Of a stretch of DNA of 64,000 nucleotides, positions 1-64,000 are shown piece by piece (position 1 is the first letter of the stretch; each line of letters opens with the position of its first letter). Position numbers and translations under genes: made by a program. The DNA is from Dehalococcoidia bacterium. GTDB lineage: Bacteria > Chloroflexota > Dehalococcoidia > Bin125. Below the pieces are notes generated by a model. The model had not been told where the DNA came from. It did no database searches and saw only the letters and a program-made list of their open reading frames with translations. The DNA lies in NCBI GenBank assembly GCA_963663235.2, contig CAXXNO010000004.1, positions 832,001-896,000 of the forward strand, written 5' to 3'.

Positions 1-621
1 GCGGACGTCGTCGGGGTGGTGAAGGCCGAAGTCGCGCGGGCCTGCGTGGATCTGAACCGAGCGCCGGACGCGCGTCCGCCGTCGCATCCGGAAGGGGTGG
101 TGAAGCAGGTCACCGCCAACGGACGCGTCGTGTACGTAGAGGGGAGCGAGCCCGCGCCGGGTCTCGTGGAGGCGCTGATGTCGCGGTACTTCGTGCCGTA
201 TCACGCGCGGCTCGAAGAGCGTCTGGCATCGCCGGGCATCGCGCTGGCGCTGGACTGCCATTCGATGGCGAACAAGGGGCTGGAGCGTCAGCGAGACCGG
301 GGCGAACCGCGGCCGCTGTTCTGCCTGAGCAACGGCAACGGCGCCACCTGTCCGGACGACCTGCTGCGCGCGGTAGGCGAGGCGCTCCAGATCACGTTTG
401 GCTGCGGCGCGGACGAGATTGGCTATAACCAGCCGTTCGCCGGAGGCTATATCACGAAGACCTATGGAGCGGGGCCGACGCCCTGGATCCAGATCGAGAT
501 GAACCGTCGGCTGTACCTCACACCCGACTGGTTCGACAAAGAGACGCTCAGCCTCGACCCGGCCCGGGCGCGGCAGCTGCGGGCCGGATTCCGCGCCGCG
601 TTGGAGCGCCTCGGTTTGTAG
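1..621 (+). CDS. N-formylglutamate amidohydrolase family protein (5'-truncated by window edge)
   Basis: Motifs RACVDLNR, PYH, LDCHSM, YNQPFAGGYIT, IQIEMNR; frame open to position 1. Confidence 0.85.
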   Translation, partial: ADVVGVVKAEVARACVDLNRAPDARPPSHPEGVVKQVTANGRVVYVEGSEPAPGLVEALMSRYFVPYHARLEERLASPGIALALDCHSMANKGLERQRDRGEPRPLFCLSNGNGATCPDDLLRAVGEALQITFGCGADEIGYNQPFAGGYITKTYGAGPTPWIQIEMNRRLYLTPDWFDKETLSLDPARARQLRAGFRAALERLGL

Positions 622-656
622 GGGGGCTTGTAGGGGGTTTGTAGGAGGGCCTGTAG
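616..656 (+). repeat. Short imperfect G-rich tandem repeat (TGTAG + G-run, about 4 copies)
   Basis: ttgtaggggggc ttgtagggggt ttgtaggagggc ctgtag read directly. Confidence 0.6.
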
Positions 657-716
657 CGGTGCGGGGTGGCGCCCGGGAGGGGCTATCATTCCCGCGTGCG
701 AAAGGAGCACCCGAAC

Positions 717-1133
717 ATGCCGAGCATCCAGAGCGCGAAGTCGATCCCCGCGAGCCATGCCGATCTCCTCGGCGCGCCGCAATTCGCCCACGTGTGCACC
801 ATCAACGCGGACGGCACGCCGCAGACCTCCCCGGTCTGGTTCAACCGGGACGGCGACGAGATCCTGATCAACAGCGCGGAGGGGCGGCGCAAGGTGAACA
901 ACATCCGGCGCGACCCGCACGTGGCGCTCTCCGTGATGGATGCGAGCAACCCGTACCGCTATATCGAGATCCGGGGGACGGTCACCGAGATCACGCACGA
1001 CGGCGCCGACGCCCACATCGACCAACTGGCCAAGGCGTACATGGGGGTGGACGTGTACCCCTACCACGACCCGAACGTGCAGCGGGTCATGGCGCGGATC
1101 CGCGTCGAGCACGTCGTGACGCTGGATCCGTAG
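717..1133 (+). CDS. PPOX-class F420-dependent oxidoreductase
   Basis: TINADGTPQTSPVW, GRRKVNNIRRDPHVALS, YIEIRG motifs; AAGGAG RBS before ATG 717. Confidence 0.9.
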   Translation: MPSIQSAKSIPASHADLLGAPQFAHVCTINADGTPQTSPVWFNRDGDEILINSAEGRRKVNNIRRDPHVALSVMDASNPYRYIEIRGTVTEITHDGADAHIDQLAKAYMGVDVYPYHDPNVQRVMARIRVEHVVTLDP

Positions 1134-1195
1134 CCGTCCCGCTGGAGCGGCCATCCGCAGCGGGCCGCCGGTCGTAGGGGTGGGGGAGGGGGGCC

Positions 1196-1507
1196 ATGAG
1201 TGCGGTCGACATCGCGGCGTTTTTCATTCCGCTCATCATCATCGGGATCATCTGGGTGCGGCGGGAGCACTTCCTGCGGAACAAGCTGTCGGGCGTGGCC
1301 GTGGTCGCGCTGGCAATCGTGGCGATCTTCCACTTCGACGTGGGAATGCTGACCACCGACCCCTACGACGAGTTCCTGGACAGCGTCGGCGCGCCCGGGG
1401 CGACGTGGCGGGCGTCGATCTTCGCTCTGCTGGCTCTCAGCTATTGGGGCGACCTGCGCGAGAACCTTCGCAGCGGCCGCAGGCGGTTGAGCGACTCGCG
1501 CGACTAG
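1196..1507 (+). CDS. Small hypothetical membrane protein (about 3 TM)
   Basis: Three hydrophobic segments, GGAGG-like RBS, fills the gap between neighbours. Confidence 0.65.
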   Translation: MSAVDIAAFFIPLIIIGIIWVRREHFLRNKLSGVAVVALAIVAIFHFDVGMLTTDPYDEFLDSVGAPGATWRASIFALLALSYWGDLRENLRSGRRRLSDSRD

Positions 1508-2346
1508 CCGCCGGCCGCCGGGGCCTCCACGGCCGGCCTCGGCTGCGCCTCCTCGGCGCTCACGCCGGCCAGATGCGCGATGTAGATGGGGACCAGCGGC
1601 AGCACACAAGGCGAGAGGAACGACAGCACCCCGCCGGCGAAGGCGATGGCGAAACCAAAGCCGCCCGTGACGATGCCTCCTGTGGCGGAGGCATCCTGGG
1701 TGGCGCCCGGGAGGAACGCGAAGTAGTCGTTCAGCACGGTGACGCGGTCCAGGAAGATTAACACACCCATGAAGACCAGCAAGATGCCGCCCGCGACCGA
1801 GATGTAGCGGATGCGCGGCCCGAGGGCGCGGAGGAGCGCCGTGGCAGAGCCCAGCCCCGCCCCCGCGATTAAGAAAGGCACGCCCAGACCGAGGGTGTAG
1901 AACACGAGCAGCAGCGCGCCTTGCGCGACGGAGCCGGAATCCGCCGCGAGGGCCAAGATGCCGGCCAGGATCGGGCCGACGCAAGGGGTCCAGCCGACGG
2001 AAAAGGCGCCACCCACGAAGAGCGAGCGACCGTAGCGACGCAGCGCCCGGCGACTCGTCGCAGGCGCGGAGCGCGGCGACGACGCGCCGGGCGCGTCGAT
2101 CTGGTAGGTGCGGTTCAAGAAGGGGATGGTGATGATCTCGGTGAGGTGCAGCCCGAGGACGAGGAGCAAAACGCCGGCGACGCGGCTGAACCAGATGAGG
2201 TTGTCGCGGAGCGCGAAGCCGACGACCCCGATCGAGGCCCCCAGGATGATGAAGACCACGGAGAAGCCGAGGACGAACGCCAGCGCGTGCATGAACGTGG
2301 CACGCCTGGCCGGAACGAATTCCACCGGACCAGCGTGGGCGACCAT
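1504..2346 (-). CDS. ccdA: CcdA/DsbD-family transmembrane electron transporter, apparently circularly permuted
   Basis: HALAFVLGFS, GWTPCVGPIL, YTLGLGVPF and C-terminal AFAGGVLSFLSPCVLPLVP motifs; GAGGA RBS before ATG 2346. Confidence 0.85.
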   Translation of the reverse strand: MVAHAGPVEFVPARRATFMHALAFVLGFSVVFIILGASIGVVGFALRDNLIWFSRVAGVLLLVLGLHLTEIITIPFLNRTYQIDAPGASSPRSAPATSRRALRRYGRSLFVGGAFSVGWTPCVGPILAGILALAADSGSVAQGALLLVFYTLGLGVPFLIAGAGLGSATALLRALGPRIRYISVAGGILLVFMGVLIFLDRVTVLNDYFAFLPGATQDASATGGIVTGGFGFAIAFAGGVLSFLSPCVLPLVPIYIAHLAGVSAEEAQPRPAVEAPAAGG

Positions 2347-2469
2347 CGCGTCCTCGTGGCCCTCCAGCGTGCTGGTTCCCGCCTCTGTAGAGGTTACGCC
2401 TCCCCGGCGGCCGCAGATGCGGGCCGGCGCCATCGCCACGCCATCCAGGATAGGCCACAGGATTACGTA

Positions 2470-3162
2470 ATGTCATCAGATTCCGATAGCGCCCGTATCT
2501 CCGTGATCATTCCCACGTTGTACGAAGAGGGGACGATCCGCGGAGCCGTCCGCGGCGCGTTCGCCGCCGGGGCCGACGAGGTGATCGTGGCCGACGGCGG
2601 ATCGCCGGACCGGACGGCGGAGCGGGCGCGCGCCGGAGGGGCGCGGGTGGTGCAGGAGCAACCAGGGCGGGGGGCGCAGCTGAACGCCGGCGCCGCAGCG
2701 GCGAGCGGCGACGTCCTGTGGTTTCTGCACGCGGATACCAGAGTCGCGCCGGGATCGTGCGCGCTGGTGCTGGCGGCGCTCCGCGACCCCGACGTAGTGG
2801 GCGGGCACTTCCGGGTGAGCTTTGGTCGCTCGACACACGCGCGCTTGTTGGCGGCGTTCTACCACGTGATCCAGCGGTTCGGCGTGGTCTACGGGGACTC
2901 GGCGGTGTTCTGCCGGCGGACGGCGTATGAGGCAGCGGGCGGCTTTCCGCCGCACCCAATCATGGAGGACCTGGCGTTCGTGCAGGCGCTGCGCCGTCGC
3001 GGGCGACTGGCGTACGTCGGCGCGCCGATCTACTCGTCGCCGCGGCGCTGGGAGCGGGGCGGGGTCGCGCAGGCGTGGGGGTCTTGGCTGGTGATCCAGT
3101 CGCTGTACTTCCTGCGGGTGCCGCCCACGATTCTCGGGCAGCTGTACCGGCAGATCCGGTGA
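2470..3162 (+). CDS. GT2 glycosyltransferase, TIGR04283-like (arsenosugar/rSAM-associated family)
   Basis: ISVIIPT, VIVADGGSPD, GRGAQLNAGA, FLHADT, YGD, MED, SPRRW motifs. Confidence 0.85.
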   Translation: MSSDSDSARISVIIPTLYEEGTIRGAVRGAFAAGADEVIVADGGSPDRTAERARAGGARVVQEQPGRGAQLNAGAAAASGDVLWFLHADTRVAPGSCALVLAALRDPDVVGGHFRVSFGRSTHARLLAAFYHVIQRFGVVYGDSAVFCRRTAYEAAGGFPPHPIMEDLAFVQALRRRGRLAYVGAPIYSSPRRWERGGVAQAWGSWLVIQSLYFLRVPPTILGQLYRQIR

Positions 3163-3902
3163 GTTCCGCGCGGACGGCCGGGCAGGGGCCGGCGGTGGGC
3201 CTGTTGACGCGCGCGCCGCAGCCGGGACTGGCCAAGACGCGGTTGGCGGCCGCGATCGGGGATCAAGCGGCGGCGCGGCTCGCGGAAGCGTTCCTGCTGG
3301 ACGTGGCGTCGGCCGTGCGTGGCGGCGGCTGGCGGCCGACGCTGTTCGTCGAGCCGGGGGCGGCGGTGTCGGAGGTGGCGACGCTGGTGGGGATCAGCGA
3401 TGCGCGGCCGCAAGCGGAGGGAAGCATCGGGCGGCGGATGCTGGCGGCCGCCACGACGCTGGAGGGGGAGGGGTACGCGCCGGTGATTCTGGTAGGGTCG
3501 GACATCCCGACGCTGCGCCCCAGTCACCTGGGCGAGGCGCTGAGCGCGCTGGAGCGTATCGACGTGGTGTTCGGCCCCGCGGGGGACGGCGGCTACTTCC
3601 TGGTCGGGATGCGGCGCGTCGCACCGGCGATCTTCGACGACGCGGCCGTTCCCTGGGGACGAGACGGCGTGCTGGCGGCGTCGGAACGGCTGGCGGAGCG
3701 TGAGGGGCTGCGCATGGCGCGCATCAGCGCCGAGCATGACGTCGATACGCCCGCAGACCTAGAGCGCCTGCGAGCGCGCTGCGCCGCTCTGGCGAGGGAA
3801 GGACAGGCGCCGGCGTACACGGCGGCGGCGCTGGCGGCGATCCGTCCGCTATTATCGGCCGAGCCGCGCGGACCCCGAAGGCGAGAGGAGCGGAACGAGT
3901 GA
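3159..3902 (+). CDS. TIGR04282/DUF2064-like glycosyltransferase (CofC-like fold)
   Basis: PGLAKTRL, IGRRM, GSDIP, GPAGDGGYFLVG, DVDTPADL motifs; GTGA overlap with upstream gene. Confidence 0.85.
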   Translation: MSSARTAGQGPAVGLLTRAPQPGLAKTRLAAAIGDQAAARLAEAFLLDVASAVRGGGWRPTLFVEPGAAVSEVATLVGISDARPQAEGSIGRRMLAAATTLEGEGYAPVILVGSDIPTLRPSHLGEALSALERIDVVFGPAGDGGYFLVGMRRVAPAIFDDAAVPWGRDGVLAASERLAEREGLRMARISAEHDVDTPADLERLRARCAALAREGQAPAYTAAALAAIRPLLSAEPRGPRRREERNE

Positions 3903-4777
3903 AACTGGCGACCTTCACGCAGGACGGCGCCACGCGGATCGGCGTGGTGGAGGGGAACGAGGTCATCGATCTGAGCGTCGCGGCGCCGGATCTGCCGCGC
4001 GAGATGGTAGCGTTCTTGGAGGCTGGCCCGGCCGCCCTCGCCGCCGCCCGCGCGAGCGTCAAAGCCGGCGGCGCGCGCCAGCCGCTCGCCTCCGTGCAGA
4101 TCGAAGCACCGATCCGCCGCCCGCCGAAGCTCCTGGCCGTGGGGCTGAACTACGCCGATCACATCCGTGAGACGGGGGGCAAGCAGCCGAAGCATCCCAA
4201 GATCTTCAACAAGCAGACATCGTCTGTGACGGGACCGAGCTCGCCGATCCACATGCCGCGTGCATCGGACCAACTGGACTACGAAGGCGAACTGGGGTTC
4301 GTGATCGGGCGGCGGAGCCGGCACGTGCCCAAGGAGCGGGCCGCGGAGGTGATCGCCGGGTACCTCATCGTGCACGACGTGAGCGTGCGCGACTGGCAGC
4401 AGCACTCATCGACCTGGACCATGGGCAAGTCGTTCGACACGCACGCCCCCATCGGCCCTTGGATCGTGACGGGCGACGAAGTCGGGGACCCGCACGCGCT
4501 CGCGGTGCGGACCTGGGTGAACGATGAACTGCGCCAGGACAGCAACACCAAAGAGTTGATCTTCGACTGCTACGAGTTGATCGCCTACCTGAGCACCGCC
4601 TTCACGCTGGAGCCCGGCGACATCATCGCCACGGGCACGCCGAGCGGAGTGGCGATTGGGTTCGACCCGCCGAAGTTCCTGCACGTCGGAGACGGAGTGC
4701 GGATCGAGATCGAGAAGATCGGCACGATGGAGAACCGCGTCATCGCCGAGCCGGCGGACACGGCGCGAATGGACTAG
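3899..4777 (+). CDS. Fumarylacetoacetate hydrolase family protein
   Basis: GLNYADH, LDYEGEL, DVSVRDWQ, GKSFDT, GDIIATGTPSGV motifs. Confidence 0.92.
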   Translation: MKLATFTQDGATRIGVVEGNEVIDLSVAAPDLPREMVAFLEAGPAALAAARASVKAGGARQPLASVQIEAPIRRPPKLLAVGLNYADHIRETGGKQPKHPKIFNKQTSSVTGPSSPIHMPRASDQLDYEGELGFVIGRRSRHVPKERAAEVIAGYLIVHDVSVRDWQQHSSTWTMGKSFDTHAPIGPWIVTGDEVGDPHALAVRTWVNDELRQDSNTKELIFDCYELIAYLSTAFTLEPGDIIATGTPSGVAIGFDPPKFLHVGDGVRIEIEKIGTMENRVIAEPADTARMD

Positions 4778-5361
4778 TGGTCCCGCAGGGCGTCGCGCAC
4801 CGGCGGCCAGTTGAGCGCCACAACCCCCGGCTCCTGGCACTCAAGCGGCGGGGACTGGACGTAGCGGTCCCCCTGGGTCAGCGTCATGAGCTCGATGAGG
4901 ACGGGGCCGTCGGCCGCGAGTAAGGCGTCGATCTCGGCGTCGAGCGACTCGATGTCATCGAAGCGGGCGGCGTGGGCGTAGCCCGCCTCGCGGGCCAGCC
5001 CGGCGAAGGAGAGCTTGCCCTCCGCGGGCGTGCGCTGGCCGCCACTGACCTCGTAGACGCCGTTGTGCATTACGACATGCAGGAAGCGCTTGGGCGCGGC
5101 GTCGGCGATGGTGGCGAGCGAGCCCAATTGCATGAGCAGCGAACCGTCGCCGTCCAGGACCCAGACGGGGAGATCGGGCCGGGCCAGGGCCACCCCCAAC
5201 CCGAACGTGGACGCGCCGCCCATGAAGGCGAGGCAGATGAGATTGTGCGGGTGAGGCGATCGCTCGGTCCAGGGGCGCACCGCCGTCATGGTCGACACCA
5301 CGACCTCGTTGGAACGCCGGCAAGCCAGCAGCGCCAGTGCGGCGTCTCGGGAGATGCTCAT
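4774..5361 (-). CDS. ThDP-dependent decarboxylase beta subunit (ComE/phosphonopyruvate decarboxylase-like)
   Basis: MGGAS, DGDGSLLM...HNGVYE ThDP-binding motif. Confidence 0.8.
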   Translation of the reverse strand: MSISRDAALALLACRRSNEVVVSTMTAVRPWTERSPHPHNLICLAFMGGASTFGLGVALARPDLPVWVLDGDGSLLMQLGSLATIADAAPKRFLHVVMHNGVYEVSGGQRTPAEGKLSFAGLAREAGYAHAARFDDIESLDAEIDALLAADGPVLIELMTLTQGDRYVQSPPLECQEPGVVALNWPPVRDALRDH

Positions 5362-5879
5362 CAGATCGTCTCCAGCCCGAGCAGCAACGCGACGGGACCG
5401 TTGCGCCGCGCCGCCTCGTCGAACGCCTGCGGCACGAGCGAGACGTCGGCGGGCGCGTCGAGAAGATAGTGAGGGATGCCGAGGGTGTCCAGCACCGGCT
5501 CCGCGAGGCGGACCAGCGATATGAAGTTCTCGCGCGGCGCGCGGTTGGGGTCGCGGCCCAAGAGGCCGATGAGCAAGACGATGAGGAAGGCGCCGTCGAG
5601 GGCCACTCCACGCAGATTGTTGACGCAGGCGTACAGGCCCGAGTGCTGGATCTGGAGGAGCGGCCTGCGCCCGCCGACGATCAGGCCGGCGCAGATGGCC
5701 ACGCCCTCATCCTCGGTGCAGGCGTGGACAAGAGCGATGTCGTCCTGGGCCTCCAGCCGCTCGATCAGGGTGCGCTGATGCGTGTCCGGCACCTGCACCA
5801 CGAAGTCGACCGCGGCGCGGCGGAACGCCTGCAGGAGGTCATCCGCGGGGATCGGCTGCGGCATCTCTGAGCCGGTCAA
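5361..5879 (-). CDS. ThDP-dependent decarboxylase alpha subunit (ComD-like)
   Basis: VPD, TEDEGVAICAG, IQHSG motifs; coupled to the beta subunit; TTG start overlaps upstream stop (alternative ATG at 5864). Confidence 0.8.
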   Translation of the reverse strand: MTGSEMPQPIPADDLLQAFRRAAVDFVVQVPDTHQRTLIERLEAQDDIALVHACTEDEGVAICAGLIVGGRRPLLQIQHSGLYACVNNLRGVALDGAFLIVLLIGLLGRDPNRAPRENFISLVRLAEPVLDTLGIPHYLLDAPADVSLVPQAFDEAARRNGPVALLLGLETI

Positions 5880-7288
5880 TCGAATGCCATAGCCGGGGGG
5901 TTGGGCGGGATCGCGATGGCACAGCCGGTAGCGGCGATCACCTCGTCGGGCGTGACGCCCGCGGCGATCTCGCGGAGGACGAAGCCGTCGGCCGTGACGT
6001 CGATCACCGCGAGGTTGGTGACCACGGTCGTGACGCAGCGCCGGCCGGTGACGGGAAACGCACAGTCCTCCAGCAGCCGGGGCTTGCCATCGCGGGTGGT
6101 GTGCTCCATCAGCACGATCACCTCCGAGCCGCCCGCCAGCAGGTCCATGGCGCCCCCGATGCGGCCGGCTCCCAGGCCGGGGCGGGACCAGTTCGCCAGA
6201 TCGCCGTGCCGGGAGACCTCATAGCCTCCCAGCACCACGGCATCGAGATGGCCGCCGCGCGCCATGGTGAAAGCGGTCACGCTGTCGAAGAGCGAAGCGC
6301 CGGGCAGGGGCTCGATCGGCAGGCTACCGGCGTCGAAATAGGCGGGATCCCAGCGGTCGAGATCCAGCAGGCTGCGAAAGCCCAGAATGCCGTTCTCCGC
6401 GTGGAGGGCCACCTGGGCTCCGATCTCTTGCAGCCAGCGGCCGACGAGCGTCGGCATGCCGACACCGAGGTTCACGTAGTTATAGTCGGCGATCATCCGA
6501 GCCACCCGCAACGCCATGAGGTCGCGGGGGACGCCCTGGGCGCCCTCGACGCGCCCCGCATCCTTGAGGGGATCGCGCCCGCCGGCCAGCTCCGCCGCCA
6601 CGATCTCCTCGATCGGGATCTCGGCCTGGACCACGGCATCGACGAAGATGCCGGGCAGGTGGACATCCTCAGGGTCGATGCCCCCGCGCGGGACAATCCG
6701 CTCGGCCTGGGCGATCACCGTCTTGGCGGCGCCGGCCATGGCGGGCTGGAAGTTGCGCGTGGTCCCGTCGAAGCGGCAGTTGCCCCCCTCATCGGCGACG
6801 TCGGCGCGTAGGAGGGCAACGTCCGCCGAAAGCGCCGTTTCCAGCAGATAGCGGCGCCCGTCGAACTCACGGACCTCCTTGTCCTCCGACTCCACGAGGG
6901 TACCCGCGCCCGTCGGCGTGAAGAACGCCGGGATGCCGGCAGCCGCCGCCCGGATCCGCTCGACGAACGTCCCCTGGGGCACCACCTCGTACACGACCGT
7001 ACCGGCGAGGATCTGATCTTCCAGCGCCGTGGGGATGCCGGTGTGGCCGCCAAACGAGCCGATAAAGCGGGAGACCAACCGGCGCTCCGCCAGTACCTGG
7101 GGGGAGTGGGGGCCGTAGCCGACGGCGTTCGCGACGATCGTGAGGTCGTCCGCGCCGTGGTTCGCCAGGGCGTGTAAGAGCGTGCTGGGCCATGCGGGCA
7201 TGGGGGCGAAGCCGCCGACCATAATCGACGATCCGGGCCGGATGTTCGCCACGGCTTCCCCGGCGGTGGGGACGACCTTGCTTTCCAG
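5876..7288 (-). CDS. Fused alpha+beta family I (3-oxoacid) CoA-transferase
   Basis: GGF, PQGTFVERIRA, TRNFQPAMA, NLGVGMP, ENG (catalytic Glu), GGAMDL motifs; probable CTG start at 7288 after GGAGGG. Confidence 0.88.
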   Translation of the reverse strand: MESKVVPTAGEAVANIRPGSSIMVGGFAPMPAWPSTLLHALANHGADDLTIVANAVGYGPHSPQVLAERRLVSRFIGSFGGHTGIPTALEDQILAGTVVYEVVPQGTFVERIRAAAAGIPAFFTPTGAGTLVESEDKEVREFDGRRYLLETALSADVALLRADVADEGGNCRFDGTTRNFQPAMAGAAKTVIAQAERIVPRGGIDPEDVHLPGIFVDAVVQAEIPIEEIVAAELAGGRDPLKDAGRVEGAQGVPRDLMALRVARMIADYNYVNLGVGMPTLVGRWLQEIGAQVALHAENGILGFRSLLDLDRWDPAYFDAGSLPIEPLPGASLFDSVTAFTMARGGHLDAVVLGGYEVSRHGDLANWSRPGLGAGRIGGAMDLLAGGSEVIVLMEHTTRDGKPRLLEDCAFPVTGRRCVTTVVTNLAVIDVTADGFVLREIAAGVTPDEVIAATGCAIAIPPNPPAMAFD

Positions 7289-7410
7289 CGTGGTCCCTCC
7301 CTCTGGTGCTAGCAGGCTACACCCGGCCCAGCGGCGGTGATCCATCGCCGGATCCCCCGTCCCTGGCCGGCCGCTTCCAGGAACCCCGGCCGGCCCGAGA
7401 AACCCCGGAC

Positions 7411-7436
7411 TGTAACGTTTGGGCCTGTCGCGTGTC
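7411..7436 (+). promoter_or_regulatory. Putative ECF sigma promoter TGTAAC-N14-CGTGTC (autoregulatory)
   Basis: Same two boxes with identical 14-nt spacer recur at 9320-9345; AAC-containing -35 is typical of ECF promoters. Confidence 0.65.
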
Positions 7437-7492
7437 GATTCTTTAGGAGGCCCGTTTCACGGGCCGGATAAGGGGCCGGAGAGCAGGGCGCG

Positions 7493-8741
7493 ATGGCGGA
7501 CATCCCGAGTCGCGACGAGTTGGCGGCGCTGGACCTCCTTATCGAGGCACGAGCGCGCGGCGTCACGGCGGACGCCGGCGGGGTCAATGGCGAGATCTCG
7601 GTCCTAGCGGCTACGGCGCATGCGATCCGGGAGACAGCGGGCGTAGCGGAGCCGGACAGAGCCGCGACCTGGGCCAAGGTCCGCGCCGGGATGCGCACGG
7701 AGCCACGCCGCTCCCGGTGGGCGTGGCCCGTCCCCCTCAGCGGCCTGCGGGCCGTCGCATCGGCGGCGGCCGTGGTGCTCGTCGCGGTCCTGGCCACGGT
7801 GAGCGTGCTGCTCGTGTCGGACGGCACCGCCGAGGCGAAGTTCCTGGCCGCGGTGCGCGACCTGGATGCGTTCAGCGCGGAGGCCCTGGAAGACCAACGG
7901 ATCAGCGCCGACGAGGCCGCGCAGCTGGAAGAGCGCGTCGCGGCAGTCGCCGCGGCGCTCGAAGACGAGCGCGAGCGCATCCGCGACCTGGACCCGGCGG
8001 AATTGGGTGAAGCGCTCGCGACCGTGACTGCCGTTCGGGCCCAGTTGGGCCCGTTCGAGGAGGGAAGCGCGTCGGTGGCCCGCTCCGCCGCCACGCTGGA
8101 CGTGGTGTCTGACGCGGTGCAAGCCGTCATCGAACGAGCGGAGCCGGGGACCGATCGCGAAGAGGATGGCGACCGCCCCACTCAGCGCGACAGCGATGGC
8201 GAAGGCGGCGGCGAGCGCGGGGTGGACGACGCCCCGGACGCAGACGACGAGCAGAGTCAGCGCCCCAGCACCGATCCAACGGACGACGAGCGAGACGGCG
8301 CCGAGTCTGACGAGCGGACGCCCGCCGATGAGCCGAGCGACCGGCGCAGCAGCGACGAGGACGAGGCTCCGACGACGGATCGCGATGGCGCGGGAACCGT
8401 CGACGAGGAGGACGAGGCCCCGACTCGCGACCGCGAGGGCACCGTCGAGGAGGACGAGGCTCCCACCCGCGATCGCGAGGAAACCATCGACGAAGACGAG
8501 GCCTCCGACTCGCGACCCCGCGGGCGCCGTCGAGGAGGACGAGGTCCCGACTCGCGACCGCCGCGGGCGAGGTCCCGACTCGAGCACCGTCGAGGCGGAC
8601 GAGACCCCGACTCGCGACCGCGAGGGCACCGTCGAGGCGGACGAGCCTGCCACGCGGGACGGCGAGCGCATTCGCTGCGACGACGAGGCGGCGCACTCCC
8701 GCGGGGGAGACGACTGCGCAGCCCACGAGAGACGGCGGTAG
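7493..8741 (+). CDS. Putative membrane-anchored anti-sigma factor with acidic repeat tail; +1 frameshift near 8504
   Basis: Short N-terminal domain, one TM (AAAVVLVAVLATVSVLLV), helical domain, then EEDEAPTRDREGTV repeats that continue in the 8166..8741 frame to TAG 8741; immediately precedes the ECF sigma. Confidence 0.55.
8355..8665 (+). repeat. About 8 imperfect 42-bp coding tandem repeats (EEDEAPTRDREGTV)
   Basis: gaggaggacgaggccccgactcgcgaccgcgagggcaccgtc-like units; one has an extra base and two are truncated. Confidence 0.8.
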
Positions 8742-8746
8742 CCTGC

Positions 8747-9295
8747 ATGACTGCCCTTGCGGACCTGGTCCGTCGCGCCAAGGAGGGTAACGAAGACGCA
8801 TTCGCTGCGCTGTACAACGCGCGCGTGACCGGACTGTTCCGTTACGTCAACAGTCTGCTGCGGAATCCAACCGACGCCGAGGACGTGACCGCGCAGACGT
8901 TCATCGAAGCCTGGAAGAGCCTGCGGAAGTTGAGAGATCCGGAGCGCTTCGATGCCTGGTTGTTCCGGATCGGGCACAACCTGGCGTTGAACGAGCGCCG
9001 GCGGCGGCCCACGACGCCGCTGGAGAGCGCGCCAGAACCCGAAGACCCGAGCCCCGACAGCGAGCCGGAGTCCTTCGTCGAAGGCATGGGCGAAGCGCGC
9101 GCGGTCCGCCGCGCGCTGCTGCGTCTGCCGGATGCGATGCGGGAAGTGCTCACGCTGCGCTTCTTCGCCGGACTTAGTCACGCGGAAGTGGCCGCCCAGA
9201 TCGGGAAGTCGGAGAACAACGCCCGCGTCATGCAGTACCGGGCGCTACAGCAGATGCGCGGCCTCATCGAGGCCGAGGGCGTCCGCCTCAGCTAA
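8747..9295 (+). CDS. ECF RNA polymerase sigma factor
   Basis: AFAALY, DAEDVTAQTF, AWLFRIGHN (region 2); REVLTLRFFAGLSHAEVA...ARVMQYRAL (region 4). Confidence 0.92.
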   Translation: MTALADLVRRAKEGNEDAFAALYNARVTGLFRYVNSLLRNPTDAEDVTAQTFIEAWKSLRKLRDPERFDAWLFRIGHNLALNERRRRPTTPLESAPEPEDPSPDSEPESFVEGMGEARAVRRALLRLPDAMREVLTLRFFAGLSHAEVAAQIGKSENNARVMQYRALQQMRGLIEAEGVRLS

Positions 9296-9319
9296 GCGGC
9301 GCCACTCTCACGTCGGGCC

Positions 9320-9345
9320 TGTAACGAAATCGGCCGCGCCGTGTC
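9320..9345 (+). promoter_or_regulatory. Putative ECF sigma promoter TGTAAC-N14-CGTGTC
   Basis: Matches 7411-7436; lies about 40 nt upstream of the ATG 9385, with an AAGGAGG RBS in between. Confidence 0.65.
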
Positions 9346-9384
9346 TTCCTTGCGAACGGCAACAACACCGCAAGGAGGAACATC

Positions 9385-10812
9385 ATGAACCGTCAACTTT
9401 CACGTCTGTACTTTCCCGCCCGCCTCGTCATCGCGCTCGTCGGCGCCGTGGCGCTGGCGCTCACGCTGATCGCCATGCAGCCGGGCACCGCCGCCGCCGG
9501 CCAGCACGTCAGCGGCTTCTATCACGGCGAGCAAGACGACCATCGGTTCGAGCTTGCGCTGCGGCAACACGGCTCCGCCCTGAGCGGGAGTCTCCGCTTC
9601 GGGGATGAGTCGGGGGAGGCCATGACGGGGGTGATCGTGGGCACGACCGTGTTCCTGGTGCGGCACAGCAGCCCGGTGGAGGTATGGCTGGGCAGCGTCC
9701 ACGGTCACACGATGGAGGGGCGCTGGTTCAGCAGCGCCGGCGCGGGGAGTTGGTCGGCATCGGAGGTCGGCGCGCGGCTGGGGTTGGAGAAGAGCGTGTC
9801 GCCGGAGGTCATCCGCAGCGGCGTGACCACCGAGCCGGTCACGTACACGCTGGTCCTCACGAACCACAGCGATACGCCGGCGCTCGCCGTTCACTTGAAG
9901 GACGGGGGGCTACCGGACTTCTTCCGCATGCGGGAGATCACGGTGCGTGCAAGCTGGTCGGTGTCGATCGACGCGCGGCCGAACGACCTGATCGAGACTC
10001 GAGACGGCCTGCTGATCGGCAGCATCCCGCCGGGCGGGGTCGTGACGGTGGCGATCCACGGAAGCGCCAGCCCGCGACACCCCGGCACCTTCGTCAACGT
10101 GGCCAGCGCCGGAGGCAGCAACACGGTCCGAGCGCAGGCGCGGGCCGCGCTCATCGTTGCGGGGACGGCGCGCCTCGCCAACGCGTTCCAGCCGGCGACG
10201 ATTCCCGCAGGCTTCGATGAGCGGGTCACGTACACCATCAGTGTGGCGCAGGCAGGTGGTGACGGTCCGAACACCGTCGTCATCACGGACGAGACGATCC
10301 TGTCCCTCCTGCGGCAGGCCAGCGTGCAGGTGCGGGGCGCCCGGGCCGAGGGGTCGCTGGAGAGCGGCATGACGCTCTTCGCCAGCGGGAACCGGGGCAT
10401 CTTGGCTCACATCATCGTCACCGGCAGCGCCGGGCATCTGGAGCGCGGCGAGTACCCGAGCACAGCGGTGCTGACGAGCGCGGCGGGTGAGCCGATTTCG
10501 CGGGTCACGGCGCACCTGACCGTCATTGCGTGCCGCGATTCCAGCGCGCGCAGCGACCGCGTGTGCCGTGACATCGACGTCGACTGCGACGAGGATCGCC
10601 CCCGCGACAGCCTCACCGATCACGACCGCCGGTTCGACGACGATTGCGACGAGCGGCAGGACGACTGCGATGAGGATCGCGCCTGCGATAGCCTCACCGA
10701 CCGCGACCGCCGGTTCGATGACGATTGCGACGAGCGGCAGGACGAGGACGAGTGCGATGACCGCCGCAGCCTCCGGGACCGCGAGTGCGAGGACGGGAGG
10801 CCGATCGCCTGA
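9385..10812 (+). CDS. Secreted protein with DUF11-like beta domains and a Cys/Asp-rich repeat tail
   Basis: Signal peptide ending AAA; LGLEKSVSP..VTYTLVLTN..IGSIPPGG..FVNVASA resembles DUF11; AAGGAGG RBS. Confidence 0.75.
   Translation: MNRQLSRLYFPARLVIALVGAVALALTLIAMQPGTAAAGQHVSGFYHGEQDDHRFELALRQHGSALSGSLRFGDESGEAMTGVIVGTTVFLVRHSSPVEVWLGSVHGHTMEGRWFSSAGAGSWSASEVGARLGLEKSVSPEVIRSGVTTEPVTYTLVLTNHSDTPALAVHLKDGGLPDFFRMREITVRASWSVSIDARPNDLIETRDGLLIGSIPPGGVVTVAIHGSASPRHPGTFVNVASAGGSNTVRAQARAALIVAGTARLANAFQPATIPAGFDERVTYTISVAQAGGDGPNTVVITDETILSLLRQASVQVRGARAEGSLESGMTLFASGNRGILAHIIVTGSAGHLERGEYPSTAVLTSAAGEPISRVTAHLTVIACRDSSARSDRVCRDIDVDCDEDRPRDSLTDHDRRFDDDCDERQDDCDEDRACDSLTDRDRRFDDDCDERQDEDECDDRRSLRDRECEDGRPIA
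10582..10743 (+). repeat. Two 81-bp tandem repeats (DCDEDRxxDSLTDxDRRFDDDCDERQD)
   Basis: Units start at 10582 and 10663. Confidence 0.85.
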
Positions 10813-10841
10813 GCCAAGATCGAGGGAGAGCGACGGACAAA

Positions 10842-10869
10842 GAGGGGGAGGCCGCACGGCCTCCCCCTC
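10842..10869. terminator. GC-rich hairpin, probable terminator between convergent genes
   Basis: GAGGGGGAGGCC-GCAC-GGCCTCCCCCTC perfect 12-bp stem; short T-run only on the minus strand. Confidence 0.55.
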
Positions 10870-10918
10870 CGCGCGCAAGCGATTCCCGCTGCGTGCGGCG
10901 ATGTGCTGGATCTATCGG

Positions 10919-10996
10919 GCGGAGGACATCCTCCGGCTCTCGCCGGCGATGCCGTACAAGTCGGCCGCCGCAGGGCTGCCGTTGGACGGCGGCCGT
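10919..10996 (+). pseudogene. Relic fragment resembling Glu/Leu/Phe/Val dehydrogenase
   Basis: Translates AEDILRLSPAMPYKSAAAGLPLDGGR versus the family motif EDxLRLSxxMTYKxAxAGLxxGGGK. Confidence 0.5.
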
Positions 10997-11017
10997 CGGC
11001 GAGTCCGTGGCCGAGCC

Positions 11018-12595
11018 CTAGGGAAGCGGCGCGAACGGATCGTCGGGGTCGAACGGGGCGGTGAAGTCGACACCGACGGCCGCCAGATCGCCGGTGAGAT
11101 CCTCACCCGCGGGCCGTATGCCGTCTTCGATCCAAAGGCTTAAGTCCTGCAGAGCCCGCACGAGCTCATTGGTGGAAAAGTTGCAGTGGCCCGCGCGGCG
11201 CACGGCGCGCGTCACGAGGTTGTCCGAGTATCCCGTCTGCCGAACCAGCAGCTGGTACGCGGCATCCAGCGAGATGGGGGTCTCGATATCTCCAGTCCCC
11301 TTGAGCGTGAGCAGCGGAACTTCGAGGCCGCCGGTGGCGATACCCAGAGCGGGGTCGCGCCGGGCGTCGGTGGTCGCAGCGAAACGGACGACTTCGGCGT
11401 TGAGCGCGTCGATGTCGATGGCGCCGGGCGGATCGACGGCGTAGACGACGTCCACAGTATCGAAGGCGGCGAGTGAGGAATCGTGTGAGATCACAGCGCC
11501 GGGCTGTCGCGCCTGCTCGCCCGCCAGGATGTCCGGCCAAACGATGGCCCCGAACTCCCAGTTGATCGACCAAGCGCCGGCCAGGCCCGCCAAGAAGCCC
11601 CACCGATCTCCGCCGGTGAGCGCCCGGATCACGGCGGCGAAGCGATCTCCATCAGGCGTCAGGTGGAGCTCCCCATCCTCGATGGTCCCCAAGCGCGCAG
11701 CCCAGGCCAGGATGCCGTCGCCGTCGGGGCGGGAGGGGAAGTCTCCGAGAATCCAGGCGGCCACGGCGTGCCAGGACGCGACGAAGTCCACGCCGGCGGC
11801 GTTTCCGAGCGCGCCGCAGAACGCCAAGGCGCCGTCGATCTCCTCGGGAAACTCTTGCGCCATCAGTTGAGCGGTGGCTCCGCCCATCGAGGCCCCGAGC
11901 ACATAGACTCGCCGCGGCGGGCCGACTTCCTCGACGAAGCGGTCCTTCAGCCGCAGCAGTTCGTCGACGCCGAGGGCGGGAACGAAGCCGTTGGAGCAGT
12001 AGGTGCTGGCAGCCCAGGCGTAGCCGAAGGAGGGCAGAAGACGTACGGGCATTAGGTTTCCGAAGCCCAGGGCGGGATTGAGGTCCGTGCCTTCCTCGTT
12101 GAGGCCGCTGAAGCCGTGCGCCCACAGCACCAAGGCGCCGTTCCAGTCATCGGGCACCAGGATGCGATAGGCCGCGCCGTCCAGCACGCCGAAGTAGGCC
12201 GTGGCGCCGGGCGGGGCGCTAAAGGCCGCATCGACGAGCGTGCAATCGTCGCAACGGCGGTCGGGCATGAGGAGGCGGCGCGTCTGCGGGGCCGTCGGGG
12301 GCGACGTCTCCGCCTCCGCGTCCGCCTCCGCGTCCGCCTCCCCGTCGGCGTCAACGTCCGGGCCGGCTTCCGCGCCGGCTTTCGTGCCCACACCGTTTGG
12401 GGACTCCGCAGGGGAGGAGGCCGCGGGCGCTCCGTCATCCGCTATCGCGGCCTGATCAAGCGGCGATTGTGGGGCGGGCTCTCCGCCGCCGCAGGCGGCG
12501 AGGAGCAGCGCCGCAAGGACGACGCCCGCCGCGAGCGCTGGGGTGCGTCGCGCGCCGGGGAACTGCCGCAGAGTGCCGAGCATCTGAGCGAACAC
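11018..12595 (-). CDS. Lipoprotein with alpha/beta hydrolase domain
   Basis: Lipobox LAAC, low-complexity linker, WAHG, GASMGG nucleophile elbow, GHC; start uncertain. Confidence 0.75.
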   Translation of the reverse strand: MFAQMLGTLRQFPGARRTPALAAGVVLAALLLAACGGGEPAPQSPLDQAAIADDGAPAASSPAESPNGVGTKAGAEAGPDVDADGEADAEADAEAETSPPTAPQTRRLLMPDRRCDDCTLVDAAFSAPPGATAYFGVLDGAAYRILVPDDWNGALVLWAHGFSGLNEEGTDLNPALGFGNLMPVRLLPSFGYAWAASTYCSNGFVPALGVDELLRLKDRFVEEVGPPRRVYVLGASMGGATAQLMAQEFPEEIDGALAFCGALGNAAGVDFVASWHAVAAWILGDFPSRPDGDGILAWAARLGTIEDGELHLTPDGDRFAAVIRALTGGDRWGFLAGLAGAWSINWEFGAIVWPDILAGEQARQPGAVISHDSSLAAFDTVDVVYAVDPPGAIDIDALNAEVVRFAATTDARRDPALGIATGGLEVPLLTLKGTGDIETPISLDAAYQLLVRQTGYSDNLVTRAVRRAGHCNFSTNELVRALQDLSLWIEDGIRPAGEDLTGDLAAVGVDFTAPFDPDDPFAPLP

Positions 12596-12625
12596 TCCGT
12601 CGATAATCCTACGAGCCCAACAACG

Positions 12626-13774
12626 TCATGGTCGAACGGAGCCGAGCGTACGATCGCCGGCGGTGCGGAAGTGGTCGAGCGCGCGGGGGTCCAGCCGAAC
12701 GCCGAGGCCCGGCTCCGTCGGGACCAGCATACGGCCACACTCAATGCGGAGCGGACGTCCGAGAAGGTCCGAGGCCAGCAGCCCCGCCGTGGCCAGGCCG
12801 CACGGTGGGATCTCCCCCGGCAGCGACGCCGCCAGGTGTAGCGCCGCCGCCGTCGCGACACCGCTGTCGATGGTCGTCGTGACGACAGTGCGCAGGCCCG
12901 CCTCCGCCGCTAGCAGGGCGATCTCGCGGGCGGGCTGGAGGCCGCCCAACGACATCGGCTTGAGGACGAGCACTTGTACGGCCCGGGTGTCGAGAACGCG
13001 CTGGACGGATTCGCGATCGGTGAGGCTCTCGTCGGCCGCGATGGGCACGGCGACCTGCCCGCGCACGGCGCGCAGGCCGCGGAGGTCGGCGGCGGCGACG
13101 GGCTGCTCGACCCACTCCAGGTCATAGGGCTCCAAGGAACGGATGACAGAGACCGCCTGCTCCACGCTCCAGGCGCCATTGGCATCGAGGCGGAGGGCAA
13201 CGTGCGGGCCCAAGGCATCGCGCGCGGCAGCGACCCGATCCCGCGTCGCCGCCGCGTCCCGTTCCATGCCGACCTTCAACTTCACGGCGCGATAGCCCGC
13301 ATTCCGCGCCGCCGAAGCGGCAGCGTGCACATCGACGGGACGGACGGCCCCGACGCTCGCGTTGACCGGGACCGCGGTTGCGGCAGGCGACCCCATCAGA
13401 CCCTGCGCCGCGCTCACGCCCGCCGCCCGCGCCTCGGCGTCGAGCAAGGCGACATCCAGCGCGCACGAAACCGCCGCGCGCCCCGGGCCCTGCGGCACCT
13501 CCGCTACCGCGCGCCGGGCGGCGGCTAGATCGAGGCCAAGGAGCGTCGGGGCCAAGGAGCGAACGATCCCCTCGGCGTGGGCGGCGTCGCCTTCGCCACG
13601 CTCCGGGAGCGGCGAAGCCTCCCCGAGGCCGTCGACACCGGCGTCGGTGTGGATGCGCAGGATCAGGCCCTCGCGCACGGCGGCGACACCGTCGGGTGCC
13701 CCCGCGGTGGCGAACTCCGCGACGAAGGGCAAGCGAAACGGACTCCAGCGGAGACCGATGACGCGCACGGTCAA
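12626..13774 (-). CDS. menC: o-succinylbenzoate synthase
   Basis: Enolase superfamily motifs KLKVG, DANG, EQP, ADES; coupled to menD. Confidence 0.85.
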   Translation of the reverse strand: MTVRVIGLRWSPFRLPFVAEFATAGAPDGVAAVREGLILRIHTDAGVDGLGEASPLPERGEGDAAHAEGIVRSLAPTLLGLDLAAARRAVAEVPQGPGRAAVSCALDVALLDAEARAAGVSAAQGLMGSPAATAVPVNASVGAVRPVDVHAAASAARNAGYRAVKLKVGMERDAAATRDRVAAARDALGPHVALRLDANGAWSVEQAVSVIRSLEPYDLEWVEQPVAAADLRGLRAVRGQVAVPIAADESLTDRESVQRVLDTRAVQVLVLKPMSLGGLQPAREIALLAAEAGLRTVVTTTIDSGVATAAALHLAASLPGEIPPCGLATAGLLASDLLGRPLRIECGRMLVPTEPGLGVRLDPRALDHFRTAGDRTLGSVRP

Positions 13775-15558
13775 GCCTCGACATTGCTGTGCAATGCCCC
13801 GCGCACCCGAGCGGCGACCGCCTGCCAGATCTCGCGGTGAAGCGCGGCGTTGGCCGCGCGCTCCGTCTGGACCTCGACCAGTGCCACGCCCGGCTTGCCC
13901 AAGCTCTGGGCCACGGCGTCGCGGAAGTCGGCCGCCCGCCGAACCGGGCGGTGATCGAGACCGTAGAGCGCGGCGGCGTGGCGGAAATCGAGGCCATGCG
14001 GGGTGCCAAAGAGCTGCTCGAAGTCTTCGACCTCGTCAGCCTGCGGGAGGAAGGAGAAGATGCCGCCGCCGTCGTTGTTGATCAGCACGATGGTGGCGTG
14101 AAGGTCGTGGCGCTTCACGGCGAAGAGGCCGTTGAGGTCGTGGTAGAGAGAGAGGTCCCCGATCACCAGCACGAGCGGCCCCGGGCCGGCGGCCGCCGCG
14201 CCCAGCGCCGTGGAGACCACGCCGTCGATGCCGCTGCTGCCGCGGTTGCCCAGGACTCGCAGCGCCCGCGCGCCCCCGTGATAGAAGCCGTCGAGGTCGC
14301 GGACGGGCATGCTGTTGCCAACGAAGAGCGTCGCGCCGTCCGGCAGGAGGTCCGCGAGCTCCGTGAACACCCGCGGCTCGGAGATGCCGTCATCCCGGGC
14401 AAGGAGGTCGCGCTGGACGGCTGCCGTCTCCGCCGCACAGGTCCGCCAGCGGCCGTGCCAGGCCTCGCGCCGCCCGCGGGCCGCCGGGTCAAGCGGCGGA
14501 AGCGCGGCAGTGAGCGCGTCGCAGAGGGCGCGGGCGTCGGCGTGGAGGGCGGTCGAGGCGGCGAGCGTCGGATCGTTCCAGCCTTCGCCGTCGGTAATGA
14601 GCCATTGGGGGCAGGCGGGATCATCGAGGAACTGCAAGAGCGGCTTGGAGGTGGGGGTCGCGCCGAAGCGGAGGACGAAATCCGGCCGCAGCGCCCGGGC
14701 GGTCTCCGCATCGCGGAGAAAGGCGTCGTAGCCGGCGATCACCCGAGAGCGGTCGTGGGGCCCACAACGGACCTGGGAGAGGGGATCGGCCAGCAGTGGG
14801 AGGCCGAGCGTGGCGGCCAGCCAGGCGACCGCTTGCGGAAAGTGTGGATCGGCCTGGGGCCCACAGACGATGAGTCCGCGATCGCCGGCGCTGACGTGCG
14901 CGACGGCAGCCGCGACGGCCTCCCCATCAGGCTGACCGCCGGCATGATGCACCACGGCCGATCGGGGACGCGGTGCGTCCCGATCCGCGCCAGGCGGCGC
15001 GCTGGGGATCAGCGGCTCCCGAAAGGGGAGATTGAGGTGCACCGGCCCGGCCGGCCGGGCCTCCGCGACCGCCACCGCGCGGGCCGCGGTCAGGTCCACA
15101 TAGCGGAGCATCTGCGGGGTGGCCTCCGGCAGCGCGACCTCCACGGAGCGCTTGACCATGGAGCCGAAGAGCCGGATTTGGTCGATCGTCTGATTCGCGC
15201 CGACGTCACGCAGCTCCGGGGGGCGGTCGGCGGTCAGCACGAGCAAGGGCACGCGGCCATAGCGGGCCTCCGCGACCGCCGGGGCGAAGTTGAGCGCCGC
15301 AGTGCCCGAGGTCGAGAGGAGAGCGACCGGCTTGCCGGTCGCCTTGGCGATTCCCAGCGCGAAGAAGGCCGCCGATCGCTCATCGAGATGGACCCAGACG
15401 CGGATCGCGGGGTGGCGTTGGAACTCGAGGGCCAAGGGGGTGGAGCGGGAACCGGGGCAGAGACAGACCTGGGCGATGCCGGCGCGGGCCATCGCATCGA
15501 CGAATGCGCCCACGTATCGATGCAGCACTGCGCCGGGCGCCAGATCCGGGTCGGTCAC
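13771..15558 (-). CDS. menD: SEPHCHC synthase
   Basis: CPGSRSTPL, DERSAAFFALG, TSGTA, NSMPVRD, NRGSSGIDG, GDLS...NNDGGGIF motifs. Confidence 0.96.
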   Translation of the reverse strand: MTDPDLAPGAVLHRYVGAFVDAMARAGIAQVCLCPGSRSTPLALEFQRHPAIRVWVHLDERSAAFFALGIAKATGKPVALLSTSGTAALNFAPAVAEARYGRVPLLVLTADRPPELRDVGANQTIDQIRLFGSMVKRSVEVALPEATPQMLRYVDLTAARAVAVAEARPAGPVHLNLPFREPLIPSAPPGADRDAPRPRSAVVHHAGGQPDGEAVAAAVAHVSAGDRGLIVCGPQADPHFPQAVAWLAATLGLPLLADPLSQVRCGPHDRSRVIAGYDAFLRDAETARALRPDFVLRFGATPTSKPLLQFLDDPACPQWLITDGEGWNDPTLAASTALHADARALCDALTAALPPLDPAARGRREAWHGRWRTCAAETAAVQRDLLARDDGISEPRVFTELADLLPDGATLFVGNSMPVRDLDGFYHGGARALRVLGNRGSSGIDGVVSTALGAAAAGPGPLVLVIGDLSLYHDLNGLFAVKRHDLHATIVLINNDGGGIFSFLPQADEVEDFEQLFGTPHGLDFRHAAALYGLDHRPVRRAADFRDAVAQSLGKPGVALVEVQTERAANAALHREIWQAVAARVRGALHSNVEA

Positions 15559-17015
15559 GGAGCGCCCAGCGCCCAGCGCATCGAGCGCATCTTGAGGCGG
15601 GATTCCTCGTACTCGCTCTCGGCGTCGGAGCCGGCGACAATGCCGCAGCCCGCGTACAGCGAGGCGCGGCCGCCTTCGATCAGCGCGGAGCGAATGGCCA
15701 CGACGAAGTCGCCGTTCCCGCGGGCGTCCATCCAGCCCAGCGGCCCGGCGAACCAGCCCCGGTCGAAGGGCTCGTAGTCGCGCAACAGCGGCAGAGCGCG
15801 CTCACGCGGGACACCGCCCACGGCCGGCGTGGGATGCAGCCGGTCGACGAGATCGAGCGCCGTGGAAGAGCGAGCGAGCGTGCCGCGGAGATCGGTTTGG
15901 AGGTGCTGCACGTCGGGCAGACGCAGGAGGGCCGGCTGCGGCGCCACGTCCAGTTCGATGCAGACGGGCGCGAGTGCGTCCTCAAGCGCGCGGACGACCA
16001 TCGCGTGCTCGCGACGCTCCTTGGGGTCGGCGAGCAGGGCCTGTGCCCGATCCCCATCCTCGACGGCACCGCGGCCGCGCGGAGCGGAGCCGGCGAGCGC
16101 CACCGCACGGACATCGCGACCGCGCAGCGACACCAGCAACTCCGGGGTGGCGCCGAGAAAACAGCGATCACCGTCGGCCAGCGCGAAGACGGTCCCGGCT
16201 CCGTAGCGATCGCGCAGCCGCCGGAGGACGGCGCCGCAGTCGAACGGACGGTCAGCCTCCAAGGTGGAGCGCCGGGCGAGCACCAACTTCTCGATCTCGC
16301 CACGGCTGATGGCAGCGACGATGTCGGTCACGGCCCGCCGCCATGCGTCAGGCGGCGGATCATCCAGCGCGCGCACCTGTGGCTGGGCAACATCGCTGCG
16401 GGCGGAGTCGCCGCCGACCGCGCGGGGCGGACTGCCGGAGAGGAGCTCGTCGACGCGGCAGAGGAGCGGCCCTGGATCTTGCAAGGGGCCGTCCGGCACC
16501 ACCTGGACCTGCACCTGCAAGGAGCAGGCATCGCCGCGGCGGAGCGCCAGCAGGGTGGGAACGACGAGCCAGCCGCGAGGCCAGCCGCTCCAGGTGGCGT
16601 CCGGCGGACGGGCAGGGTCAAACGCCGATCCGCTCAGACAGAGCGGATCCAGGCCGGGCTCAGAACCCGCCGGCTCAACGCAGGCGTCCGCGGCCAGCGC
16701 GCGCCAGGCCGCAGCCATGGAGCCAGGCTCCGGCAGCGGCGCCACGCCGTCGCTGCGGAACTCCGCGCTCGCGCCGACGGCGGCCATCTCGAGGGGCGGG
16801 TCTTGTCGCCGCCAATAGGCGCGTCGATCGCCGGCGGCGCGTTCGAAGATCTCCATCGGTTCGATGGGGGAGAGGGGCACGCTCAGGCTGACCAGCACAG
16901 GCCGGGACGTCCGCGCGGCGCGCTCCGCGGCCGAGTGAATGAGGGCGGGCAAGCGCCGGCCCAGGGTGGCGGGGCCAGGGCCTCGATCTCGCAGGGTCGC
17001 TGGATGTGCTGGCAT
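15555..17015 (-). CDS. menF: Isochorismate synthase
   Basis: KLVLAR, GATPELL, ALAGS, KERREH, LHPTPAVGG, AIRSAL, YAGCGIV motifs; ATG 17015 chosen just below the operator. Confidence 0.92.
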   Translation of the reverse strand: MPAHPATLRDRGPGPATLGRRLPALIHSAAERAARTSRPVLVSLSVPLSPIEPMEIFERAAGDRRAYWRRQDPPLEMAAVGASAEFRSDGVAPLPEPGSMAAAWRALAADACVEPAGSEPGLDPLCLSGSAFDPARPPDATWSGWPRGWLVVPTLLALRRGDACSLQVQVQVVPDGPLQDPGPLLCRVDELLSGSPPRAVGGDSARSDVAQPQVRALDDPPPDAWRRAVTDIVAAISRGEIEKLVLARRSTLEADRPFDCGAVLRRLRDRYGAGTVFALADGDRCFLGATPELLVSLRGRDVRAVALAGSAPRGRGAVEDGDRAQALLADPKERREHAMVVRALEDALAPVCIELDVAPQPALLRLPDVQHLQTDLRGTLARSSTALDLVDRLHPTPAVGGVPRERALPLLRDYEPFDRGWFAGPLGWMDARGNGDFVVAIRSALIEGGRASLYAGCGIVAGSDAESEYEESRLKMRSMRWALGAP

Positions 17016-17027
17016 GGCAGAGACGAG

Positions 17028-17059
17028 AAACCGACTCACCAGTCGGTTTTGCCACGCTA
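17028..17059 (-). promoter_or_regulatory. Operator palindrome AAACCGAC-TCACCA-GTCGGTTT (17028-17049) plus TAGCGT -10-like box (17054-17059)
   Basis: Perfect inverted repeat 12 nt above the menF ATG; same element at 26558. Confidence 0.75.
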
Positions 17060-17284
17060 TCAGACGGCCCGGAGCCCACAAGAGGAGGGCAAAAGAGGGC
17101 CAACGAGGGGGCGCCCAGAAGGGTGGGGGCGAGGTTAGCGAGGCCGACGCATCGTCACCCGCTGAAAGGCGCGCGCCCGGCGCGCCCGCTGCCGCTTCTT
17201 CCGCCAATCCGCCACGGCCATCGCCGGGTAGAGAACCGATGCGACCGCCACAACGCCGATGCCGATCAACGCTTCCGCCATGAG

Positions 17285-18001
17285 TCAGCGATCCCTTCCA
17301 CCAATCCGTCCGTGCGGCGGGTGTCCCGTGACGCTGCGGGCCGAGCGGGCGGCCTGCCGCGCCAGGCGGATCGGCGCCGGTGTGCGGGCCGCGCCCGAGA
17401 GAGCGCGCACCACGGTGACGGCGGTCTCCGCGTCCGTGCGCCAAGCGGCGTGTACGGCCAACGGCCGACGGCCCTGCCGCACGCAGAGCCAGCAGCCAAC
17501 TAGATCCCCCAGCAGCCGGAGGGCACTCGTGGCACCGGGCTCATCGGCCGGGGGAGCGCCCTCCGCAAGCAACGGACGATCGGTCACTCCGATCGTCGGC
17601 AGATCGAGCACGGATCCTAAGTGCAGCGCCAATCCGGCGCGGCGGGGATGGTCGCGGCCGGTGGCGTTTACGAGCACGAGGTCCGGCCGCTCCGGCAGCG
17701 CGCGAACGGCCGCCTCCAGCAGAGCGCCCTCCCGCAGCGCCAGAAAGCCGGGGCGGTAGGGGAAGCCCGCGGAACCCGGCACCACGCGCGTGACCAGCGC
17801 GTGACCGTCCAACAGCAGCGCCGCGGCGGCCCAGGCTCGATCGCCGCGTGCGCCGTCGCCCGCGATGCCCCGCTGAAAGCAGACGAAGACACCGGCCCCG
17901 CGCAGCGGCCCCGCCGCGGGCTGCCAGAGGTCAAGGCGCGCGCGGCCGAGATCCGTCTGCAGGCGCAGCAGGCCAGCGTCCGACTGCGGCCAGGTCGCCA
18001 C
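17285..18001 (-). CDS. Endonuclease V-like protein with degenerate active site
   Basis: PYRPGFLALREG, VNATGRDHPRRAGLALHLG, PTIGV, RTPAPIRLA motifs. Confidence 0.8.
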   Translation of the reverse strand: MATWPQSDAGLLRLQTDLGRARLDLWQPAAGPLRGAGVFVCFQRGIAGDGARGDRAWAAAALLLDGHALVTRVVPGSAGFPYRPGFLALREGALLEAAVRALPERPDLVLVNATGRDHPRRAGLALHLGSVLDLPTIGVTDRPLLAEGAPPADEPGATSALRLLGDLVGCWLCVRQGRRPLAVHAAWRTDAETAVTVVRALSGAARTPAPIRLARQAARSARSVTGHPPHGRIGGRDR

Positions 18002-18065
18002 GGCCTCAGGCTATACTCAGCCGCGCCCACAGGCCCCGTCTCCCGCCCGCGAAAGGAGCACGCCG

Positions 18066-18833
18066 ATGCCGGTTCCCGGCGAAGTCACCGATTTGGGGCG
18101 AGTCCAGACAGAGGAGATCCGCTACCCGAGCGAGGACACCGCGATCGAGGCGTACGTGGCGCGCCCGCGTGAGGCCGGCGCGAAGCCGGGGATCATCGTG
18201 ATCCACGAGGCGTTCGGCCCGGTCGAGCACATCCGCGACGTCGCCCGCCGGTTCGCCAACATCGGCTTCACGGCGATCGCCCCGAACCTCTACACGCGCG
18301 AGGGCGCGCCGGACCCCAAGGACATGAACTCCGTCTTCCCGAAGATGTTCGGCCGGCCGGACGCTGAAGTCGTTCGCGACCTGGAGGCAGCGGCCGCGTA
18401 CCTCCGCAGCCAGCCGGACAGCAACGGCAAGGTCGGCTGTATCGGCTTCTGCTCCGGGGGGCGGCAGACGCTCCTCTTCGCCTGTTCCAGCGCGACCGTG
18501 GACGCGGCGGTTGATTGCTGGGGCGGATTCATCAGCCGGGCGACGCAGGAGGACCAGACGACGGCCGCGCGGCCGACGCCGATCATCGACCTCAGCGAGC
18601 AGTTGCACTGCCCGCTCTACGCCGTGATCGGTGAGGAGGACGAGAACCCATCGCCAACCGAGGCGGCGGAGTTGGAGCGGCGGCTGAAGGACGCGGGCAA
18701 GACGTTCCAGGTCGAAGTATTCACCGATGCGGGACACGCGTTCCTGGCCGACTACCGCCCGTCCTATCGGGAGGGGCCGGCGCTCAAGCTCTGGCCGAAG
18801 ATCGTGGCGTTCTTGGAGACGCAGCTACGCTGA
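18066..18833 (+). CDS. Dienelactone hydrolase family protein
   Basis: IHEAFG, GFCSGG, AGHAF motifs; AAGGAG RBS. Confidence 0.92.
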   Translation: MPVPGEVTDLGRVQTEEIRYPSEDTAIEAYVARPREAGAKPGIIVIHEAFGPVEHIRDVARRFANIGFTAIAPNLYTREGAPDPKDMNSVFPKMFGRPDAEVVRDLEAAAAYLRSQPDSNGKVGCIGFCSGGRQTLLFACSSATVDAAVDCWGGFISRATQEDQTTAARPTPIIDLSEQLHCPLYAVIGEEDENPSPTEAAELERRLKDAGKTFQVEVFTDAGHAFLADYRPSYREGPALKLWPKIVAFLETQLR

Positions 18834-18849
18834 TCCCGGCGTCGCCGGG

Positions 18850-19236
18850 CTATTCCGCCGGCCCGGCGAGAGGGCGCGCGAAGCTGAGCTCGTGGCCGTC
18901 GGGATCAGTGATATGGAAGTAACGCTCGCCCCACTCGGCATCGCGCGGGGCGGTGTCGGGCGTGAGGCCGGCGGCGATGGCCCGCTGGTGGAACGCGTCC
19001 ACGTCTGAGACGTAGAAGATCACACGGCCCCACCACGCCCAGCGACGACTCGCGGGCTGCGCCGTGAGGTTCAGGTAGCCCTGTTCCAGAGCGAAGCTGG
19101 TGAACGAAGCGCGCTCGTCGCCGTAGAGGAGCGCGAATCCCAAGGCGCGATAGAAGTGCACCGCGCGCGCCATGTCATGGGTGGCGAGCGTGAGCGCGCT
19201 GATGCAGTCGATGGTCGGGGCGGGCTCGGGGGTCAC
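18850..19236 (-). CDS. VOC/glyoxalase family protein
   Basis: DMARAVHFYRALG, WGERYFHITDPDGHELSF motifs. Confidence 0.88.
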   Translation of the reverse strand: MTPEPAPTIDCISALTLATHDMARAVHFYRALGFALLYGDERASFTSFALEQGYLNLTAQPASRRWAWWGRVIFYVSDVDAFHQRAIAAGLTPDTAPRDAEWGERYFHITDPDGHELSFARPLAGPAE

Positions 19237-19308
19237 GCGCGGATGATAGGCGATGGCCGTAGCAGCGTGATCGCCGGACCGGACGTACTGAGCCGGGCAG
19301 CGCCTTCG

Positions 19309-19995
19309 TCAGGCGCCATCGCTCTCCCGTTCGGCGGCGCGGCGGAGGATCTCCATGCAGCGCGCGTCCGGCACCGGGGGGAACTGTTCATAGAAGGCGC
19401 CTACCGCGCCGAACGGGCTCGGGGTGGCGATCACGATCACGCGTGCGCCCATCTGCTCCAGGCGGTGCACGGCCTCCTCGGCGGCAACCGGCACCGCGAC
19501 CAGCACAGCCGCCGCGCCGGCACGCTGCGTCGCGTCCACGGCGGCCGCCATCGTGGCGCCGGTGGCGAGGCCGTCGTCGACGAGGAGGACGCGGCGGTCG
19601 CGCACCGGCTCGGCCGGCCGCGCGTCGCGATAGTCGCGCTCGCGTCGCTCCACCTCGTCCAGCTCGCGGCGTCGCGCCGCCTCCAGGTCGGCGGGACTGA
19701 GGTCGAACATGGCCAGGAAGTCGTCGTTCCAGATCGTGCCCAGGCGGGTGACAGAGCCGACGGCCAGCTCCGGGGAGCCCGGCGCGCCAATCTTGCGCGC
19801 GATCAGCGCATCGAGCGGCAAGCACAGCCCTTGGGCGACCGGCTCGGCGACCTCCAGCCCGCCGCGGGGGATGGTGAGGATGAGGTCCGCCCGCACGTGC
19901 AGGCTGCGGAGCAGGTCCAAGAGCCGTCGGCCCGCGTCCAGGCGATCGCGGAAGCGGACCGGCTCAGAGCGCCGAGGGATGAAGCGACTGAGCAT
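19309..19995 (-). CDS. Phosphoribosyltransferase family protein
   Basis: FRDRLDAG, IPRGG, RKIGAP, LVDDGLATGATM motifs. Confidence 0.88.
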   Translation of the reverse strand: MLSRFIPRRSEPVRFRDRLDAGRRLLDLLRSLHVRADLILTIPRGGLEVAEPVAQGLCLPLDALIARKIGAPGSPELAVGSVTRLGTIWNDDFLAMFDLSPADLEAARRRELDEVERRERDYRDARPAEPVRDRRVLLVDDGLATGATMAAAVDATQRAGAAAVLVAVPVAAEEAVHRLEQMGARVIVIATPSPFGAVGAFYEQFPPVPDARCMEILRRAAERESDGA

Positions 19996-20148
19996 CCACG
20001 CCTCCCCATGCCAGCCCTGGAAGAATCGCACGCCGGCGCGCCCTGTGCGCGAGCGAATCAACTAGAACGGCCACAAATAAGGTCGGGAGCGGATGTGTGG
20101 GCCAGCGGTGCATGGATAGCTTGAGCGTGAGACTCGGAACGATCCGGC

Positions 20149-22596
20149 TCAGGATAGGACGGGAGGCCCGTGAGCGCCGTCGTTGCCGGCGGCAGCCAGG
20201 CGTTGCATCTCATCGAGGGCGTCCGCCACGTCGCGGAAGATCGTGTCCTCGGGGTACGTCCCGTCATCGCGGAGGCTCCCGGCGGGCCGGCCAGTGAGCA
20301 GCTCCAGCCCTTCCTCAATGCCGGAGACCTGCCAGATGTGGAAGCGGCCATCGTCGACGGCTTGGACCAGGTCGTCGCGGAGGGTCAGGTTGACGACGTT
20401 GCTGGCGGGCATCATCACCCCCTGGCTCCCCGTCAACCCCACCTCGCAGCAGACGTCGTAGAAGCCCTCCACCTTCTCCGTCACGCCGCCGACCGGCTGG
20501 ATGTTGCCGAACTGGTCCACGGAGCCGGTCACGGCGATGTCCTGCCGGATGGGGACGCCGGCGAGCGAGGTGAGGATGGCGTACAACTCCACCGAAGAGG
20601 CGCTGTCCCCTTCCACTTCGTCGTAGCTCTGCTCGAAGGTGATGCTGGCGGTGAAGGCCAGCGGGCGCTCGCGGCCGAAGACGCCCATGAGGTAGCCGCT
20701 GAGGACAAGCACGCCCTTGGAGTGGATGGCGCCGCTGCGCTCGACTTCGCGGTCGATCGCCACGACGCCACGGCGGCCGAGGCCGATACGGCAGGTGATG
20801 CGCGTGGGAGTGCCCAAGGCGTGGCTGCTCAACTGGTAGACGGCGAGGCCGTTCACCTGGCCGACCACGGCGCCGGAGGTCTCCACGTGCAGCGTCCCCT
20901 CCGCGATCATGCGCCGCAGGCGGTCGGCGACGAGGCCGGAGCGGCGGCGCTTGCCGGCGACCGCGGCGCGGACGTGGGCCGCGGTGACCGTGTCGTGGCC
21001 TTCATCGGCGGCGAGTTGGTCCGCCTCCCCACAGAGGTCCTCGATCGCGCCCAGGCGGGTGCTGAGCCGGTCCTGCCGCCCGGCCAGGCGGGCGCCGAAG
21101 CGCAGCACCTCTTTGAGGGCATCGCGGGTGAGGTGGCGCAGGCCGCGGTGCCGCACGGCGTGGCAGACGAAGCCGGTGTAGGCGGCCAGCGACTCGGCAT
21201 CGACCGGGGTGTCGGGCTCGAACTCGGCGCGGATCTTGAAGAGCGCGGGGAAGTCCGGGTCCATCGCATCCAGGAAGGCGAACGCCATCGGCGAGCCGAC
21301 CAGCACGACCTTGAGGTCCAGCGGGATGGCCTCCGGGATGACGTTGACGGTGGGGATGGGCGTGGAGCCGGCCCCGACGTCCTCCACGCGCGCCTCTTTG
21401 CACTTGAGGCTGCGCTTGAGCTTGAGCCAGGTGCGGGGATCGGTGAGGACGTCTTGGACCTGCAGCACGAGGTAGCCGCCGTTGGCGTGGTGCACCGCGC
21501 CGGGACGGATGAGAGTGAAATCGGTGGTCAAGGCGCCGGCCCGCGGCTCGAAGTCGAGGCGGCCGAAGAGGTTGTAGTAGGTGGGCTGGCCCTCGACCAC
21601 GACCGGCGCGGCGGTGGCCGGCTCGTCGCCGTGGGTGACGAAGAGGTTGACCGTGTAGCGCTTCAGGAGCTGCTCGCGCTGCTCGGTGATCTGCGCCAGC
21701 GGCTGCGGCGGGACGCCATCGGCCTGTGCTTCCGGACGTCGCCGCAAGCCATCGACATTGGCGATGATGTCCGTTTCCACAGCGTCGAAATGCTCGGCCA
21801 ACCCGTGGGGGGCGTACTTCTCCCGGAGGTCATCCAGGATCGGCCCGACCACGAAGCGAGTCACGTCCTTATCCAGCGCGGCGAGCGCCTGTTGCGCCCG
21901 TTGGTCCAGCTTGCGCAGCTGTCGCACGGTGGCGCCCACCGTCTCTTGCACGGTCTTGCCGCCCTGCTCGATGGACGCTTGCATCTCCGGAGGCAGCGAC
22001 TGGATGACTTCGGGCGTTAACGGCTGGCCGTCCCGGTCCTTGGGCATCGCCACAAACCCCATTTGCGTGACGTTCACCAAGTAGCCGAATTGATCGGCGG
22101 TGCGCTGCATGGCCTCCAGGATCTCGCCACGCTCCGTGCCGACCGGCTGCAGCGTTTGCGACCGGCGCTCCTGGTAAGACTCGCTTTCGAAGGCTCGGGG
22201 GACCTCCGTGCGGCAGGCCTCGACGAGCTCGGCGAGGTCGCGCTGCAGATCGTCACCCAGCCCGGAGGGGAGCGCCACGGCGCGCGAGCGGTAGGGGTCG
22301 CGGAAGCTGTAGAGGTAGCACCAGTCGGAGACGGGAGCATTGCCGGCGGCGGCCTCGTTGACCAGCTGGCGCACCGCCATGTTCTTTCCCGCCCCCGGCG
22401 GACCAGAGACGGCGATGTTGTAGCCGTCCGCCTGCACGCGGAGACCGAAGGCGATGGCCTCCTGCGCACGCTGCTGGCCGGCGACCGCCTCGAGCGGTTC
22501 CACGTCCGCCGTCGACGGCGGGAGGTCCGTATCGGCGAACTGAGCGCAAAGCTGATCCGACCGCAGTTGCAGCGAATCCATCACCGTCGTGCTCAC
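20149..22596 (-). CDS. Lon-like (LonC/AAA_32) protease
   Basis: GQQRA, GPPGAGK, ANGGYL, GQVNGL, FEQSY..VEGDSAS (catalytic Ser), GGVTEKVEGF (Lys); GAAGGGAG RBS before GTG 22596. Confidence 0.92.
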   Translation of the reverse strand: MSTTVMDSLQLRSDQLCAQFADTDLPPSTADVEPLEAVAGQQRAQEAIAFGLRVQADGYNIAVSGPPGAGKNMAVRQLVNEAAAGNAPVSDWCYLYSFRDPYRSRAVALPSGLGDDLQRDLAELVEACRTEVPRAFESESYQERRSQTLQPVGTERGEILEAMQRTADQFGYLVNVTQMGFVAMPKDRDGQPLTPEVIQSLPPEMQASIEQGGKTVQETVGATVRQLRKLDQRAQQALAALDKDVTRFVVGPILDDLREKYAPHGLAEHFDAVETDIIANVDGLRRRPEAQADGVPPQPLAQITEQREQLLKRYTVNLFVTHGDEPATAAPVVVEGQPTYYNLFGRLDFEPRAGALTTDFTLIRPGAVHHANGGYLVLQVQDVLTDPRTWLKLKRSLKCKEARVEDVGAGSTPIPTVNVIPEAIPLDLKVVLVGSPMAFAFLDAMDPDFPALFKIRAEFEPDTPVDAESLAAYTGFVCHAVRHRGLRHLTRDALKEVLRFGARLAGRQDRLSTRLGAIEDLCGEADQLAADEGHDTVTAAHVRAAVAGKRRRSGLVADRLRRMIAEGTLHVETSGAVVGQVNGLAVYQLSSHALGTPTRITCRIGLGRRGVVAIDREVERSGAIHSKGVLVLSGYLMGVFGRERPLAFTASITFEQSYDEVEGDSASSVELYAILTSLAGVPIRQDIAVTGSVDQFGNIQPVGGVTEKVEGFYDVCCEVGLTGSQGVMMPASNVVNLTLRDDLVQAVDDGRFHIWQVSGIEEGLELLTGRPAGSLRDDGTYPEDTIFRDVADALDEMQRLAAAGNDGAHGPPVLS

Positions 22597-22641
22597 GGGG
22601 CGCTCCCTTCCGTGCCGCACCGGCATGGCCCGGCGCTTATT

Positions 22642-24174
22642 CTATCGATTCTCGTTCTGGCGATTCTCTTTCGCGTCCGGAGTCGAGCGGGACAACAGCG
22701 CCCGCAGAACATCACGGCGCAGCTTGCCCGCTGCGTTGCGCGGTAACGCCGCCAGGACACGGATGGCGTCGGGGCGCTTGTACGCAGCCAGGCGCTCCGC
22801 GCAGAAGCGGCTGAGAGCGTCGGTGTCGGCGGAGGCGCCGAGGCGGAGGCAGACAGCCGCGACCGGGCGCTGCCCCCAACGGGCGTCCGCCACGGCGACC
22901 ACCCCCGCATCCACGACATCCGGATGCGTGAGCAACACGGCTTCGACCTCGGCGGGGTAGACGTTCTCGCCGCCGGAGATGATGAGGTCGGCTCGGCGGT
23001 CGAGCACGCGGAGCCCGCCGTACTCATCCAGGGAGCCGACATCTCCGGTGTGGAGCCAGCCGTCCACGACGGTGCGCGCGGTCGCTTCGGGATCGGCGTC
23101 GTAGCCCGCCATCACCGTCGGGCCGCGCACGAGGATCTCGCCCGCTTCGCCCGGCGGCAGATCGACGCCGTCCCGCACGATGCGGATCTCCGTGTTCCAG
23201 AGGGGCCGCGCGGCCCGACGGGCAGAGGGGGACTCCGAGGCGAGGGGCGGGGGCACTGTCGCCACCTGCGAAGCCGTCTCGGTCAGGCCGTAAGTAGGCG
23301 CCACGGGGATGCCGCGAGCGGCGCAGTCGGCGAGCAGCGGCGCCGGGGCGGGACCGCCGCCGAGCAGCGCCAGCCGGAACGTGGGCGGGTAGGGCCGATC
23401 GCCGCGCTCCTCCAGCATCGCGGCCAGCATGCGGGCGACCACAGAGACGATGGTGACGCCGTCGTTGTCGATGGCGCGGTTGGCGGCGGCCGGATCGAAG
23501 GACGCGTGCAGGACGACGGGGATACCGCAGATCACGCTGCGCAGCAGGATCGCCAGGCCGCCGACGTGGTAGAGGGGCATGCAGGCGAGCCAGCGGTCGT
23601 CGTCGTGGAGGCCCAGACTGAGCGCCGAGCCCAAGGCGCTCCAGAGGTGGTTGCCGAAGGTCAACATGGCGCCCTTGGGGCGGCCGGTGGTGCCGGAGGT
23701 GAAGACGATGGAGTGCACAGCGGATTCATCGATGTGGCGTGCGTCGAGGGGGTGAGCGTCGTCGGGCAGGGGGTCCGAGGCCGCCAGGGCGGACAGCGGC
23801 AGGAGGCGCAGGCCATCGCGCCCTCTCGCCAGTTCGTTCCCCAGCGCCGAATGGGCATCGTCGGCGATCAGGAATCGAGCGGCCACGGCGTCGATCTGAT
23901 AACCGAGCTCGGGCGGCATCAGGCGCAGGTTGAGGGGCACGAAGACGGCGCCGAGGCGGGGAACCGCGTGCACGCACTGCACGAGAGCCGGCCCGCTACC
24001 TGCCAGCACGGCGACGCGATCGCCCGGTCGCACGCCTGCAACATCGAGGTGGGCGGTGAAAGCCCGGACCGCCGCGCGTAGCTCGTCGAATGTCCAGCGG
24101 CGCCCGTCCCAGATGAGCGCCGGTCGGTCCGGCGAGCGCAGGACGCGTTGGTCCAGCCAGTCGGGCATGGACAT
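22642..24174 (-). CDS. menE: o-succinylbenzoate-CoA ligase
   Basis: FTSGTTGRPKG, PLYHVGGL, YGLTETASQ, SGGENVYP motifs; men gene context. Confidence 0.92.
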   Translation of the reverse strand: MSMPDWLDQRVLRSPDRPALIWDGRRWTFDELRAAVRAFTAHLDVAGVRPGDRVAVLAGSGPALVQCVHAVPRLGAVFVPLNLRLMPPELGYQIDAVAARFLIADDAHSALGNELARGRDGLRLLPLSALAASDPLPDDAHPLDARHIDESAVHSIVFTSGTTGRPKGAMLTFGNHLWSALGSALSLGLHDDDRWLACMPLYHVGGLAILLRSVICGIPVVLHASFDPAAANRAIDNDGVTIVSVVARMLAAMLEERGDRPYPPTFRLALLGGGPAPAPLLADCAARGIPVAPTYGLTETASQVATVPPPLASESPSARRAARPLWNTEIRIVRDGVDLPPGEAGEILVRGPTVMAGYDADPEATARTVVDGWLHTGDVGSLDEYGGLRVLDRRADLIISGGENVYPAEVEAVLLTHPDVVDAGVVAVADARWGQRPVAAVCLRLGASADTDALSRFCAERLAAYKRPDAIRVLAALPRNAAGKLRRDVLRALLSRSTPDAKENRQNENR

Positions 24175-24178
24175 GCGG

Positions 24179-25084
24179 CTAGACCAGCAGCCCGGCCGCC
24201 AGCAGCACCCCGAAGAGCAAGTGCAGCTGGCCGGTTTGCTTGAGGATGGGATTCAGGGCGCGGCCCTCGACGCCGCCGACGACGCGCGCCGCGAGCAGCG
24301 CCGCCAGCGGCGCGCTGAGCCAAGCCAACCAGGACCACCAAGGCAGCAGGCCGACGGCGCTGAAGGCGGCGATCAGGACGTAGGGCGCCGTCACGAGCAG
24401 CAGATAGTCGACGCGCGTGGCGCGCGCGCCCAGGATCACGGCCAGCGTGCGCTTGCCGCTGCGACGGTCGGTATCGAGATCGCGCAGGTTGTTGACCACC
24501 AAGATGGCCGTGACCGTCATGCCGATGGGGATCGACGCCGCCAGGGCGCGCCAAGCGAGCTCTTCCGTCTGCACGAAGTAACTGCCGACCCCCGCCGCCA
24601 AACCAAAGAAAACAAACACGAACGGATCGCCCAAGCCGTGATAGCCGAAGGGCCAGGGGCCGCCGGTGTAGGCCAGCGCGGCGAGGATCGCCGCAGCGCC
24701 CAGCACCAGGACCGGCCAACCCGCCACCACGATCAGATAGACGCCGATCAGCGCCGCCGCCGCCAGCACGGCCAGCGTGGCCCAGCGCATCTCGGCAGCC
24801 GAGACCAGACCGCTCTGCGTAGCCCGCTGCGGGCCGAGGCGATCCTCGCGGTCGGCGCCCCGAACGAAGTCTGAGAAGTCGTTGGCGAAGTTGGCGCCAA
24901 CCTGCAACAGCACCGCCGCGCCCAGCGCTGCAATGAACGGCAGCAGGCGCAGCGCAGTGTCCGCATCGGCCGCGGCCGTGCCGACGAGGACCGGAGCGAT
25001 CGCGGCCGTCAGCGTCGCCGGCCGGGCCGCCATCAGCCAGACGCGCCAGGCAGGGACCGAACGCCGAGCCTGCTCGTGTAACAC
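24179..25084 (-). CDS. menA: DHNA prenyltransferase
   Basis: ARPATL, NFANDFSD, YTGGP, NNLRD...GKRTLAV motifs. Confidence 0.94.
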   Translation of the reverse strand: MLHEQARRSVPAWRVWLMAARPATLTAAIAPVLVGTAAADADTALRLLPFIAALGAAVLLQVGANFANDFSDFVRGADREDRLGPQRATQSGLVSAAEMRWATLAVLAAAALIGVYLIVVAGWPVLVLGAAAILAALAYTGGPWPFGYHGLGDPFVFVFFGLAAGVGSYFVQTEELAWRALAASIPIGMTVTAILVVNNLRDLDTDRRSGKRTLAVILGARATRVDYLLLVTAPYVLIAAFSAVGLLPWWSWLAWLSAPLAALLAARVVGGVEGRALNPILKQTGQLHLLFGVLLAAGLLV

Positions 25085-25092
25085 CGGGCGGA

Positions 25093-25911
25093 TCAGGGAA
25101 AGCGGGGGAACTTGGAGAAGTCGGGTTTGCGCTTCTCCAGGAAGGCCCGCTGCCCCTCCTTGGCCTCGTCGGTGAGGTAGTAGAGCAGAGTGGCGTCACC
25201 GGCGAGCTGCTGGAGCCCGGCCAGGCCATCGGTGTCGGCGTTGAAGGCCGCCTTGAGAAGCCGCAGCGCCATGGGGCTTTTCTGGAGGATCTCGCGGCAC
25301 CAGTCGATCGTCTCCTCCTCCAAGCGGTCGAGCGGGACGACGGCGTTGATCAGGCCCATTTCGAGCGCCTCCTGCGCCGAATACTGGCGGCAGAGGTACC
25401 AGATCTCGCGGGCCTTCTTGTGCCCCACGATGCGGGCGAGCAGGGTTGAGCCGTAGCCACCGTCGAAGGAGCCGACCTTGGGGCCCGTCTGTCCGAAGAC
25501 GGCGTTGTCGGCGGCGATGGTGAGGTCGCAGACGATGTGCAAGACGTGTCCGCCGCCGATGGCGTAGCCGGCCACCATCGCGATCACCGGCTTGGGAATG
25601 GTGCGGATCTGACGTTGTAGCTGGAGCACGCTCAACTCGGGCGTGCCGGCATCGTCCACATACCCGCCCTCACCGCGGATGCGCTGGTCCCCGCCGGAGC
25701 AAAACGCTTCGCGTCCCGCGCCGGTCAGGACGACGACGCCGACGTCCAAGTCCAAGTGCGCGCGCGAGAAGGCGTCGCGGAGCTCGGCCAGGGTCTTGGG
25801 CCGGAACGCGTTGCGCACCTCGGGGCGGTTGATGGTGATCTTGGCGATCCCATCGGCGCGCTCATAGAGGATGTCGTCGTAATCGTGCTGCCGTTGCCAA
25901 GCGATCGCCAT
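25093..25911 (-). CDS. menB: 1,4-dihydroxy-2-naphthoyl-CoA synthase
   Basis: [38 protein letters not shown] motifs. Confidence 0.97.
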
Positions 25912-25929
25912 AGGCCGTTCCTTTGCCCC

Positions 25930-26547
25930 TCAGCGCTCCGCCGACACGGTGTCGGTCGCGGCGCCCACGCTGCGCAGGAGGAGGAGGCGTAGCGTGGGAA
26001 AGAGATCCTCCAGCCGCCCCGGGGACGGCGTCAGGAGCCAGCGCGCCAGCACGGCGTTGAGGATGCCGACCCAGGCCTGAGCCGTCACCCCGGTGTCAAT
26101 CGGTTCGATCACGCCATCCGCCACCGCCTGATCCAGCTGCTCCTGAATCACCGCTTCGAATTGTTGCTGGATCACGAGCATGCGCTGATTGAAGCGGGGC
26201 CCGGCTCCCAGCGCTTCGATGGCGAAGACGCGCGCCAGGGTGCGGTGCTTGCCCAGCGTGCGTAGCAGCACCAGCAAGGCCGCCGTGGCTTTGGCGACGG
26301 GGTCGGTTTCTGCGTCCATCGCGGTGCGCAGCTTGCCCATCAGCAGCGTCGCCGTGTGGTCCAGCAGCGCGAACAAGAGCGCTTCCTTGCCGGGGAAGTG
26401 AAAATACAGCCCGCCCTTCGACGTCCCAGCGGTGAGGGCGATCTCGTCGATGGCGGCGTCGCTGTAACCGCGCCGCGCGAAGACCTTTGCGGCCGCGGAC
26501 AGGATCCGTTGCTGGCGATCGCGGGCGCGGGCTTGCTGGACAGGCAT
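25930..26547 (-). CDS. TetR/AcrR family transcriptional regulator, first gene of the menBAE operon
   Basis: ILSAAAKVFARRGY...IDEIA...SKGGLYFHFPGKEAL HTH. Confidence 0.93.
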   Translation of the reverse strand: MPVQQARARDRQQRILSAAAKVFARRGYSDAAIDEIALTAGTSKGGLYFHFPGKEALLFALLDHTATLLMGKLRTAMDAETDPVAKATAALLVLLRTLGKHRTLARVFAIEALGAGPRFNQRMLVIQQQFEAVIQEQLDQAVADGVIEPIDTGVTAQAWVGILNAVLARWLLTPSPGRLEDLFPTLRLLLLRSVGAATDTVSAER

Positions 26548-26557
26548 GGATGTGCAA

Positions 26558-26590
26558 AAACCGACTGAGCCGTCGGTTTCAGCTACGCTA
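26558..26590 (-). promoter_or_regulatory. Operator palindrome AAACCGAC-TGAGCC-GTCGGTTT (26558-26579) plus TAGCGT -10-like box (26585-26590)
   Basis: Inverted repeat 10 nt above the tetR ATG, in the divergent tetR/menG spacer; matches 17028. Confidence 0.75.
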
Positions 26591-26646
26591 GCAAACAGCC
26601 CCGAGGCGAACAAGGCCCTCGTGACGCCGACGGCCCGGGATGGCGC

Positions 26647-27399
26647 GTGTCCGAACCGTCCTCCGACCAGGTGAACGCCCGGCAGATCCAGGCGATGTTC
26701 AGCCGGATCGTGCCGCGCTACGACCGGATGAACCGCTGGATGACCTTGGGGCTGGACGGCCGCTGGCGGCGCGCGGCCGCGCGGAAGGCCGAGCCGGAGG
26801 ATGGCTGGGCGCTGGACCTGGGCGCCGGCACCGGGGACCTCAGCCGCGCCTTGCACCAGGCCGGGGCGCGGCGGGTGGTCTCGGCCGACTTCTCGCGGCG
26901 GATGCTGGTGGCGGGACAGGCCAAGGCGGCAGCGGGGCACCATCGCCAACCGAGCTGGCTGCTGGCCGACGCGCCGGCGCTGCCGTTCGCCGACGACACG
27001 TTCGACGCCGTGGTCAGCGGCTTCTTGCTGCGCAACCTGGTGGACCTCCCCGCGGGCCTGAGCGAGATGATCCGGGTTCTCAAGCCGGGCGGCCGCCTGG
27101 TGGCGCTGGACATTACCCACCCGCCGGCGGGGCCGCTGGCCGCGATTACCCGGGGCACGTTCCACCGGCTGGTCACGCCCCTGGCGGGGCGTTTGAGCGG
27201 CGATCGCGACGCGTATCGCTATCTGGCCGAATCGCTGAGCGGCTTCCCGGAGGCGCCCGCCCTGGCAGCGCTCATCGCGGAAGCGGGCGGGCAGGAGGCG
27301 GGATTCCAGCGGCTGGGCGGCGGCGCCATGGCGCTGCACTGGGCCCGTAAAGCTGCAGGGAGCCCCGGCGGAAGATCACAGGGAAGCCCGGCGGCGTGA
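26647..27399 (+). CDS. menG: Demethylmenaquinone methyltransferase (UbiE/MenG)
   Basis: MFSRIVPRYDRMN, LDLGAGTGD, LPFADDTFD, LRN, RVLKPGG, AYRYLAES motifs. Confidence 0.92.
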   Translation: MSEPSSDQVNARQIQAMFSRIVPRYDRMNRWMTLGLDGRWRRAAARKAEPEDGWALDLGAGTGDLSRALHQAGARRVVSADFSRRMLVAGQAKAAAGHHRQPSWLLADAPALPFADDTFDAVVSGFLLRNLVDLPAGLSEMIRVLKPGGRLVALDITHPPAGPLAAITRGTFHRLVTPLAGRLSGDRDAYRYLAESLSGFPEAPALAALIAEAGGQEAGFQRLGGGAMALHWARKAAGSPGGRSQGSPAA

Positions 27400-27500
27400 G
27401 CCCCGTTGCGAGATATACACTACCCTATACGACATATAGACGCGGTCGATAGAACGTGGGTCGGCCACAGACCGCATCCCCCAATGGAGGGGTCATCAGC

Positions 27501-29240
27501 ATGAGCGAGGTCACCTACACCATCGGTGGGGAGGCCGGGCAAGGCGTGGAGTCGTCGGGCGCCGGGTTCGCGCGTGCGCACGCGCGGGCCGGCTACCACG
27601 TCTTCGCCCTCCAGGAGTACGAGTCCCGGATCCGCGGAGGCCACAACATCTACCAGGTGCGCGCCTCCGACCAGCCGGTGCGGGCGCACAGCCGCCACCA
27701 CTCCGTGCTCATCGCGCTGGACGATGACACGATTCCCAACTGCCTCAAGGACGTACGCCCCGGCGGGGCGGTGATCTACGACGCGGAGCGCAAGGACGTC
27801 GACGCCGCAGCGATTGAGGCGGCCGGGGCGCGCGCGGTGGGGGCGCCGCTGAAGGAGATCGCGACGACCGTGGGCTCCGACAAGATCATGGCGAACACCG
27901 TGGCGCTGAGCATCGCCTCGGCGCTGAGCGGCTTCGACTTCGCCGCCGTCGAGGAGGTCATCCGCGAGAACTTCGCCCGCAAGGGCGAGGCCGCGGTGGA
28001 CACCAACCTGGCCGTGGCGCGCGCCGGCTACGAGTGGGGCTTGCAGCACGTGGACGACTTCCCCCACCGCCTGCCGCCGGCGCCGAACGGCAACGGCCGC
28101 CCCATGCTGGTGCACGGCAATCAAGGCGTGGTGCTGGGGGCGATCGCCGCCGGCTGCAAGGCCGTGGGCGGCTACCCAATGACGCCGTGGTCCAGTGTGC
28201 TGGAATACCTGACGGAGAGCCGCAACCTCGGCATCGTGGCGCAGCAGACGGAGGATGAGATCGCGGCGATCTCGTTCGCGCTGGGGGCGTCGTGGGGGGG
28301 AGCGCGGGCGCTGACGGGATCGTCCGGCGGCGGCTTCGCCTTGATGGTGGAGCACCTTTCCCTGGCGGGCATGAACGAAGTGCCGTTGGTCGTTATCGAG
28401 GTGCAGCGGGCCGGGCCCGCCACGGGCCTGGCGACGCGCTCGGAACAGTCCGATCTGTTGTTCGCGCTCCACGCCGGACACGGCGAGTTTCCCATGATTG
28501 TCACCGCGCTCAAGGATCCGGTGGACGCGTACTACCGCACGGCCCGCGCCTTCAACCTGGCCGAGCAGTACCAGTGCGTGGTGATGGTGCTCAGCGACCT
28601 GCACACTTCCAACTCGCTGCTGTCGGCGCCGACGGCGGCGATGGACTACGACACCGTCGTCGCGCAGATCGACCGGGGCAAGACGTTGACGCACGAGCAG
28701 TTGGATGACATGCCGAACGGCTACGAGCGCTACGCCTTCAGCGAAGACGGGATCAGCCCCCGCGCGATCCCGGGGCACGCCAATGCGCTGGTGCACGGCA
28801 TGTCCGACGAACACGACGAGTCGGGCGCGATCACCGAGGAGTCGATCAATCGCACGAAGATGGTGCAGAAGCGGATGCGGAAACTGGACGGCGCGCGGGA
28901 GCAGATGGAGCCTCCTGAGGTGTACGGCCCCGCCACGGCGCCGCTTTCGATGGTCGGATGGGGAGGCACCTACGGCACCCTGCGGGAAGTGGTGGACCGT
29001 TCAGACGGCCGGGTGAACCTGATCCACTACACAGACCTGCAACCGTTCCCCGCCGAGGGCGCCCGGCCGTTGCAGGAAGCGAAGCGGCTGGTGGCCGTGG
29101 AGCAAAACTTTACCGGGCAACTGGCGCGCTACCTGCGGGCCCAGACCGGGATCGAGATCAGCCAGAAGATCATCAAGTACGACGGCCGGCAGATGAGCCC
29201 GGAATGGGTTCTGGAGCGGCTAGAGGGGATTGCCGGATGA
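27501..29240 (+). CDS. 2-oxoacid:ferredoxin oxidoreductase alpha subunit
   Basis: GGEAGQGV, IRGGHN, YPMTP, EDEIAA, QRAGPATG motifs; GGAGG RBS. Confidence 0.94.
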   Translation: MSEVTYTIGGEAGQGVESSGAGFARAHARAGYHVFALQEYESRIRGGHNIYQVRASDQPVRAHSRHHSVLIALDDDTIPNCLKDVRPGGAVIYDAERKDVDAAAIEAAGARAVGAPLKEIATTVGSDKIMANTVALSIASALSGFDFAAVEEVIRENFARKGEAAVDTNLAVARAGYEWGLQHVDDFPHRLPPAPNGNGRPMLVHGNQGVVLGAIAAGCKAVGGYPMTPWSSVLEYLTESRNLGIVAQQTEDEIAAISFALGASWGGARALTGSSGGGFALMVEHLSLAGMNEVPLVVIEVQRAGPATGLATRSEQSDLLFALHAGHGEFPMIVTALKDPVDAYYRTARAFNLAEQYQCVVMVLSDLHTSNSLLSAPTAAMDYDTVVAQIDRGKTLTHEQLDDMPNGYERYAFSEDGISPRAIPGHANALVHGMSDEHDESGAITEESINRTKMVQKRMRKLDGAREQMEPPEVYGPATAPLSMVGWGGTYGTLREVVDRSDGRVNLIHYTDLQPFPAEGARPLQEAKRLVAVEQNFTGQLARYLRAQTGIEISQKIIKYDGRQMSPEWVLERLEGIAG

Positions 29241-30133
29241 CGACCGCGACCGCGCCCGTCACCCTGAAAGCGTACAAGCCGCTGTTCGCGGCGGAGAACA
29301 CCTGGTGCGTCGGCTGTGGGGACTATGGCATCCTGGCGGCGATCCAGCAGGCGCTGGTGCAGCTGCAACTGCCCCCGCACCGCGTGATGGTCTTCTCCGG
29401 CATCGGCTGCGGATCGAAGCTGCCGGACTACCTGCAGTGCAACGGCTGGCAGACGCTGCACGGCCGGGCGCTGCCCGCCGCCCAGGGCTTCCGCCTGGTC
29501 CAGCACGACATGACCGTGCTGGCAGTGACCGGCGATGGTGACGGCCTGGGCGAGGGCGGCAACCACTGGCTGCACGCCATGCGCCGGAACGTGAACTTCA
29601 CACACCTCGTGGAGAACAACCAGACCTACGGGCTCACGAAGGGGCAGGCTTCGCCGACGTCCGATCCAGGCTACATTTCCAGCACCACGCCCGAGGGCTC
29701 GGTGGAGTACGCCATGAACCCGGTGGCGGTTGCGCTGGCGGCGGGGGCAACCTTCGTCGCGCGGGGATTTTCCGGCAACGTGAAGCAGTTGCGGGACCTG
29801 ATCGCGGCGGCGATCGAGCACCCCGGGTACGCGATCATCGACATCCTACAGCCCTGCATCACCTGGAACCGCGTGGAATATACGTTCAAGTGGTTCCGCG
29901 AGCGCGTCTACGACCTGGCCGAGGATCATGACCCGCAGGACCAAGTCGCGGCCTTCGCCCGCTCGTTGGAGTGGGGGGACCGCATTCCCGTCGGCGTGTT
30001 CTACCGGACGGATCGCGCGAGTCTGGATTCACAGACCCCCGCGATCCAGATGGAGCCCGACCGCGCCGTGGCCCTGCGCGACCTGCCGGTCGACCGTGAG
30101 CAGTTCGAAGCGCTGAAGGCCGCCCTCACCTAG
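29237..30133 (+). CDS. 2-oxoacid:ferredoxin oxidoreductase beta subunit
   Basis: WCVGCGD, SGIGC, LHGRA, GDGD, YGLTKGQASPT motifs; ATGA overlap. Confidence 0.94.
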   Translation: MTTATAPVTLKAYKPLFAAENTWCVGCGDYGILAAIQQALVQLQLPPHRVMVFSGIGCGSKLPDYLQCNGWQTLHGRALPAAQGFRLVQHDMTVLAVTGDGDGLGEGGNHWLHAMRRNVNFTHLVENNQTYGLTKGQASPTSDPGYISSTTPEGSVEYAMNPVAVALAAGATFVARGFSGNVKQLRDLIAAAIEHPGYAIIDILQPCITWNRVEYTFKWFRERVYDLAEDHDPQDQVAAFARSLEWGDRIPVGVFYRTDRASLDSQTPAIQMEPDRAVALRDLPVDREQFEALKAALT

Positions 30134-30245
30134 CCTTGCGTCCCTGGCGCCGACCGCCGACTTGCGCGAGTATTAAGGCTGCCCGCGTGCGTCGCGCGGC
30201 GGGCTCAACCCCGTCTCGACCATCTCGAAGAAAGGCCAGGCCCGG

Positions 30246-31097
30246 ATGCGATACGGCGTCACGATGTTCATCACCGACAAAACGATGCCCGTCCCCGCGC
30301 TGGCACGGGCAATAGAGGAGCGCGGGCTCGATTCGCTCTGGATGCCGGAGCACCCGCACATTCCGTCGCAGCGGGTGACGCCCTTCCCCGGCACGGAGAG
30401 CATCGAGATGCCGGAATGGTACTTCCGCTCTTACGACCCGTTCGTGGCGCTGAGCGTCGCCGCGGCCGTCACCACGACGCTGAAGGTGGGGACGGCGATC
30501 TGCCTAGTGAACGAGCGGGAGCCGATCGTCATGGCGAAGCAAGTGGCCAGCCTGGACCGTCTCTCCGGCGGGCGCTTCCTGTTCGGAGTCGGCGCGGGCT
30601 GGCTGGCCGAAGAGATGGAGCCGCTGGGCACGCCCTTCAAGGAGCGCTGGCAGGTGGCGCGGGAGCGGGTGGAGGCGATGAAAGCGCTCTGGCAAAGCGA
30701 CGAGGCGGAGTATCACGGGAAGTACGTCGACTTCCCTCGCACCACGGTGAGCCCCAAGCCGGTGCAGCAGCCCCATCCGCCGATCTCCATCGGCGCCATC
30801 ACGAAGTGGTCCCGCCAACGGGTGGTGGAGTGGGCCGACGGCTGGCTGCCGCTGTTCTCGCCGCCGGATCAGCTGGCCGAGGACATGAAAGACCTGCACG
30901 AGCGCGCGGAGCGCATCGGCCGCGATCCCAAGTCGGTGAGCGTCACGCTGTACGGCACCAGGCCGGACGCCGAATGGCTGGACGCGTACCAAGAGATGGG
31001 CGTCGACAGCTGCCTCTTCGAGCTGCCCAGCGCGCCCACGGAAACCGTGATGCCCGTGCTGGATCAGCTGGCCACGCTGATCGAAGGGCGCAGCTAG
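30246..31097 (+). CDS. LLM-class (probably F420-dependent) oxidoreductase
   Basis: SLWMPEH, DPFVAL, AKQVASLDRLSGGRFLFGVGAGW, PKPVQQPHPP motifs. Confidence 0.9.
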   Translation: MRYGVTMFITDKTMPVPALARAIEERGLDSLWMPEHPHIPSQRVTPFPGTESIEMPEWYFRSYDPFVALSVAAAVTTTLKVGTAICLVNEREPIVMAKQVASLDRLSGGRFLFGVGAGWLAEEMEPLGTPFKERWQVARERVEAMKALWQSDEAEYHGKYVDFPRTTVSPKPVQQPHPPISIGAITKWSRQRVVEWADGWLPLFSPPDQLAEDMKDLHERAERIGRDPKSVSVTLYGTRPDAEWLDAYQEMGVDSCLFELPSAPTETVMPVLDQLATLIEGRS

Positions 31098-31145
31098 CGA
31101 GCGACAGACGCTGGACGCGCAAGCGCGGGCCGCCGCCGCCTACCT

Positions 31146-31811
31146 CTAGGGGACGGCGCCCACCGTGGCGTCGAGGATCGCGCCGTACTGGGGCGGACAG
31201 GGGCCGACGTCCACGCGGATCCGCAGGGTCGAGCGGCCGCTGCCTTGGATCAGGCGACCGCCCCAGCGGCTGGCGACGCGCGCAGTGGCGGGCAAGAGCG
31301 TGATGGTCGCGCCGGCCAGAGGCGGACCCAGTCGAGCCCGCAGCGTCTCGGGGGTCAGCGGCCCCGGCCACGAGGGTGGGGGCGCGTCCGCGTTGATCAG
31401 GATCTGGAGCGCGAAGGGGTCGCGGCCCAGACGACGGATCGCTGTGAGTACGCCAGGCTCGGCGCCCAGGATGCGGTCCAACAGCCCCGCCCAGGGAAAG
31501 TTGATCGTCACGAGGTCGGCGCTGCCGGCGAGCTCGGCCGGCAGGGACTCCAGAGCGGCCGGGACGAAGAGCACGTTGGGGCGGCCTCCCCTCGCCGGTT
31601 TGCGACGGGCTTTCGCGGCATAGGCCGCCGGGGCCTCGCGGTTGGCGTCCAGGCCCAGGCAGAGCAGATCGGGGTAGCGCCCCGCCAGGCGATAGGGGAA
31701 GGCGCCGTCGCCGCAGCCCACGTCGACGAGGGTGAGGCGGCAGCGCGAGGCGAGCGCGGTAAAGCGCCCGGCGCTCAGCTCCTCCACCGATGTTCCGACA
31801 ACAACATCCAT
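31146..31811 (-). CDS. KamB/NpmA-like 16S rRNA m1A1408 methyltransferase homologue
   Basis: VVG, DVGCGDG, KARRKPARGG.PN, FPWAGLL, ILIN, SRWGGRL match KamB/NpmA signature motifs as I recall them. Confidence 0.75.
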   Translation of the reverse strand: MDVVVGTSVEELSAGRFTALASRCRLTLVDVGCGDGAFPYRLAGRYPDLLCLGLDANREAPAAYAAKARRKPARGGRPNVLFVPAALESLPAELAGSADLVTINFPWAGLLDRILGAEPGVLTAIRRLGRDPFALQILINADAPPPSWPGPLTPETLRARLGPPLAGATITLLPATARVASRWGGRLIQGSGRSTLRIRVDVGPCPPQYGAILDATVGAVP

Positions 31812-31879
31812 ACCGGCATCGCCACCCACACGCAGGCGCTGAGGTATCGTACCCTTCGCTCCGGGCGGAGGGCTGTCGC

Positions 31880-32311
31880 ATGGCGCGCAAGCGGCTGGTG
31901 CACCCGAGCGAGGACGAGGTCAACGAGTACCTCGACCAACGCGCCGAGTGGGCGATCCTGACCACCATTGGGCCGGATGGGTACCCGCACAGCGTGCCCC
32001 TAGGCTACTTCCGGTTCGGCGACGATCTCGTGCTGGGCGTGCGCGAAGGCAGCCAGAAGATCAAGAACGTGGAGCGCAACCCGCGCGTGGCCGTGGTGGT
32101 GACGTCCGCCAAAGAGACGGGCGACATCACCGGGGTGCTGCTCCAAGGGGACGCCACGTTGATCCGCGACGCCGCGGAACGGCTGGCGATCGCGCGGGAG
32201 AGCGCCCGACAGCGGGGCACCGCCGAGGGGCATCTCCCGGACAGTGTCTCGCCGGACGGCGTGTACGTGAAGGTGAGCCGGCATCGGCTGGTCACGTGGA
32301 GCTACCGCTGA
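31880..32311 (+). CDS. Pyridoxamine 5'-phosphate oxidase-like (PPOX) protein
   Basis: TIGPDGYPHSVP, SQKIKNVERNPRV motifs. Confidence 0.85.
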   Translation: MARKRLVHPSEDEVNEYLDQRAEWAILTTIGPDGYPHSVPLGYFRFGDDLVLGVREGSQKIKNVERNPRVAVVVTSAKETGDITGVLLQGDATLIRDAAERLAIARESARQRGTAEGHLPDSVSPDGVYVKVSRHRLVTWSYR

Positions 32312-32394
32312 CGGGACCGAGGCCGACGGTAGTAGTCTCCGAGACGACGCGACGGGGCAACAGCGGCTGAGTGAGCAGGCAAAGGAGCGCAGCG

Positions 32395-33189
32395 ATGGAC
32401 CTTGGTCTCCAGGGACGCAAAGCGATTGTGACGGGAGGGAGCCGCGGCATCGGCAGAGCGATCGCGGCGGCGCTGCTGGGGGAGGGGGCGTCGGTGGCGA
32501 TCTGCGCCCGCAACGCGGAGGCCCTGGAAGCGGAGCGGAAGGCGCTGGCCGGGTCCGCGTCGGGGACGGTCTTCGCCTACGCCACCGACATCGGCGAGGC
32601 CGACGGGATCCGGGGGTTCGTGCGGGAATCCGTGAAGGCGCTGGGCGGGCTGGACATCTTCGTCCACAACGCCAGCGGCATGGCTGTGCCCGGCGAGGAA
32701 GGCTGGGGCGCCAACCTCGCCGTGGACATCCTGGCCGCCGTGCGGGGAGTGGAGGAGGCCATGCCGGCGCTGGAAGCCAGCGACGCGGGGAGCATTGTGC
32801 TAATCGCCAGCATCTCGGGCATGGAGGCATTCGGCTTCGTGGGGGACCAGAACGTGCGCGAAGGGATCGGCGGGCCGTATTCGTATGGCCCGATGAAGGC
32901 GGCATTGATCAGCTACGGCAACGAACTCGCACAGGCGCTGGCGCCCAAAGGGATCCGCGTCAACGCGGTGTCACCGGGGTCGATTGAGTTCGAGGATGGC
33001 TTCTGGGGCGAGATGCGGCGCGACGCCCGCGCGATCTATGACGGCGTGGTGGATACCGTACCGAGCGGGCGCTTGGGCAGGGTGGAGGAGGTGGGCCGGG
33101 TCGTTGCGTTCGTCGCCAGCCCGGCGGCCAGCTGGATCACGGCGGAGAACATCCTGGTGGACGGGGGCCAGTTCAAGGCGAACCACTAG
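32395..33189 (+). CDS. SDR family oxidoreductase
   Basis: TGGSRGIG, HNA, YGPMK (YxxxK), IRVNAVSPG motifs; AAGGAG RBS. Confidence 0.92.
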   Translation: MDLGLQGRKAIVTGGSRGIGRAIAAALLGEGASVAICARNAEALEAERKALAGSASGTVFAYATDIGEADGIRGFVRESVKALGGLDIFVHNASGMAVPGEEGWGANLAVDILAAVRGVEEAMPALEASDAGSIVLIASISGMEAFGFVGDQNVREGIGGPYSYGPMKAALISYGNELAQALAPKGIRVNAVSPGSIEFEDGFWGEMRRDARAIYDGVVDTVPSGRLGRVEEVGRVVAFVASPAASWITAENILVDGGQFKANH

Positions 33190-34076
33190 GCGCGAAAGAG
33201 CAGCCGCCGCAGGACGGCCGGCGCCCGCTGTTCGCGGGCCAGGTCGCGCCCCAGTTGCGGCAGGATCTCGGGGTCGCCCGCCATGAGGCGGTGGTTCCAG
33301 GCGCGCAGCGCGGGGAGCGTCGGCTCGCCGTCGACGAAGCGGTCGAGAGGGAGCCAGTCGCCGCCGCGCGCGGGCTGCACGAACACGGCGCGCCCCGCCG
33401 CGAGGCAGAGCGCCACGCCGGCGGCCACGTCCCAGAGTTTACCGTCGCCGATGATGCAATAGCGGAAGCTGCCTTCCGCGGTCAGCGCCAACTCCAGGGC
33501 GATGCTGCCCAGCGTTCGCGCGATGCCGAAGCGCCGCCCCTTGGGGCCGGTCATTCCCGCGACGCCGCCGGGCACGGCGGCGAGCCGGATCGCCTGCCCG
33601 ACGGGAGCGGGCGCGGAGCGGACCGGCTCCCCGTTGAAGCACAGGACACCGCCGCGGCGGCCGTGATAGACGCCCGGCTCCAAGCCGAGGGCGAATGGGG
33701 CAAAGATCGCACCGACCACGGGCTCGCCGCGCCAGAGCACTCCGATGGAGCTCGTGAAGAGCGGCAGGCCGTTGACGAAGTTGGACGTGCCATCCAGCGG
33801 GTCGACGGCCCACACGAAGGCCGCGTCCGGCGGGCCGGTGTCGTCGCCTTCCTCGCCGAGGACGGCGTGCTCCGGGAAGCGCTGCGTCACGGCCCGCCGC
33901 ACCAGATCCTCGACAGCGTGGTCCACCTCCGTCACCGGGTCCAGGCCCTGGCGATCCTTGAAGCGGACGTCCAGCACGCCGCGGAAGCGATCGATGAGGA
34001 CGGCCCCGGCCTGCGCGGCCACGTCGGCGGCAAGCGCCTCGATCTGCTCCAGGGCGGCGTCCGTGGGATCAGCCAT
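33186..34076 (-). CDS. Inositol monophosphatase family protein
   Basis: VTEVD, LGEE, WAVDPLDGTSNF, WDVAAG motifs. Confidence 0.9.
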   Translation of the reverse strand: MADPTDAALEQIEALAADVAAQAGAVLIDRFRGVLDVRFKDRQGLDPVTEVDHAVEDLVRRAVTQRFPEHAVLGEEGDDTGPPDAAFVWAVDPLDGTSNFVNGLPLFTSSIGVLWRGEPVVGAIFAPFALGLEPGVYHGRRGGVLCFNGEPVRSAPAPVGQAIRLAAVPGGVAGMTGPKGRRFGIARTLGSIALELALTAEGSFRYCIIGDGKLWDVAAGVALCLAAGRAVFVQPARGGDWLPLDRFVDGEPTLPALRAWNHRLMAGDPEILPQLGRDLAREQRAPAVLRRLLFRA

Positions 34077-34167
34077 CCCGACAATCGTAGGAGGTTCTCG
34101 GACCCTGGGCGGGGCGATAGCGGCTGGCGTAGACTCGGAGCAGCAGGATGCAAGAGGGGGTGGCCGT

Positions 34168-35388
34168 ATGGCCGAAGGAGTCCCGACGCAAACGCCGAGA
34201 ACGGTGGGGGCCGCGAACCGACGGGCCGCGGCGTCGCTGGGATCGGGGTCGACGTGGGCCGAGGCGACGGAGGCGGCGGTGGAGGGCCTGGCCGGAGAGG
34301 GGGCGCCGGACCTGGCGCTGCTGTTCGTCGATTCGCGCTTCTGCCAGGACTACGGCGCGGTCGTCGAGAAGGTGCAGGCGGCGACCGGCGCGGCGCATCT
34401 GATCGGCGCGTCGGGGCAGAGCGTGATCGGCTCCGGGGTCGAGGCGGAGGATGGGGCGGCCGTCGCGATTCTAACGGTGCGGCTTCCGGGGGCCGTTCTC
34501 ACGCCGCTTCTGCTCGTCCCCGGCGACGATGACCAAGCGCGTCTCCTCGACCAGATCGAAGCGGTCGGCGACGACGCGAGTGCGTGGCTGGCCTTCGCCG
34601 ACCCCTTCAGCACCAACGCCGAGGCCCTGGTCCGGGCGATCGAAGCACGCCGGCCGGGCGTGCCGATCCTGGGCGGGCTGGCCTCCGCTCACAACCACGG
34701 GGAAGGCACCGCGCTCTTCCTGGACGGGACGGTCCATCCGGCGGGCGCGATACTGCTGGGCCTTGGTGGGGCCGTCACGCTACGCCCGCTCGTGGCGCAG
34801 GGGGCTTCGCCCATCGGACAGCCGTGGACCATCACCGCGTGCGATCGCAACATGGTGCAGAGCATCGGGTCGCGGCCCGCGCTGGAAGTACTGATCGAGA
34901 CGCTGGAAGGGCTCGACGCGGAGACGCGCGATCGGGCGCAACGCAATCTCCTAGTGGGGCTGGCGATGGACGAGTACCGCGACGAGCACGGCCCGGGCGA
35001 CTACCTGATCCGCAACCTCATGGGAGTGGACCGTGAGAGCGGCGCGCTGGCGATCAACGCGATCCCCCGTGAGGGTCAGACCTTCCAGTTTCAGTTCCGA
35101 GACGCCGGCGCCGCCGACATGGACCTGCGGCGCCAACTCGCCGCGCTCAAGGGAGACTTGGACGAGAACGAAGAGGTGACGGCCGCGCTGCTCTGCGCCT
35201 GCAACGGGCGCGGTCAGGGCCTGTTCGGGGCTCCCCACCACGACGCCGCCGCGCTCGCGGAGGCGCTGGGACCGGTGCCCACAGCGGGGTTCTTCTGCAA
35301 CGGCGAGATCGGGCCGGTGGGCGGGACGAACTTCCTGCACGGCTTCACGGCCAGTATCGCCGTGCTGACCGCCGCGGCCGACGACTAG
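34168..35388 (+). CDS. Stand-alone FIST (N+C) domain protein
   Basis: ADPFS, ILGGLAS, AQG..PIG, LIRNL, CNGRG, GFFCNGEIGPV..HGFTA motifs. Confidence 0.88.
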   Translation: MAEGVPTQTPRTVGAANRRAAASLGSGSTWAEATEAAVEGLAGEGAPDLALLFVDSRFCQDYGAVVEKVQAATGAAHLIGASGQSVIGSGVEAEDGAAVAILTVRLPGAVLTPLLLVPGDDDQARLLDQIEAVGDDASAWLAFADPFSTNAEALVRAIEARRPGVPILGGLASAHNHGEGTALFLDGTVHPAGAILLGLGGAVTLRPLVAQGASPIGQPWTITACDRNMVQSIGSRPALEVLIETLEGLDAETRDRAQRNLLVGLAMDEYRDEHGPGDYLIRNLMGVDRESGALAINAIPREGQTFQFQFRDAGAADMDLRRQLAALKGDLDENEEVTAALLCACNGRGQGLFGAPHHDAAALAEALGPVPTAGFFCNGEIGPVGGTNFLHGFTASIAVLTAAADD

Positions 35389-35657
35389 GGGCGCGCTCCG
35401 CCGCTGAGCGCCGGCAGGATGTGCACCTCGGCACCGTCCGGGACAGGCTCCAGCAGCCCCATGCTCTCCTCCACGCCGTTGACCGCCAGGCTGAACTCGG
35501 GGCGGATCTCGCCGTCCTCCAGGATCCGTCGTTTGATGCCGGGACAGAGCGTGTTGAGGTTGTCCAGGACCTGACGCAGCGTGTCGCCCTGGACCTCGAC
35601 CTGGCTGCCGCCGTGGCAGAGGTCGCGCATCAGGGAGGGGATGAAGACGCGCGCCAT
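35385..35657 (-). CDS. MoaD/ThiS family sulfur carrier
   Basis: Ubiquitin-like size, ILPALSG near the C-terminus (ends SGGARP). Confidence 0.85.
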   Translation of the reverse strand: MARVFIPSLMRDLCHGGSQVEVQGDTLRQVLDNLNTLCPGIKRRILEDGEIRPEFSLAVNGVEESMGLLEPVPDGAEVHILPALSGGARP

Positions 35658-35671
35658 AGCGCCCGCTGCGG

Positions 35672-37951
35672 TCAGTCGCCGTCGGGCAGCAGCTTGTCCA
35701 AGATCGCCGCCGGCGAGATGGGTAGCGTGTTGAAGCGCACGCCGGTGGCGTCGTGGATAGCGGCAGCGACAGCGGCGAGGGGCGGCACAATCGGCACCTC
35801 CCCGACGCCGCGCACCCCGTAGGGATGGCCAGGGTTGGGAACCTCGACGATGATCGTTTCGATCATGGGCAGGTCCAGCGCGGTGGGCATGCGGTAATCG
35901 AGGAAGGTAGGGTTCTCCATGCGGCCTTGGTCGTCGTAGCGGTATTCCTCGTTGAGCGCCCAGCCGACGCCTTGCGCCGCCCCCCCCTGCATCTGTCCTT
36001 CGACATAGGCCGGGTGAATCGCGGTGCCCGCGTCCTGGACGGCCGTGTAGCGCAGGATCTGCACCTTGCCGGTGTCGGGATCGACCTCGACATCGACGAT
36101 GTGGGTGGCGAAGGTGGGACCCGACGTTTTGGGGTTGACGTCGGCGCGGCCCACCACCATGCCGCCGGTCTTGGGCAACTTGGCGGCGAGGTCGCGGAAG
36201 GTGATAGCGCGCGGTGCGCCGTCGTCGCCGGGCGGGCCGCGGAGCACCCCATCGTCGGCGTATTCGACCTGCTCCGGCTGGACCTCCCAGATCTTCGCCG
36301 CCCGCTCGATCAGCTGACGTCGCAGGTCCATCCCCACCTCGTAGGCCGCCCAGCCCCCGGCGAAGGCGGTGCGGCTGCCGCCGGTGACGAAGGTGAAGCC
36401 GACCGAATCCGTATCGACCACCTGGGGGGCGACGTCCTCTGCGGCGATGCCCAGCGTCTCGGCCAGTTGCATGGCGATGGAGACGCGCGTGCCGCCGATG
36501 TCCGTTGAGCCCAGCACCAGGCTGACGGTGCCGTCTGCATTGACGCTAGCGGAGGCGCTGGACTCCAAGCCGATGTTGAACCAGAACCCGTGCGCGACGC
36601 CGCGCCCCCGATTCTCGCCCTGCAACTCGGAACGGTAGTGGGGGCTGTCCTGGGCGGCGAGCAGCACCTCATCGTTGCCGATGACTCCGTGAGTGGCGCC
36701 GTCGGCGCGGCGGCTGCCCTGCTTGGCGGCGTTCTTGATTCGCAGGTCCAGCGGGTCCATCTCCAGCCGCTGGGCCAACTCATCGATGACGGACTCGGCC
36801 GCGAACGCGGCGGTAGGCGCGCCCGGCGCGCGATACGCCGCAACCTTGGGCTTGTTGACCACGACATCGTAGCCGTCGATTAGCTGGTGGGGGACATCGT
36901 AGGCGGTGAAGACGCAGCGCGACGCGGCCCACACTGGGGAGCCGGGAAAGGCGCCCGCCTCGAAGGCCAGATAGGCCTGCGCCGCCACGATGGCGCCGTC
37001 TTGCTTGGCGCCGATCTTCACGCGGATATAGGTGCCTGACGTGGGACCCGTGGCGCGGAAGACCTCGTCGCGGGTCATGGTCATCTTGACCGGCTTGCCC
37101 GTCTTGCGGGAGAGCAGCGCGGCCAGGGGCTCCAAGTAGACGGGGATCTTGCCGCCGAAGCCCCCCCCGATCTCCATGGGCGTCACCCGGACCTTGGAGA
37201 CGGGAAGGTCGAGGAGGGCCGCGATTTGGTCGCGGGCCACGAAGGAGCCCTGGGTGCTGGTCCAAATCTCCAGGCGGCCGTCGCGGTTCCAGAAAGCGGC
37301 GCCGTTCTGGGGTTCCACGTAGCCTTGGTGCACCATCTTGGTCTCGAACTCGCGCTCGATGACGAGGTCCGCCTCCCGGAAGCCGGCCTCCGTGTCGCCC
37401 AGCTTGAGCTGGAGGTGGCTGGCGACGTTGCTGGGCTGGTCGCCCTTCTCGCCGCCGACCTCCTTGGTGCGCAGGCCGTCGTGCAGGATGGGTGCGGCGG
37501 GGAGCATCGCCTCCCGCACATCGAGCACGACAGGGAGCGGCTCGTACTCGACCTCAATCAGATCGAGGGCGTCCTCAGCGATGTGGGCGTCGGTGGCGCA
37601 GACCGCCGCCACCGCGTGCCCCTCGTACAGCACTTTGTCCGCGGCGAGCACGTTCCGAGCCAAGTCCTTGAGGTCGCTGCTGCCCTCGCCGAACGGGACC
37701 ACCCGATCCGCCGGGTTGGGGAGGTCAGCGCTGGTGATCACGGCCTGCACGCCCGGCAAGGCCAGCGCTTTGGAGGCGTCGATGCGCTTGATGCGCGCAT
37801 GCGCGAGCGGGCTGCGCTTCACCCGTCCGATGAGCATGTCGGGAAGCCGCAGGTCGGCGCCGTAGGCGGCGCGGCCGGTGACCTTGTCCGTGCCGTCATG
37901 CCGGATCGGGCGGGTACCGACGACGCGGTGCTTCTTGTCAGCGGTGACCAT
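35672..37951 (-). CDS. Xanthine dehydrogenase family molybdopterin-binding large subunit
   Basis: KVTGRA.Y, HQGYVEP, IGGGFGGK, AYRAPG, TGGSR, EGQMQGG, GVGE motifs. Confidence 0.93.
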   Translation of the reverse strand: MVTADKKHRVVGTRPIRHDGTDKVTGRAAYGADLRLPDMLIGRVKRSPLAHARIKRIDASKALALPGVQAVITSADLPNPADRVVPFGEGSSDLKDLARNVLAADKVLYEGHAVAAVCATDAHIAEDALDLIEVEYEPLPVVLDVREAMLPAAPILHDGLRTKEVGGEKGDQPSNVASHLQLKLGDTEAGFREADLVIEREFETKMVHQGYVEPQNGAAFWNRDGRLEIWTSTQGSFVARDQIAALLDLPVSKVRVTPMEIGGGFGGKIPVYLEPLAALLSRKTGKPVKMTMTRDEVFRATGPTSGTYIRVKIGAKQDGAIVAAQAYLAFEAGAFPGSPVWAASRCVFTAYDVPHQLIDGYDVVVNKPKVAAYRAPGAPTAAFAAESVIDELAQRLEMDPLDLRIKNAAKQGSRRADGATHGVIGNDEVLLAAQDSPHYRSELQGENRGRGVAHGFWFNIGLESSASASVNADGTVSLVLGSTDIGGTRVSIAMQLAETLGIAAEDVAPQVVDTDSVGFTFVTGGSRTAFAGGWAAYEVGMDLRRQLIERAAKIWEVQPEQVEYADDGVLRGPPGDDGAPRAITFRDLAAKLPKTGGMVVGRADVNPKTSGPTFATHIVDVEVDPDTGKVQILRYTAVQDAGTAIHPAYVEGQMQGGAAQGVGWALNEEYRYDDQGRMENPTFLDYRMPTALDLPMIETIIVEVPNPGHPYGVRGVGEVPIVPPLAAVAAAIHDATGVRFNTLPISPAAILDKLLPDGD

Positions 37952-37955
37952 GGCG

Positions 37956-38432
37956 CTATCCCCTCATGTTCGCGGCGGCATGCAGGACCGCCTGGACGAT
38001 CTTGTCGTAGCCGGTGCAGCGGCAGAGGTTGCCGGCCAGCCAGAGGCGCACGTCGTCCTCCGTGGGCGCGGAGTTCTGGTCGAGCAGGGCCTTGGCCGCC
38101 ACGATGAAGCCCGGCGTGCAGATCCCACACTGGAGCGCGGCGTCCTGGAGGAAGGCCTGCTGAATGGGGTGCAGGGCATCGGCGGTGGCGATCCCCTCGA
38201 TGGTCGTGATCGTGGATCCCGCCACTTCGGGCGCCATCACCAGACAGGAGCAGACGATGCGACCGTCCAGGATCACGGTGCAGGCGCCGCAGTTGCCGTT
38301 GTTGCAGCCCTCCTTGGTGCCGATGAGGCCGACGCGGTCTCGCAGCGCCTCCAAGAGGCTGTCCCGCTCGGAGGCGAGGAACTGGGTAGCCTCGCCGTTG
38401 ATGGTCGCGCCGATGACGATGGGATCGGTCAT
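37956..38432 (-). CDS. Xanthine dehydrogenase family 2Fe-2S subunit
   Basis: GTKEGCNNGNCGAC, QCGICTPG, GNLCRCTGY motifs. Confidence 0.95.
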   Translation of the reverse strand: MTDPIVIGATINGEATQFLASERDSLLEALRDRVGLIGTKEGCNNGNCGACTVILDGRIVCSCLVMAPEVAGSTITTIEGIATADALHPIQQAFLQDAALQCGICTPGFIVAAKALLDQNSAPTEDDVRLWLAGNLCRCTGYDKIVQAVLHAAANMRG

Positions 38433-38433
38433 G

Positions 38434-39303
38434 TCAGACGCCCCGTGCCCGATCGGCGGCTGCGCGGAGACTGCGCTCCGTGAGCACCGCGGCCAGATGC
38501 TTGCGCTGTTTGATGGAGCCGCGCATATCCTCGATGGGGCGAGCATCGGCGCGGGCGGCGGCAGCGGCGGCGGCGATGGTGACATCAGACAGGGGGTCGC
38601 CGACCAACGCCTGCGCGGCGTCGGCAACGAGCAGCGGTGTCGGCGCGACCGCGCCGATGGCGACTCTGGCCCAACGGACGCGACCGTCGTCGAAACGGAG
38701 TTGTGAGGCGGCGTTGGCCACCGCGATGTCCATCTCCCCGCGGGGGATGAAGCGCTGGAACGCAGCGCCGCTGTCGGGGTGCGGCGGGGGCAGCCGTAAC
38801 GACACCAGGAACTCCCCGGGCGCCAGCGCGTTGGTCCCCGGCCCCGTGCAGAAGTCTTCAACGGGGAGAGTACGCCGACCGCCGGGCCCCGCGATGCCCG
38901 CCTCCGCCGCCAACACGATCAGCGAGGGAATGCCATCGGCGGCCGGCGAGGCGTTGCACAGATTGCCGCCAAGACTGGCGCGCCCTTGGATGGCGATGCC
39001 GCCGATCAGGGATGCGCTATCGACCAGGCAAGGGTAGTGACTCCGAACCGCCTCGTGGCGGGCGATCTGATAGCAGGGGGCTGCAGCGCCGATGGTGAGG
39101 CCTTGGTCGGGGTCGTAGGTGATGGACATGGCTTCCGGCAGCGCCTTGATATCGACGAAAAGATTGATATCACGACGACGCTCCCGCGCCTGCACGATCA
39201 CGTCCGTGCCGCCGGCAAGGACGCGCGCGCCCGAGCCACCCTGCTCCAGCAAGGCCACTGCCTCTTCCACCGATGATGGACGCGCGTAGCGCAGCGCCTG
39301 CAA
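38434..39303 (-). CDS. Xanthine dehydrogenase family FAD-binding subunit
   Basis: LAGGTD, RASLGGNLCNASPAAD, GAVAPTP, DMRGS motifs; TTG start after GGAGGG. Confidence 0.92.
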   Translation of the reverse strand: MQALRYARPSSVEEAVALLEQGGSGARVLAGGTDVIVQARERRRDINLFVDIKALPEAMSITYDPDQGLTIGAAAPCYQIARHEAVRSHYPCLVDSASLIGGIAIQGRASLGGNLCNASPAADGIPSLIVLAAEAGIAGPGGRRTLPVEDFCTGPGTNALAPGEFLVSLRLPPPHPDSGAAFQRFIPRGEMDIAVANAASQLRFDDGRVRWARVAIGAVAPTPLLVADAAQALVGDPLSDVTIAAAAAAARADARPIEDMRGSIKQRKHLAAVLTERSLRAAADRARGV

Positions 39304-39416
39304 GCCGACAACCCTCCAGCGGCGCGACCGCACCCGGCCGCACTGCCTGACAGGATACCGCAGCGCGGGGGCAGCGGCGGCCGAGGCGCAGCGAGATTGG
39401 CGGCGCGCAGGAGCCG

Positions 39417-40808
39417 TCAGTCGGACGAGGGCCCGCGGGGCACCCCATCCGGCGCCGGTGGGACCCACGGCGGCAGCAGTCGCAGCAGGGTGTAGCCGCC
39501 GACGGCCGCGACGATCGACGCGGCGGTGATGCCGATCTTGGCATTGCTCACCAGTTGCGGATCGTCGAAGGAGAGGTTGGCGATGAAGATGGCCACCGTA
39601 AAGCCGATGCCGCCGAGCAGCGCCACGCCAATGAGCTGGTCCCAGCGCATGCCGGGGGGCTTGGCGGCGAGACCGAGCCGGAGCGCCAGGAAGCTAAAGC
39701 CCGTGATGCCCAGGATCTTGCCCAGCACCAGCCCGGACGCCACGCCCCAAGCGAGCGAGGATCCCGCAGCGTCCGGCAAGGCGCTCCCCCGGAGATCGAT
39801 GCCCGCGTTGGCCAAGGCGAAGATGGGCACGATGACAAAGCTGCTCCAGGGCACAATCAGCCGCTCCAGCCGCTCCAGCGGGCTGGAACTCTCGCGCGCC
39901 AAGTCCTCGATGCCGCGAAGGGCATGGTCCACCCGCTCGCGGCGCTCGCTCGGGTCCGGTACGGCGAGCCCATCGCGATAGTCCTCTTCCAAGCGGTGGG
40001 CGGACTCCTGGAAGCGTTCACGGGCGTAGAGGGGCGAGGCCGGCGTCATGAGCCCGAGGACCACGCCGGAGAGGGTCGCTTCGATGCCGGACTCAAACGT
40101 CGCCAGCCAGAGCGCGGCGGCCACCACGGCGTAGGCGGGGATGGCGCGCACGTGCGCGCGCTGCATGAGCCAGATCAGCGCCACCAGCGCGATGGCGATG
40201 CCCAGCGCCGTGACGTCCAGGTCTTCGGTGAAGAGCACGGCGATCAGCACGATGCCACCGACGTCGTCGGCGACAGCCAGGGCGAGGAGGAAGATCTTTA
40301 GCTGGAAGGGCACCCGCCGGCCCAGCAAGGACAGCACGCCGAGCGCGAAGGCGATATCCGTGGCGACGGGGATCGCCCAGCCATCGGCGGCGTTGCTGCC
40401 GGCATTGAGGGCGAGGAAGAACGCTGCCGGCACGATCATCCCGCCCAGCGCGCCCATCACTGGCAGCGTCGCCTGGCGGCGGCTGGAGAGCTCGCCGTGC
40501 ACGAGCTCGCGCTTGATCTCCATCGCCACAACGAGGAAGAAGAAGGTCATCAATAGATCGTTCACCCATGCCTCGAGCGGTTCGACGATGTGAACGATCG
40601 AGAGGTCGATCGAGAGTTCGGAGTTCCAGAAGTCGTGGTAGCTGTCGGGCGCGACGTTCACCCAGATGAGTGCGGCGACAGCGCCGGCCAGGAGGACCAG
40701 CCCGCCGGCCGCCTCGATGCGCATGAACTCGACGGCCGGCCGCACGAGGAGGCGCGCCAGAAACCGATCGCTATCGAACCAAGGCCGGCGATCCCAGGGG
40801 GTGGTCAC
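39417..40808 (-). CDS. nhaA: Na+/H+ antiporter NhaA
   Basis: WVNDLLM, EIKRE, GWAIPVATDIAF, LAVADD, PIFALANAG, GIGFT motifs. Confidence 0.95.
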   Translation of the reverse strand: MTTPWDRRPWFDSDRFLARLLVRPAVEFMRIEAAGGLVLLAGAVAALIWVNVAPDSYHDFWNSELSIDLSIVHIVEPLEAWVNDLLMTFFFLVVAMEIKRELVHGELSSRRQATLPVMGALGGMIVPAAFFLALNAGSNAADGWAIPVATDIAFALGVLSLLGRRVPFQLKIFLLALAVADDVGGIVLIAVLFTEDLDVTALGIAIALVALIWLMQRAHVRAIPAYAVVAAALWLATFESGIEATLSGVVLGLMTPASPLYARERFQESAHRLEEDYRDGLAVPDPSERRERVDHALRGIEDLARESSSPLERLERLIVPWSSFVIVPIFALANAGIDLRGSALPDAAGSSLAWGVASGLVLGKILGITGFSFLALRLGLAAKPPGMRWDQLIGVALLGGIGFTVAIFIANLSFDDPQLVSNAKIGITAASIVAAVGGYTLLRLLPPWVPPAPDGVPRGPSSD

Positions 40809-41087
40809 AGACGATCCTTCGGGAACGTCGACGGGCGCGTCAGAGGCCCGTCGACGCTCCAGCGTGCGGACGCGGCCGCGGACATCTGCGTCGTAGGTTA
40901 GAGGCGGGTGGCGGAAGGGTCATCTATCGGGGCGCCGCCGCCGGGGCATGCTCGCTTTCCCTCGCATCCCTCGGCCCCTCTGGTCAGCCGATGGCGCGCC
41001 CGGCGAGCGGGCCTACGATCGAAGGAAACCGGGACCGCCGGTCACAGCGCGGACTGCGCCAGCCAGCGCAGCGGAGATGGAGACGCC

Positions 41088-43309
41088 TTGAGCAGCGAAG
41101 CGATGGCCGTCCTCTTGGTGGAGGACAACGCGCTTGATGCCCGGCGAATCGAAAAGATCCTGGCCGAGGGACCCGGGGGCGGCTTCAGCGTCCACCGCGC
41201 CCCCACCCTGCGCGACGGCATCGAAGCGTTGAAGCGGGGACGGTACGACGTCATCCTGCTGGACCTGGTCCTGCCGGACAGCCACGACCTGCGCACGCTG
41301 CGCCGCATCCAGGCGCACGACGATCGCACGCCCATTGTCGTGCTGAGCAACCGGGAGGACGCGGAGATGGCGGCCACGGCCGTCCAGGAGGGCGCCCAGG
41401 ACTTCCTCATGAAGGCGCACGTGCACCCCCGGAGGTGCTGCGGCGATCCGTCCGCTACGCGGTGGAGCGGCAGGCGCTTCGCGACAGGCTGCGCCGCTCC
41501 GAGCGGCAGTTTCGTCGCTCGCTGGAACTGGCGCCGGACCCGATCTGGATCCTGGACGGCGCCGGCCGGGTGCGGTACGTCAACGACCAACTCGCCCGCG
41601 TGCTGGACTTTCCCGCCGCCGACATCCTGGGCCGCCCCTGGGCCGAATTTCTGACCCAGGCGGAGGCGGAGCGCTTCGAACGGCTGAGCGCCGAGACGCG
41701 CCGCGCGAGCAGCGGGCACGTGATGGTGCGCGTGCGGCGTCGCGACGGGGTGGACGTCCCGCTGGAGCTGCACGCCGTCGATCTGGCCAACGGCGACCTG
41801 CAGATCATCGGACGGGACATGACCGCCTGGCTGTTGACCCAGGAGGCGCTGCGGGCCAGCCAGCAACGCCTGTCGCGCATCCTCGAGTCGGCGATGGATG
41901 CCATCATCACCATCGACGAGGAACGACACATCGTCCTGTTCAACGACGCCGCGGCGCGGACGTTCCGCTGCACCGAGACTGAGGCGCTGGGTCAGTCCAT
42001 CGACCGCTTCCTGCCGGAGGCAGCGCGGGACGAATTTCGCGCGCTGCTGGGCGCCGACGCTGGGCGCGCCACGCTGGCAGCCCAGCGGTCGGACGGCGAG
42101 CTGTTTCCGATTGAGGCGACCGTCTCCCGAGCAGAGGTCGGCGGCAAGCAGCTCTTCACTGCCATCATCCGTGACCTGAGTGAGCGGGTGCGGGCCAACG
42201 AGGCGCTCCGGGAGTCGGAGCAGTTCGCTCAGTCAACGCTGGACGCCCTGGCCGATTCGATCGCGATCCTGGACGAGGACGGGGCCGTGATCGCCGTGAA
42301 CGCTGACTGGCGCCAGGGCCGTGCGGCGCTGCCGCTCCGCGAAGCGGAGTCCGGCGGGGGCGCCAGCTTGCTGGCGGCCTGCGAGACGGCTACCGGCGAC
42401 AACGCGCCGTATCTGCACGGGATCGCGCGCGGGATCCGCGACGTGCGGGAGCGCGCCGAGAATCGCGTGGCGGTGGAGTATCCCTGGCGGCAGGCGGAGC
42501 ACGTGGAGTGGTACAAGACGGTCATCACCCGCTTTCACGCCGCCGGGCCGGCGCGGGTGGTGCTGGCCACACACGGGATCGGCGAGCGTAAGCGGGCGGA
42601 GGAGGCGTTGCGTCGTTCGGAGGAGCGCTACCGGCTGCTCCTGGACGGGGCGCCGGACGCCATCTGGCTGGTGGACCACAGCCTGCGCTACCTGTACGTG
42701 AACGACGCCGCCTGCGAGCTGCTGCGCCGGTCGCGGGAGGATCTGCTCGGCCGCCATTTGGCGGAGATGCGCCCTCCGGATGAACTGACGAATCTGAACG
42801 ACGGGTTCCGGCGCGTCCGCGAGCAGGGCACGGCGGACGTGCGCACGCGGTTGCAGCGCGGCGACGGCTCCCTGGTGAGCGTGGAGATCCACGCGGTGGA
42901 CTTGGGCAACGGCCAGTACGAATCCGTGGTACGCGACATCACTCCCTGGATGGACGACGAAAGCGCGCGCCAGGCGTCGCAGGAGCGGTACCTGCAGGCG
43001 CTGGACCGCGCCACGGAGGGGATCTGGTTCCTGGACCGCCGTGGCATCTGCACGTACATCAACGACTCCGCCTGCTCCATTCTCCTGCGCGAGCGGGAAC
43101 AGGTGGTGGGGCATCCACTGGCCGAGTTCGCTCCGGAGGAGGAGTTGCCCGCCATTCGTGCGGCGCTGCAGCGGGTCCACGAAGAGGGCGAAGCGATATG
43201 CCAGATGCGCCTGCGGCGGGGGGACGGCTCAACGGTGACCGTGGAGGTCGAGGGCGTGGCGCTGGAGAACGGCAGCTGCCAAGCATTTGTCCGCGGCGCG
43301 GCGGCTTAA
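41088..43309 (+). CDS. Receiver domain plus five PAS domains, no output domain; frameshift at the C5 tract 41426-41430
   Basis: VLLVED, LLDLVLPD, GAQDFLMK in the 40908 frame; REC helix 5 (EVLRRSVRYAVER) and PAS repeats in the 41435 frame; start TTG 41088 or ATG 41103. Confidence 0.75.
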
Positions 43310-45600
43310 GGCGTCGAGGCCGGCGCCGAGGCGCGGAGCCGCCCCGCCGCCTCCACCATGGCGGTGAGGCTGGGCCGAACCTCCCGCCAGGCGCGGGTCT
43401 TGAGCCCGCAGTCCGGATTGACCCAGAGTTGGTCGCGCGAGATGAGGTCCAAGGCCCTGCGCAAGAGCGCCTCGATCTCGTCCGCGGTGGGCACGCGCGG
43501 CGAGTGGATGTCGAAAACGCCGGGCCCGATCTCGTTCGGGTAGCGGAAGCGGCCGAAGGCGTCCAGTAGGTCCATCTGCGATCGAGACGCCTCAATCAAG
43601 ATGACATCGGCGTCCATGCGCGCAATCGCCGGCATGATGTCGTTGAACTCCGCGTAGCACATGTGCGTCTGGACCTGCGTCTCGTCGCGCACGCCGGCTG
43701 AGGCGAGCCGAAACGCGTCCACCGCCCAGGCGAGGTAAGCATCCCAATCTTCGCGGTGGAGCGGCAGGCCCTCGCGCAGAGCGGGCTCGTCGATCTGAAT
43801 GACGCGGATTCCGGCGGCCTCCAGGTCCCCTACCTCATCGCGGATGGCCAAGGCGAGTTGGCGCGCGGTCTCGGCGCGGGGCTGATCATCGCGCACGAAG
43901 GACCACTCGAGGATGGTGAGGGGCCCTGTGAGCATGCCCTTCATCGGCCGCTGGGTGAGGGACTGGGCGTATTCGGCCCAGCGAACGGTCATGGGCTCCG
44001 GGCGGGACACGTCGCCGTAGATGATCGGCGGGCGGGCGCATCGGGAGCCGTAGCTCTGCACCCAGCCCTGCTGCGTCACCGCCACCCCGGCGAAGCGCTC
44101 GCCGAAGTATTCGACCATATCCGTGCGCTCGGGCTCGCCGTGGACGAGGACGTCCAAGCCGATCTCCTCTTGGAACCGGACGACCCGCTCGATCTCGGCC
44201 TCGAGGAAGGCATCGTATTCGGCGGCGTCGATGCGGCCGGCCTTGAAGCCAGCGCGGGCGCGGCGCACGTCGTCGGTCTGGGGGAAGGAACCGATCGTGG
44301 TCGTCGGCAAGGAGGGGAAGCGTAGCCGCTCCTGCTGGAGCTGCTTCCGTTTCGCGAAGGGGCTAATGCGGCGCAGCATCGATGCGCTGATCGCCGCCGT
44401 GCGCTCCGCCACGGCGGGGTCGTGGATGCGGGTGGAGGAGCGCCGCCGCGCCTGCTCGTCGCGCCGCGCTTGCAACGTCGAGGCGACCGCGTCGTCGCCC
44501 TCGTTCAAGGCGCGGGCCAGCAGCGCCACTTCCTCGACCTTCTGCTGGGCGAAGGCGAGCCAGGGGTGCAGTTCGGGGTCCAGCGCCGTTTCCTGATCGA
44601 GGTCGACGGGTACGTGCAAGAGCGAACAGGACGGCGCGACGACGACGCGCTCACTGCCCAGCGCATCGACGGCGGTCCGCAGCGTGGCGAGGGCGCGATC
44701 GAGGTCCGTCCGCCAGACGTTGCGGCCATCCACGACGCCCGCGGAGAGCACGAGGCTGTCGGGCAGGGCCGGCAAGGCACGCTCCAGCATCTGGGGGGCG
44801 CGGACCAGGTCCAGATGCAGGCCGGCGACGGGCAGCGCCAGGGCCGTGCTCAGATTCTCGCGAAGGTCGCCGAAGTAGGTGGTGAGGAGAAGCCGCAGCG
44901 CGGGGGCGGCGGCGTTCAGGCGGTGGTAGGCGGTGGACAGGGCGCGCCGCTGGTCCGTGCTTAGGTCGAGGACCAAGCAGGGCTCGTCGACCTGGATCCA
45001 GTCGGCGCCAGCCGCCTCCAGCCGCCCCAGCAACGCCTCATAGGCGGGCAGGAGCGCCTCGAGAAGATCGAGGGGCCGCAGGCCGTCGTGCCGCGCCTTG
45101 CCGAGCAGGAGGAAGGAGACGGGGCCCAGCAGTTTGGGGCGGGTCCGGATCCCTTCCGTCTGCGCCTCAAGGAACTCATCCAGCGGCTTGGTGGAGGCCA
45201 GCCGGAAGCGCTGGTCAAGCTCAAACTCCGGGACGATGTAGTGGTAGTTGGTATCGAACCACTTGGTCATCTCCATGGCCGGGACATCCCGAGCGCCGCG
45301 CGCCATGGCGAAGTACGTGTCCAGGCCGATTTGATCGCCGTCCCCGAGGAAGCGCGAGGGCACCGCCCCGACCATGACCGCCGTATCCAAGACGTGGTCA
45401 TAGAGCGAGAAGTCGTTGGAGGGGACGTGCTGCAATCCGCGATCTTGCTGCAGGCGCCAGGCATCGCGGCGCAGCGCGCGCGAGGCCTCCTCCAACTCCG
45501 CCTCACTGCTCTGCCCGGCCCAGAAGCGCTCCAGGGCCTTCTTCAACTCGCGCTTGGGCCCAATACGCGGATAGCCCAGGCTGCCGGCAACGACCGTCAT
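43306..45600 (-). CDS. metE: Cobalamin-independent methionine synthase
   Basis: GYPRIG..RELK, MTKWFDTNYHY, TTTIGSFPQT, HGEPERTDMVEYF, THMCY, NPDCGLKTR motifs. Confidence 0.97.
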   Translation of the reverse strand: MTVVAGSLGYPRIGPKRELKKALERFWAGQSSEAELEEASRALRRDAWRLQQDRGLQHVPSNDFSLYDHVLDTAVMVGAVPSRFLGDGDQIGLDTYFAMARGARDVPAMEMTKWFDTNYHYIVPEFELDQRFRLASTKPLDEFLEAQTEGIRTRPKLLGPVSFLLLGKARHDGLRPLDLLEALLPAYEALLGRLEAAGADWIQVDEPCLVLDLSTDQRRALSTAYHRLNAAAPALRLLLTTYFGDLRENLSTALALPVAGLHLDLVRAPQMLERALPALPDSLVLSAGVVDGRNVWRTDLDRALATLRTAVDALGSERVVVAPSCSLLHVPVDLDQETALDPELHPWLAFAQQKVEEVALLARALNEGDDAVASTLQARRDEQARRRSSTRIHDPAVAERTAAISASMLRRISPFAKRKQLQQERLRFPSLPTTTIGSFPQTDDVRRARAGFKAGRIDAAEYDAFLEAEIERVVRFQEEIGLDVLVHGEPERTDMVEYFGERFAGVAVTQQGWVQSYGSRCARPPIIYGDVSRPEPMTVRWAEYAQSLTQRPMKGMLTGPLTILEWSFVRDDQPRAETARQLALAIRDEVGDLEAAGIRVIQIDEPALREGLPLHREDWDAYLAWAVDAFRLASAGVRDETQVQTHMCYAEFNDIMPAIARMDADVILIEASRSQMDLLDAFGRFRYPNEIGPGVFDIHSPRVPTADEIEALLRRALDLISRDQLWVNPDCGLKTRAWREVRPSLTAMVEAAGRLRASAPASTP

Positions 45601-45757
45601 CTCTCCACTCACCCAGTTTGCCGCCACACCGGGGTGGCGGGGAAGCGGGCCAACCGGCTCCGCGCTAAGGGAACTCCCCAATGGACAGGCGCACCGCACT
45701 CTCGCTGCCCGGCGGTGGCTCCGGAGGCCAAACTCACAGCGGCCCTCAAGCGCGGCG

Positions 45758-46975
45758 CTAGCGGCCGGCAGCCGTGGCCGCGTTGACGGCCGCGGCCCAG
45801 CGATCGGCAAGGTCGGGGGCCTGCACCGTCTCCAGGATGTAATCGCCGAAGTCCCGAGAGGTGGCGCCGGTGTCGCGGCCGGTCATGACGAGCTTGGCTT
45901 CGTACTGGCCGCAGAGGTCCAGCGCCTTGCCGAGCCGCTCGCCCAGTTCCGGGTAGCCGATGTGCGAGAGCATCATGGCGCCGGCCCGCACCATGGAGGA
46001 CGGGTCCGCGTACTGCGCGCGGCCCTCGCGCACCATGCGGGGCGCGGAGCCGTGGATCGCCTCGAACATCGCGTAGCGCTTGCCGATGTTGGCGCTGCCG
46101 GCGGTGCCGACGCCGCCCTGAAACTCGGCGGCTTCATCGGTGAGGATGTCGCCGTACAAGTTGGGGAGCACCATCACCTGGAAGTCGCGCCGGCGTTTGG
46201 GGTCAATGAGCTTTGCCGTCATGATGTCAATGTACCAGCCGTCCCAGTCGATCCTGGGGTAGTCCTCCGCGACCTCGCGCGCCATATCCAGGAACGTCCC
46301 GTCGGTGGTCTTGACCACGTTCGCCTTGGTCACAACCGTGACGCGGTTCTTGCCGTTGGCCTTGGCGAAATCGAAGGCGGCGCGGATGATCCGCTCGCTG
46401 CCCGGCCGCGAGATCACCTTGAAGTCCACGGCGAGGTCACCGATGGTCACGCCCTCACTGCCGACGGCGTACAGGTCCTCGGTGTTCTCGCGGTAGAAGG
46501 TCCAGTCGATCCCTTCGGCGGGGACGCGGACGGGCCGCACGTTGGCGAAGAGGTCCAACTCTTTGCGCATGGCCACGTTGGCGCTCTCGAGGTTGGGCCA
46601 CTCATCGCCTTGTTCGGGGGTGGTCGTGGGACCCTTGAGGGTCACGTGGCACTCGCGGATCTCGGCCAGCACAGCGTCGGGAATGGCCTTCATCACCCGG
46701 GCGCGATTCTCGATGGTGAGCCCTTCGATCGTGCGGAAGCGCACCTTGCCGGACCGGACTTCCGCATCGAGCAAGTGCTCGAGGATGCGCTGCGCCTCGG
46801 CGGAGATGGCCGGACCGATGCCGTCGCCGCCCAGGACACCGATGACGATCTGCGGGAGGGCCTGGTAGTCGACCCAGTCCTTCTCCTTCGTGATCCGATC
46901 GACCCTGGCCAGCTGCGTCTCGATCAGCCGGCCGAAATGCTCCTTCGCCTCGTCGACAGACTGTGCCTTCAGCAC
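45758..46975 (-). CDS. Isocitrate/isopropylmalate dehydrogenase family protein
   Basis: GDGIGP, LKGPTTTP, RENTED, TKANVVK, NLYGDILTD, FEAIHGSAP motifs. Confidence 0.92.
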   Translation of the reverse strand: MLKAQSVDEAKEHFGRLIETQLARVDRITKEKDWVDYQALPQIVIGVLGGDGIGPAISAEAQRILEHLLDAEVRSGKVRFRTIEGLTIENRARVMKAIPDAVLAEIRECHVTLKGPTTTPEQGDEWPNLESANVAMRKELDLFANVRPVRVPAEGIDWTFYRENTEDLYAVGSEGVTIGDLAVDFKVISRPGSERIIRAAFDFAKANGKNRVTVVTKANVVKTTDGTFLDMAREVAEDYPRIDWDGWYIDIMTAKLIDPKRRRDFQVMVLPNLYGDILTDEAAEFQGGVGTAGSANIGKRYAMFEAIHGSAPRMVREGRAQYADPSSMVRAGAMMLSHIGYPELGERLGKALDLCGQYEAKLVMTGRDTGATSRDFGDYILETVQAPDLADRWAAAVNAATAAGR

Positions 46976-47093
46976 GGCGTCCCTCCAAGCGGCTGCAACG
47001 TGCCGCGATGTAGCGGCTCTCTGCGCGCGACAGCCCGCCGAGTGTCGCCCGTTCCGCCGCTGTGGCGCAAGCGAAGCCGCAGCATCGTCCGGG

Positions 47094-49049
47094 TCAATCC
47101 GTCAGGCCGAGGTGGTGGAGGAAAGCATCCGGGGTGGGCTCCCGACCGAGGAAGTCGCGCACCAGGGCGTCGCCGTCCCGGGAGCCGCCGGGCTCCAGGA
47201 TCAGGCGCCGGTAGGCGAGGCCGACGTCGTGGTCGTCCAGGCCGGCGCGCTGGAAGCGGGTGAACATGTCATCGCCGTAGACGCGGGACCAGAGGTAGCC
47301 ATAGTAGCCCGCGTCGTAGCCGAAGAGATGGCCGAAGCCGGCCTGGAAGTGTGTGTCCTCCGGGAAGGGCAGCGCGGTGATGGGGTGCAAGTCGCGGGCG
47401 ATGCCGTCCGTGTCCTTGCGTGCGCCGGGGCCGTGGTAGGCGAGATCGAGGCGGGCGAAATAGATCTGGCGCAGCGTGGCGAGGCCGCTGCTCACGTTGC
47501 GGGCCGCGACCATGCGCTGGACCAAGTCGGCCGGCAGCGGGTCCCCGCTCCGGTAGTGGCGCGAGAAGGAGGCCAGCACCGTGGGCGACCAGCACCAGTG
47601 CTCCAGCATCTGGGAAGGGGCCTCGACGAAGTCCCGTTCCACCTGCGTCCCGGCGAAGCGGAGATAGCGCGACTGGGTCAACGTCTGGTGAAGGATGTGG
47701 CCGAACTCATGGAAGAGGGTCAGCACCTCCGAATGGCGCAAGAGCGAGGGCGAATCGGGGCCCGGCTTGGTGAAGTTGGCGACGATCGCGCTGACCGGGC
47801 GCTGGTAGGAGCCGTCGGGGAGGCGGCGCCCGCCGCGGAGGGTGAAGGCCGCTGCGTGGCCGTACTTGTTCGGGCGGGGGTAGAGGTCCGCGTAGAAGTG
47901 GGCGACGAGGCGGCCGTTGGCGGCGTCCACGATGTCGAAGAGGCGCACGTCCGGGTCCCAGGCGTTCGCCTGCGCCCGCGGCAGGAAGCGCACCCCCACC
48001 AACGTCTGGTAAACGGAAAAAAGGCCATCCAGCACCGCTTCCAAGGGGAAATGCTCCGCGACCTGGAAGGGATCGACGTGGTAGCGCTCGCGGAGGACAC
48101 GCTGGGTGTCGTAGCGCCAGTCCCAGGCGGCGACGGTCGCGGCGGCGCCGGTGTCGCGCAGCAGTTGTAGATCCTGGTCGGCCTTGATGTGGACGCGCGG
48201 CTCAAGGTCCGTGAGGAACTTGAGCGCGGCCTGCGAGGTCTTGGCCACGCGGATCTCTAGGACGTAGTCGGCCCAGGAGGGATAGCCGAGAGTGGTGGCG
48301 ATCTCGTCGCGGGCGGCGATGGCTTCGTCGAGGAGGGGGAGATTCGGCTCCGCGGCCCGGTTGCGGTTCTTGCGGAAGAGCGCCTCCCGGAGATCACGAT
48401 CGTCGGCGGAGTCGAGGAAGGGATGGAGTTCGGGATAGTCCAGCGAGACGCGGTAGCGGTGGCCGTCCGGCCCCTCTTCGGTGCGGAGCCGCTGGATGTA
48501 CGCCTCCGGCAGGCCGGCCAGTTGCTCCCGCGTCAGGAGCAAGGCGTCGTCAACATCATCGATGTTGTGGCGGAACTCGATGCCGAGGGTGACCAAGCGC
48601 TCCTGCAGCGTCTGGATGCGAGCGCGTCGCTCCGCCGGCAAGTGCATCCCGCTGCGGCGAAAGTCGCGGAGTGACCGCTCAAGCAGGCGAGCCGCATCGC
48701 CAGAGAGCGACTGCCCCTCCAGTGTGCCGGCGAAATCCCGCAGGGTGCGATCAATCTCCTCGCGGAAACCGAGCGCGGCCGCGTAGCGATCCAGCCGCTC
48801 CTCGTTGGCCAGCGCCGCGCGCCGGACCTCGGGATCGGGGGTGACGTGAGCCAGGAAGCCGTAGCGCCCGCCCGCCTGGCCGAGCAGATCGCCGATCTCC
48901 TCCAGCGGCATCAGGGTGTTGGCGAAGCTGCGGCTGCCGGCCGCGGCCAGCGCGTCGATCAGAGCGTCGCAGCGGCGCAGCGTCTCGTCGCAGGCGGCGC
49001 CGACCGTGTCCGCGGTGACGGAGCGGTAATCGAAGAGATCGCCGGTCAT
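47094..49049 (-). CDS. M3A family oligopeptidase (thimet oligopeptidase-like)
   Basis: DLYPRPNKYGHAA, FHEFGH, DFVEAPSQMLE, YDAGYYGYLWS motifs. Confidence 0.94.
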   Translation of the reverse strand: MTGDLFDYRSVTADTVGAACDETLRRCDALIDALAAAGSRSFANTLMPLEEIGDLLGQAGGRYGFLAHVTPDPEVRRAALANEERLDRYAAALGFREEIDRTLRDFAGTLEGQSLSGDAARLLERSLRDFRRSGMHLPAERRARIQTLQERLVTLGIEFRHNIDDVDDALLLTREQLAGLPEAYIQRLRTEEGPDGHRYRVSLDYPELHPFLDSADDRDLREALFRKNRNRAAEPNLPLLDEAIAARDEIATTLGYPSWADYVLEIRVAKTSQAALKFLTDLEPRVHIKADQDLQLLRDTGAAATVAAWDWRYDTQRVLRERYHVDPFQVAEHFPLEAVLDGLFSVYQTLVGVRFLPRAQANAWDPDVRLFDIVDAANGRLVAHFYADLYPRPNKYGHAAAFTLRGGRRLPDGSYQRPVSAIVANFTKPGPDSPSLLRHSEVLTLFHEFGHILHQTLTQSRYLRFAGTQVERDFVEAPSQMLEHWCWSPTVLASFSRHYRSGDPLPADLVQRMVAARNVSSGLATLRQIYFARLDLAYHGPGARKDTDGIARDLHPITALPFPEDTHFQAGFGHLFGYDAGYYGYLWSRVYGDDMFTRFQRAGLDDHDVGLAYRRLILEPGGSRDGDALVRDFLGREPTPDAFLHHLGLTD

Positions 49050-49064
49050 GCCGTGAGCCAGGCC

Positions 49065-49859
49065 TTAGCGAAGATCGTAGGCTTCCCAGGAGTCGGCGCC
49101 CTCGTCATAGCGCGCCTGAATCTTCTTGATGATCTCGATGGTGGGCGCACGCATGGTGGAGTTGAAGATGTAGTTCTCAATGCGGAGCGCGTCCTCGAAA
49201 TGCATGTCCCAGGCCTGCAAGAGGCTGCGTTTGCAGGCCCGCAAGGCCCACTGCGGCCGGGTGGCGATCCGGGCCGCCCAGGCGATGGCTTCCTCGCGCA
49301 GGCGGTCATCGTCCACCACTTTGTTGACCAAGCCGAGTTCCCCTGCGGCGCCGGCGGTGATCGGATCACCGGTCAGCACGATCTCCATCGCCTTGGACTG
49401 CCCCACGAGTCGCGCCAGGCGCACCGTCGCGCCAGCACCCGGGATGATGCCGAGGATGCTCTCGACTTGCGCGTAGGTGGCGGAGCGGCCGGCGATCCGC
49501 AGGTTGCAGGCCCAAGAGATCTCGGCGCCCCCACCCCACGCCTGCCCGTGGTTGACGGCGATGGTGACCAGAGGTCCGCGTTCCAATTCGTTGGTCAAAC
49601 GGCGCCACGAGAGCGGGTCGCCGCTGGGCTTGCCGCCGCCGTAGGCGGCCAGGATGTCCGAGAGATCGGCGTGGGCCATGAAGTAGCCCGGCACGTCCGA
49701 GGCGAGCAGTGCCACGGAGCAGCGCGCCTGCTTCACCTCCTCCAGCGCCTGCTCGACCTTGTCCAGGAGCTCGTAAGAGCCAAAGTTTTTGGGTGGGTCG
49801 TCCAGCAGGATCATGCCGACGCCGTCGGCGGGATATGACACAGGTGCAGTGGCGGCCAT
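49065..49859 (-). CDS. Enoyl-CoA hydratase/isomerase family protein
   Basis: FMAHADL, AWGGGAE, ESILGIIPGAG motifs. Confidence 0.88.
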   Translation of the reverse strand: MAATAPVSYPADGVGMILLDDPPKNFGSYELLDKVEQALEEVKQARCSVALLASDVPGYFMAHADLSDILAAYGGGKPSGDPLSWRRLTNELERGPLVTIAVNHGQAWGGGAEISWACNLRIAGRSATYAQVESILGIIPGAGATVRLARLVGQSKAMEIVLTGDPITAGAAGELGLVNKVVDDDRLREEAIAWAARIATRPQWALRACKRSLLQAWDMHFEDALRIENYIFNSTMRAPTIEIIKKIQARYDEGADSWEAYDLR

Positions 49860-49944
49860 GGTGCAACCCCTTTCACCGAGCGCGCCCGATGCTACCAGCG
49901 GATTCGCAGGCCAGCAATCGAATCGACGATGAGGCGGCGCGCCG

Positions 49945-52900
49945 TCAGCGCCAGTCGGGGAGGGGGATCGTCGCGACGCCGGGTGAGACCTCATTGAAGA
50001 GATCGACGATCCTGGGGTGGCAGGTGAACACGATGACTTGATTGGAGCGGGAAAGCTGCCGCAGTGCCTCCGCGGCACGGGTGGCGCGCTCCGGGTCGAA
50101 GTTGACCAAGATGTCATCGACGATCACCGGCAGGCGGGCGGATCGATCGGCGAACTCCTCGATGAGGCCGAAGCGCAGCGCGAGGTAGAGTTGCTCTTGC
50201 GTGCCGCGGCTGAGGGCGTCCGTCGGCTTGCGTTCGCCGTCCCGTTGCATGACTTCGATCTCATGTTCCTCGATCGGCGCTTTGAGTTGCGGGTAGCGCC
50301 CGTTGGTGATGTGGGCGAAGTAGTCCTCGGCTCGATGCACGACCGCCGGCTGCCGATCCTCCTCGTAGCGGTGGCGGGCCTGCTCCAGGAGCGCCCCCGC
50401 GAGCGTCAGCGTGACCCACTCCTGCGCCTGCTCCGCGAGTTGTTCCTGGAGGACCACGCGCCGCTCGCGCAACTCGGCCGCGCGGGCGTCCTGCTCCAGG
50501 TTGGCGATCTGAAGCTGGAGCTGCGCCTGTCTCGTGGTTAGGTCGTCATGACGCCGGGCCTGCTCGACGAGGTGCGTCTTGGTGCGCTCTCGCTCCCGCT
50601 CTAGGCGCGCGGCATCGGTCGCGGCGAGTTCGCGGCGGAAGGCGGCGAGCGCCTCGCCGGGGCCACTACGCTGCGTCAAGGCCATCCGAAGTTCGTTGGC
50701 GCGGCGCAATAGCTTCGCCCGATGGGCCTGTTCCGCCGCGATCTTGCGGAACTCGGCGGCGTCTTCCGCGCGTCCCTGCGTGAGGAGCCCTTGTAGCGCG
50801 CGCTCGGCGGCAGCGCAATCGGCGGTGGCGGCGGTGAGGCGGCGACGGGCCTCCGTCACCTGTTGATCCAAGTGCGCCTTGCGCTGTGCCGCGGTGCGGC
50901 TCTCGTCGAACGCGGCGATCAGCGCCTCGACGGCCGGCCCGATTTCCGCCGGAGCGAGCCGTTGCCGCTCTGGGCACCGGCGCTCGATCAGCGAGAGCGC
51001 GGCGGTGGCAAACTCATCGATGTCGTGCTCGATCGCCGCCGCGCGGCGCCGACGGTCGTGCAGCTGGCGCTGGGTCGCGTGCAGCGTGTCCAGGCGACCG
51101 AAGAGGTCCGCCACGCCGTCCGGCCGCATGGTGGCAGGCAACCCTTGCGCCTCCAGCCAGGCCGTCCACGCTGTCTGGGCGTTCTCTTGAGAGCGCGCCG
51201 CGTCGGCCAGGCGATGGTCCGCCTCTTCCTGCCGCCGCCGGAGCGCTGGCAGGCGCCGCGCCGCCGTGCGGACCTCCGCTTCCCGCTGCCGGCGTTCCTC
51301 GAACTGGCGCTGCATGCCCTCCACGATCTCTTCGGCGGCCTCAACGTCACGGATCGACTCCACGGCATCGAGGGCCGCTTCCGCGCCGAGAGTGGCGAGG
51401 CGGGTCTCCTGCTCCTTCACGGCCTCATCGGCGTCGCGCCGGCGCTCTCCCTGCACGGCGAGCGTACGGTCGAATTCGCGCCAGGCAGAAGGATCGGGCG
51501 CGCTCTGAGCCGCCCGGCGCCAGATAAGTCCGCCGGCGGCCGCCAGGAGGACTCCTCCCACGATGCCCAGTGCGAGGGCGACGCCGCCCGCCAGCACGCC
51601 AACGATGACGACCAGCGCCACTGCGGCGGCGAGCGCAGCGGCGGTGATCCATTCGGGCCGCCGCCAAGCCGGCGCGGGCTTCAGCGCAGGCTGTTGAACC
51701 TGCAGCTCGGTGAGGCGCTGCGTCTCCTGCCGGCGCAGGTCCCGGGCCGATGCGACGCGGGTGAGTTGCTCACGCACTGCGGTCAGGACAGCGCGCCGCC
51801 CGCGCAGCGCTTCCGCGTCGAGCAAGGGCGCCGGGATCGCTGCGACGGCCGCGGCGGCGAGGTCACGGGCCTCCTCGGCCTCGCGCAGCGCCTGGAGAGC
51901 GGCCTCCCGGCGGAGCTCGGCCTCTCGCGCGTCGCGCTCGCTGGCGGCGAGCGCCTGCGCCTGTTCACGGAGCTCGGTGCGAACGGGCAACGAGGTATCG
52001 AAGCGATCGGCGCGCTCCGGCTCCCATTCGGGCCCGAGGGCGCGGAGAGCCAGCTGGATCTCCCGCTCTAACGTTTCGGCTTCCGCGCGACGCTCCGGCA
52101 GGTCCTTGAGGGACTGCGCGAAGGCGTCGTGGCTACGCCGCAACGCGTCGACGGCCGCCTCGTCATCGAGGAGCCCTTGGTCGATGTGGAGAGCCGCCAC
52201 CTCGCGCTCCCAGCGGGCGAACTCCGCCTGTTCCTGCTCTTTCCGGGTACCCGCCGCGGCGAGCCGTTGTTCTGCGCTCTCGAGCCGCGTGAGGGGGTCG
52301 CTGGGGAAGTCGGGCCGCTCCGCAATCGCGTGGATCCTCTCTTCCAACTCTCCCAATGCCACCCAGTCCGGCCAGGCTTGATGCAGGCGCTCCAGGCGGG
52401 CCCGCGCTTTCTCCGCCCGGGCCCGGCCACGGTCGGTCTCGACGAGCGCGCTCTGCACCTGCTCCAGTTGGTCGAGGTGCCCGCCGTACTGCGACGCGGC
52501 GTCGGCCAACTCGTCCAGCGCCTCGTCCACCGCTTGGAGATCGGCGATGGTGCGGGCGACGGGCTGCGTTTTTCCCTGTGGGCGATAGACCTCCCGGCGG
52601 GCCGACTCGAAATGGGCCATGACCTGGGGCAGCCCGGCCGATCCCAGGCCGGCGCTGTAGATGCTGTCCGTCACGCCAGCCTGCTGGAGTGAGGTGACGT
52701 TGCGGAGTTGATCCAGGTCGAAGGCGAAGACGTTGTTGAAGAGATCGGGGGAGGCATGCCCCAGGAGCCGGGGCAGGATGGCGGGATCTTCGCGCCCGCC
52801 GTCGGCCGCGGTGACGATGAGGGCGCCCCCCTTGCGGCCCGCGAAGCGCTCGACGACATAGCGCCGGCCGTCGTCGTCCTCCAGCTCGATGCGGCCGCCG

Positions 52901-53118
52901 TGACGGCCGCCGGCGCGTGGGGGATAGCGGCGGTCGCGCTCCCGCGCTGGGAAGCCGAACAGGACGTAGCGGACGAAGGTCAACAGCGTCGATTTCCCGG
53001 CCTCGTTGGGACCGTGGATAACGGTGAGATTCGGGTGGATGCGCTCGCCGTCTCCAGCCGGCAGGGAGAGGTCGGCGAAGTAGCCAAAGCCGCTCAGGTG
53101 GAGGCGGAGGAGATTCAC
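49945..53118 (-). CDS. YhaN/SbcE-like SMC/Rad50-type AAA ATPase with internal TM hairpin
   Basis: GPNEAGKST Walker A, long coiled coils, two hydrophobic helices, LSRGTQEQLYLALR, IVDDILVNFD, FTCH. Confidence 0.92.
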   Translation of the reverse strand: MNLLRLHLSGFGYFADLSLPAGDGERIHPNLTVIHGPNEAGKSTLLTFVRYVLFGFPARERDRRYPPRAGGRHGGRIELEDDDGRRYVVERFAGRKGGALIVTAADGGREDPAILPRLLGHASPDLFNNVFAFDLDQLRNVTSLQQAGVTDSIYSAGLGSAGLPQVMAHFESARREVYRPQGKTQPVARTIADLQAVDEALDELADAASQYGGHLDQLEQVQSALVETDRGRARAEKARARLERLHQAWPDWVALGELEERIHAIAERPDFPSDPLTRLESAEQRLAAAGTRKEQEQAEFARWEREVAALHIDQGLLDDEAAVDALRRSHDAFAQSLKDLPERRAEAETLEREIQLALRALGPEWEPERADRFDTSLPVRTELREQAQALAASERDAREAELRREAALQALREAEEARDLAAAAVAAIPAPLLDAEALRGRRAVLTAVREQLTRVASARDLRRQETQRLTELQVQQPALKPAPAWRRPEWITAAALAAAVALVVIVGVLAGGVALALGIVGGVLLAAAGGLIWRRAAQSAPDPSAWREFDRTLAVQGERRRDADEAVKEQETRLATLGAEAALDAVESIRDVEAAEEIVEGMQRQFEERRQREAEVRTAARRLPALRRRQEEADHRLADAARSQENAQTAWTAWLEAQGLPATMRPDGVADLFGRLDTLHATQRQLHDRRRRAAAIEHDIDEFATAALSLIERRCPERQRLAPAEIGPAVEALIAAFDESRTAAQRKAHLDQQVTEARRRLTAATADCAAAERALQGLLTQGRAEDAAEFRKIAAEQAHRAKLLRRANELRMALTQRSGPGEALAAFRRELAATDAARLERERERTKTHLVEQARRHDDLTTRQAQLQLQIANLEQDARAAELRERRVVLQEQLAEQAQEWVTLTLAGALLEQARHRYEEDRQPAVVHRAEDYFAHITNGRYPQLKAPIEEHEIEVMQRDGERKPTDALSRGTQEQLYLALRFGLIEEFADRSARLPVIVDDILVNFDPERATRAAEALRQLSRSNQVIVFTCHPRIVDLFNEVSPGVATIPLPDWR

Positions 53119-54404
53119 TCGGACACCTCCGCGGCAGCGGCCTCGTCGGCCAGGAAGGCCTCGACGCAGCGCTCCTCGGCTCGATCGAGCAGGCGGAGCA
53201 GTTCGGTGTCGCTCAGGGCGTCATCGGCGAGGAAGCGGCGGACACGGCCCTGCCCGTAAAACGGCTTCAGGTACTCACGGAGCCAGGGAGGGGGCGTGGT
53301 CTCGGCATGGATCTCATCGACCAGGCGCAAGACGTCGCCGAGGAAGTCCTGCGCCTGCCGGCGCTCCTCACGGTCGAAGGGAGGCGCGGATTCGATGTCG
53401 AGGACGGCGCACCAGAGGATGGGCGCGTGGCCTTTGAACGCGTTGTTGATGTGCGCGCGGAGATCCTCCTCCATATCGGGCCGGCGCAACCACGCGTGCA
53501 GGGGACCGCGTCCGGTGATCCGGACATGGCCGATCACGTGGCGGCCATCGGCGGCGTCACGGAGCTCCGCAGCGCGCTCCTCCAGCCCGTCAAGGAGGGC
53601 CTGTTCGCCGTCGAGCTCCGCGATGTTCAGTGTGGTGGCGGCCCAGCGCACCACGTCGACGGGGTGGAAGGACGGGCGGGCGCGGCGATCGTCGCCGACA
53701 TCGACGAGATAGACGCCGCGGGCGCCGCGCTCATTGCGATGCAGCCCCTGCGAGTTGCCAGGGTAAACCACGGTCGGATCCTGCTCACGGAGGACGCTGC
53801 GCGTGTGGACGTGCCCAAGCGCCCAGTAGTCGATGCCGGCGCGCTCCAGATCCTCCAGCGTGCAGGGCGCGTAGGGCTCGTGTCCGGTGTTGGCACCGAC
53901 GTTGGCGTGGAGCAGCCCGATGGCGTAGAGGTGGCGCGGGTCGCGGCGGAAGCGGCGGGCCAGGTTCTCCCGCACGTCCTGCCGCGGGAAACTGACGCCG
54001 TAGACGACGGCGCCGTGCGGCTCGGCCGGGTCGATCGGCACCGCCGCCACGTCATCGCCAAAGCGGTGACAGCCGGGCGGAATCGCGAGCCTCGCTTCCC
54101 AGCCATCCAGGGGGTCGTGATTGCCGTGGCAGATGAAGGAGCGGATTCCCGCCTCATCCAGGCGGCGCAGCCCGCGCAGGAAATGCAACTGGGCGGGGAG
54201 GCTGCGGTCCTTGCCGTCGTAGATGTCGCCGGCGACGAGGAGCGCGTCGACGCGCTCCTGCAGGCAGAGGTCGATGATGTTGTCGTAGGCGGTGAAGGTG
54301 GCGGCGCGCAGGATGGCGCTGACTTCGGGGTCCGCGGAGCGCAGACCGCGAAAGGTGCTGTCCAAGTGGAGATCGGCAGCGTGGACGAAGCGAGTAATGC
54401 TCAT
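53115..54404 (-). CDS. YhaO/SbcD/Mre11-like DNA repair metallophosphoesterase
   Basis: HAADLHLD, AGDIYD, GNHD, YWALGHVH, YPGNSQG motifs; overlaps the ATPase start. Confidence 0.93.
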   Translation of the reverse strand: MSITRFVHAADLHLDSTFRGLRSADPEVSAILRAATFTAYDNIIDLCLQERVDALLVAGDIYDGKDRSLPAQLHFLRGLRRLDEAGIRSFICHGNHDPLDGWEARLAIPPGCHRFGDDVAAVPIDPAEPHGAVVYGVSFPRQDVRENLARRFRRDPRHLYAIGLLHANVGANTGHEPYAPCTLEDLERAGIDYWALGHVHTRSVLREQDPTVVYPGNSQGLHRNERGARGVYLVDVGDDRRARPSFHPVDVVRWAATTLNIAELDGEQALLDGLEERAAELRDAADGRHVIGHVRITGRGPLHAWLRRPDMEEDLRAHINNAFKGHAPILWCAVLDIESAPPFDREERRQAQDFLGDVLRLVDEIHAETTPPPWLREYLKPFYGQGRVRRFLADDALSDTELLRLLDRAEERCVEAFLADEAAAAEVSE

Positions 54405-54559
54405 GGAGCGCACAGCCGATACGACGCCCGAACGAGCAGAGTCCCCCGCTACCCATTCCAGCATACGATGAAGAGCCGCTCAAGCGCAGCCCCCCGCTCG
54501 ATAGAGAGCGCCACGCCGTACGGATACACTGCCGGCAGTGAGACAGCGTTCGGCGCCAG

Positions 54560-55975
54560 ATGACACAGTCGCACACGACTACTGATCTCGACTTCGCCTC
54601 CGCCGAGGCGCTGGCGGCGCGCATCCGTGCGAAGGAGATCTCGCCTCTGGAGTTGATGGAGCACACGCTGGCGCGGATCGAGGCGCTGAACCCGGCCCTG
54701 AACGCCTTTGTGGCGCTGGACGCGGAGGGGGCGCGGGCAGAGGCCGCGAAGCAGACCGAGCGGCTGGCCCACGGGGAGGACCTGGGCCCGCTGGGCGGGC
54801 TCCCCCTGGGCGTGAAAGACCTGGAGCACGCGGCCGGTCTCCCGACAACGTTCGGCTCAAGCGTTTTCCGCGACCACCGGGCCGAGCGCGACGATATCCA
54901 TATCGAGCGGCTACGCAAGGCCGGCGCCATCGTGATCGGGAAGACGAATGCGCCCGAGTTCGGCTACACGGCGTTCACCGATAACGACCTCTTCGGCCCC
55001 ACGCTCAACCCGTGGAATCCGGAACGCACGCCGGGCGGATCGAGCGGGGGGTCGGCGGCGGCGCTGGCGGCCGGGATGGTGCCGCTGGCGACGGCGTCCG
55101 ACGGGGGCGGATCGATCCGGATTCCGGCCTGCTACTGCGGGCTGTACGGGCTGAAGACATCGTTCGGGCGAGTGCCCATCGGGCCGCGCCCGTTGCGGGG
55201 TTGGCTGGATTTCGGGGTGTACGGGCCATTGACTCGCTGTGTGCGCGATGCCGCGCTGTACCTGGACCAGATTGCGGGTCCACACCCGGCCGATCCTGAC
55301 TCGCTGCCCGCCCCGGAGGACTCATACCTTCAACGTCTGGAGGAGCCGCTGCCGCGCTTGCGCATCGCGTTCAACCGCACTCTGGGGGTCACAGACCTGC
55401 AGCCCGACGTGGAGCGCGAAGTCGAGCGGGCCGTCGACACGTTCCGCGACCTGGGTCACGAGGTCACGGAGAACGACGACACCATTCCGGAGACGGTCGG
55501 GCACTGGATCCGCATGGCGTCGTTCCAGGCGCTGGCGACACTTTGGGAGGAGTACTCCACGCGGCACGACGAGTTCGGTAGCGAGTTCGTGCGCAACCTG
55601 GACGACGCGCTGGACACCGGCCCCACCGACTTCCGCGATTTCGCCCGGGCACGGGCTGAGTTGATCGAGTGGACCTGGCGGCTGTTCGAGCGATTCGACC
55701 TCCTGTTGACTCCGACCCTGCCCACGGAAGCGTTCGCCGCGCCAGGCCCCGTCCCGATAGAACGCGACGGCGTCCCCTACAACCCGATCGCCTTCACCTA
55801 TCCGTTCAACTTCACCGGCCATCCGGCCGCGTCCGTGCGGGCCGGCTTCACGGACAGCCGGCTGCCCTGCGGCCTGCAGATCGTGGGGCCGCGACACCGG
55901 GATGACCTTGTGCTGCAGGCGTCGTATGCGTACGAGCAGGAGCGAGTCTGGAGCGACTGCTGGCCGGCGCTCTAG
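54560..55975 (+). CDS. Amidase signature family protein
   Basis: [31 protein letters not shown] motifs. Confidence 0.93.
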
Positions 55976-56065
55976 CCGGAAGTGCCACCCGCTCAACCGA
56001 CGGGACGCCCGCCGCTCTCTATACTGCGCCGGGCAACGAGCGGGACTCCAGCCAGAAAGCGCGCC

Positions 56066-58627
56066 ATGATCACCGACACGCAGCGGGACGGGCCCAACCG
56101 CCTCAGGCAGCGCGAGGCCGAGGCGCGCGCGGTGCAGATCCACGATGTCACGTACGCTCTGTCACTCTCCCTGCAAGACAGGGCGCCCGACTACGAGGGC
56201 AACGTGACGATCGAGTTTGGTCACCGCGAGCCGAAAGCGGGCACGTTCCTGGACTTCACGGGCCAAACGATCGAGCTCCTGGAGGTCAACGGCCAGCCGG
56301 TCGGCGATTCCGTCTGGCGATCCAACCGGATCGAGCTCGAGGGCAGGCGGCTGCGCGATCAGAACACGGTTCGCATCGTCTACCGGAACGCGTACGACCA
56401 CACGGGCGCCGGCTTCCACCAGTTCCAGGATCCGGAAGACGGCAGCGAGTACGTCTATACGAACTTCGAGCCGTACGAGGCCCACCGTCTTTTCCCCTGC
56501 TTCGACCAGCCCGACATCCGAGCACGCCTACAGCTCAGCGTCGCGGCACCCGACGACTGGACGGTCATCGCGAACGAGGCTGAGACGGGCCGGACCGCGA
56601 CAGCGGACGGGCGCGCGCAGCGTCGGTTCACCCAGACGCCGCCGCTCAGCACCTACCTCTTCGCCGTGGTGGCGGGGCCGTACGAGCGCTTCCAGGACCG
56701 GTATGAGGACACGCCGCTGGCGCTCTACTGTCGGCGGTCACTCAGCCAGTACCTGGACAGTGCGGAGGTGTTCACCATCACCAAGCAGGGGCTGGCGTTC
56801 TTTAGCGACTTCTTCGCCTGCCCTTACCCCTTCAGCAAGTACGACCAACTCTTCGTCCCGGAGTTCAACGCGGGCGCGATGGAGAACGCCGGCGCCGTGA
56901 CCTTCTCCGAGCGGATGGTGTTCCGCGACCCGCCTACGGAGATTCAGCGGATGAATCGCGCCGAGGTGGTGCTGCACGAAATGGCACACATGTGGTTCGG
57001 GGATCTGGTCACCATGCGCTGGTGGAACGATCTCTGGCTCAACGAGAGCTTCGCCACGTACATGTCGTACCTGGCCATGAGCGAAGCCACTCGCTTCAGC
57101 CGTGGCTGGCAGGCGTTCAACTCCCGCATGAAGGCGTGGGCCTATCACCAGGACCAACTGGTGACCACCCACCCGATCGCCGGGCCGGTGCCGGATACCG
57201 ACGCCACCTTCCTCAACTTCGACGGCATCACCTATGGCAAGGGCGCCTCGGTCCTGAAGCAGTTGGCCGCCGCCATCGGCAGCGATGGTTTCCGCGAGGG
57301 GATGCGGCACTACTTCCGGACCTACGCCTGGACGAACACCAACCTCAGCGACTTCCTCGGCGCGTTGGAGCACGGAGCACAACGGGACCTGCAGGAGTGG
57401 TCGCGGCTGTGGATCGAGACCGAAGGGCTGAACACTCTACGTCCCGCCTGGGAGACCCGCGACGGCCGGGTGGGCGCGTTCACGATCGCGCAGACGGCGC
57501 CCGCCGAGCACCCGACGCTGCGCCCGCACCACCTGCAACTGGCGCTGATCGACGCCGACGCCTCGGGCGCGCCCGTCCTGCGCGACTCCATCCCCGTGCT
57601 AGTCGAGGGGGAGCGAACCGTAGTCGAGGCGGCCGCCGGCATGGAAGCGCCGGCCTGCGTCTTCGCCAACGACCAGGACCACGCCTACGCCAAGATCGCG
57701 CTGGACGAGCGCTCGGTGGCCTTCGTGCGGGAGCGGGTGGATCGCTTCGCCGACCCATTCTTGCGCCAACTGCTGTGGCGCACCCTCTGGGACATGGTGC
57801 GGGACCAGCAGTTCCGATCGACAGACTACCTGGCGCTGGTGCGGGACAAGATCGGTGCCGAGCAAGAGCTAGAGCTGATCGAGAGCGCACTGGGCAACGT
57901 GCAGGCGGCCGTCGCCCGCTTCGTGCCCGAAAGCCGACGCGTGGACGAAGCGGAGGCGTTCTCCGACATCGCCTGGGAGCGGCTCTTCGTCGCACCGGAC
58001 AAGGACCGGCGCATTGTCTGGGCGCGGGCGGCGATCACCGCCGCGCAGCGGCCCCAGAGCATCGCCCGGCTGCTGGAGCTCGTCGACAAGGGGACGGGGA
58101 TCGAGGGATTCGATCTGGACCAAGACATGCGGTGGTCCCTGGTGACGAAGCAGATCGCCCACGGCCTCGCCGACGGGAGCGCCCGGCTGGAAGTGGAAGC
58201 AGAGCGCGACCCCAGCGACCGCGGCCGGCGCGCAGCGGCTCGCGCACGCAGCAGCGCACCCGACGCCGGGGTCAAGGCGGAGGAGTGGGAACGATTCACC
58301 AGCGACCGTGAGTCGTCGCTGCAGATGATCGCGGCGGGTATGAGCGGCTTCGTCTGGCCGCACCAACGTGAGCTGCTGGCGCCGTACGTGGAGCGGTTCT
58401 TCGACGAGGTGCGCGACGTCTTTCGATCGCGCGACAAGGACTTCGCCCAAGCCTATTTCGGCGCGCTGTTCCCGCACTCCCGGCCCGAGGATGCCGTGAT
58501 TGAGCGGGCAGAGGCGCTCCTGGCCTCGCTCGGCGACGACGAAGCGGTGCTGCGACGCACTACCCTGGAAGCGCTGGATGACCTGCGCCGCGCCCGGGCC
58601 TGTCGCGCCTTCGCGGCATCGGCCTAG
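56066..58627 (+). CDS. pepN: Aminopeptidase N (M1)
   Basis: CFDQPD, GAMEN, HEMAHMWFGDLVT, LWLNES, YGKG motifs. Confidence 0.95.
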   Translation: MITDTQRDGPNRLRQREAEARAVQIHDVTYALSLSLQDRAPDYEGNVTIEFGHREPKAGTFLDFTGQTIELLEVNGQPVGDSVWRSNRIELEGRRLRDQNTVRIVYRNAYDHTGAGFHQFQDPEDGSEYVYTNFEPYEAHRLFPCFDQPDIRARLQLSVAAPDDWTVIANEAETGRTATADGRAQRRFTQTPPLSTYLFAVVAGPYERFQDRYEDTPLALYCRRSLSQYLDSAEVFTITKQGLAFFSDFFACPYPFSKYDQLFVPEFNAGAMENAGAVTFSERMVFRDPPTEIQRMNRAEVVLHEMAHMWFGDLVTMRWWNDLWLNESFATYMSYLAMSEATRFSRGWQAFNSRMKAWAYHQDQLVTTHPIAGPVPDTDATFLNFDGITYGKGASVLKQLAAAIGSDGFREGMRHYFRTYAWTNTNLSDFLGALEHGAQRDLQEWSRLWIETEGLNTLRPAWETRDGRVGAFTIAQTAPAEHPTLRPHHLQLALIDADASGAPVLRDSIPVLVEGERTVVEAAAGMEAPACVFANDQDHAYAKIALDERSVAFVRERVDRFADPFLRQLLWRTLWDMVRDQQFRSTDYLALVRDKIGAEQELELIESALGNVQAAVARFVPESRRVDEAEAFSDIAWERLFVAPDKDRRIVWARAAITAAQRPQSIARLLELVDKGTGIEGFDLDQDMRWSLVTKQIAHGLADGSARLEVEAERDPSDRGRRAAARARSSAPDAGVKAEEWERFTSDRESSLQMIAAGMSGFVWPHQRELLAPYVERFFDEVRDVFRSRDKDFAQAYFGALFPHSRPEDAVIERAEALLASLGDDEAVLRRTTLEALDDLRRARACRAFAASA

Positions 58628-58649
58628 CCCGGCGACGAGGGAGCGTCGA

Positions 58650-59462
58650 ATGGCTGAGATCGCCGCCTGCTATCTCCATCCGGTCAAGGGCATGCCGCCC
58701 GTGGCGATGCCCTCCCTGGAACTGGAACCGGGCCGCAGTCCCAAGGGGGACCGGGCGTTCGTGTTCGCCTTCGCCACAGCGCGTCCACAGGGCGAATACC
58801 GCTGGGTCAGCAAGCACGACTCGGTCACTATGCTGAACACTCCTCATCTCGCCCGCCTGCTCGCGGCGTTCGATCCCAGCACGCGCCGACTCACCATCGA
58901 GGCCCGTGAGGGCAACGGCTGGGGGAACGGCCCGGAGGGAGACCGCAGCGCGAGCGCGAACGTCGATGATCCAGGAGAGCGGGAAGTGCTGGCGGCCTGG
59001 GTGGCGCGGGCGCTGAAGCGACTCCCGTCCAACCCGCTGGCGGTGATGCCAGCCGTGGAGCCGCTGCAACTGCTGGGCGATGGGCGGTCTGCGTTCACCG
59101 ACCGCGGTCCAACCCAAGTCAGTCTGGGCACCGTTGACAGCCTGCGATCGCTCTCGGAGCAGGCCGGAGTCGACATCGATATCCGGCGGTTTCGGCTGAA
59201 CCTGATCATGAGCGGCGTGCCGCCGTGGGAGGAGCTGTCCTGGGGGCAGCAGCGGCTACGCATTGGGACGGTCGTCATGGTAGTGAGAGCGCCGCTGGTC
59301 CGGTGCAACTCCATCAACGCATCGCCGGAGGGCGCCGGGCGCGACGTGGAGGTGATGTCCGCGCTGCTGGCGGAGTTCGGACACGCATACTTCGGAGTGG
59401 AGGCAGAGGTGCTGGACGGCGGACGGGTCAGCGTGGGCGATGGCGTCGAGCTGATCGGCTAG
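58650..59462 (+). CDS. MOSC domain protein
   Basis: HPVKG, GDRAF, RRFRLN, VRC, FGV..V...G.VSVGD motifs. Confidence 0.85.
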   Translation: MAEIAACYLHPVKGMPPVAMPSLELEPGRSPKGDRAFVFAFATARPQGEYRWVSKHDSVTMLNTPHLARLLAAFDPSTRRLTIEAREGNGWGNGPEGDRSASANVDDPGEREVLAAWVARALKRLPSNPLAVMPAVEPLQLLGDGRSAFTDRGPTQVSLGTVDSLRSLSEQAGVDIDIRRFRLNLIMSGVPPWEELSWGQQRLRIGTVVMVVRAPLVRCNSINASPEGAGRDVEVMSALLAEFGHAYFGVEAEVLDGGRVSVGDGVELIG

Positions 59463-59478
59463 CAGACGAAGCGGACCG

Positions 59479-60228
59479 ATGGATCGTTTCCCGCTGGAGT
59501 CGTGGGACCCAGACCGACCCGACATCGCGCCGCTGCTGGCCGAGTCGGCGCTGGTGGACAGCGGGCTGATCCCGTCGGCGTCGAACTACGTCTTCGTGCT
59601 GGCGCTGAAGAGTGCGGAGGCGGGACGCGGCCATGCGATCTACAAACCGAGCCGCGGGGAGGCGCCGCTGTGGGACTTCCCGCCGGACCTCTATCTGCGC
59701 GAGCAGGCCACCTATCTCCTGAGCGAGGCGCTGGGCTGGGGTATCGTGCCGCCGACGGTGATTCGTGAGGTGGGGCTAGAGCACGGCGTGGGCTCCGTGC
59801 AGCTGTACATCCCCCATGATCGTCGCTGCACGTTCTTCGACCTGCGGGGGCGCTTCCCGGCGGAGATGCGTCGCTTCGCCACGTTCGACTGGCTCAGCAA
59901 CAACGCCGATCGCAAGGGCGGGCACATCATCCTAGACGGGCGGAACCGGCTCTGGGCCATCGACCACGGCCTCACGTTCCACGCGGAGGAGAAGCTGCGC
60001 ACGGTGATCTGGGACTACGCCGAAGAGCCGGTGCCGGAGCCGCTGCTGGGCGACATCGAAGCGTTGCTGGGCCAGCTCGACGGGGGCGACCTTCCGGAAC
60101 GGTTGGGCGCCTGCTTGGACAGGAGCGAGATCGAGGCGCTGCGCGCTCGTGCGGCGATGATCCTGCGCGAGCCCCGCTTTCCCGTGCCGCCGAGCTCTCG
60201 GCGACCGTACCCCTGGCCGCTGGTCTAG
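59479..60228 (+). CDS. SCO1664-family PI3/4-kinase-like protein
   Basis: ASNY, YKP.RGEAPLWDFP, VPPTVIR, NNADRKGGH, IDHGLTFH...KLRTVIW motifs. Confidence 0.88.
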   Translation: MDRFPLESWDPDRPDIAPLLAESALVDSGLIPSASNYVFVLALKSAEAGRGHAIYKPSRGEAPLWDFPPDLYLREQATYLLSEALGWGIVPPTVIREVGLEHGVGSVQLYIPHDRRCTFFDLRGRFPAEMRRFATFDWLSNNADRKGGHIILDGRNRLWAIDHGLTFHAEEKLRTVIWDYAEEPVPEPLLGDIEALLGQLDGGDLPERLGACLDRSEIEALRARAAMILREPRFPVPPSSRRPYPWPLV

Positions 60229-60962
60229 GACGACGCCTTAAAGCGGTTGCGCAGGCGGACCCGGCCGGGGCCGCCATCCGCAGGGATACGCTTGAGCGCG
60301 AGCGCGACGCGGTTGTCGGCGTCCAAGGCCTGCCAGTAGCGGTCCAGCAGCGACTCCTCGTCGCCGTCGAGGGGGAGCCAGAGGGGCTCGCCGCGGAAGC
60401 TGGGGAGCGGGTCGCCGTCGCCCTCGTAGGTGGTGAGGCCCAGGCCGAAGCCGGGGGGCGGCGGGGCGGGGCGGAAGGTGGTGTGATGGCTCAGGGCTGG
60501 GTCGTCGGGGTTGGCCTTGATGATGTTGAGCGCCAGGGCCGGCTCGTCGCTCAGCAGGTCCAGCATGGCGCTGATCCGCGGCGTGTAGTTGGGGGCGTCG
60601 GGCTCGCGCTCCCGCGTCGCCAGAGCCGCCTCGAACGTTTCCCCCTGGGCGAGGGCGCGGTGCAAGGTGCGGGTCTGGTCGCCGTTGCTCACCAGGTAGA
60701 GGCCCGGCAGCTCCAGCATCGCCTCGTAGATGATCAGGCTCGGGTCTTTCACGAGCGAGGGATCCGCGGGAGCCGTACGCAGCGTCGAGCCTTCGGCGAG
60801 AAAGAGGCGGTTCCGGCTGTTGGCGCTGCGACCCATGATCCAGTAGAGTTGGAGCCAGGCGGCTCCGTCCGCCGATCGCCCCAGCACCAGACCCCGGCCG
60901 GGATACGGGTTGCGCAGCAGGCGGCTGTTGAAGTTGGCGTCGGCTTCGGCGCGCAGGTCCAT
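60225..60962 (-). CDS. Stand-alone IMP cyclohydrolase (PurO-like Ntn fold)
   Basis: NPYPGRG, IMGRSANSRNR, DPSLIIY, NGDQT, EPDAPNYTPRIS, TY...GDPLPSF.GEP motifs; follows AICAR transformylase. Confidence 0.85.
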   Translation of the reverse strand: MDLRAEADANFNSRLLRNPYPGRGLVLGRSADGAAWLQLYWIMGRSANSRNRLFLAEGSTLRTAPADPSLVKDPSLIIYEAMLELPGLYLVSNGDQTRTLHRALAQGETFEAALATREREPDAPNYTPRISAMLDLLSDEPALALNIIKANPDDPALSHHTTFRPAPPPPGFGLGLTTYEGDGDPLPSFRGEPLWLPLDGDEESLLDRYWQALDADNRVALALKRIPADGGPGRVRLRNRFKASS

Positions 60963-60969
60963 GGCGGCG

Positions 60970-62148
60970 CTAGTGATGAAAGAGGCGGAGGCTGGAGAAG
61001 GCCATCACCATGCCGTACTCGTCGGCGGCGGCGATGACCCCTTCGTCCGCGATGGAGCCGCCCGGCTGGAGGATGTAGCGCACGGCGCTGGCCTGCGCCC
61101 GGTCCACGTTGTCGCGGAAGGGCATGAAGGCATCGTGGCTGAGCGCGTTGGTGAACTGGGCGATCCAGTGACGCCGCTCCTCGGTCGTCAGGGGATCCAC
61201 GGCGGCGGTCATCTGCGCGTGCAGATGCTCCCTCTCCGCCGGCGAGAGCTGGTCGAAGGAGATGAACTGCTCCCGGGCCGTGAAGCGCTCGGGCCGCTTG
61301 AGGTCCTCCCGGAGCGGGAGTTCGAGCACCCGCGGGTGCTGCTGCAACATCCAGCGGTCCGCCTTGGAGCAGGCGATGCGCGAGCAGTGAATGCGCGACT
61401 GCTGTCCCGCGCCCAGCCCGATCACCTGACCGTCGGCGGCCACGCAGACGGAGTTGGACTGCGTGTAGCGGAGAGCGACGGTGGCCACCAGCAGGTCGCG
61501 GGCCGCTTCCGGCGGGATGCTTTTCTCCTTGGTGACCACGTTGCCGAGCAGATCAGCGGTGATGGGAGTGGTATCGCGGGGCTGCTCCAAGACCAGGCCG
61601 AACAGGTCGCGCCGCTCGACCGGGGGCGGCTCGAAGTCGGGGTCGATCTGGAGGACCAGGTAGTTGCCGCCCTTCTTCTTGCGCAGGATCGCGAGCGCGT
61701 CGGCGTCGTAGCCGGGAGCGATGACGCCGTCCGAGACCTCGCGCCGCAGCGCCTCCGCGAGGGAGACATCCACCACATCGCTACAGGCGGCGAAATCGCC
61801 GTAGGAGGAGATGAGGTCGCCGCCGCGGGCACGGACGTAGGCGGCGGCGAGCGGCGAGAGGTCACGCTCCTCCACGGCGTAGGCGCGGCGCAGAACACCG
61901 GAGAGCGGCAGGCCGATGGCCGCGCCAGCCGGGCTGACGTGCTTGAACGAGGCGGCCGCGGGCAGGCCGGTCGCCTGGCGCAGCTCCCGCACCAGCGGCC
62001 AGCCGTTGAGGGCATCGAGGAGATTGATGTATCCCGGAGCACCGTTGAGCACCGAGATGGGGAGCGCCCCCTCAGCCCGGACCGCGCGCGCCGGCGTGCG
62101 ATGCGGGTTCAATCCGTAGCGCAGGGGGATCTCGGAACTCACAGCCAA
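60970..62148 (-). CDS. purH: AICAR formyltransferase (PurH C-terminal domain only)
   Basis: LRYGLNPH, PGYINLLDA, SFKHVSPAG, YTQSNSV, GAGQQSRIHC, QPGGS, RLFHH motifs; no N-terminal cyclohydrolase/MGS domain. Confidence 0.9.
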   Translation of the reverse strand: MAVSSEIPLRYGLNPHRTPARAVRAEGALPISVLNGAPGYINLLDALNGWPLVRELRQATGLPAAASFKHVSPAGAAIGLPLSGVLRRAYAVEERDLSPLAAAYVRARGGDLISSYGDFAACSDVVDVSLAEALRREVSDGVIAPGYDADALAILRKKKGGNYLVLQIDPDFEPPPVERRDLFGLVLEQPRDTTPITADLLGNVVTKEKSIPPEAARDLLVATVALRYTQSNSVCVAADGQVIGLGAGQQSRIHCSRIACSKADRWMLQQHPRVLELPLREDLKRPERFTAREQFISFDQLSPAEREHLHAQMTAAVDPLTTEERRHWIAQFTNALSHDAFMPFRDNVDRAQASAVRYILQPGGSIADEGVIAAADEYGMVMAFSSLRLFHH

Positions 62149-62234
62149 CCGCCAGTGATCCGGAGTGCAACGTCTGCTCCCTGCCTACCGTTGCCATCAG
62201 GCGGGGTCAAGGGCGGGGTGGAAAAGGCCGCGCG

Positions 62235-63113
62235 CTAGCGGAGCAGGTCCGCGAGCGCTGCGTCAATGTCGCGGAAGCGGAACCGATACCCCAAGGCCTC
62301 AGTGCGCCGAGGAAGCACGCGTTGACCGCTGGTCAACACGGAAGCGCCCTCGCCCAGCTGCAGGCGAAACACGAACGGCGGCACCCACAGCAGTGCCGGG
62401 CGGCGGAGGGCGCCCCCCAAGGCCCGGGTGAAAGCCGCGTTGGTCAGCGGCTCCGGCGCGCACAGGTTGAGCGGCCCTTCGACGGTGTCTGAATCGATAG
62501 CGTGGATCATCGCGCCGGTGACGTCGGTGAAGTGGACCCAGGAGAGCCATTGGCGGCCCCGGCCGATCGACCCACCGAGACCGAGGCGGAAGGGGCGCAG
62601 CATCTTGGGGAGCGCCCCGCCCTCCCGAGTCAGCACAACGCCCATCCGGAACAGGACGGTGCGCACGCCACTCCCCTGCGCCGCCGCCTCCCAGTCACGG
62701 CAGAGCGTGGCCAGGAAGTCCGTGCCGGGCGGGGCGTCCTCGTCCAGTTCCTCGCTACCGTGCGGCCCGTAGTAGCCCACCGCCGACGCCGACACCAAGA
62801 CGCGCGGCTTGCGCTCCGACGAGGCGATTGCCTCGACGAGGGTTCGGGCCGTATCGATGCGGCTGGCGCGCAGCTCCGCCTTGCGGGCGGCCGTCCAGCG
62901 CTTGGCAGTCACGTCGGCGCCGGCAAGGTGGACGACCGCGTCCGCTTCAGCGACGGCGGCCTTGACGCCGTCCCAGGCGACCCAGGTGATGGCGTCGTCG
63001 CGAGGGGCGGCGGGATCGCGCGTTACCCCGATCACGGAGTCGCCGCGGGCGGCCAGCGCCTCGCTCAAGGCCGCGCCGACGGTCCCGCCGGCGCCGGTGA
63101 TCAAGACCCTCAT
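62235..63113 (-). CDS. TIGR01777-like NAD-dependent epimerase/oxidoreductase
   Basis: ITGAGGTVG, HLAG, SASAVGYYG, GGAL.KM, G.GRQWLSWVH motifs. Confidence 0.9.
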   Translation of the reverse strand: MRVLITGAGGTVGAALSEALAARGDSVIGVTRDPAAPRDDAITWVAWDGVKAAVAEADAVVHLAGADVTAKRWTAARKAELRASRIDTARTLVEAIASSERKPRVLVSASAVGYYGPHGSEELDEDAPPGTDFLATLCRDWEAAAQGSGVRTVLFRMGVVLTREGGALPKMLRPFRLGLGGSIGRGRQWLSWVHFTDVTGAMIHAIDSDTVEGPLNLCAPEPLTNAAFTRALGGALRRPALLWVPPFVFRLQLGEGASVLTSGQRVLPRRTEALGYRFRFRDIDAALADLLR

Positions 63114-63120
63114 CGAGCCG

Positions 63121-63651
63121 TCAGCCGCCCATCGTGGGCACGACCGGCTCCAACCCCTGGATGCCACGAAGGAGGTTGATCTCACCGCGATGCCCGTTGA
63201 GGTGCGTGACCAGGTGCAGGAGGATCGCTCCGCCGACGGTTTCGGTGCGCTCTCCGACTTTCACCTCGCGCTGGAGGTCGGCGTCGGTGGCAGCGGCGAG
63301 GAAGCCGTCGGTGGCGGCGGCCACGGCATCGGCGTAGCCGGCGAAGGCGTCGACGTTGGCGAGGTGTACCTGCTGCGCTTCGTCGGTGGACTGCCCGGTG
63401 CCGATCCCCTTGGGCGGCAGGCCGGTCCGTTCCGCCCAGCCCCCCTCCCTCCAGATTGGGTCCTTGTCCTGCGCGATCCGCTGGATGATGGAATCCTCGA
63501 TGCGGGCGGCGTGCCACAGCACCCAAGCGATCGAGTGGCTGCCCTCCGGCGGCACGAAGTGCAGTTGCTCGTCCATCTGGCCGCTGCGGGCATCGCGGAA
63601 AGCGGCGTGGAGGAAGTCCATTCCCTGCCGGAGGTACTCCTGGTCGCTCAT
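63121..63651 (-). CDS. DinB superfamily protein
   Basis: SIAWVLWH, HLNGHRGEI His motifs. Confidence 0.85.
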   Translation of the reverse strand: MSDQEYLRQGMDFLHAAFRDARSGQMDEQLHFVPPEGSHSIAWVLWHAARIEDSIIQRIAQDKDPIWREGGWAERTGLPPKGIGTGQSTDEAQQVHLANVDAFAGYADAVAAATDGFLAAATDADLQREVKVGERTETVGGAILLHLVTHLNGHRGEINLLRGIQGLEPVVPTMGG

Positions 63652-63929
63652 TCCGCGCTCCTTTCGTGGGGGGGCTGGTCATCAGGTGGCTGATCGGCGG
63701 GCGGCTGTTCGTCAGGCAGTTGATCGGCGGGCGGCTGCTCGTCCAGGGCGCCGAGTTCCCGGAGTTGGCGGGCGAGGTCTTCCAGTTGGTCCTCGTTGAT
63801 GCCCATGCTCTGCATAGTCTCGCGCACCAGGCGGCGGACCTCATCCAGATTCTGGCGGATGAGAGCGTCGGCCAACTCCAGTTGGGTCTCGATGGCGCGG
63901 AAGCCGTGCCGCCGCTCGGTCTCGGTCAT
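63648..63929 (-). CDS. Hypothetical protein with DEQPPADQxP repeat tail
   Basis: ATG ORF overlapping the dinB start (ATGA); 30-bp repeats at about 63669-63745. Confidence 0.65.
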   Translation of the reverse strand: MTETERRHGFRAIETQLELADALIRQNLDEVRRLVRETMQSMGINEDQLEDLARQLRELGALDEQPPADQLPDEQPPADQPPDDQPPHERSAE

Positions 63930-64000
63930 GCCCAGGATGGTGGAAATCAGGCGGGTGAACAGGGTGGTGGTGCGGGCGATGCGGATGCGGTCATCGGGAT

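Follow-up and report, generated by a model that had tools for sequence, protein, structure and literature searches.

A FadR-like TetR-family protein as the probable repressor of menaquinone biosynthesis genes in Chloroflexota

Known men controls and relatives of the regulator

Menaquinone regulation has been described as poorly understood, and the controls discussed in the recent literature are enzyme-level feedback, in which DHNA acts on MenD, along with limits set by flux and substrate supply and effects of antisense transcripts (PMC12421875). These controls concern the same pathway as the system proposed here and presumably serve the same purpose, keeping quinone levels within bounds, but they are enzymatic or act at the RNA level, whereas the candidate described below would be a dedicated transcription factor that binds DNA at a defined operator. 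The initial annotation of the locus knew of no characterised transcription factor dedicated to the men genes. This agrees with our searches of openly accessible articles, in which no TetR or other dedicated men regulator was found, and with the names that public sources give to this TetR, which are all generic.

The window analyzed here is a stretch of 64,000 nt from a Dehalococcoidia bacterium (Chloroflexota; Bin125; GCA_963663235.2, contig CAXXNO010000004.1, positions 832,001-896,000 of the forward strand). It contains tetR (25930..26547, minus strand), which encodes a 205-aa FadR-like TetR-family regulator, the proposed men repressor. The protein has a TetR_N helix-turn-helix (PF00440; 59.5 bits, cut-off 24, residues 15-61) and a C-terminal domain (PF17932, TetR_C_24; 29 bits, cut-off 26.4) that corresponds to the all-helical ligand/dimerisation domain expected in family members of about 200 aa. 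Furthermore, it can be aligned over its whole length with solved TetR structures, and a putative palindromic operator, recognised by its position, lies at its own predicted promoter, as is also characteristic of TetR proteins. Among the best PDB matches were MbdR (4uds), FasR (6o6n), KstR2 (4w97) and 5k7f, the last presumably AibR, all with full-length similarity (E 1e-12 to 1e-20). We take these four to be CoA-thioester-sensing TetRs. They resemble the protein studied here in being pathway-specific regulators whose genes lie beside their own targets, but the repressors among them govern catabolic or lipid pathways and none is tied to menaquinone genes.

The closest solved full-length relative is Bacillus FadR (YsiA; PDB 5gp9/5gpc, 3whb, 1vi0; profile against 5gp9, E 2.4e-30). 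In the alignment, G45 and Y48 of the window TetR match Gly42 and Tyr45, two residues through which B. halodurans FadR contacts bases, so these recognition-helix residues are kept in the men-linked protein, and the recognition-helix stretch TSKGG-YFHF is invariant across 60 orthologues. The autoregulatory layout of FadR also appears to be present at the men-linked tetR. All 60 orthologues matched the Bacillus-type FadR model NF053878 (best E 2.1e-28), but the window TetR scored 67.9 bits against an equivalog cut-off of 200; similarly, it reached 83 bits with the ScbR-type gamma-butyrolactone receptor model NF041196, whose cut-off is 150. Judged by sequence, the protein is thus FadR-like and kin of the acyl-CoA-sensing TetRs, yet it is not FadR.

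Several further differences separate the two systems. The FadR operator is described in PMC5397183 as two inverted repeats offset by 4 bp and bound by a dimer of dimers, with a box of the ATGAATGA type, whereas the men loci carry ACCGAC-N6-GTCGGT. The double arrangement with the 4-bp offset was found in 30 of 105 orthologous men-TetR sites, but each of the two operators in the window consists of one inverted repeat. FadR has fad targets, whereas a men gene lies directly downstream of tetR in 77 of 80 named Chloroflexota loci (menF in 62, menA in 10 and menB in 5). In addition, the ligand-anchoring Arg117 at the cavity exit of FadR is not conserved and aligns to Asn120 of the window TetR, itself a non-conserved residue with Arg118 and Arg122 nearby, in a loop whose alignment is uncertain.

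The men genes and paired palindromes of the window

The men genes form two groups on the minus strand. In one of them menF, coding for isochorismate synthase (15555..17015; TIGR00543, 317.6 bits, cut-off 224.75), is followed by the SEPHCHC synthase gene menD (13771..15558; TIGR00173, 486.7 bits, cut-off 244.2), whose start overlaps the menF stop, and by a menC-like gene for an o-succinylbenzoate synthase of the enolase superfamily (12626..13774), whose start overlaps the menD stop. In the other, tetR precedes the genes for DHNA-CoA synthase (menB, 25093..25911; NF005637, 498.4 bits, cut-off 380), DHNA polyprenyltransferase (menA, 24179..25084; NF004751, 333 bits, cut-off 264) and o-succinylbenzoate-CoA ligase (menE, 22642..24174; TIGR01923, 367 bits, cut-off 330.15). 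The demethylmenaquinone methyltransferase gene menG/ubiE (26647..27399, plus strand; TIGR01934, 184.8 bits, cut-off 158.35) points away from tetR, with 99 bp of intergenic DNA separating the two. These gene calls had been proposed in the initial annotation and were borne out by NCBIfam and Pfam: menF, menD, menB, menA, menE and menG/ubiE each scored above a curated NCBIfam cut-off, and the menC-like gene, which is collinear with the men genes in other clusters, stayed below them (best match NF002782, 157.9 bits, cut-off 288). A 525-aa ORF with a weak alpha/beta-hydrolase signal (11018..12595, minus strand; Hydrolase_4, 28.5 bits) begins 30 nt below menC and possibly belongs to the menFDC operon. 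Its assignment as MenH was unsupported, since all that it has in common with the MenH-like hydrolase encoded in other clusters is the GxSxG nucleophile elbow (E 0.025).

Reading of the sequence verified that a 22-bp inverted repeat, AAACCGAC-N6-GTCGGTTT, is present in two copies in the window, placed as initially reported. The putative operator 1 (O-menF, 17028..17049; AAACCGACTCACCAGTCGGTTT) lies 12 nt above the menF ATG, which begins at 17015 on the minus strand. The putative operator 2 (O-tetR, 26558..26579; AAACCGACTGAGCCGTCGGTTT) is located in the tetR-menG intergenic region, 10 nt above the tetR ATG (26547, minus strand) and 67 nt from the menG start. A scan of the window allowing up to three mismatches returned 2 matches, both being these copies, where 0.06 were expected by chance, and two or more matches occurred in none of 100 shuffled windows. 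Across the 2.75 Mb of the host genome, O-menF and O-tetR were the only exact occurrences of the 12-base core ACCGAC-N6-GTCGGT, and allowing one mismatch gave 24 matches against 9 for the reversed control. With a position weight matrix trained on the 105 related sites, which include the two from the window itself, these operators scored 36.1 and 31.6 bits, the next matches 20.9 and 15.6, and no other strong match was present in the genome. The idea that the palindrome is a functionless chance match or a dispersed repeat has nothing in its favour except the high G+C of the genome; we regard it as refuted by the shuffles, by the presence of just two strong sites genome-wide, and by its conservation throughout the phylum with an unchanged placement beside the same genes.

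Each palindrome is preceded on the minus strand by the same -10-like hexamer, TAGCGT, as first noted from the sequence and now confirmed, with its position conserved in relatives. The menF-side copy (17054..17059) follows TGa and lies 4 nt ahead of operator 1; the tetR-side copy (26585..26590) follows TGc and lies 5 nt ahead of operator 2. Candidate -35-like hexamers would be TTGTGG (17076..17081, minus strand), 16 nt above the former, and TTGTTC (26608..26613, minus strand), 17 nt above the latter, and on the plus strand TACGCT (26584-26589), which overlaps the tetR-side TAGCGT, could serve menG. A consensus scan called no sigma-70-type promoter at either palindrome because TAGCGT agrees with TATAAT at just 3 of 6 positions, and the promoter reading is therefore based on positional conservation. 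TANNNT ends 1-6 nt ahead of the operator at 77 of the 105 sites, compared with 12 matches over 26 positions farther upstream. Furthermore, it is found on the tetR strand 1-7 nt from the operator in all 40 loci with a divergent menG, and it ends within 8 nt upstream of the menF-proximal operator in 15 of 15 cases. These data suggest that the TAGCGT hexamers are putative promoter elements of menF and tetR.

The location of the operators also bears on the direction of control. By analogy with FasR at fas, the TetR could bind these sites and yet activate the men genes, or regulate them dually, rather than simply repress them; FasR is among its closer solved and curated relatives, and activation would fit a biosynthetic pathway. 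We consider this improbable, as an operator sited directly below a conserved -10-like hexamer, with the start codon 10-12 nt away, occupies the classic position for repression, and the window leaves no space for a promoter downstream of it.

Conservation of the candidate regulator and its proposed site

TetR orthologues were found in all 24 genomes of the window's family, and a men gene adjoins tetR in 28 of 29 relatives' loci; the genomes are kin, and these and the following conservation counts are not independent. Where enough upstream DNA was available, 26 of 28 loci from relatives and 76 of 77 named Chloroflexota loci had the palindrome ahead of tetR; of these 76 copies, 26 were exact, 36 had one mismatch and 14 had two. 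At the relatives' loci L026 and L031 and at the named locus L143 the motif was present in variant forms only. In total, the TetR together with the 22-bp site was present in 112 of 401 sampled Chloroflexota genomes (110 of 399 when two unpublished genomes are left out). Throughout the phylum the motif has been retained upstream of the orthologues of both tetR and menF, and the synteny of tetR with men genes has been kept through several rearrangements. In the TetR tree the menB-adjacent loci group as a single clade, and at least three separate origins are indicated for the menA-adjacent arrangement. The divergent tetR/menG arrangement recurs in 40 non-redundant loci, and some genera keep tetR-menB-menA and menG, with menF, menD and menC not found in them.

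The number of operators also varies among these architectures. Clusters of the type tetR-menF-menD-(hydrolase)-menB-(menA)-menC-menE have a single operator in all five examined. In the window's family, where menFDC is separate, a second exact operator is located above menF in 11 of 11 genomes (10 of 10 others plus the window genome), and in genomes with the tetR-menA architecture a second operator is found above the distant menF in three of five. This pattern supports the view that operator number follows how many separate men transcription units are present.

When the 105 non-redundant sites are compared, 99-105 of them show complementarity at each of core pairs 4-8, and the arms, which can be termed invariant, enclose 60 different spacer sequences. 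Such a repeat might act as RNA, either through a 5' hairpin that sets how stable the mRNA is or how well it is translated, or by forming a small terminator. Folding indeed gives a 9-bp hairpin (about -13 kcal/mol) at the predicted 5' end, with a T run after the tetR copy. Nevertheless, a compensatory double change was seen in no arm pair over the 105 sites while the spacer was free to vary, folding z-scores were modest (-2.4 and -1.5), a terminator scan called nothing at either site, and Rfam gave no match, a sub-threshold microRNA score being taken as noise. Since there is also no co-directional gene above tetR whose transcript would need terminating, we consider an RNA function extremely unlikely.

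Of 41 genomes, 31 contained TetR as well as MenB and 8 contained neither (39/41 concordant); one of the discordant genomes, 71% complete, had TetR only, and the other MenB only. The exact 12-base core gave 53 matches in these 41 genomes against 14 for the reversed control, a blunt test of the association with TetR because one genus has a GTCGGA half-site and chance matches occur. Eleven extra one-mismatch sites were also recorded, of which nine were inside long ORFs, as judged by a crude GC3-based gene caller that mis-called menD and menF, and were treated as chance; one more lies within DNA 98.7% identical to another genus, and another is the site of genome G028. In G028 an exact palindrome precedes a solute-binding-protein gene, and neither a TetR orthologue nor MenB was found in that genome. 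A connection of this palindrome with the family-5 binding-protein genes located below tetR-menB-menA in three genera was rejected, the proteins being only 24% identical.

The G028 site, together with paralogues carrying a similar HTH in some genomes, could indicate that the palindrome is read by another DNA-binding protein and that the neighbouring TetR controls something else. This is very unlikely given that about 100 genomes have the site directly above tetR, as is usual for autoregulation, that motif and tetR gene co-occur, and that neither the recognition helix nor the operator arms vary.

Proposed regulation, ligand and significance

Taken together, operator uniqueness, conservation, synteny and operator count provide computational support for the initially proposed men regulon with a TetR and a common operator, and the 205-aa TetR is probably a dedicated, ligand-released repressor of OSB-pathway menaquinone synthesis acting through the 22-bp repeat. 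In the proposed mechanism, a TetR dimer would bind AAACCGAC-N6-GTCGGTTT 4-5 nt below the -10-like hexamers of two promoters, those of tetR-menB-menA-menE and menF-menD-menC. The repeat would span the transcription start, and for this reason bound TetR would stop initiation. menG, read divergently from the same 99-bp intergenic region, may be co-repressed, and its co-regulation with the tetR operon is plausible. A small ligand would then free TetR from the operator.

As a tentative first guess, this ligand could be a pathway intermediate of the CoA-thioester kind (OSB-CoA or DHNA-CoA), because the nearest characterised relatives of TetR sense acyl-CoAs; as FadR Arg117 aligns to a non-conserved Asn, other ligand classes may also apply. 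A repressor released by its ligand is a more natural fit for catabolism than for biosynthesis. A more specific and rather doubtful possibility is that TetR senses OSB-CoA, DHNA-CoA or DHNA and that, in the genera where menF, menD and menC were not found, it gates salvage from a foreign-made precursor. If sensing of a CoA-thioester or DHNA were true, menaquinone synthesis would have in this TetR its first dedicated transcription factor responsive to a metabolite, and also a ready-made biosensor.

The transcriptional setting of bacterial menaquinone levels is largely unexplained, and the finding offers a simple candidate pair for it, one small protein and one 22-bp site. If binding and ligand were confirmed, this TetR would be the first dedicated men regulator. 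Confirmation would also provide a possible sensor part for engineered vitamin K2 or DHNA production, as well as a regulon marker for annotating the Chloroflexota, which are environmentally abundant and mostly uncultured.

Putative operators and promoters above menF and tetR

Two related palindromes lie directly upstream of menaquinone (men) genes in the window. Operator 1, AAACCGACTCACCAGTCGGTTT (17028-17049), is found 12 nt before the menF ATG at 17015, and operator 2, AAACCGACTGAGCCGTCGGTTT (26558-26579), 10 nt before the tetR ATG at 26547; the genes below both are on the minus strand. A TAGCGT hexamer preceded by TGn lies upstream of each palindrome on the minus strand, at a distance of 4 nt for menF (17054-17059) and 5 nt for tetR (26585-26590), so that every detail of the positions claimed in the initial annotation is borne out by the window sequence. 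Downstream of operator 1 are menF (15555-17015, above the TIGR00543 cut-off), menD (13771-15558, above the TIGR00173 cut-off) and an OSB-synthase-like menC (12626-13774, whose best matches are OSB synthases, below cut-off), all on the minus strand and with overlapping neighbouring stops and starts; an endonuclease V gene adjoins menF on its upstream side, on the same strand. Operator 2 precedes tetR (25930-26547; 205 aa, TetR_N and TetR_C_24 domains), menB (25093-25911), menA (24179-25084) and menE (22642-24174), all on the minus strand, the last three above their curated cut-offs. menG/ubiE (26647-27399, plus strand) is divergent from tetR, with 99 bp between them. Furthermore, a gene for an 825-aa LonB-like AAA protease (20149-22626, minus strand) begins 15 nt past the menE stop and may be co-transcribed with tetR-menBAE. 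On the other side, menG is followed on the same strand by the alpha- and beta-subunit genes of a 2-oxoacid:ferredoxin oxidoreductase (27456-30133, plus strand).

A pattern search of the window allowing up to 3 mismatches returned these two sites only (chance expectation 0.06; two or more matches in 0 of 100 shuffles), and the exact 12-base core, ACCGAC-N6-GTCGGT, occurs nowhere else in the host genome (2.75 Mb, 69% G+C, 14 contigs). Using a PWM trained on 105 related sites, 2 of them the window's own, the window sites scored 36.1 and 31.6 bits, and the next best matches in the host genome 20.9 and 15.6 bits. The 20.9-bit match is outside the window, within host contig C12 (38644-43643), where a repeat of about 956 bp with near-identical copies on contigs C4, C8, C11 and C12 adjoins about 1.2 kb showing 98.7% identity to G003, a genome of another genus; this region is probably mobile DNA.

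The consensus promoter scan made no call at either site, because TAGCGT shares just 3 of 6 positions with TATAAT, and we therefore infer both promoters from conservation. A TANNNT hexamer ending 1-6 nt before the operator is present at 77 of the 105 sites, and farther upstream there are 12 matches over 26 positions. It lies 1-7 nt from the operator at 40/40 loci with a divergent menG and ends within 8 nt of it at 15/15 menF-proximal sites. The hexamer varies in sequence (TAGCGT, TACAGT, TACGAT, TACCAT and others) and is constant in position, as expected for a -10 element. Additionally, -35-like sequences are found 17 nt (TTGTTC, tetR) and 16 nt (TTGTGG, menF) from TAGCGT; with these elements the operator would cover about +1 to +22, where a bound protein would repress. 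Within the window's family the hexamer belongs to a 7-mer (TAGCGTA or TACAGTA) in which TANNNT can also be read on the menG strand (22 of 24 family loci, out of the 40 with divergent menG). In some genomes the menG-tetR spacer is just 66-85 nt, and the element driving menG must therefore overlap the operator; menG is likely co-repressed.

It is unlikely that the palindromes have been maintained as RNA stems. As RNA the operator has a predicted fold of about -13 kcal/mol, but with modest z-scores. Across 105 non-redundant sites, each of the five inner arm pairs shows complementarity in 99 to 105, spacers come in 60 different sequences and no arm pair shows a compensatory double change; kept arms, a free spacer and no compensation are the signature of a sequence read by a protein and do not fit an RNA stem retained for its pairing. 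In addition, neither a terminator-like site nor an Rfam family was found at the operators.

Conservation of tetR, its operator and men synteny

A TetR orthologue is present in 24/24 other genomes of the family and in 7/16 genomes of other families in the class. Downstream of tetR in 29 fetched loci is menB directly in 22 and menF in 5, with menA nearby in one and no men gene in view in one; menG is divergent in each of the 22 menB-type loci that extends that far. A wider scan found 556 relatives in named public genomes, of which the best 80, picked by TetR similarity and not by neighbours, come nearly all from Chloroflexota metagenome-assembled genomes. In these best 80 the gene after tetR is menF in 62, menA in 10, menB in 5 and none of these in 3. 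The tetR-men synteny that the initial annotation proposed to examine thus extends to 28 of the 29 fetched loci and 77 of the best 80 of 556 named loci. In a maximum-likelihood phylogeny of 60 orthologues, all menB-adjacent TetRs fall into one clade (support 98/99) and the menA-adjacent layout has at least 3 origins within menF-adjacent diversity; since layouts changed repeatedly, the TetR gene has kept a men neighbour through several rearrangements.

The palindrome lies just above tetR in 26 of 28 fetched loci with upstream DNA, the 2 exceptions being variant palindromes. Upstream DNA reaches 120 nt or more in 77 of the best 80 named loci, and 76 of these carry the motif within 150 nt with up to 2 mismatches (26 exact, 36 with one mismatch, 14 with two); the single exception has a 7-nt spacer. 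Conservation above men orthologues, as the shared-operator proposal predicted, also holds for the separate menF-menD-menC units found in 11 family genomes, host included, where an exact palindrome lies above menF and another above tetR in 11/11. No menF was found in 12 family genomes, in which the tetR site is present; on a rough ORF call, the 5 extra one-mismatch matches there all fall inside long ORFs. Other families have one co-directional cluster, tetR-menF-menD-(alpha/beta hydrolase)-menB-(menA)-menC-menE, with a single operator, above tetR, in 5/5 such loci examined. The model predicted that tetR-menA genomes should have a further operator at menF, and additional operators were found directly above the distant menF in 3/5; one of the other two genomes is only 71% complete.

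Of 41 genomes, 31 contain both TetR and MenB and 8 contain neither, with TetR alone in 1 (71% complete) and MenB alone in 1, figures that overstate independence as these genomes are kin. When the phylum was sampled evenly, a single orthologue at E <= 1e-35 was found in 112/401 genomes (110/399 without two unpublished genomes) and 59/218 genera.

In G010 (C10:23083 and C15:21069) and in G440 (C23 and C38; L164, L167), the assembly contains a pair of identical operators on separate contigs; both G440 sites are ahead of menF and share the same flanks, suggesting that a contig or a gene is duplicated. In genome G028, where neither a TetR orthologue nor MenB was found, an exact palindrome with A/T-rich flanks precedes a family-5 solute-binding-protein gene (contig C269; L054:711-730), the sole exact 14-base match found away from tetR or menF. 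In genome G030 an exact core palindrome (C1:763093-763110) precedes, by about 350 nt, a second TetR-like HTH, a paralogue (763463-763642; 52% identity across residues 4-63), which may share the same DNA specificity.

The TetR protein and its candidate ligand

Among solved structures, the family profile matches FadR of B. halodurans and of B. subtilis best, over the full length (E 2.4e-30 and 8e-29), followed by 6azh, 5k7f, 6srn, MbdR and FasR, with KstR2 ranked lower by a 19-sequence profile and single-sequence searches. We take most of these relatives to be acyl-CoA or CoA-thioester sensors. PMC5397183 describes FadR as an acyl-CoA sensor that binds two 16-bp inverted repeats with a 4-bp offset as a dimer of dimers. 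Likewise, 30 of our 105 sites contain a pair of ACCGAC-N6-GTCGGT repeats shifted by 4 bp against each other, making a 26-bp palindrome, unlike the window's two operators, which are single repeats. The base-contacting Gly42 and Tyr45 reported there for FadR align with G45 and Y48 of the window TetR, within T42-S43-K44-G45 and Y48-F49-H50, which are invariant in 60 orthologues. However, the window TetR is not FadR itself: its score is 67.9 bits where the cut-off is 200, all 60 orthologues match the FadR model weakly, and its operator and neighbour genes differ.

A pathway CoA-thioester, OSB-CoA or DHNA-CoA, is our favoured, still rather doubtful, candidate ligand, because of this kinship to acyl-CoA sensors, because tetR is often directly before menB, and because genera without detected menF, menD or menC keep tetR-menB-menA and menG. 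In four such family genera (G002, G006, G007, G008, G018; L067-L070) no menF, and no menD above the TIGR00173 cut-off, was found, the menC relatives are enolase-superfamily proteins of only 27-33% identity, and menG divergent from tetR-menB-menA is retained with a single operator; there induction by the MenB substrate would make sense. In the tree, a very long branch (1.59 changes per column) leads to their TetRs. Directly after menA, three of these genera have a conserved minus-strand ORF of about 165 aa (L067:9814-10317, L068:10172-10666, L070:9634-10182; 62-63% identity among copies), with no Pfam match or host-genome counterpart, followed by a highly conserved family-5 solute-binding-protein gene.

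Against a CoA-thioester, the ligand-anchoring Arg117 of FadR aligns with a non-conserved Asn, and it would be awkward for an intermediate to induce the enzymes that start the pathway it belongs to. The ligand may instead be DHNA, a quinone or a fatty acyl-CoA. As a slight hint from alignment, several bulky FadR cavity residues are Leu or Ala in the window TetR; among its orthologues R106, R187 and W159 do not vary, and H101 and R102 hardly do.

A putative menaquinone regulon

No dedicated men transcription factor was found in the openly available articles searched. The nearest were PMC12421875, which describes quinone-level regulation as poorly understood, PMC7154746, which reports antisense and transcriptional-interference control of S. 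aureus men operons, and PMC12692220, which covers only the global regulator SinR; PMC4045070 contained nothing relevant to such a factor. Furthermore, NCBIfam has no model for this TetR family, and sources name the best 120 of 265 relatives (E <= 1e-30) only in generic terms: TetR/AcrR, AcrR family and, in one case, 'fatty acid metabolism'. The literature found and these names agree with the earlier claim that no such factor had been characterised.

The reading that one TetR co-regulates menFDC, menBAE and perhaps menG gains support from the unique sites, the synteny and the operators at each men unit. All these data support a TetR regulon, phylum-wide and putatively autoregulated, that covers the OSB menaquinone pathway and has a well-defined operator. 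The regulator is of a familiar kind; what makes it valuable is the pathway it would control and how directly the model can now be tested.
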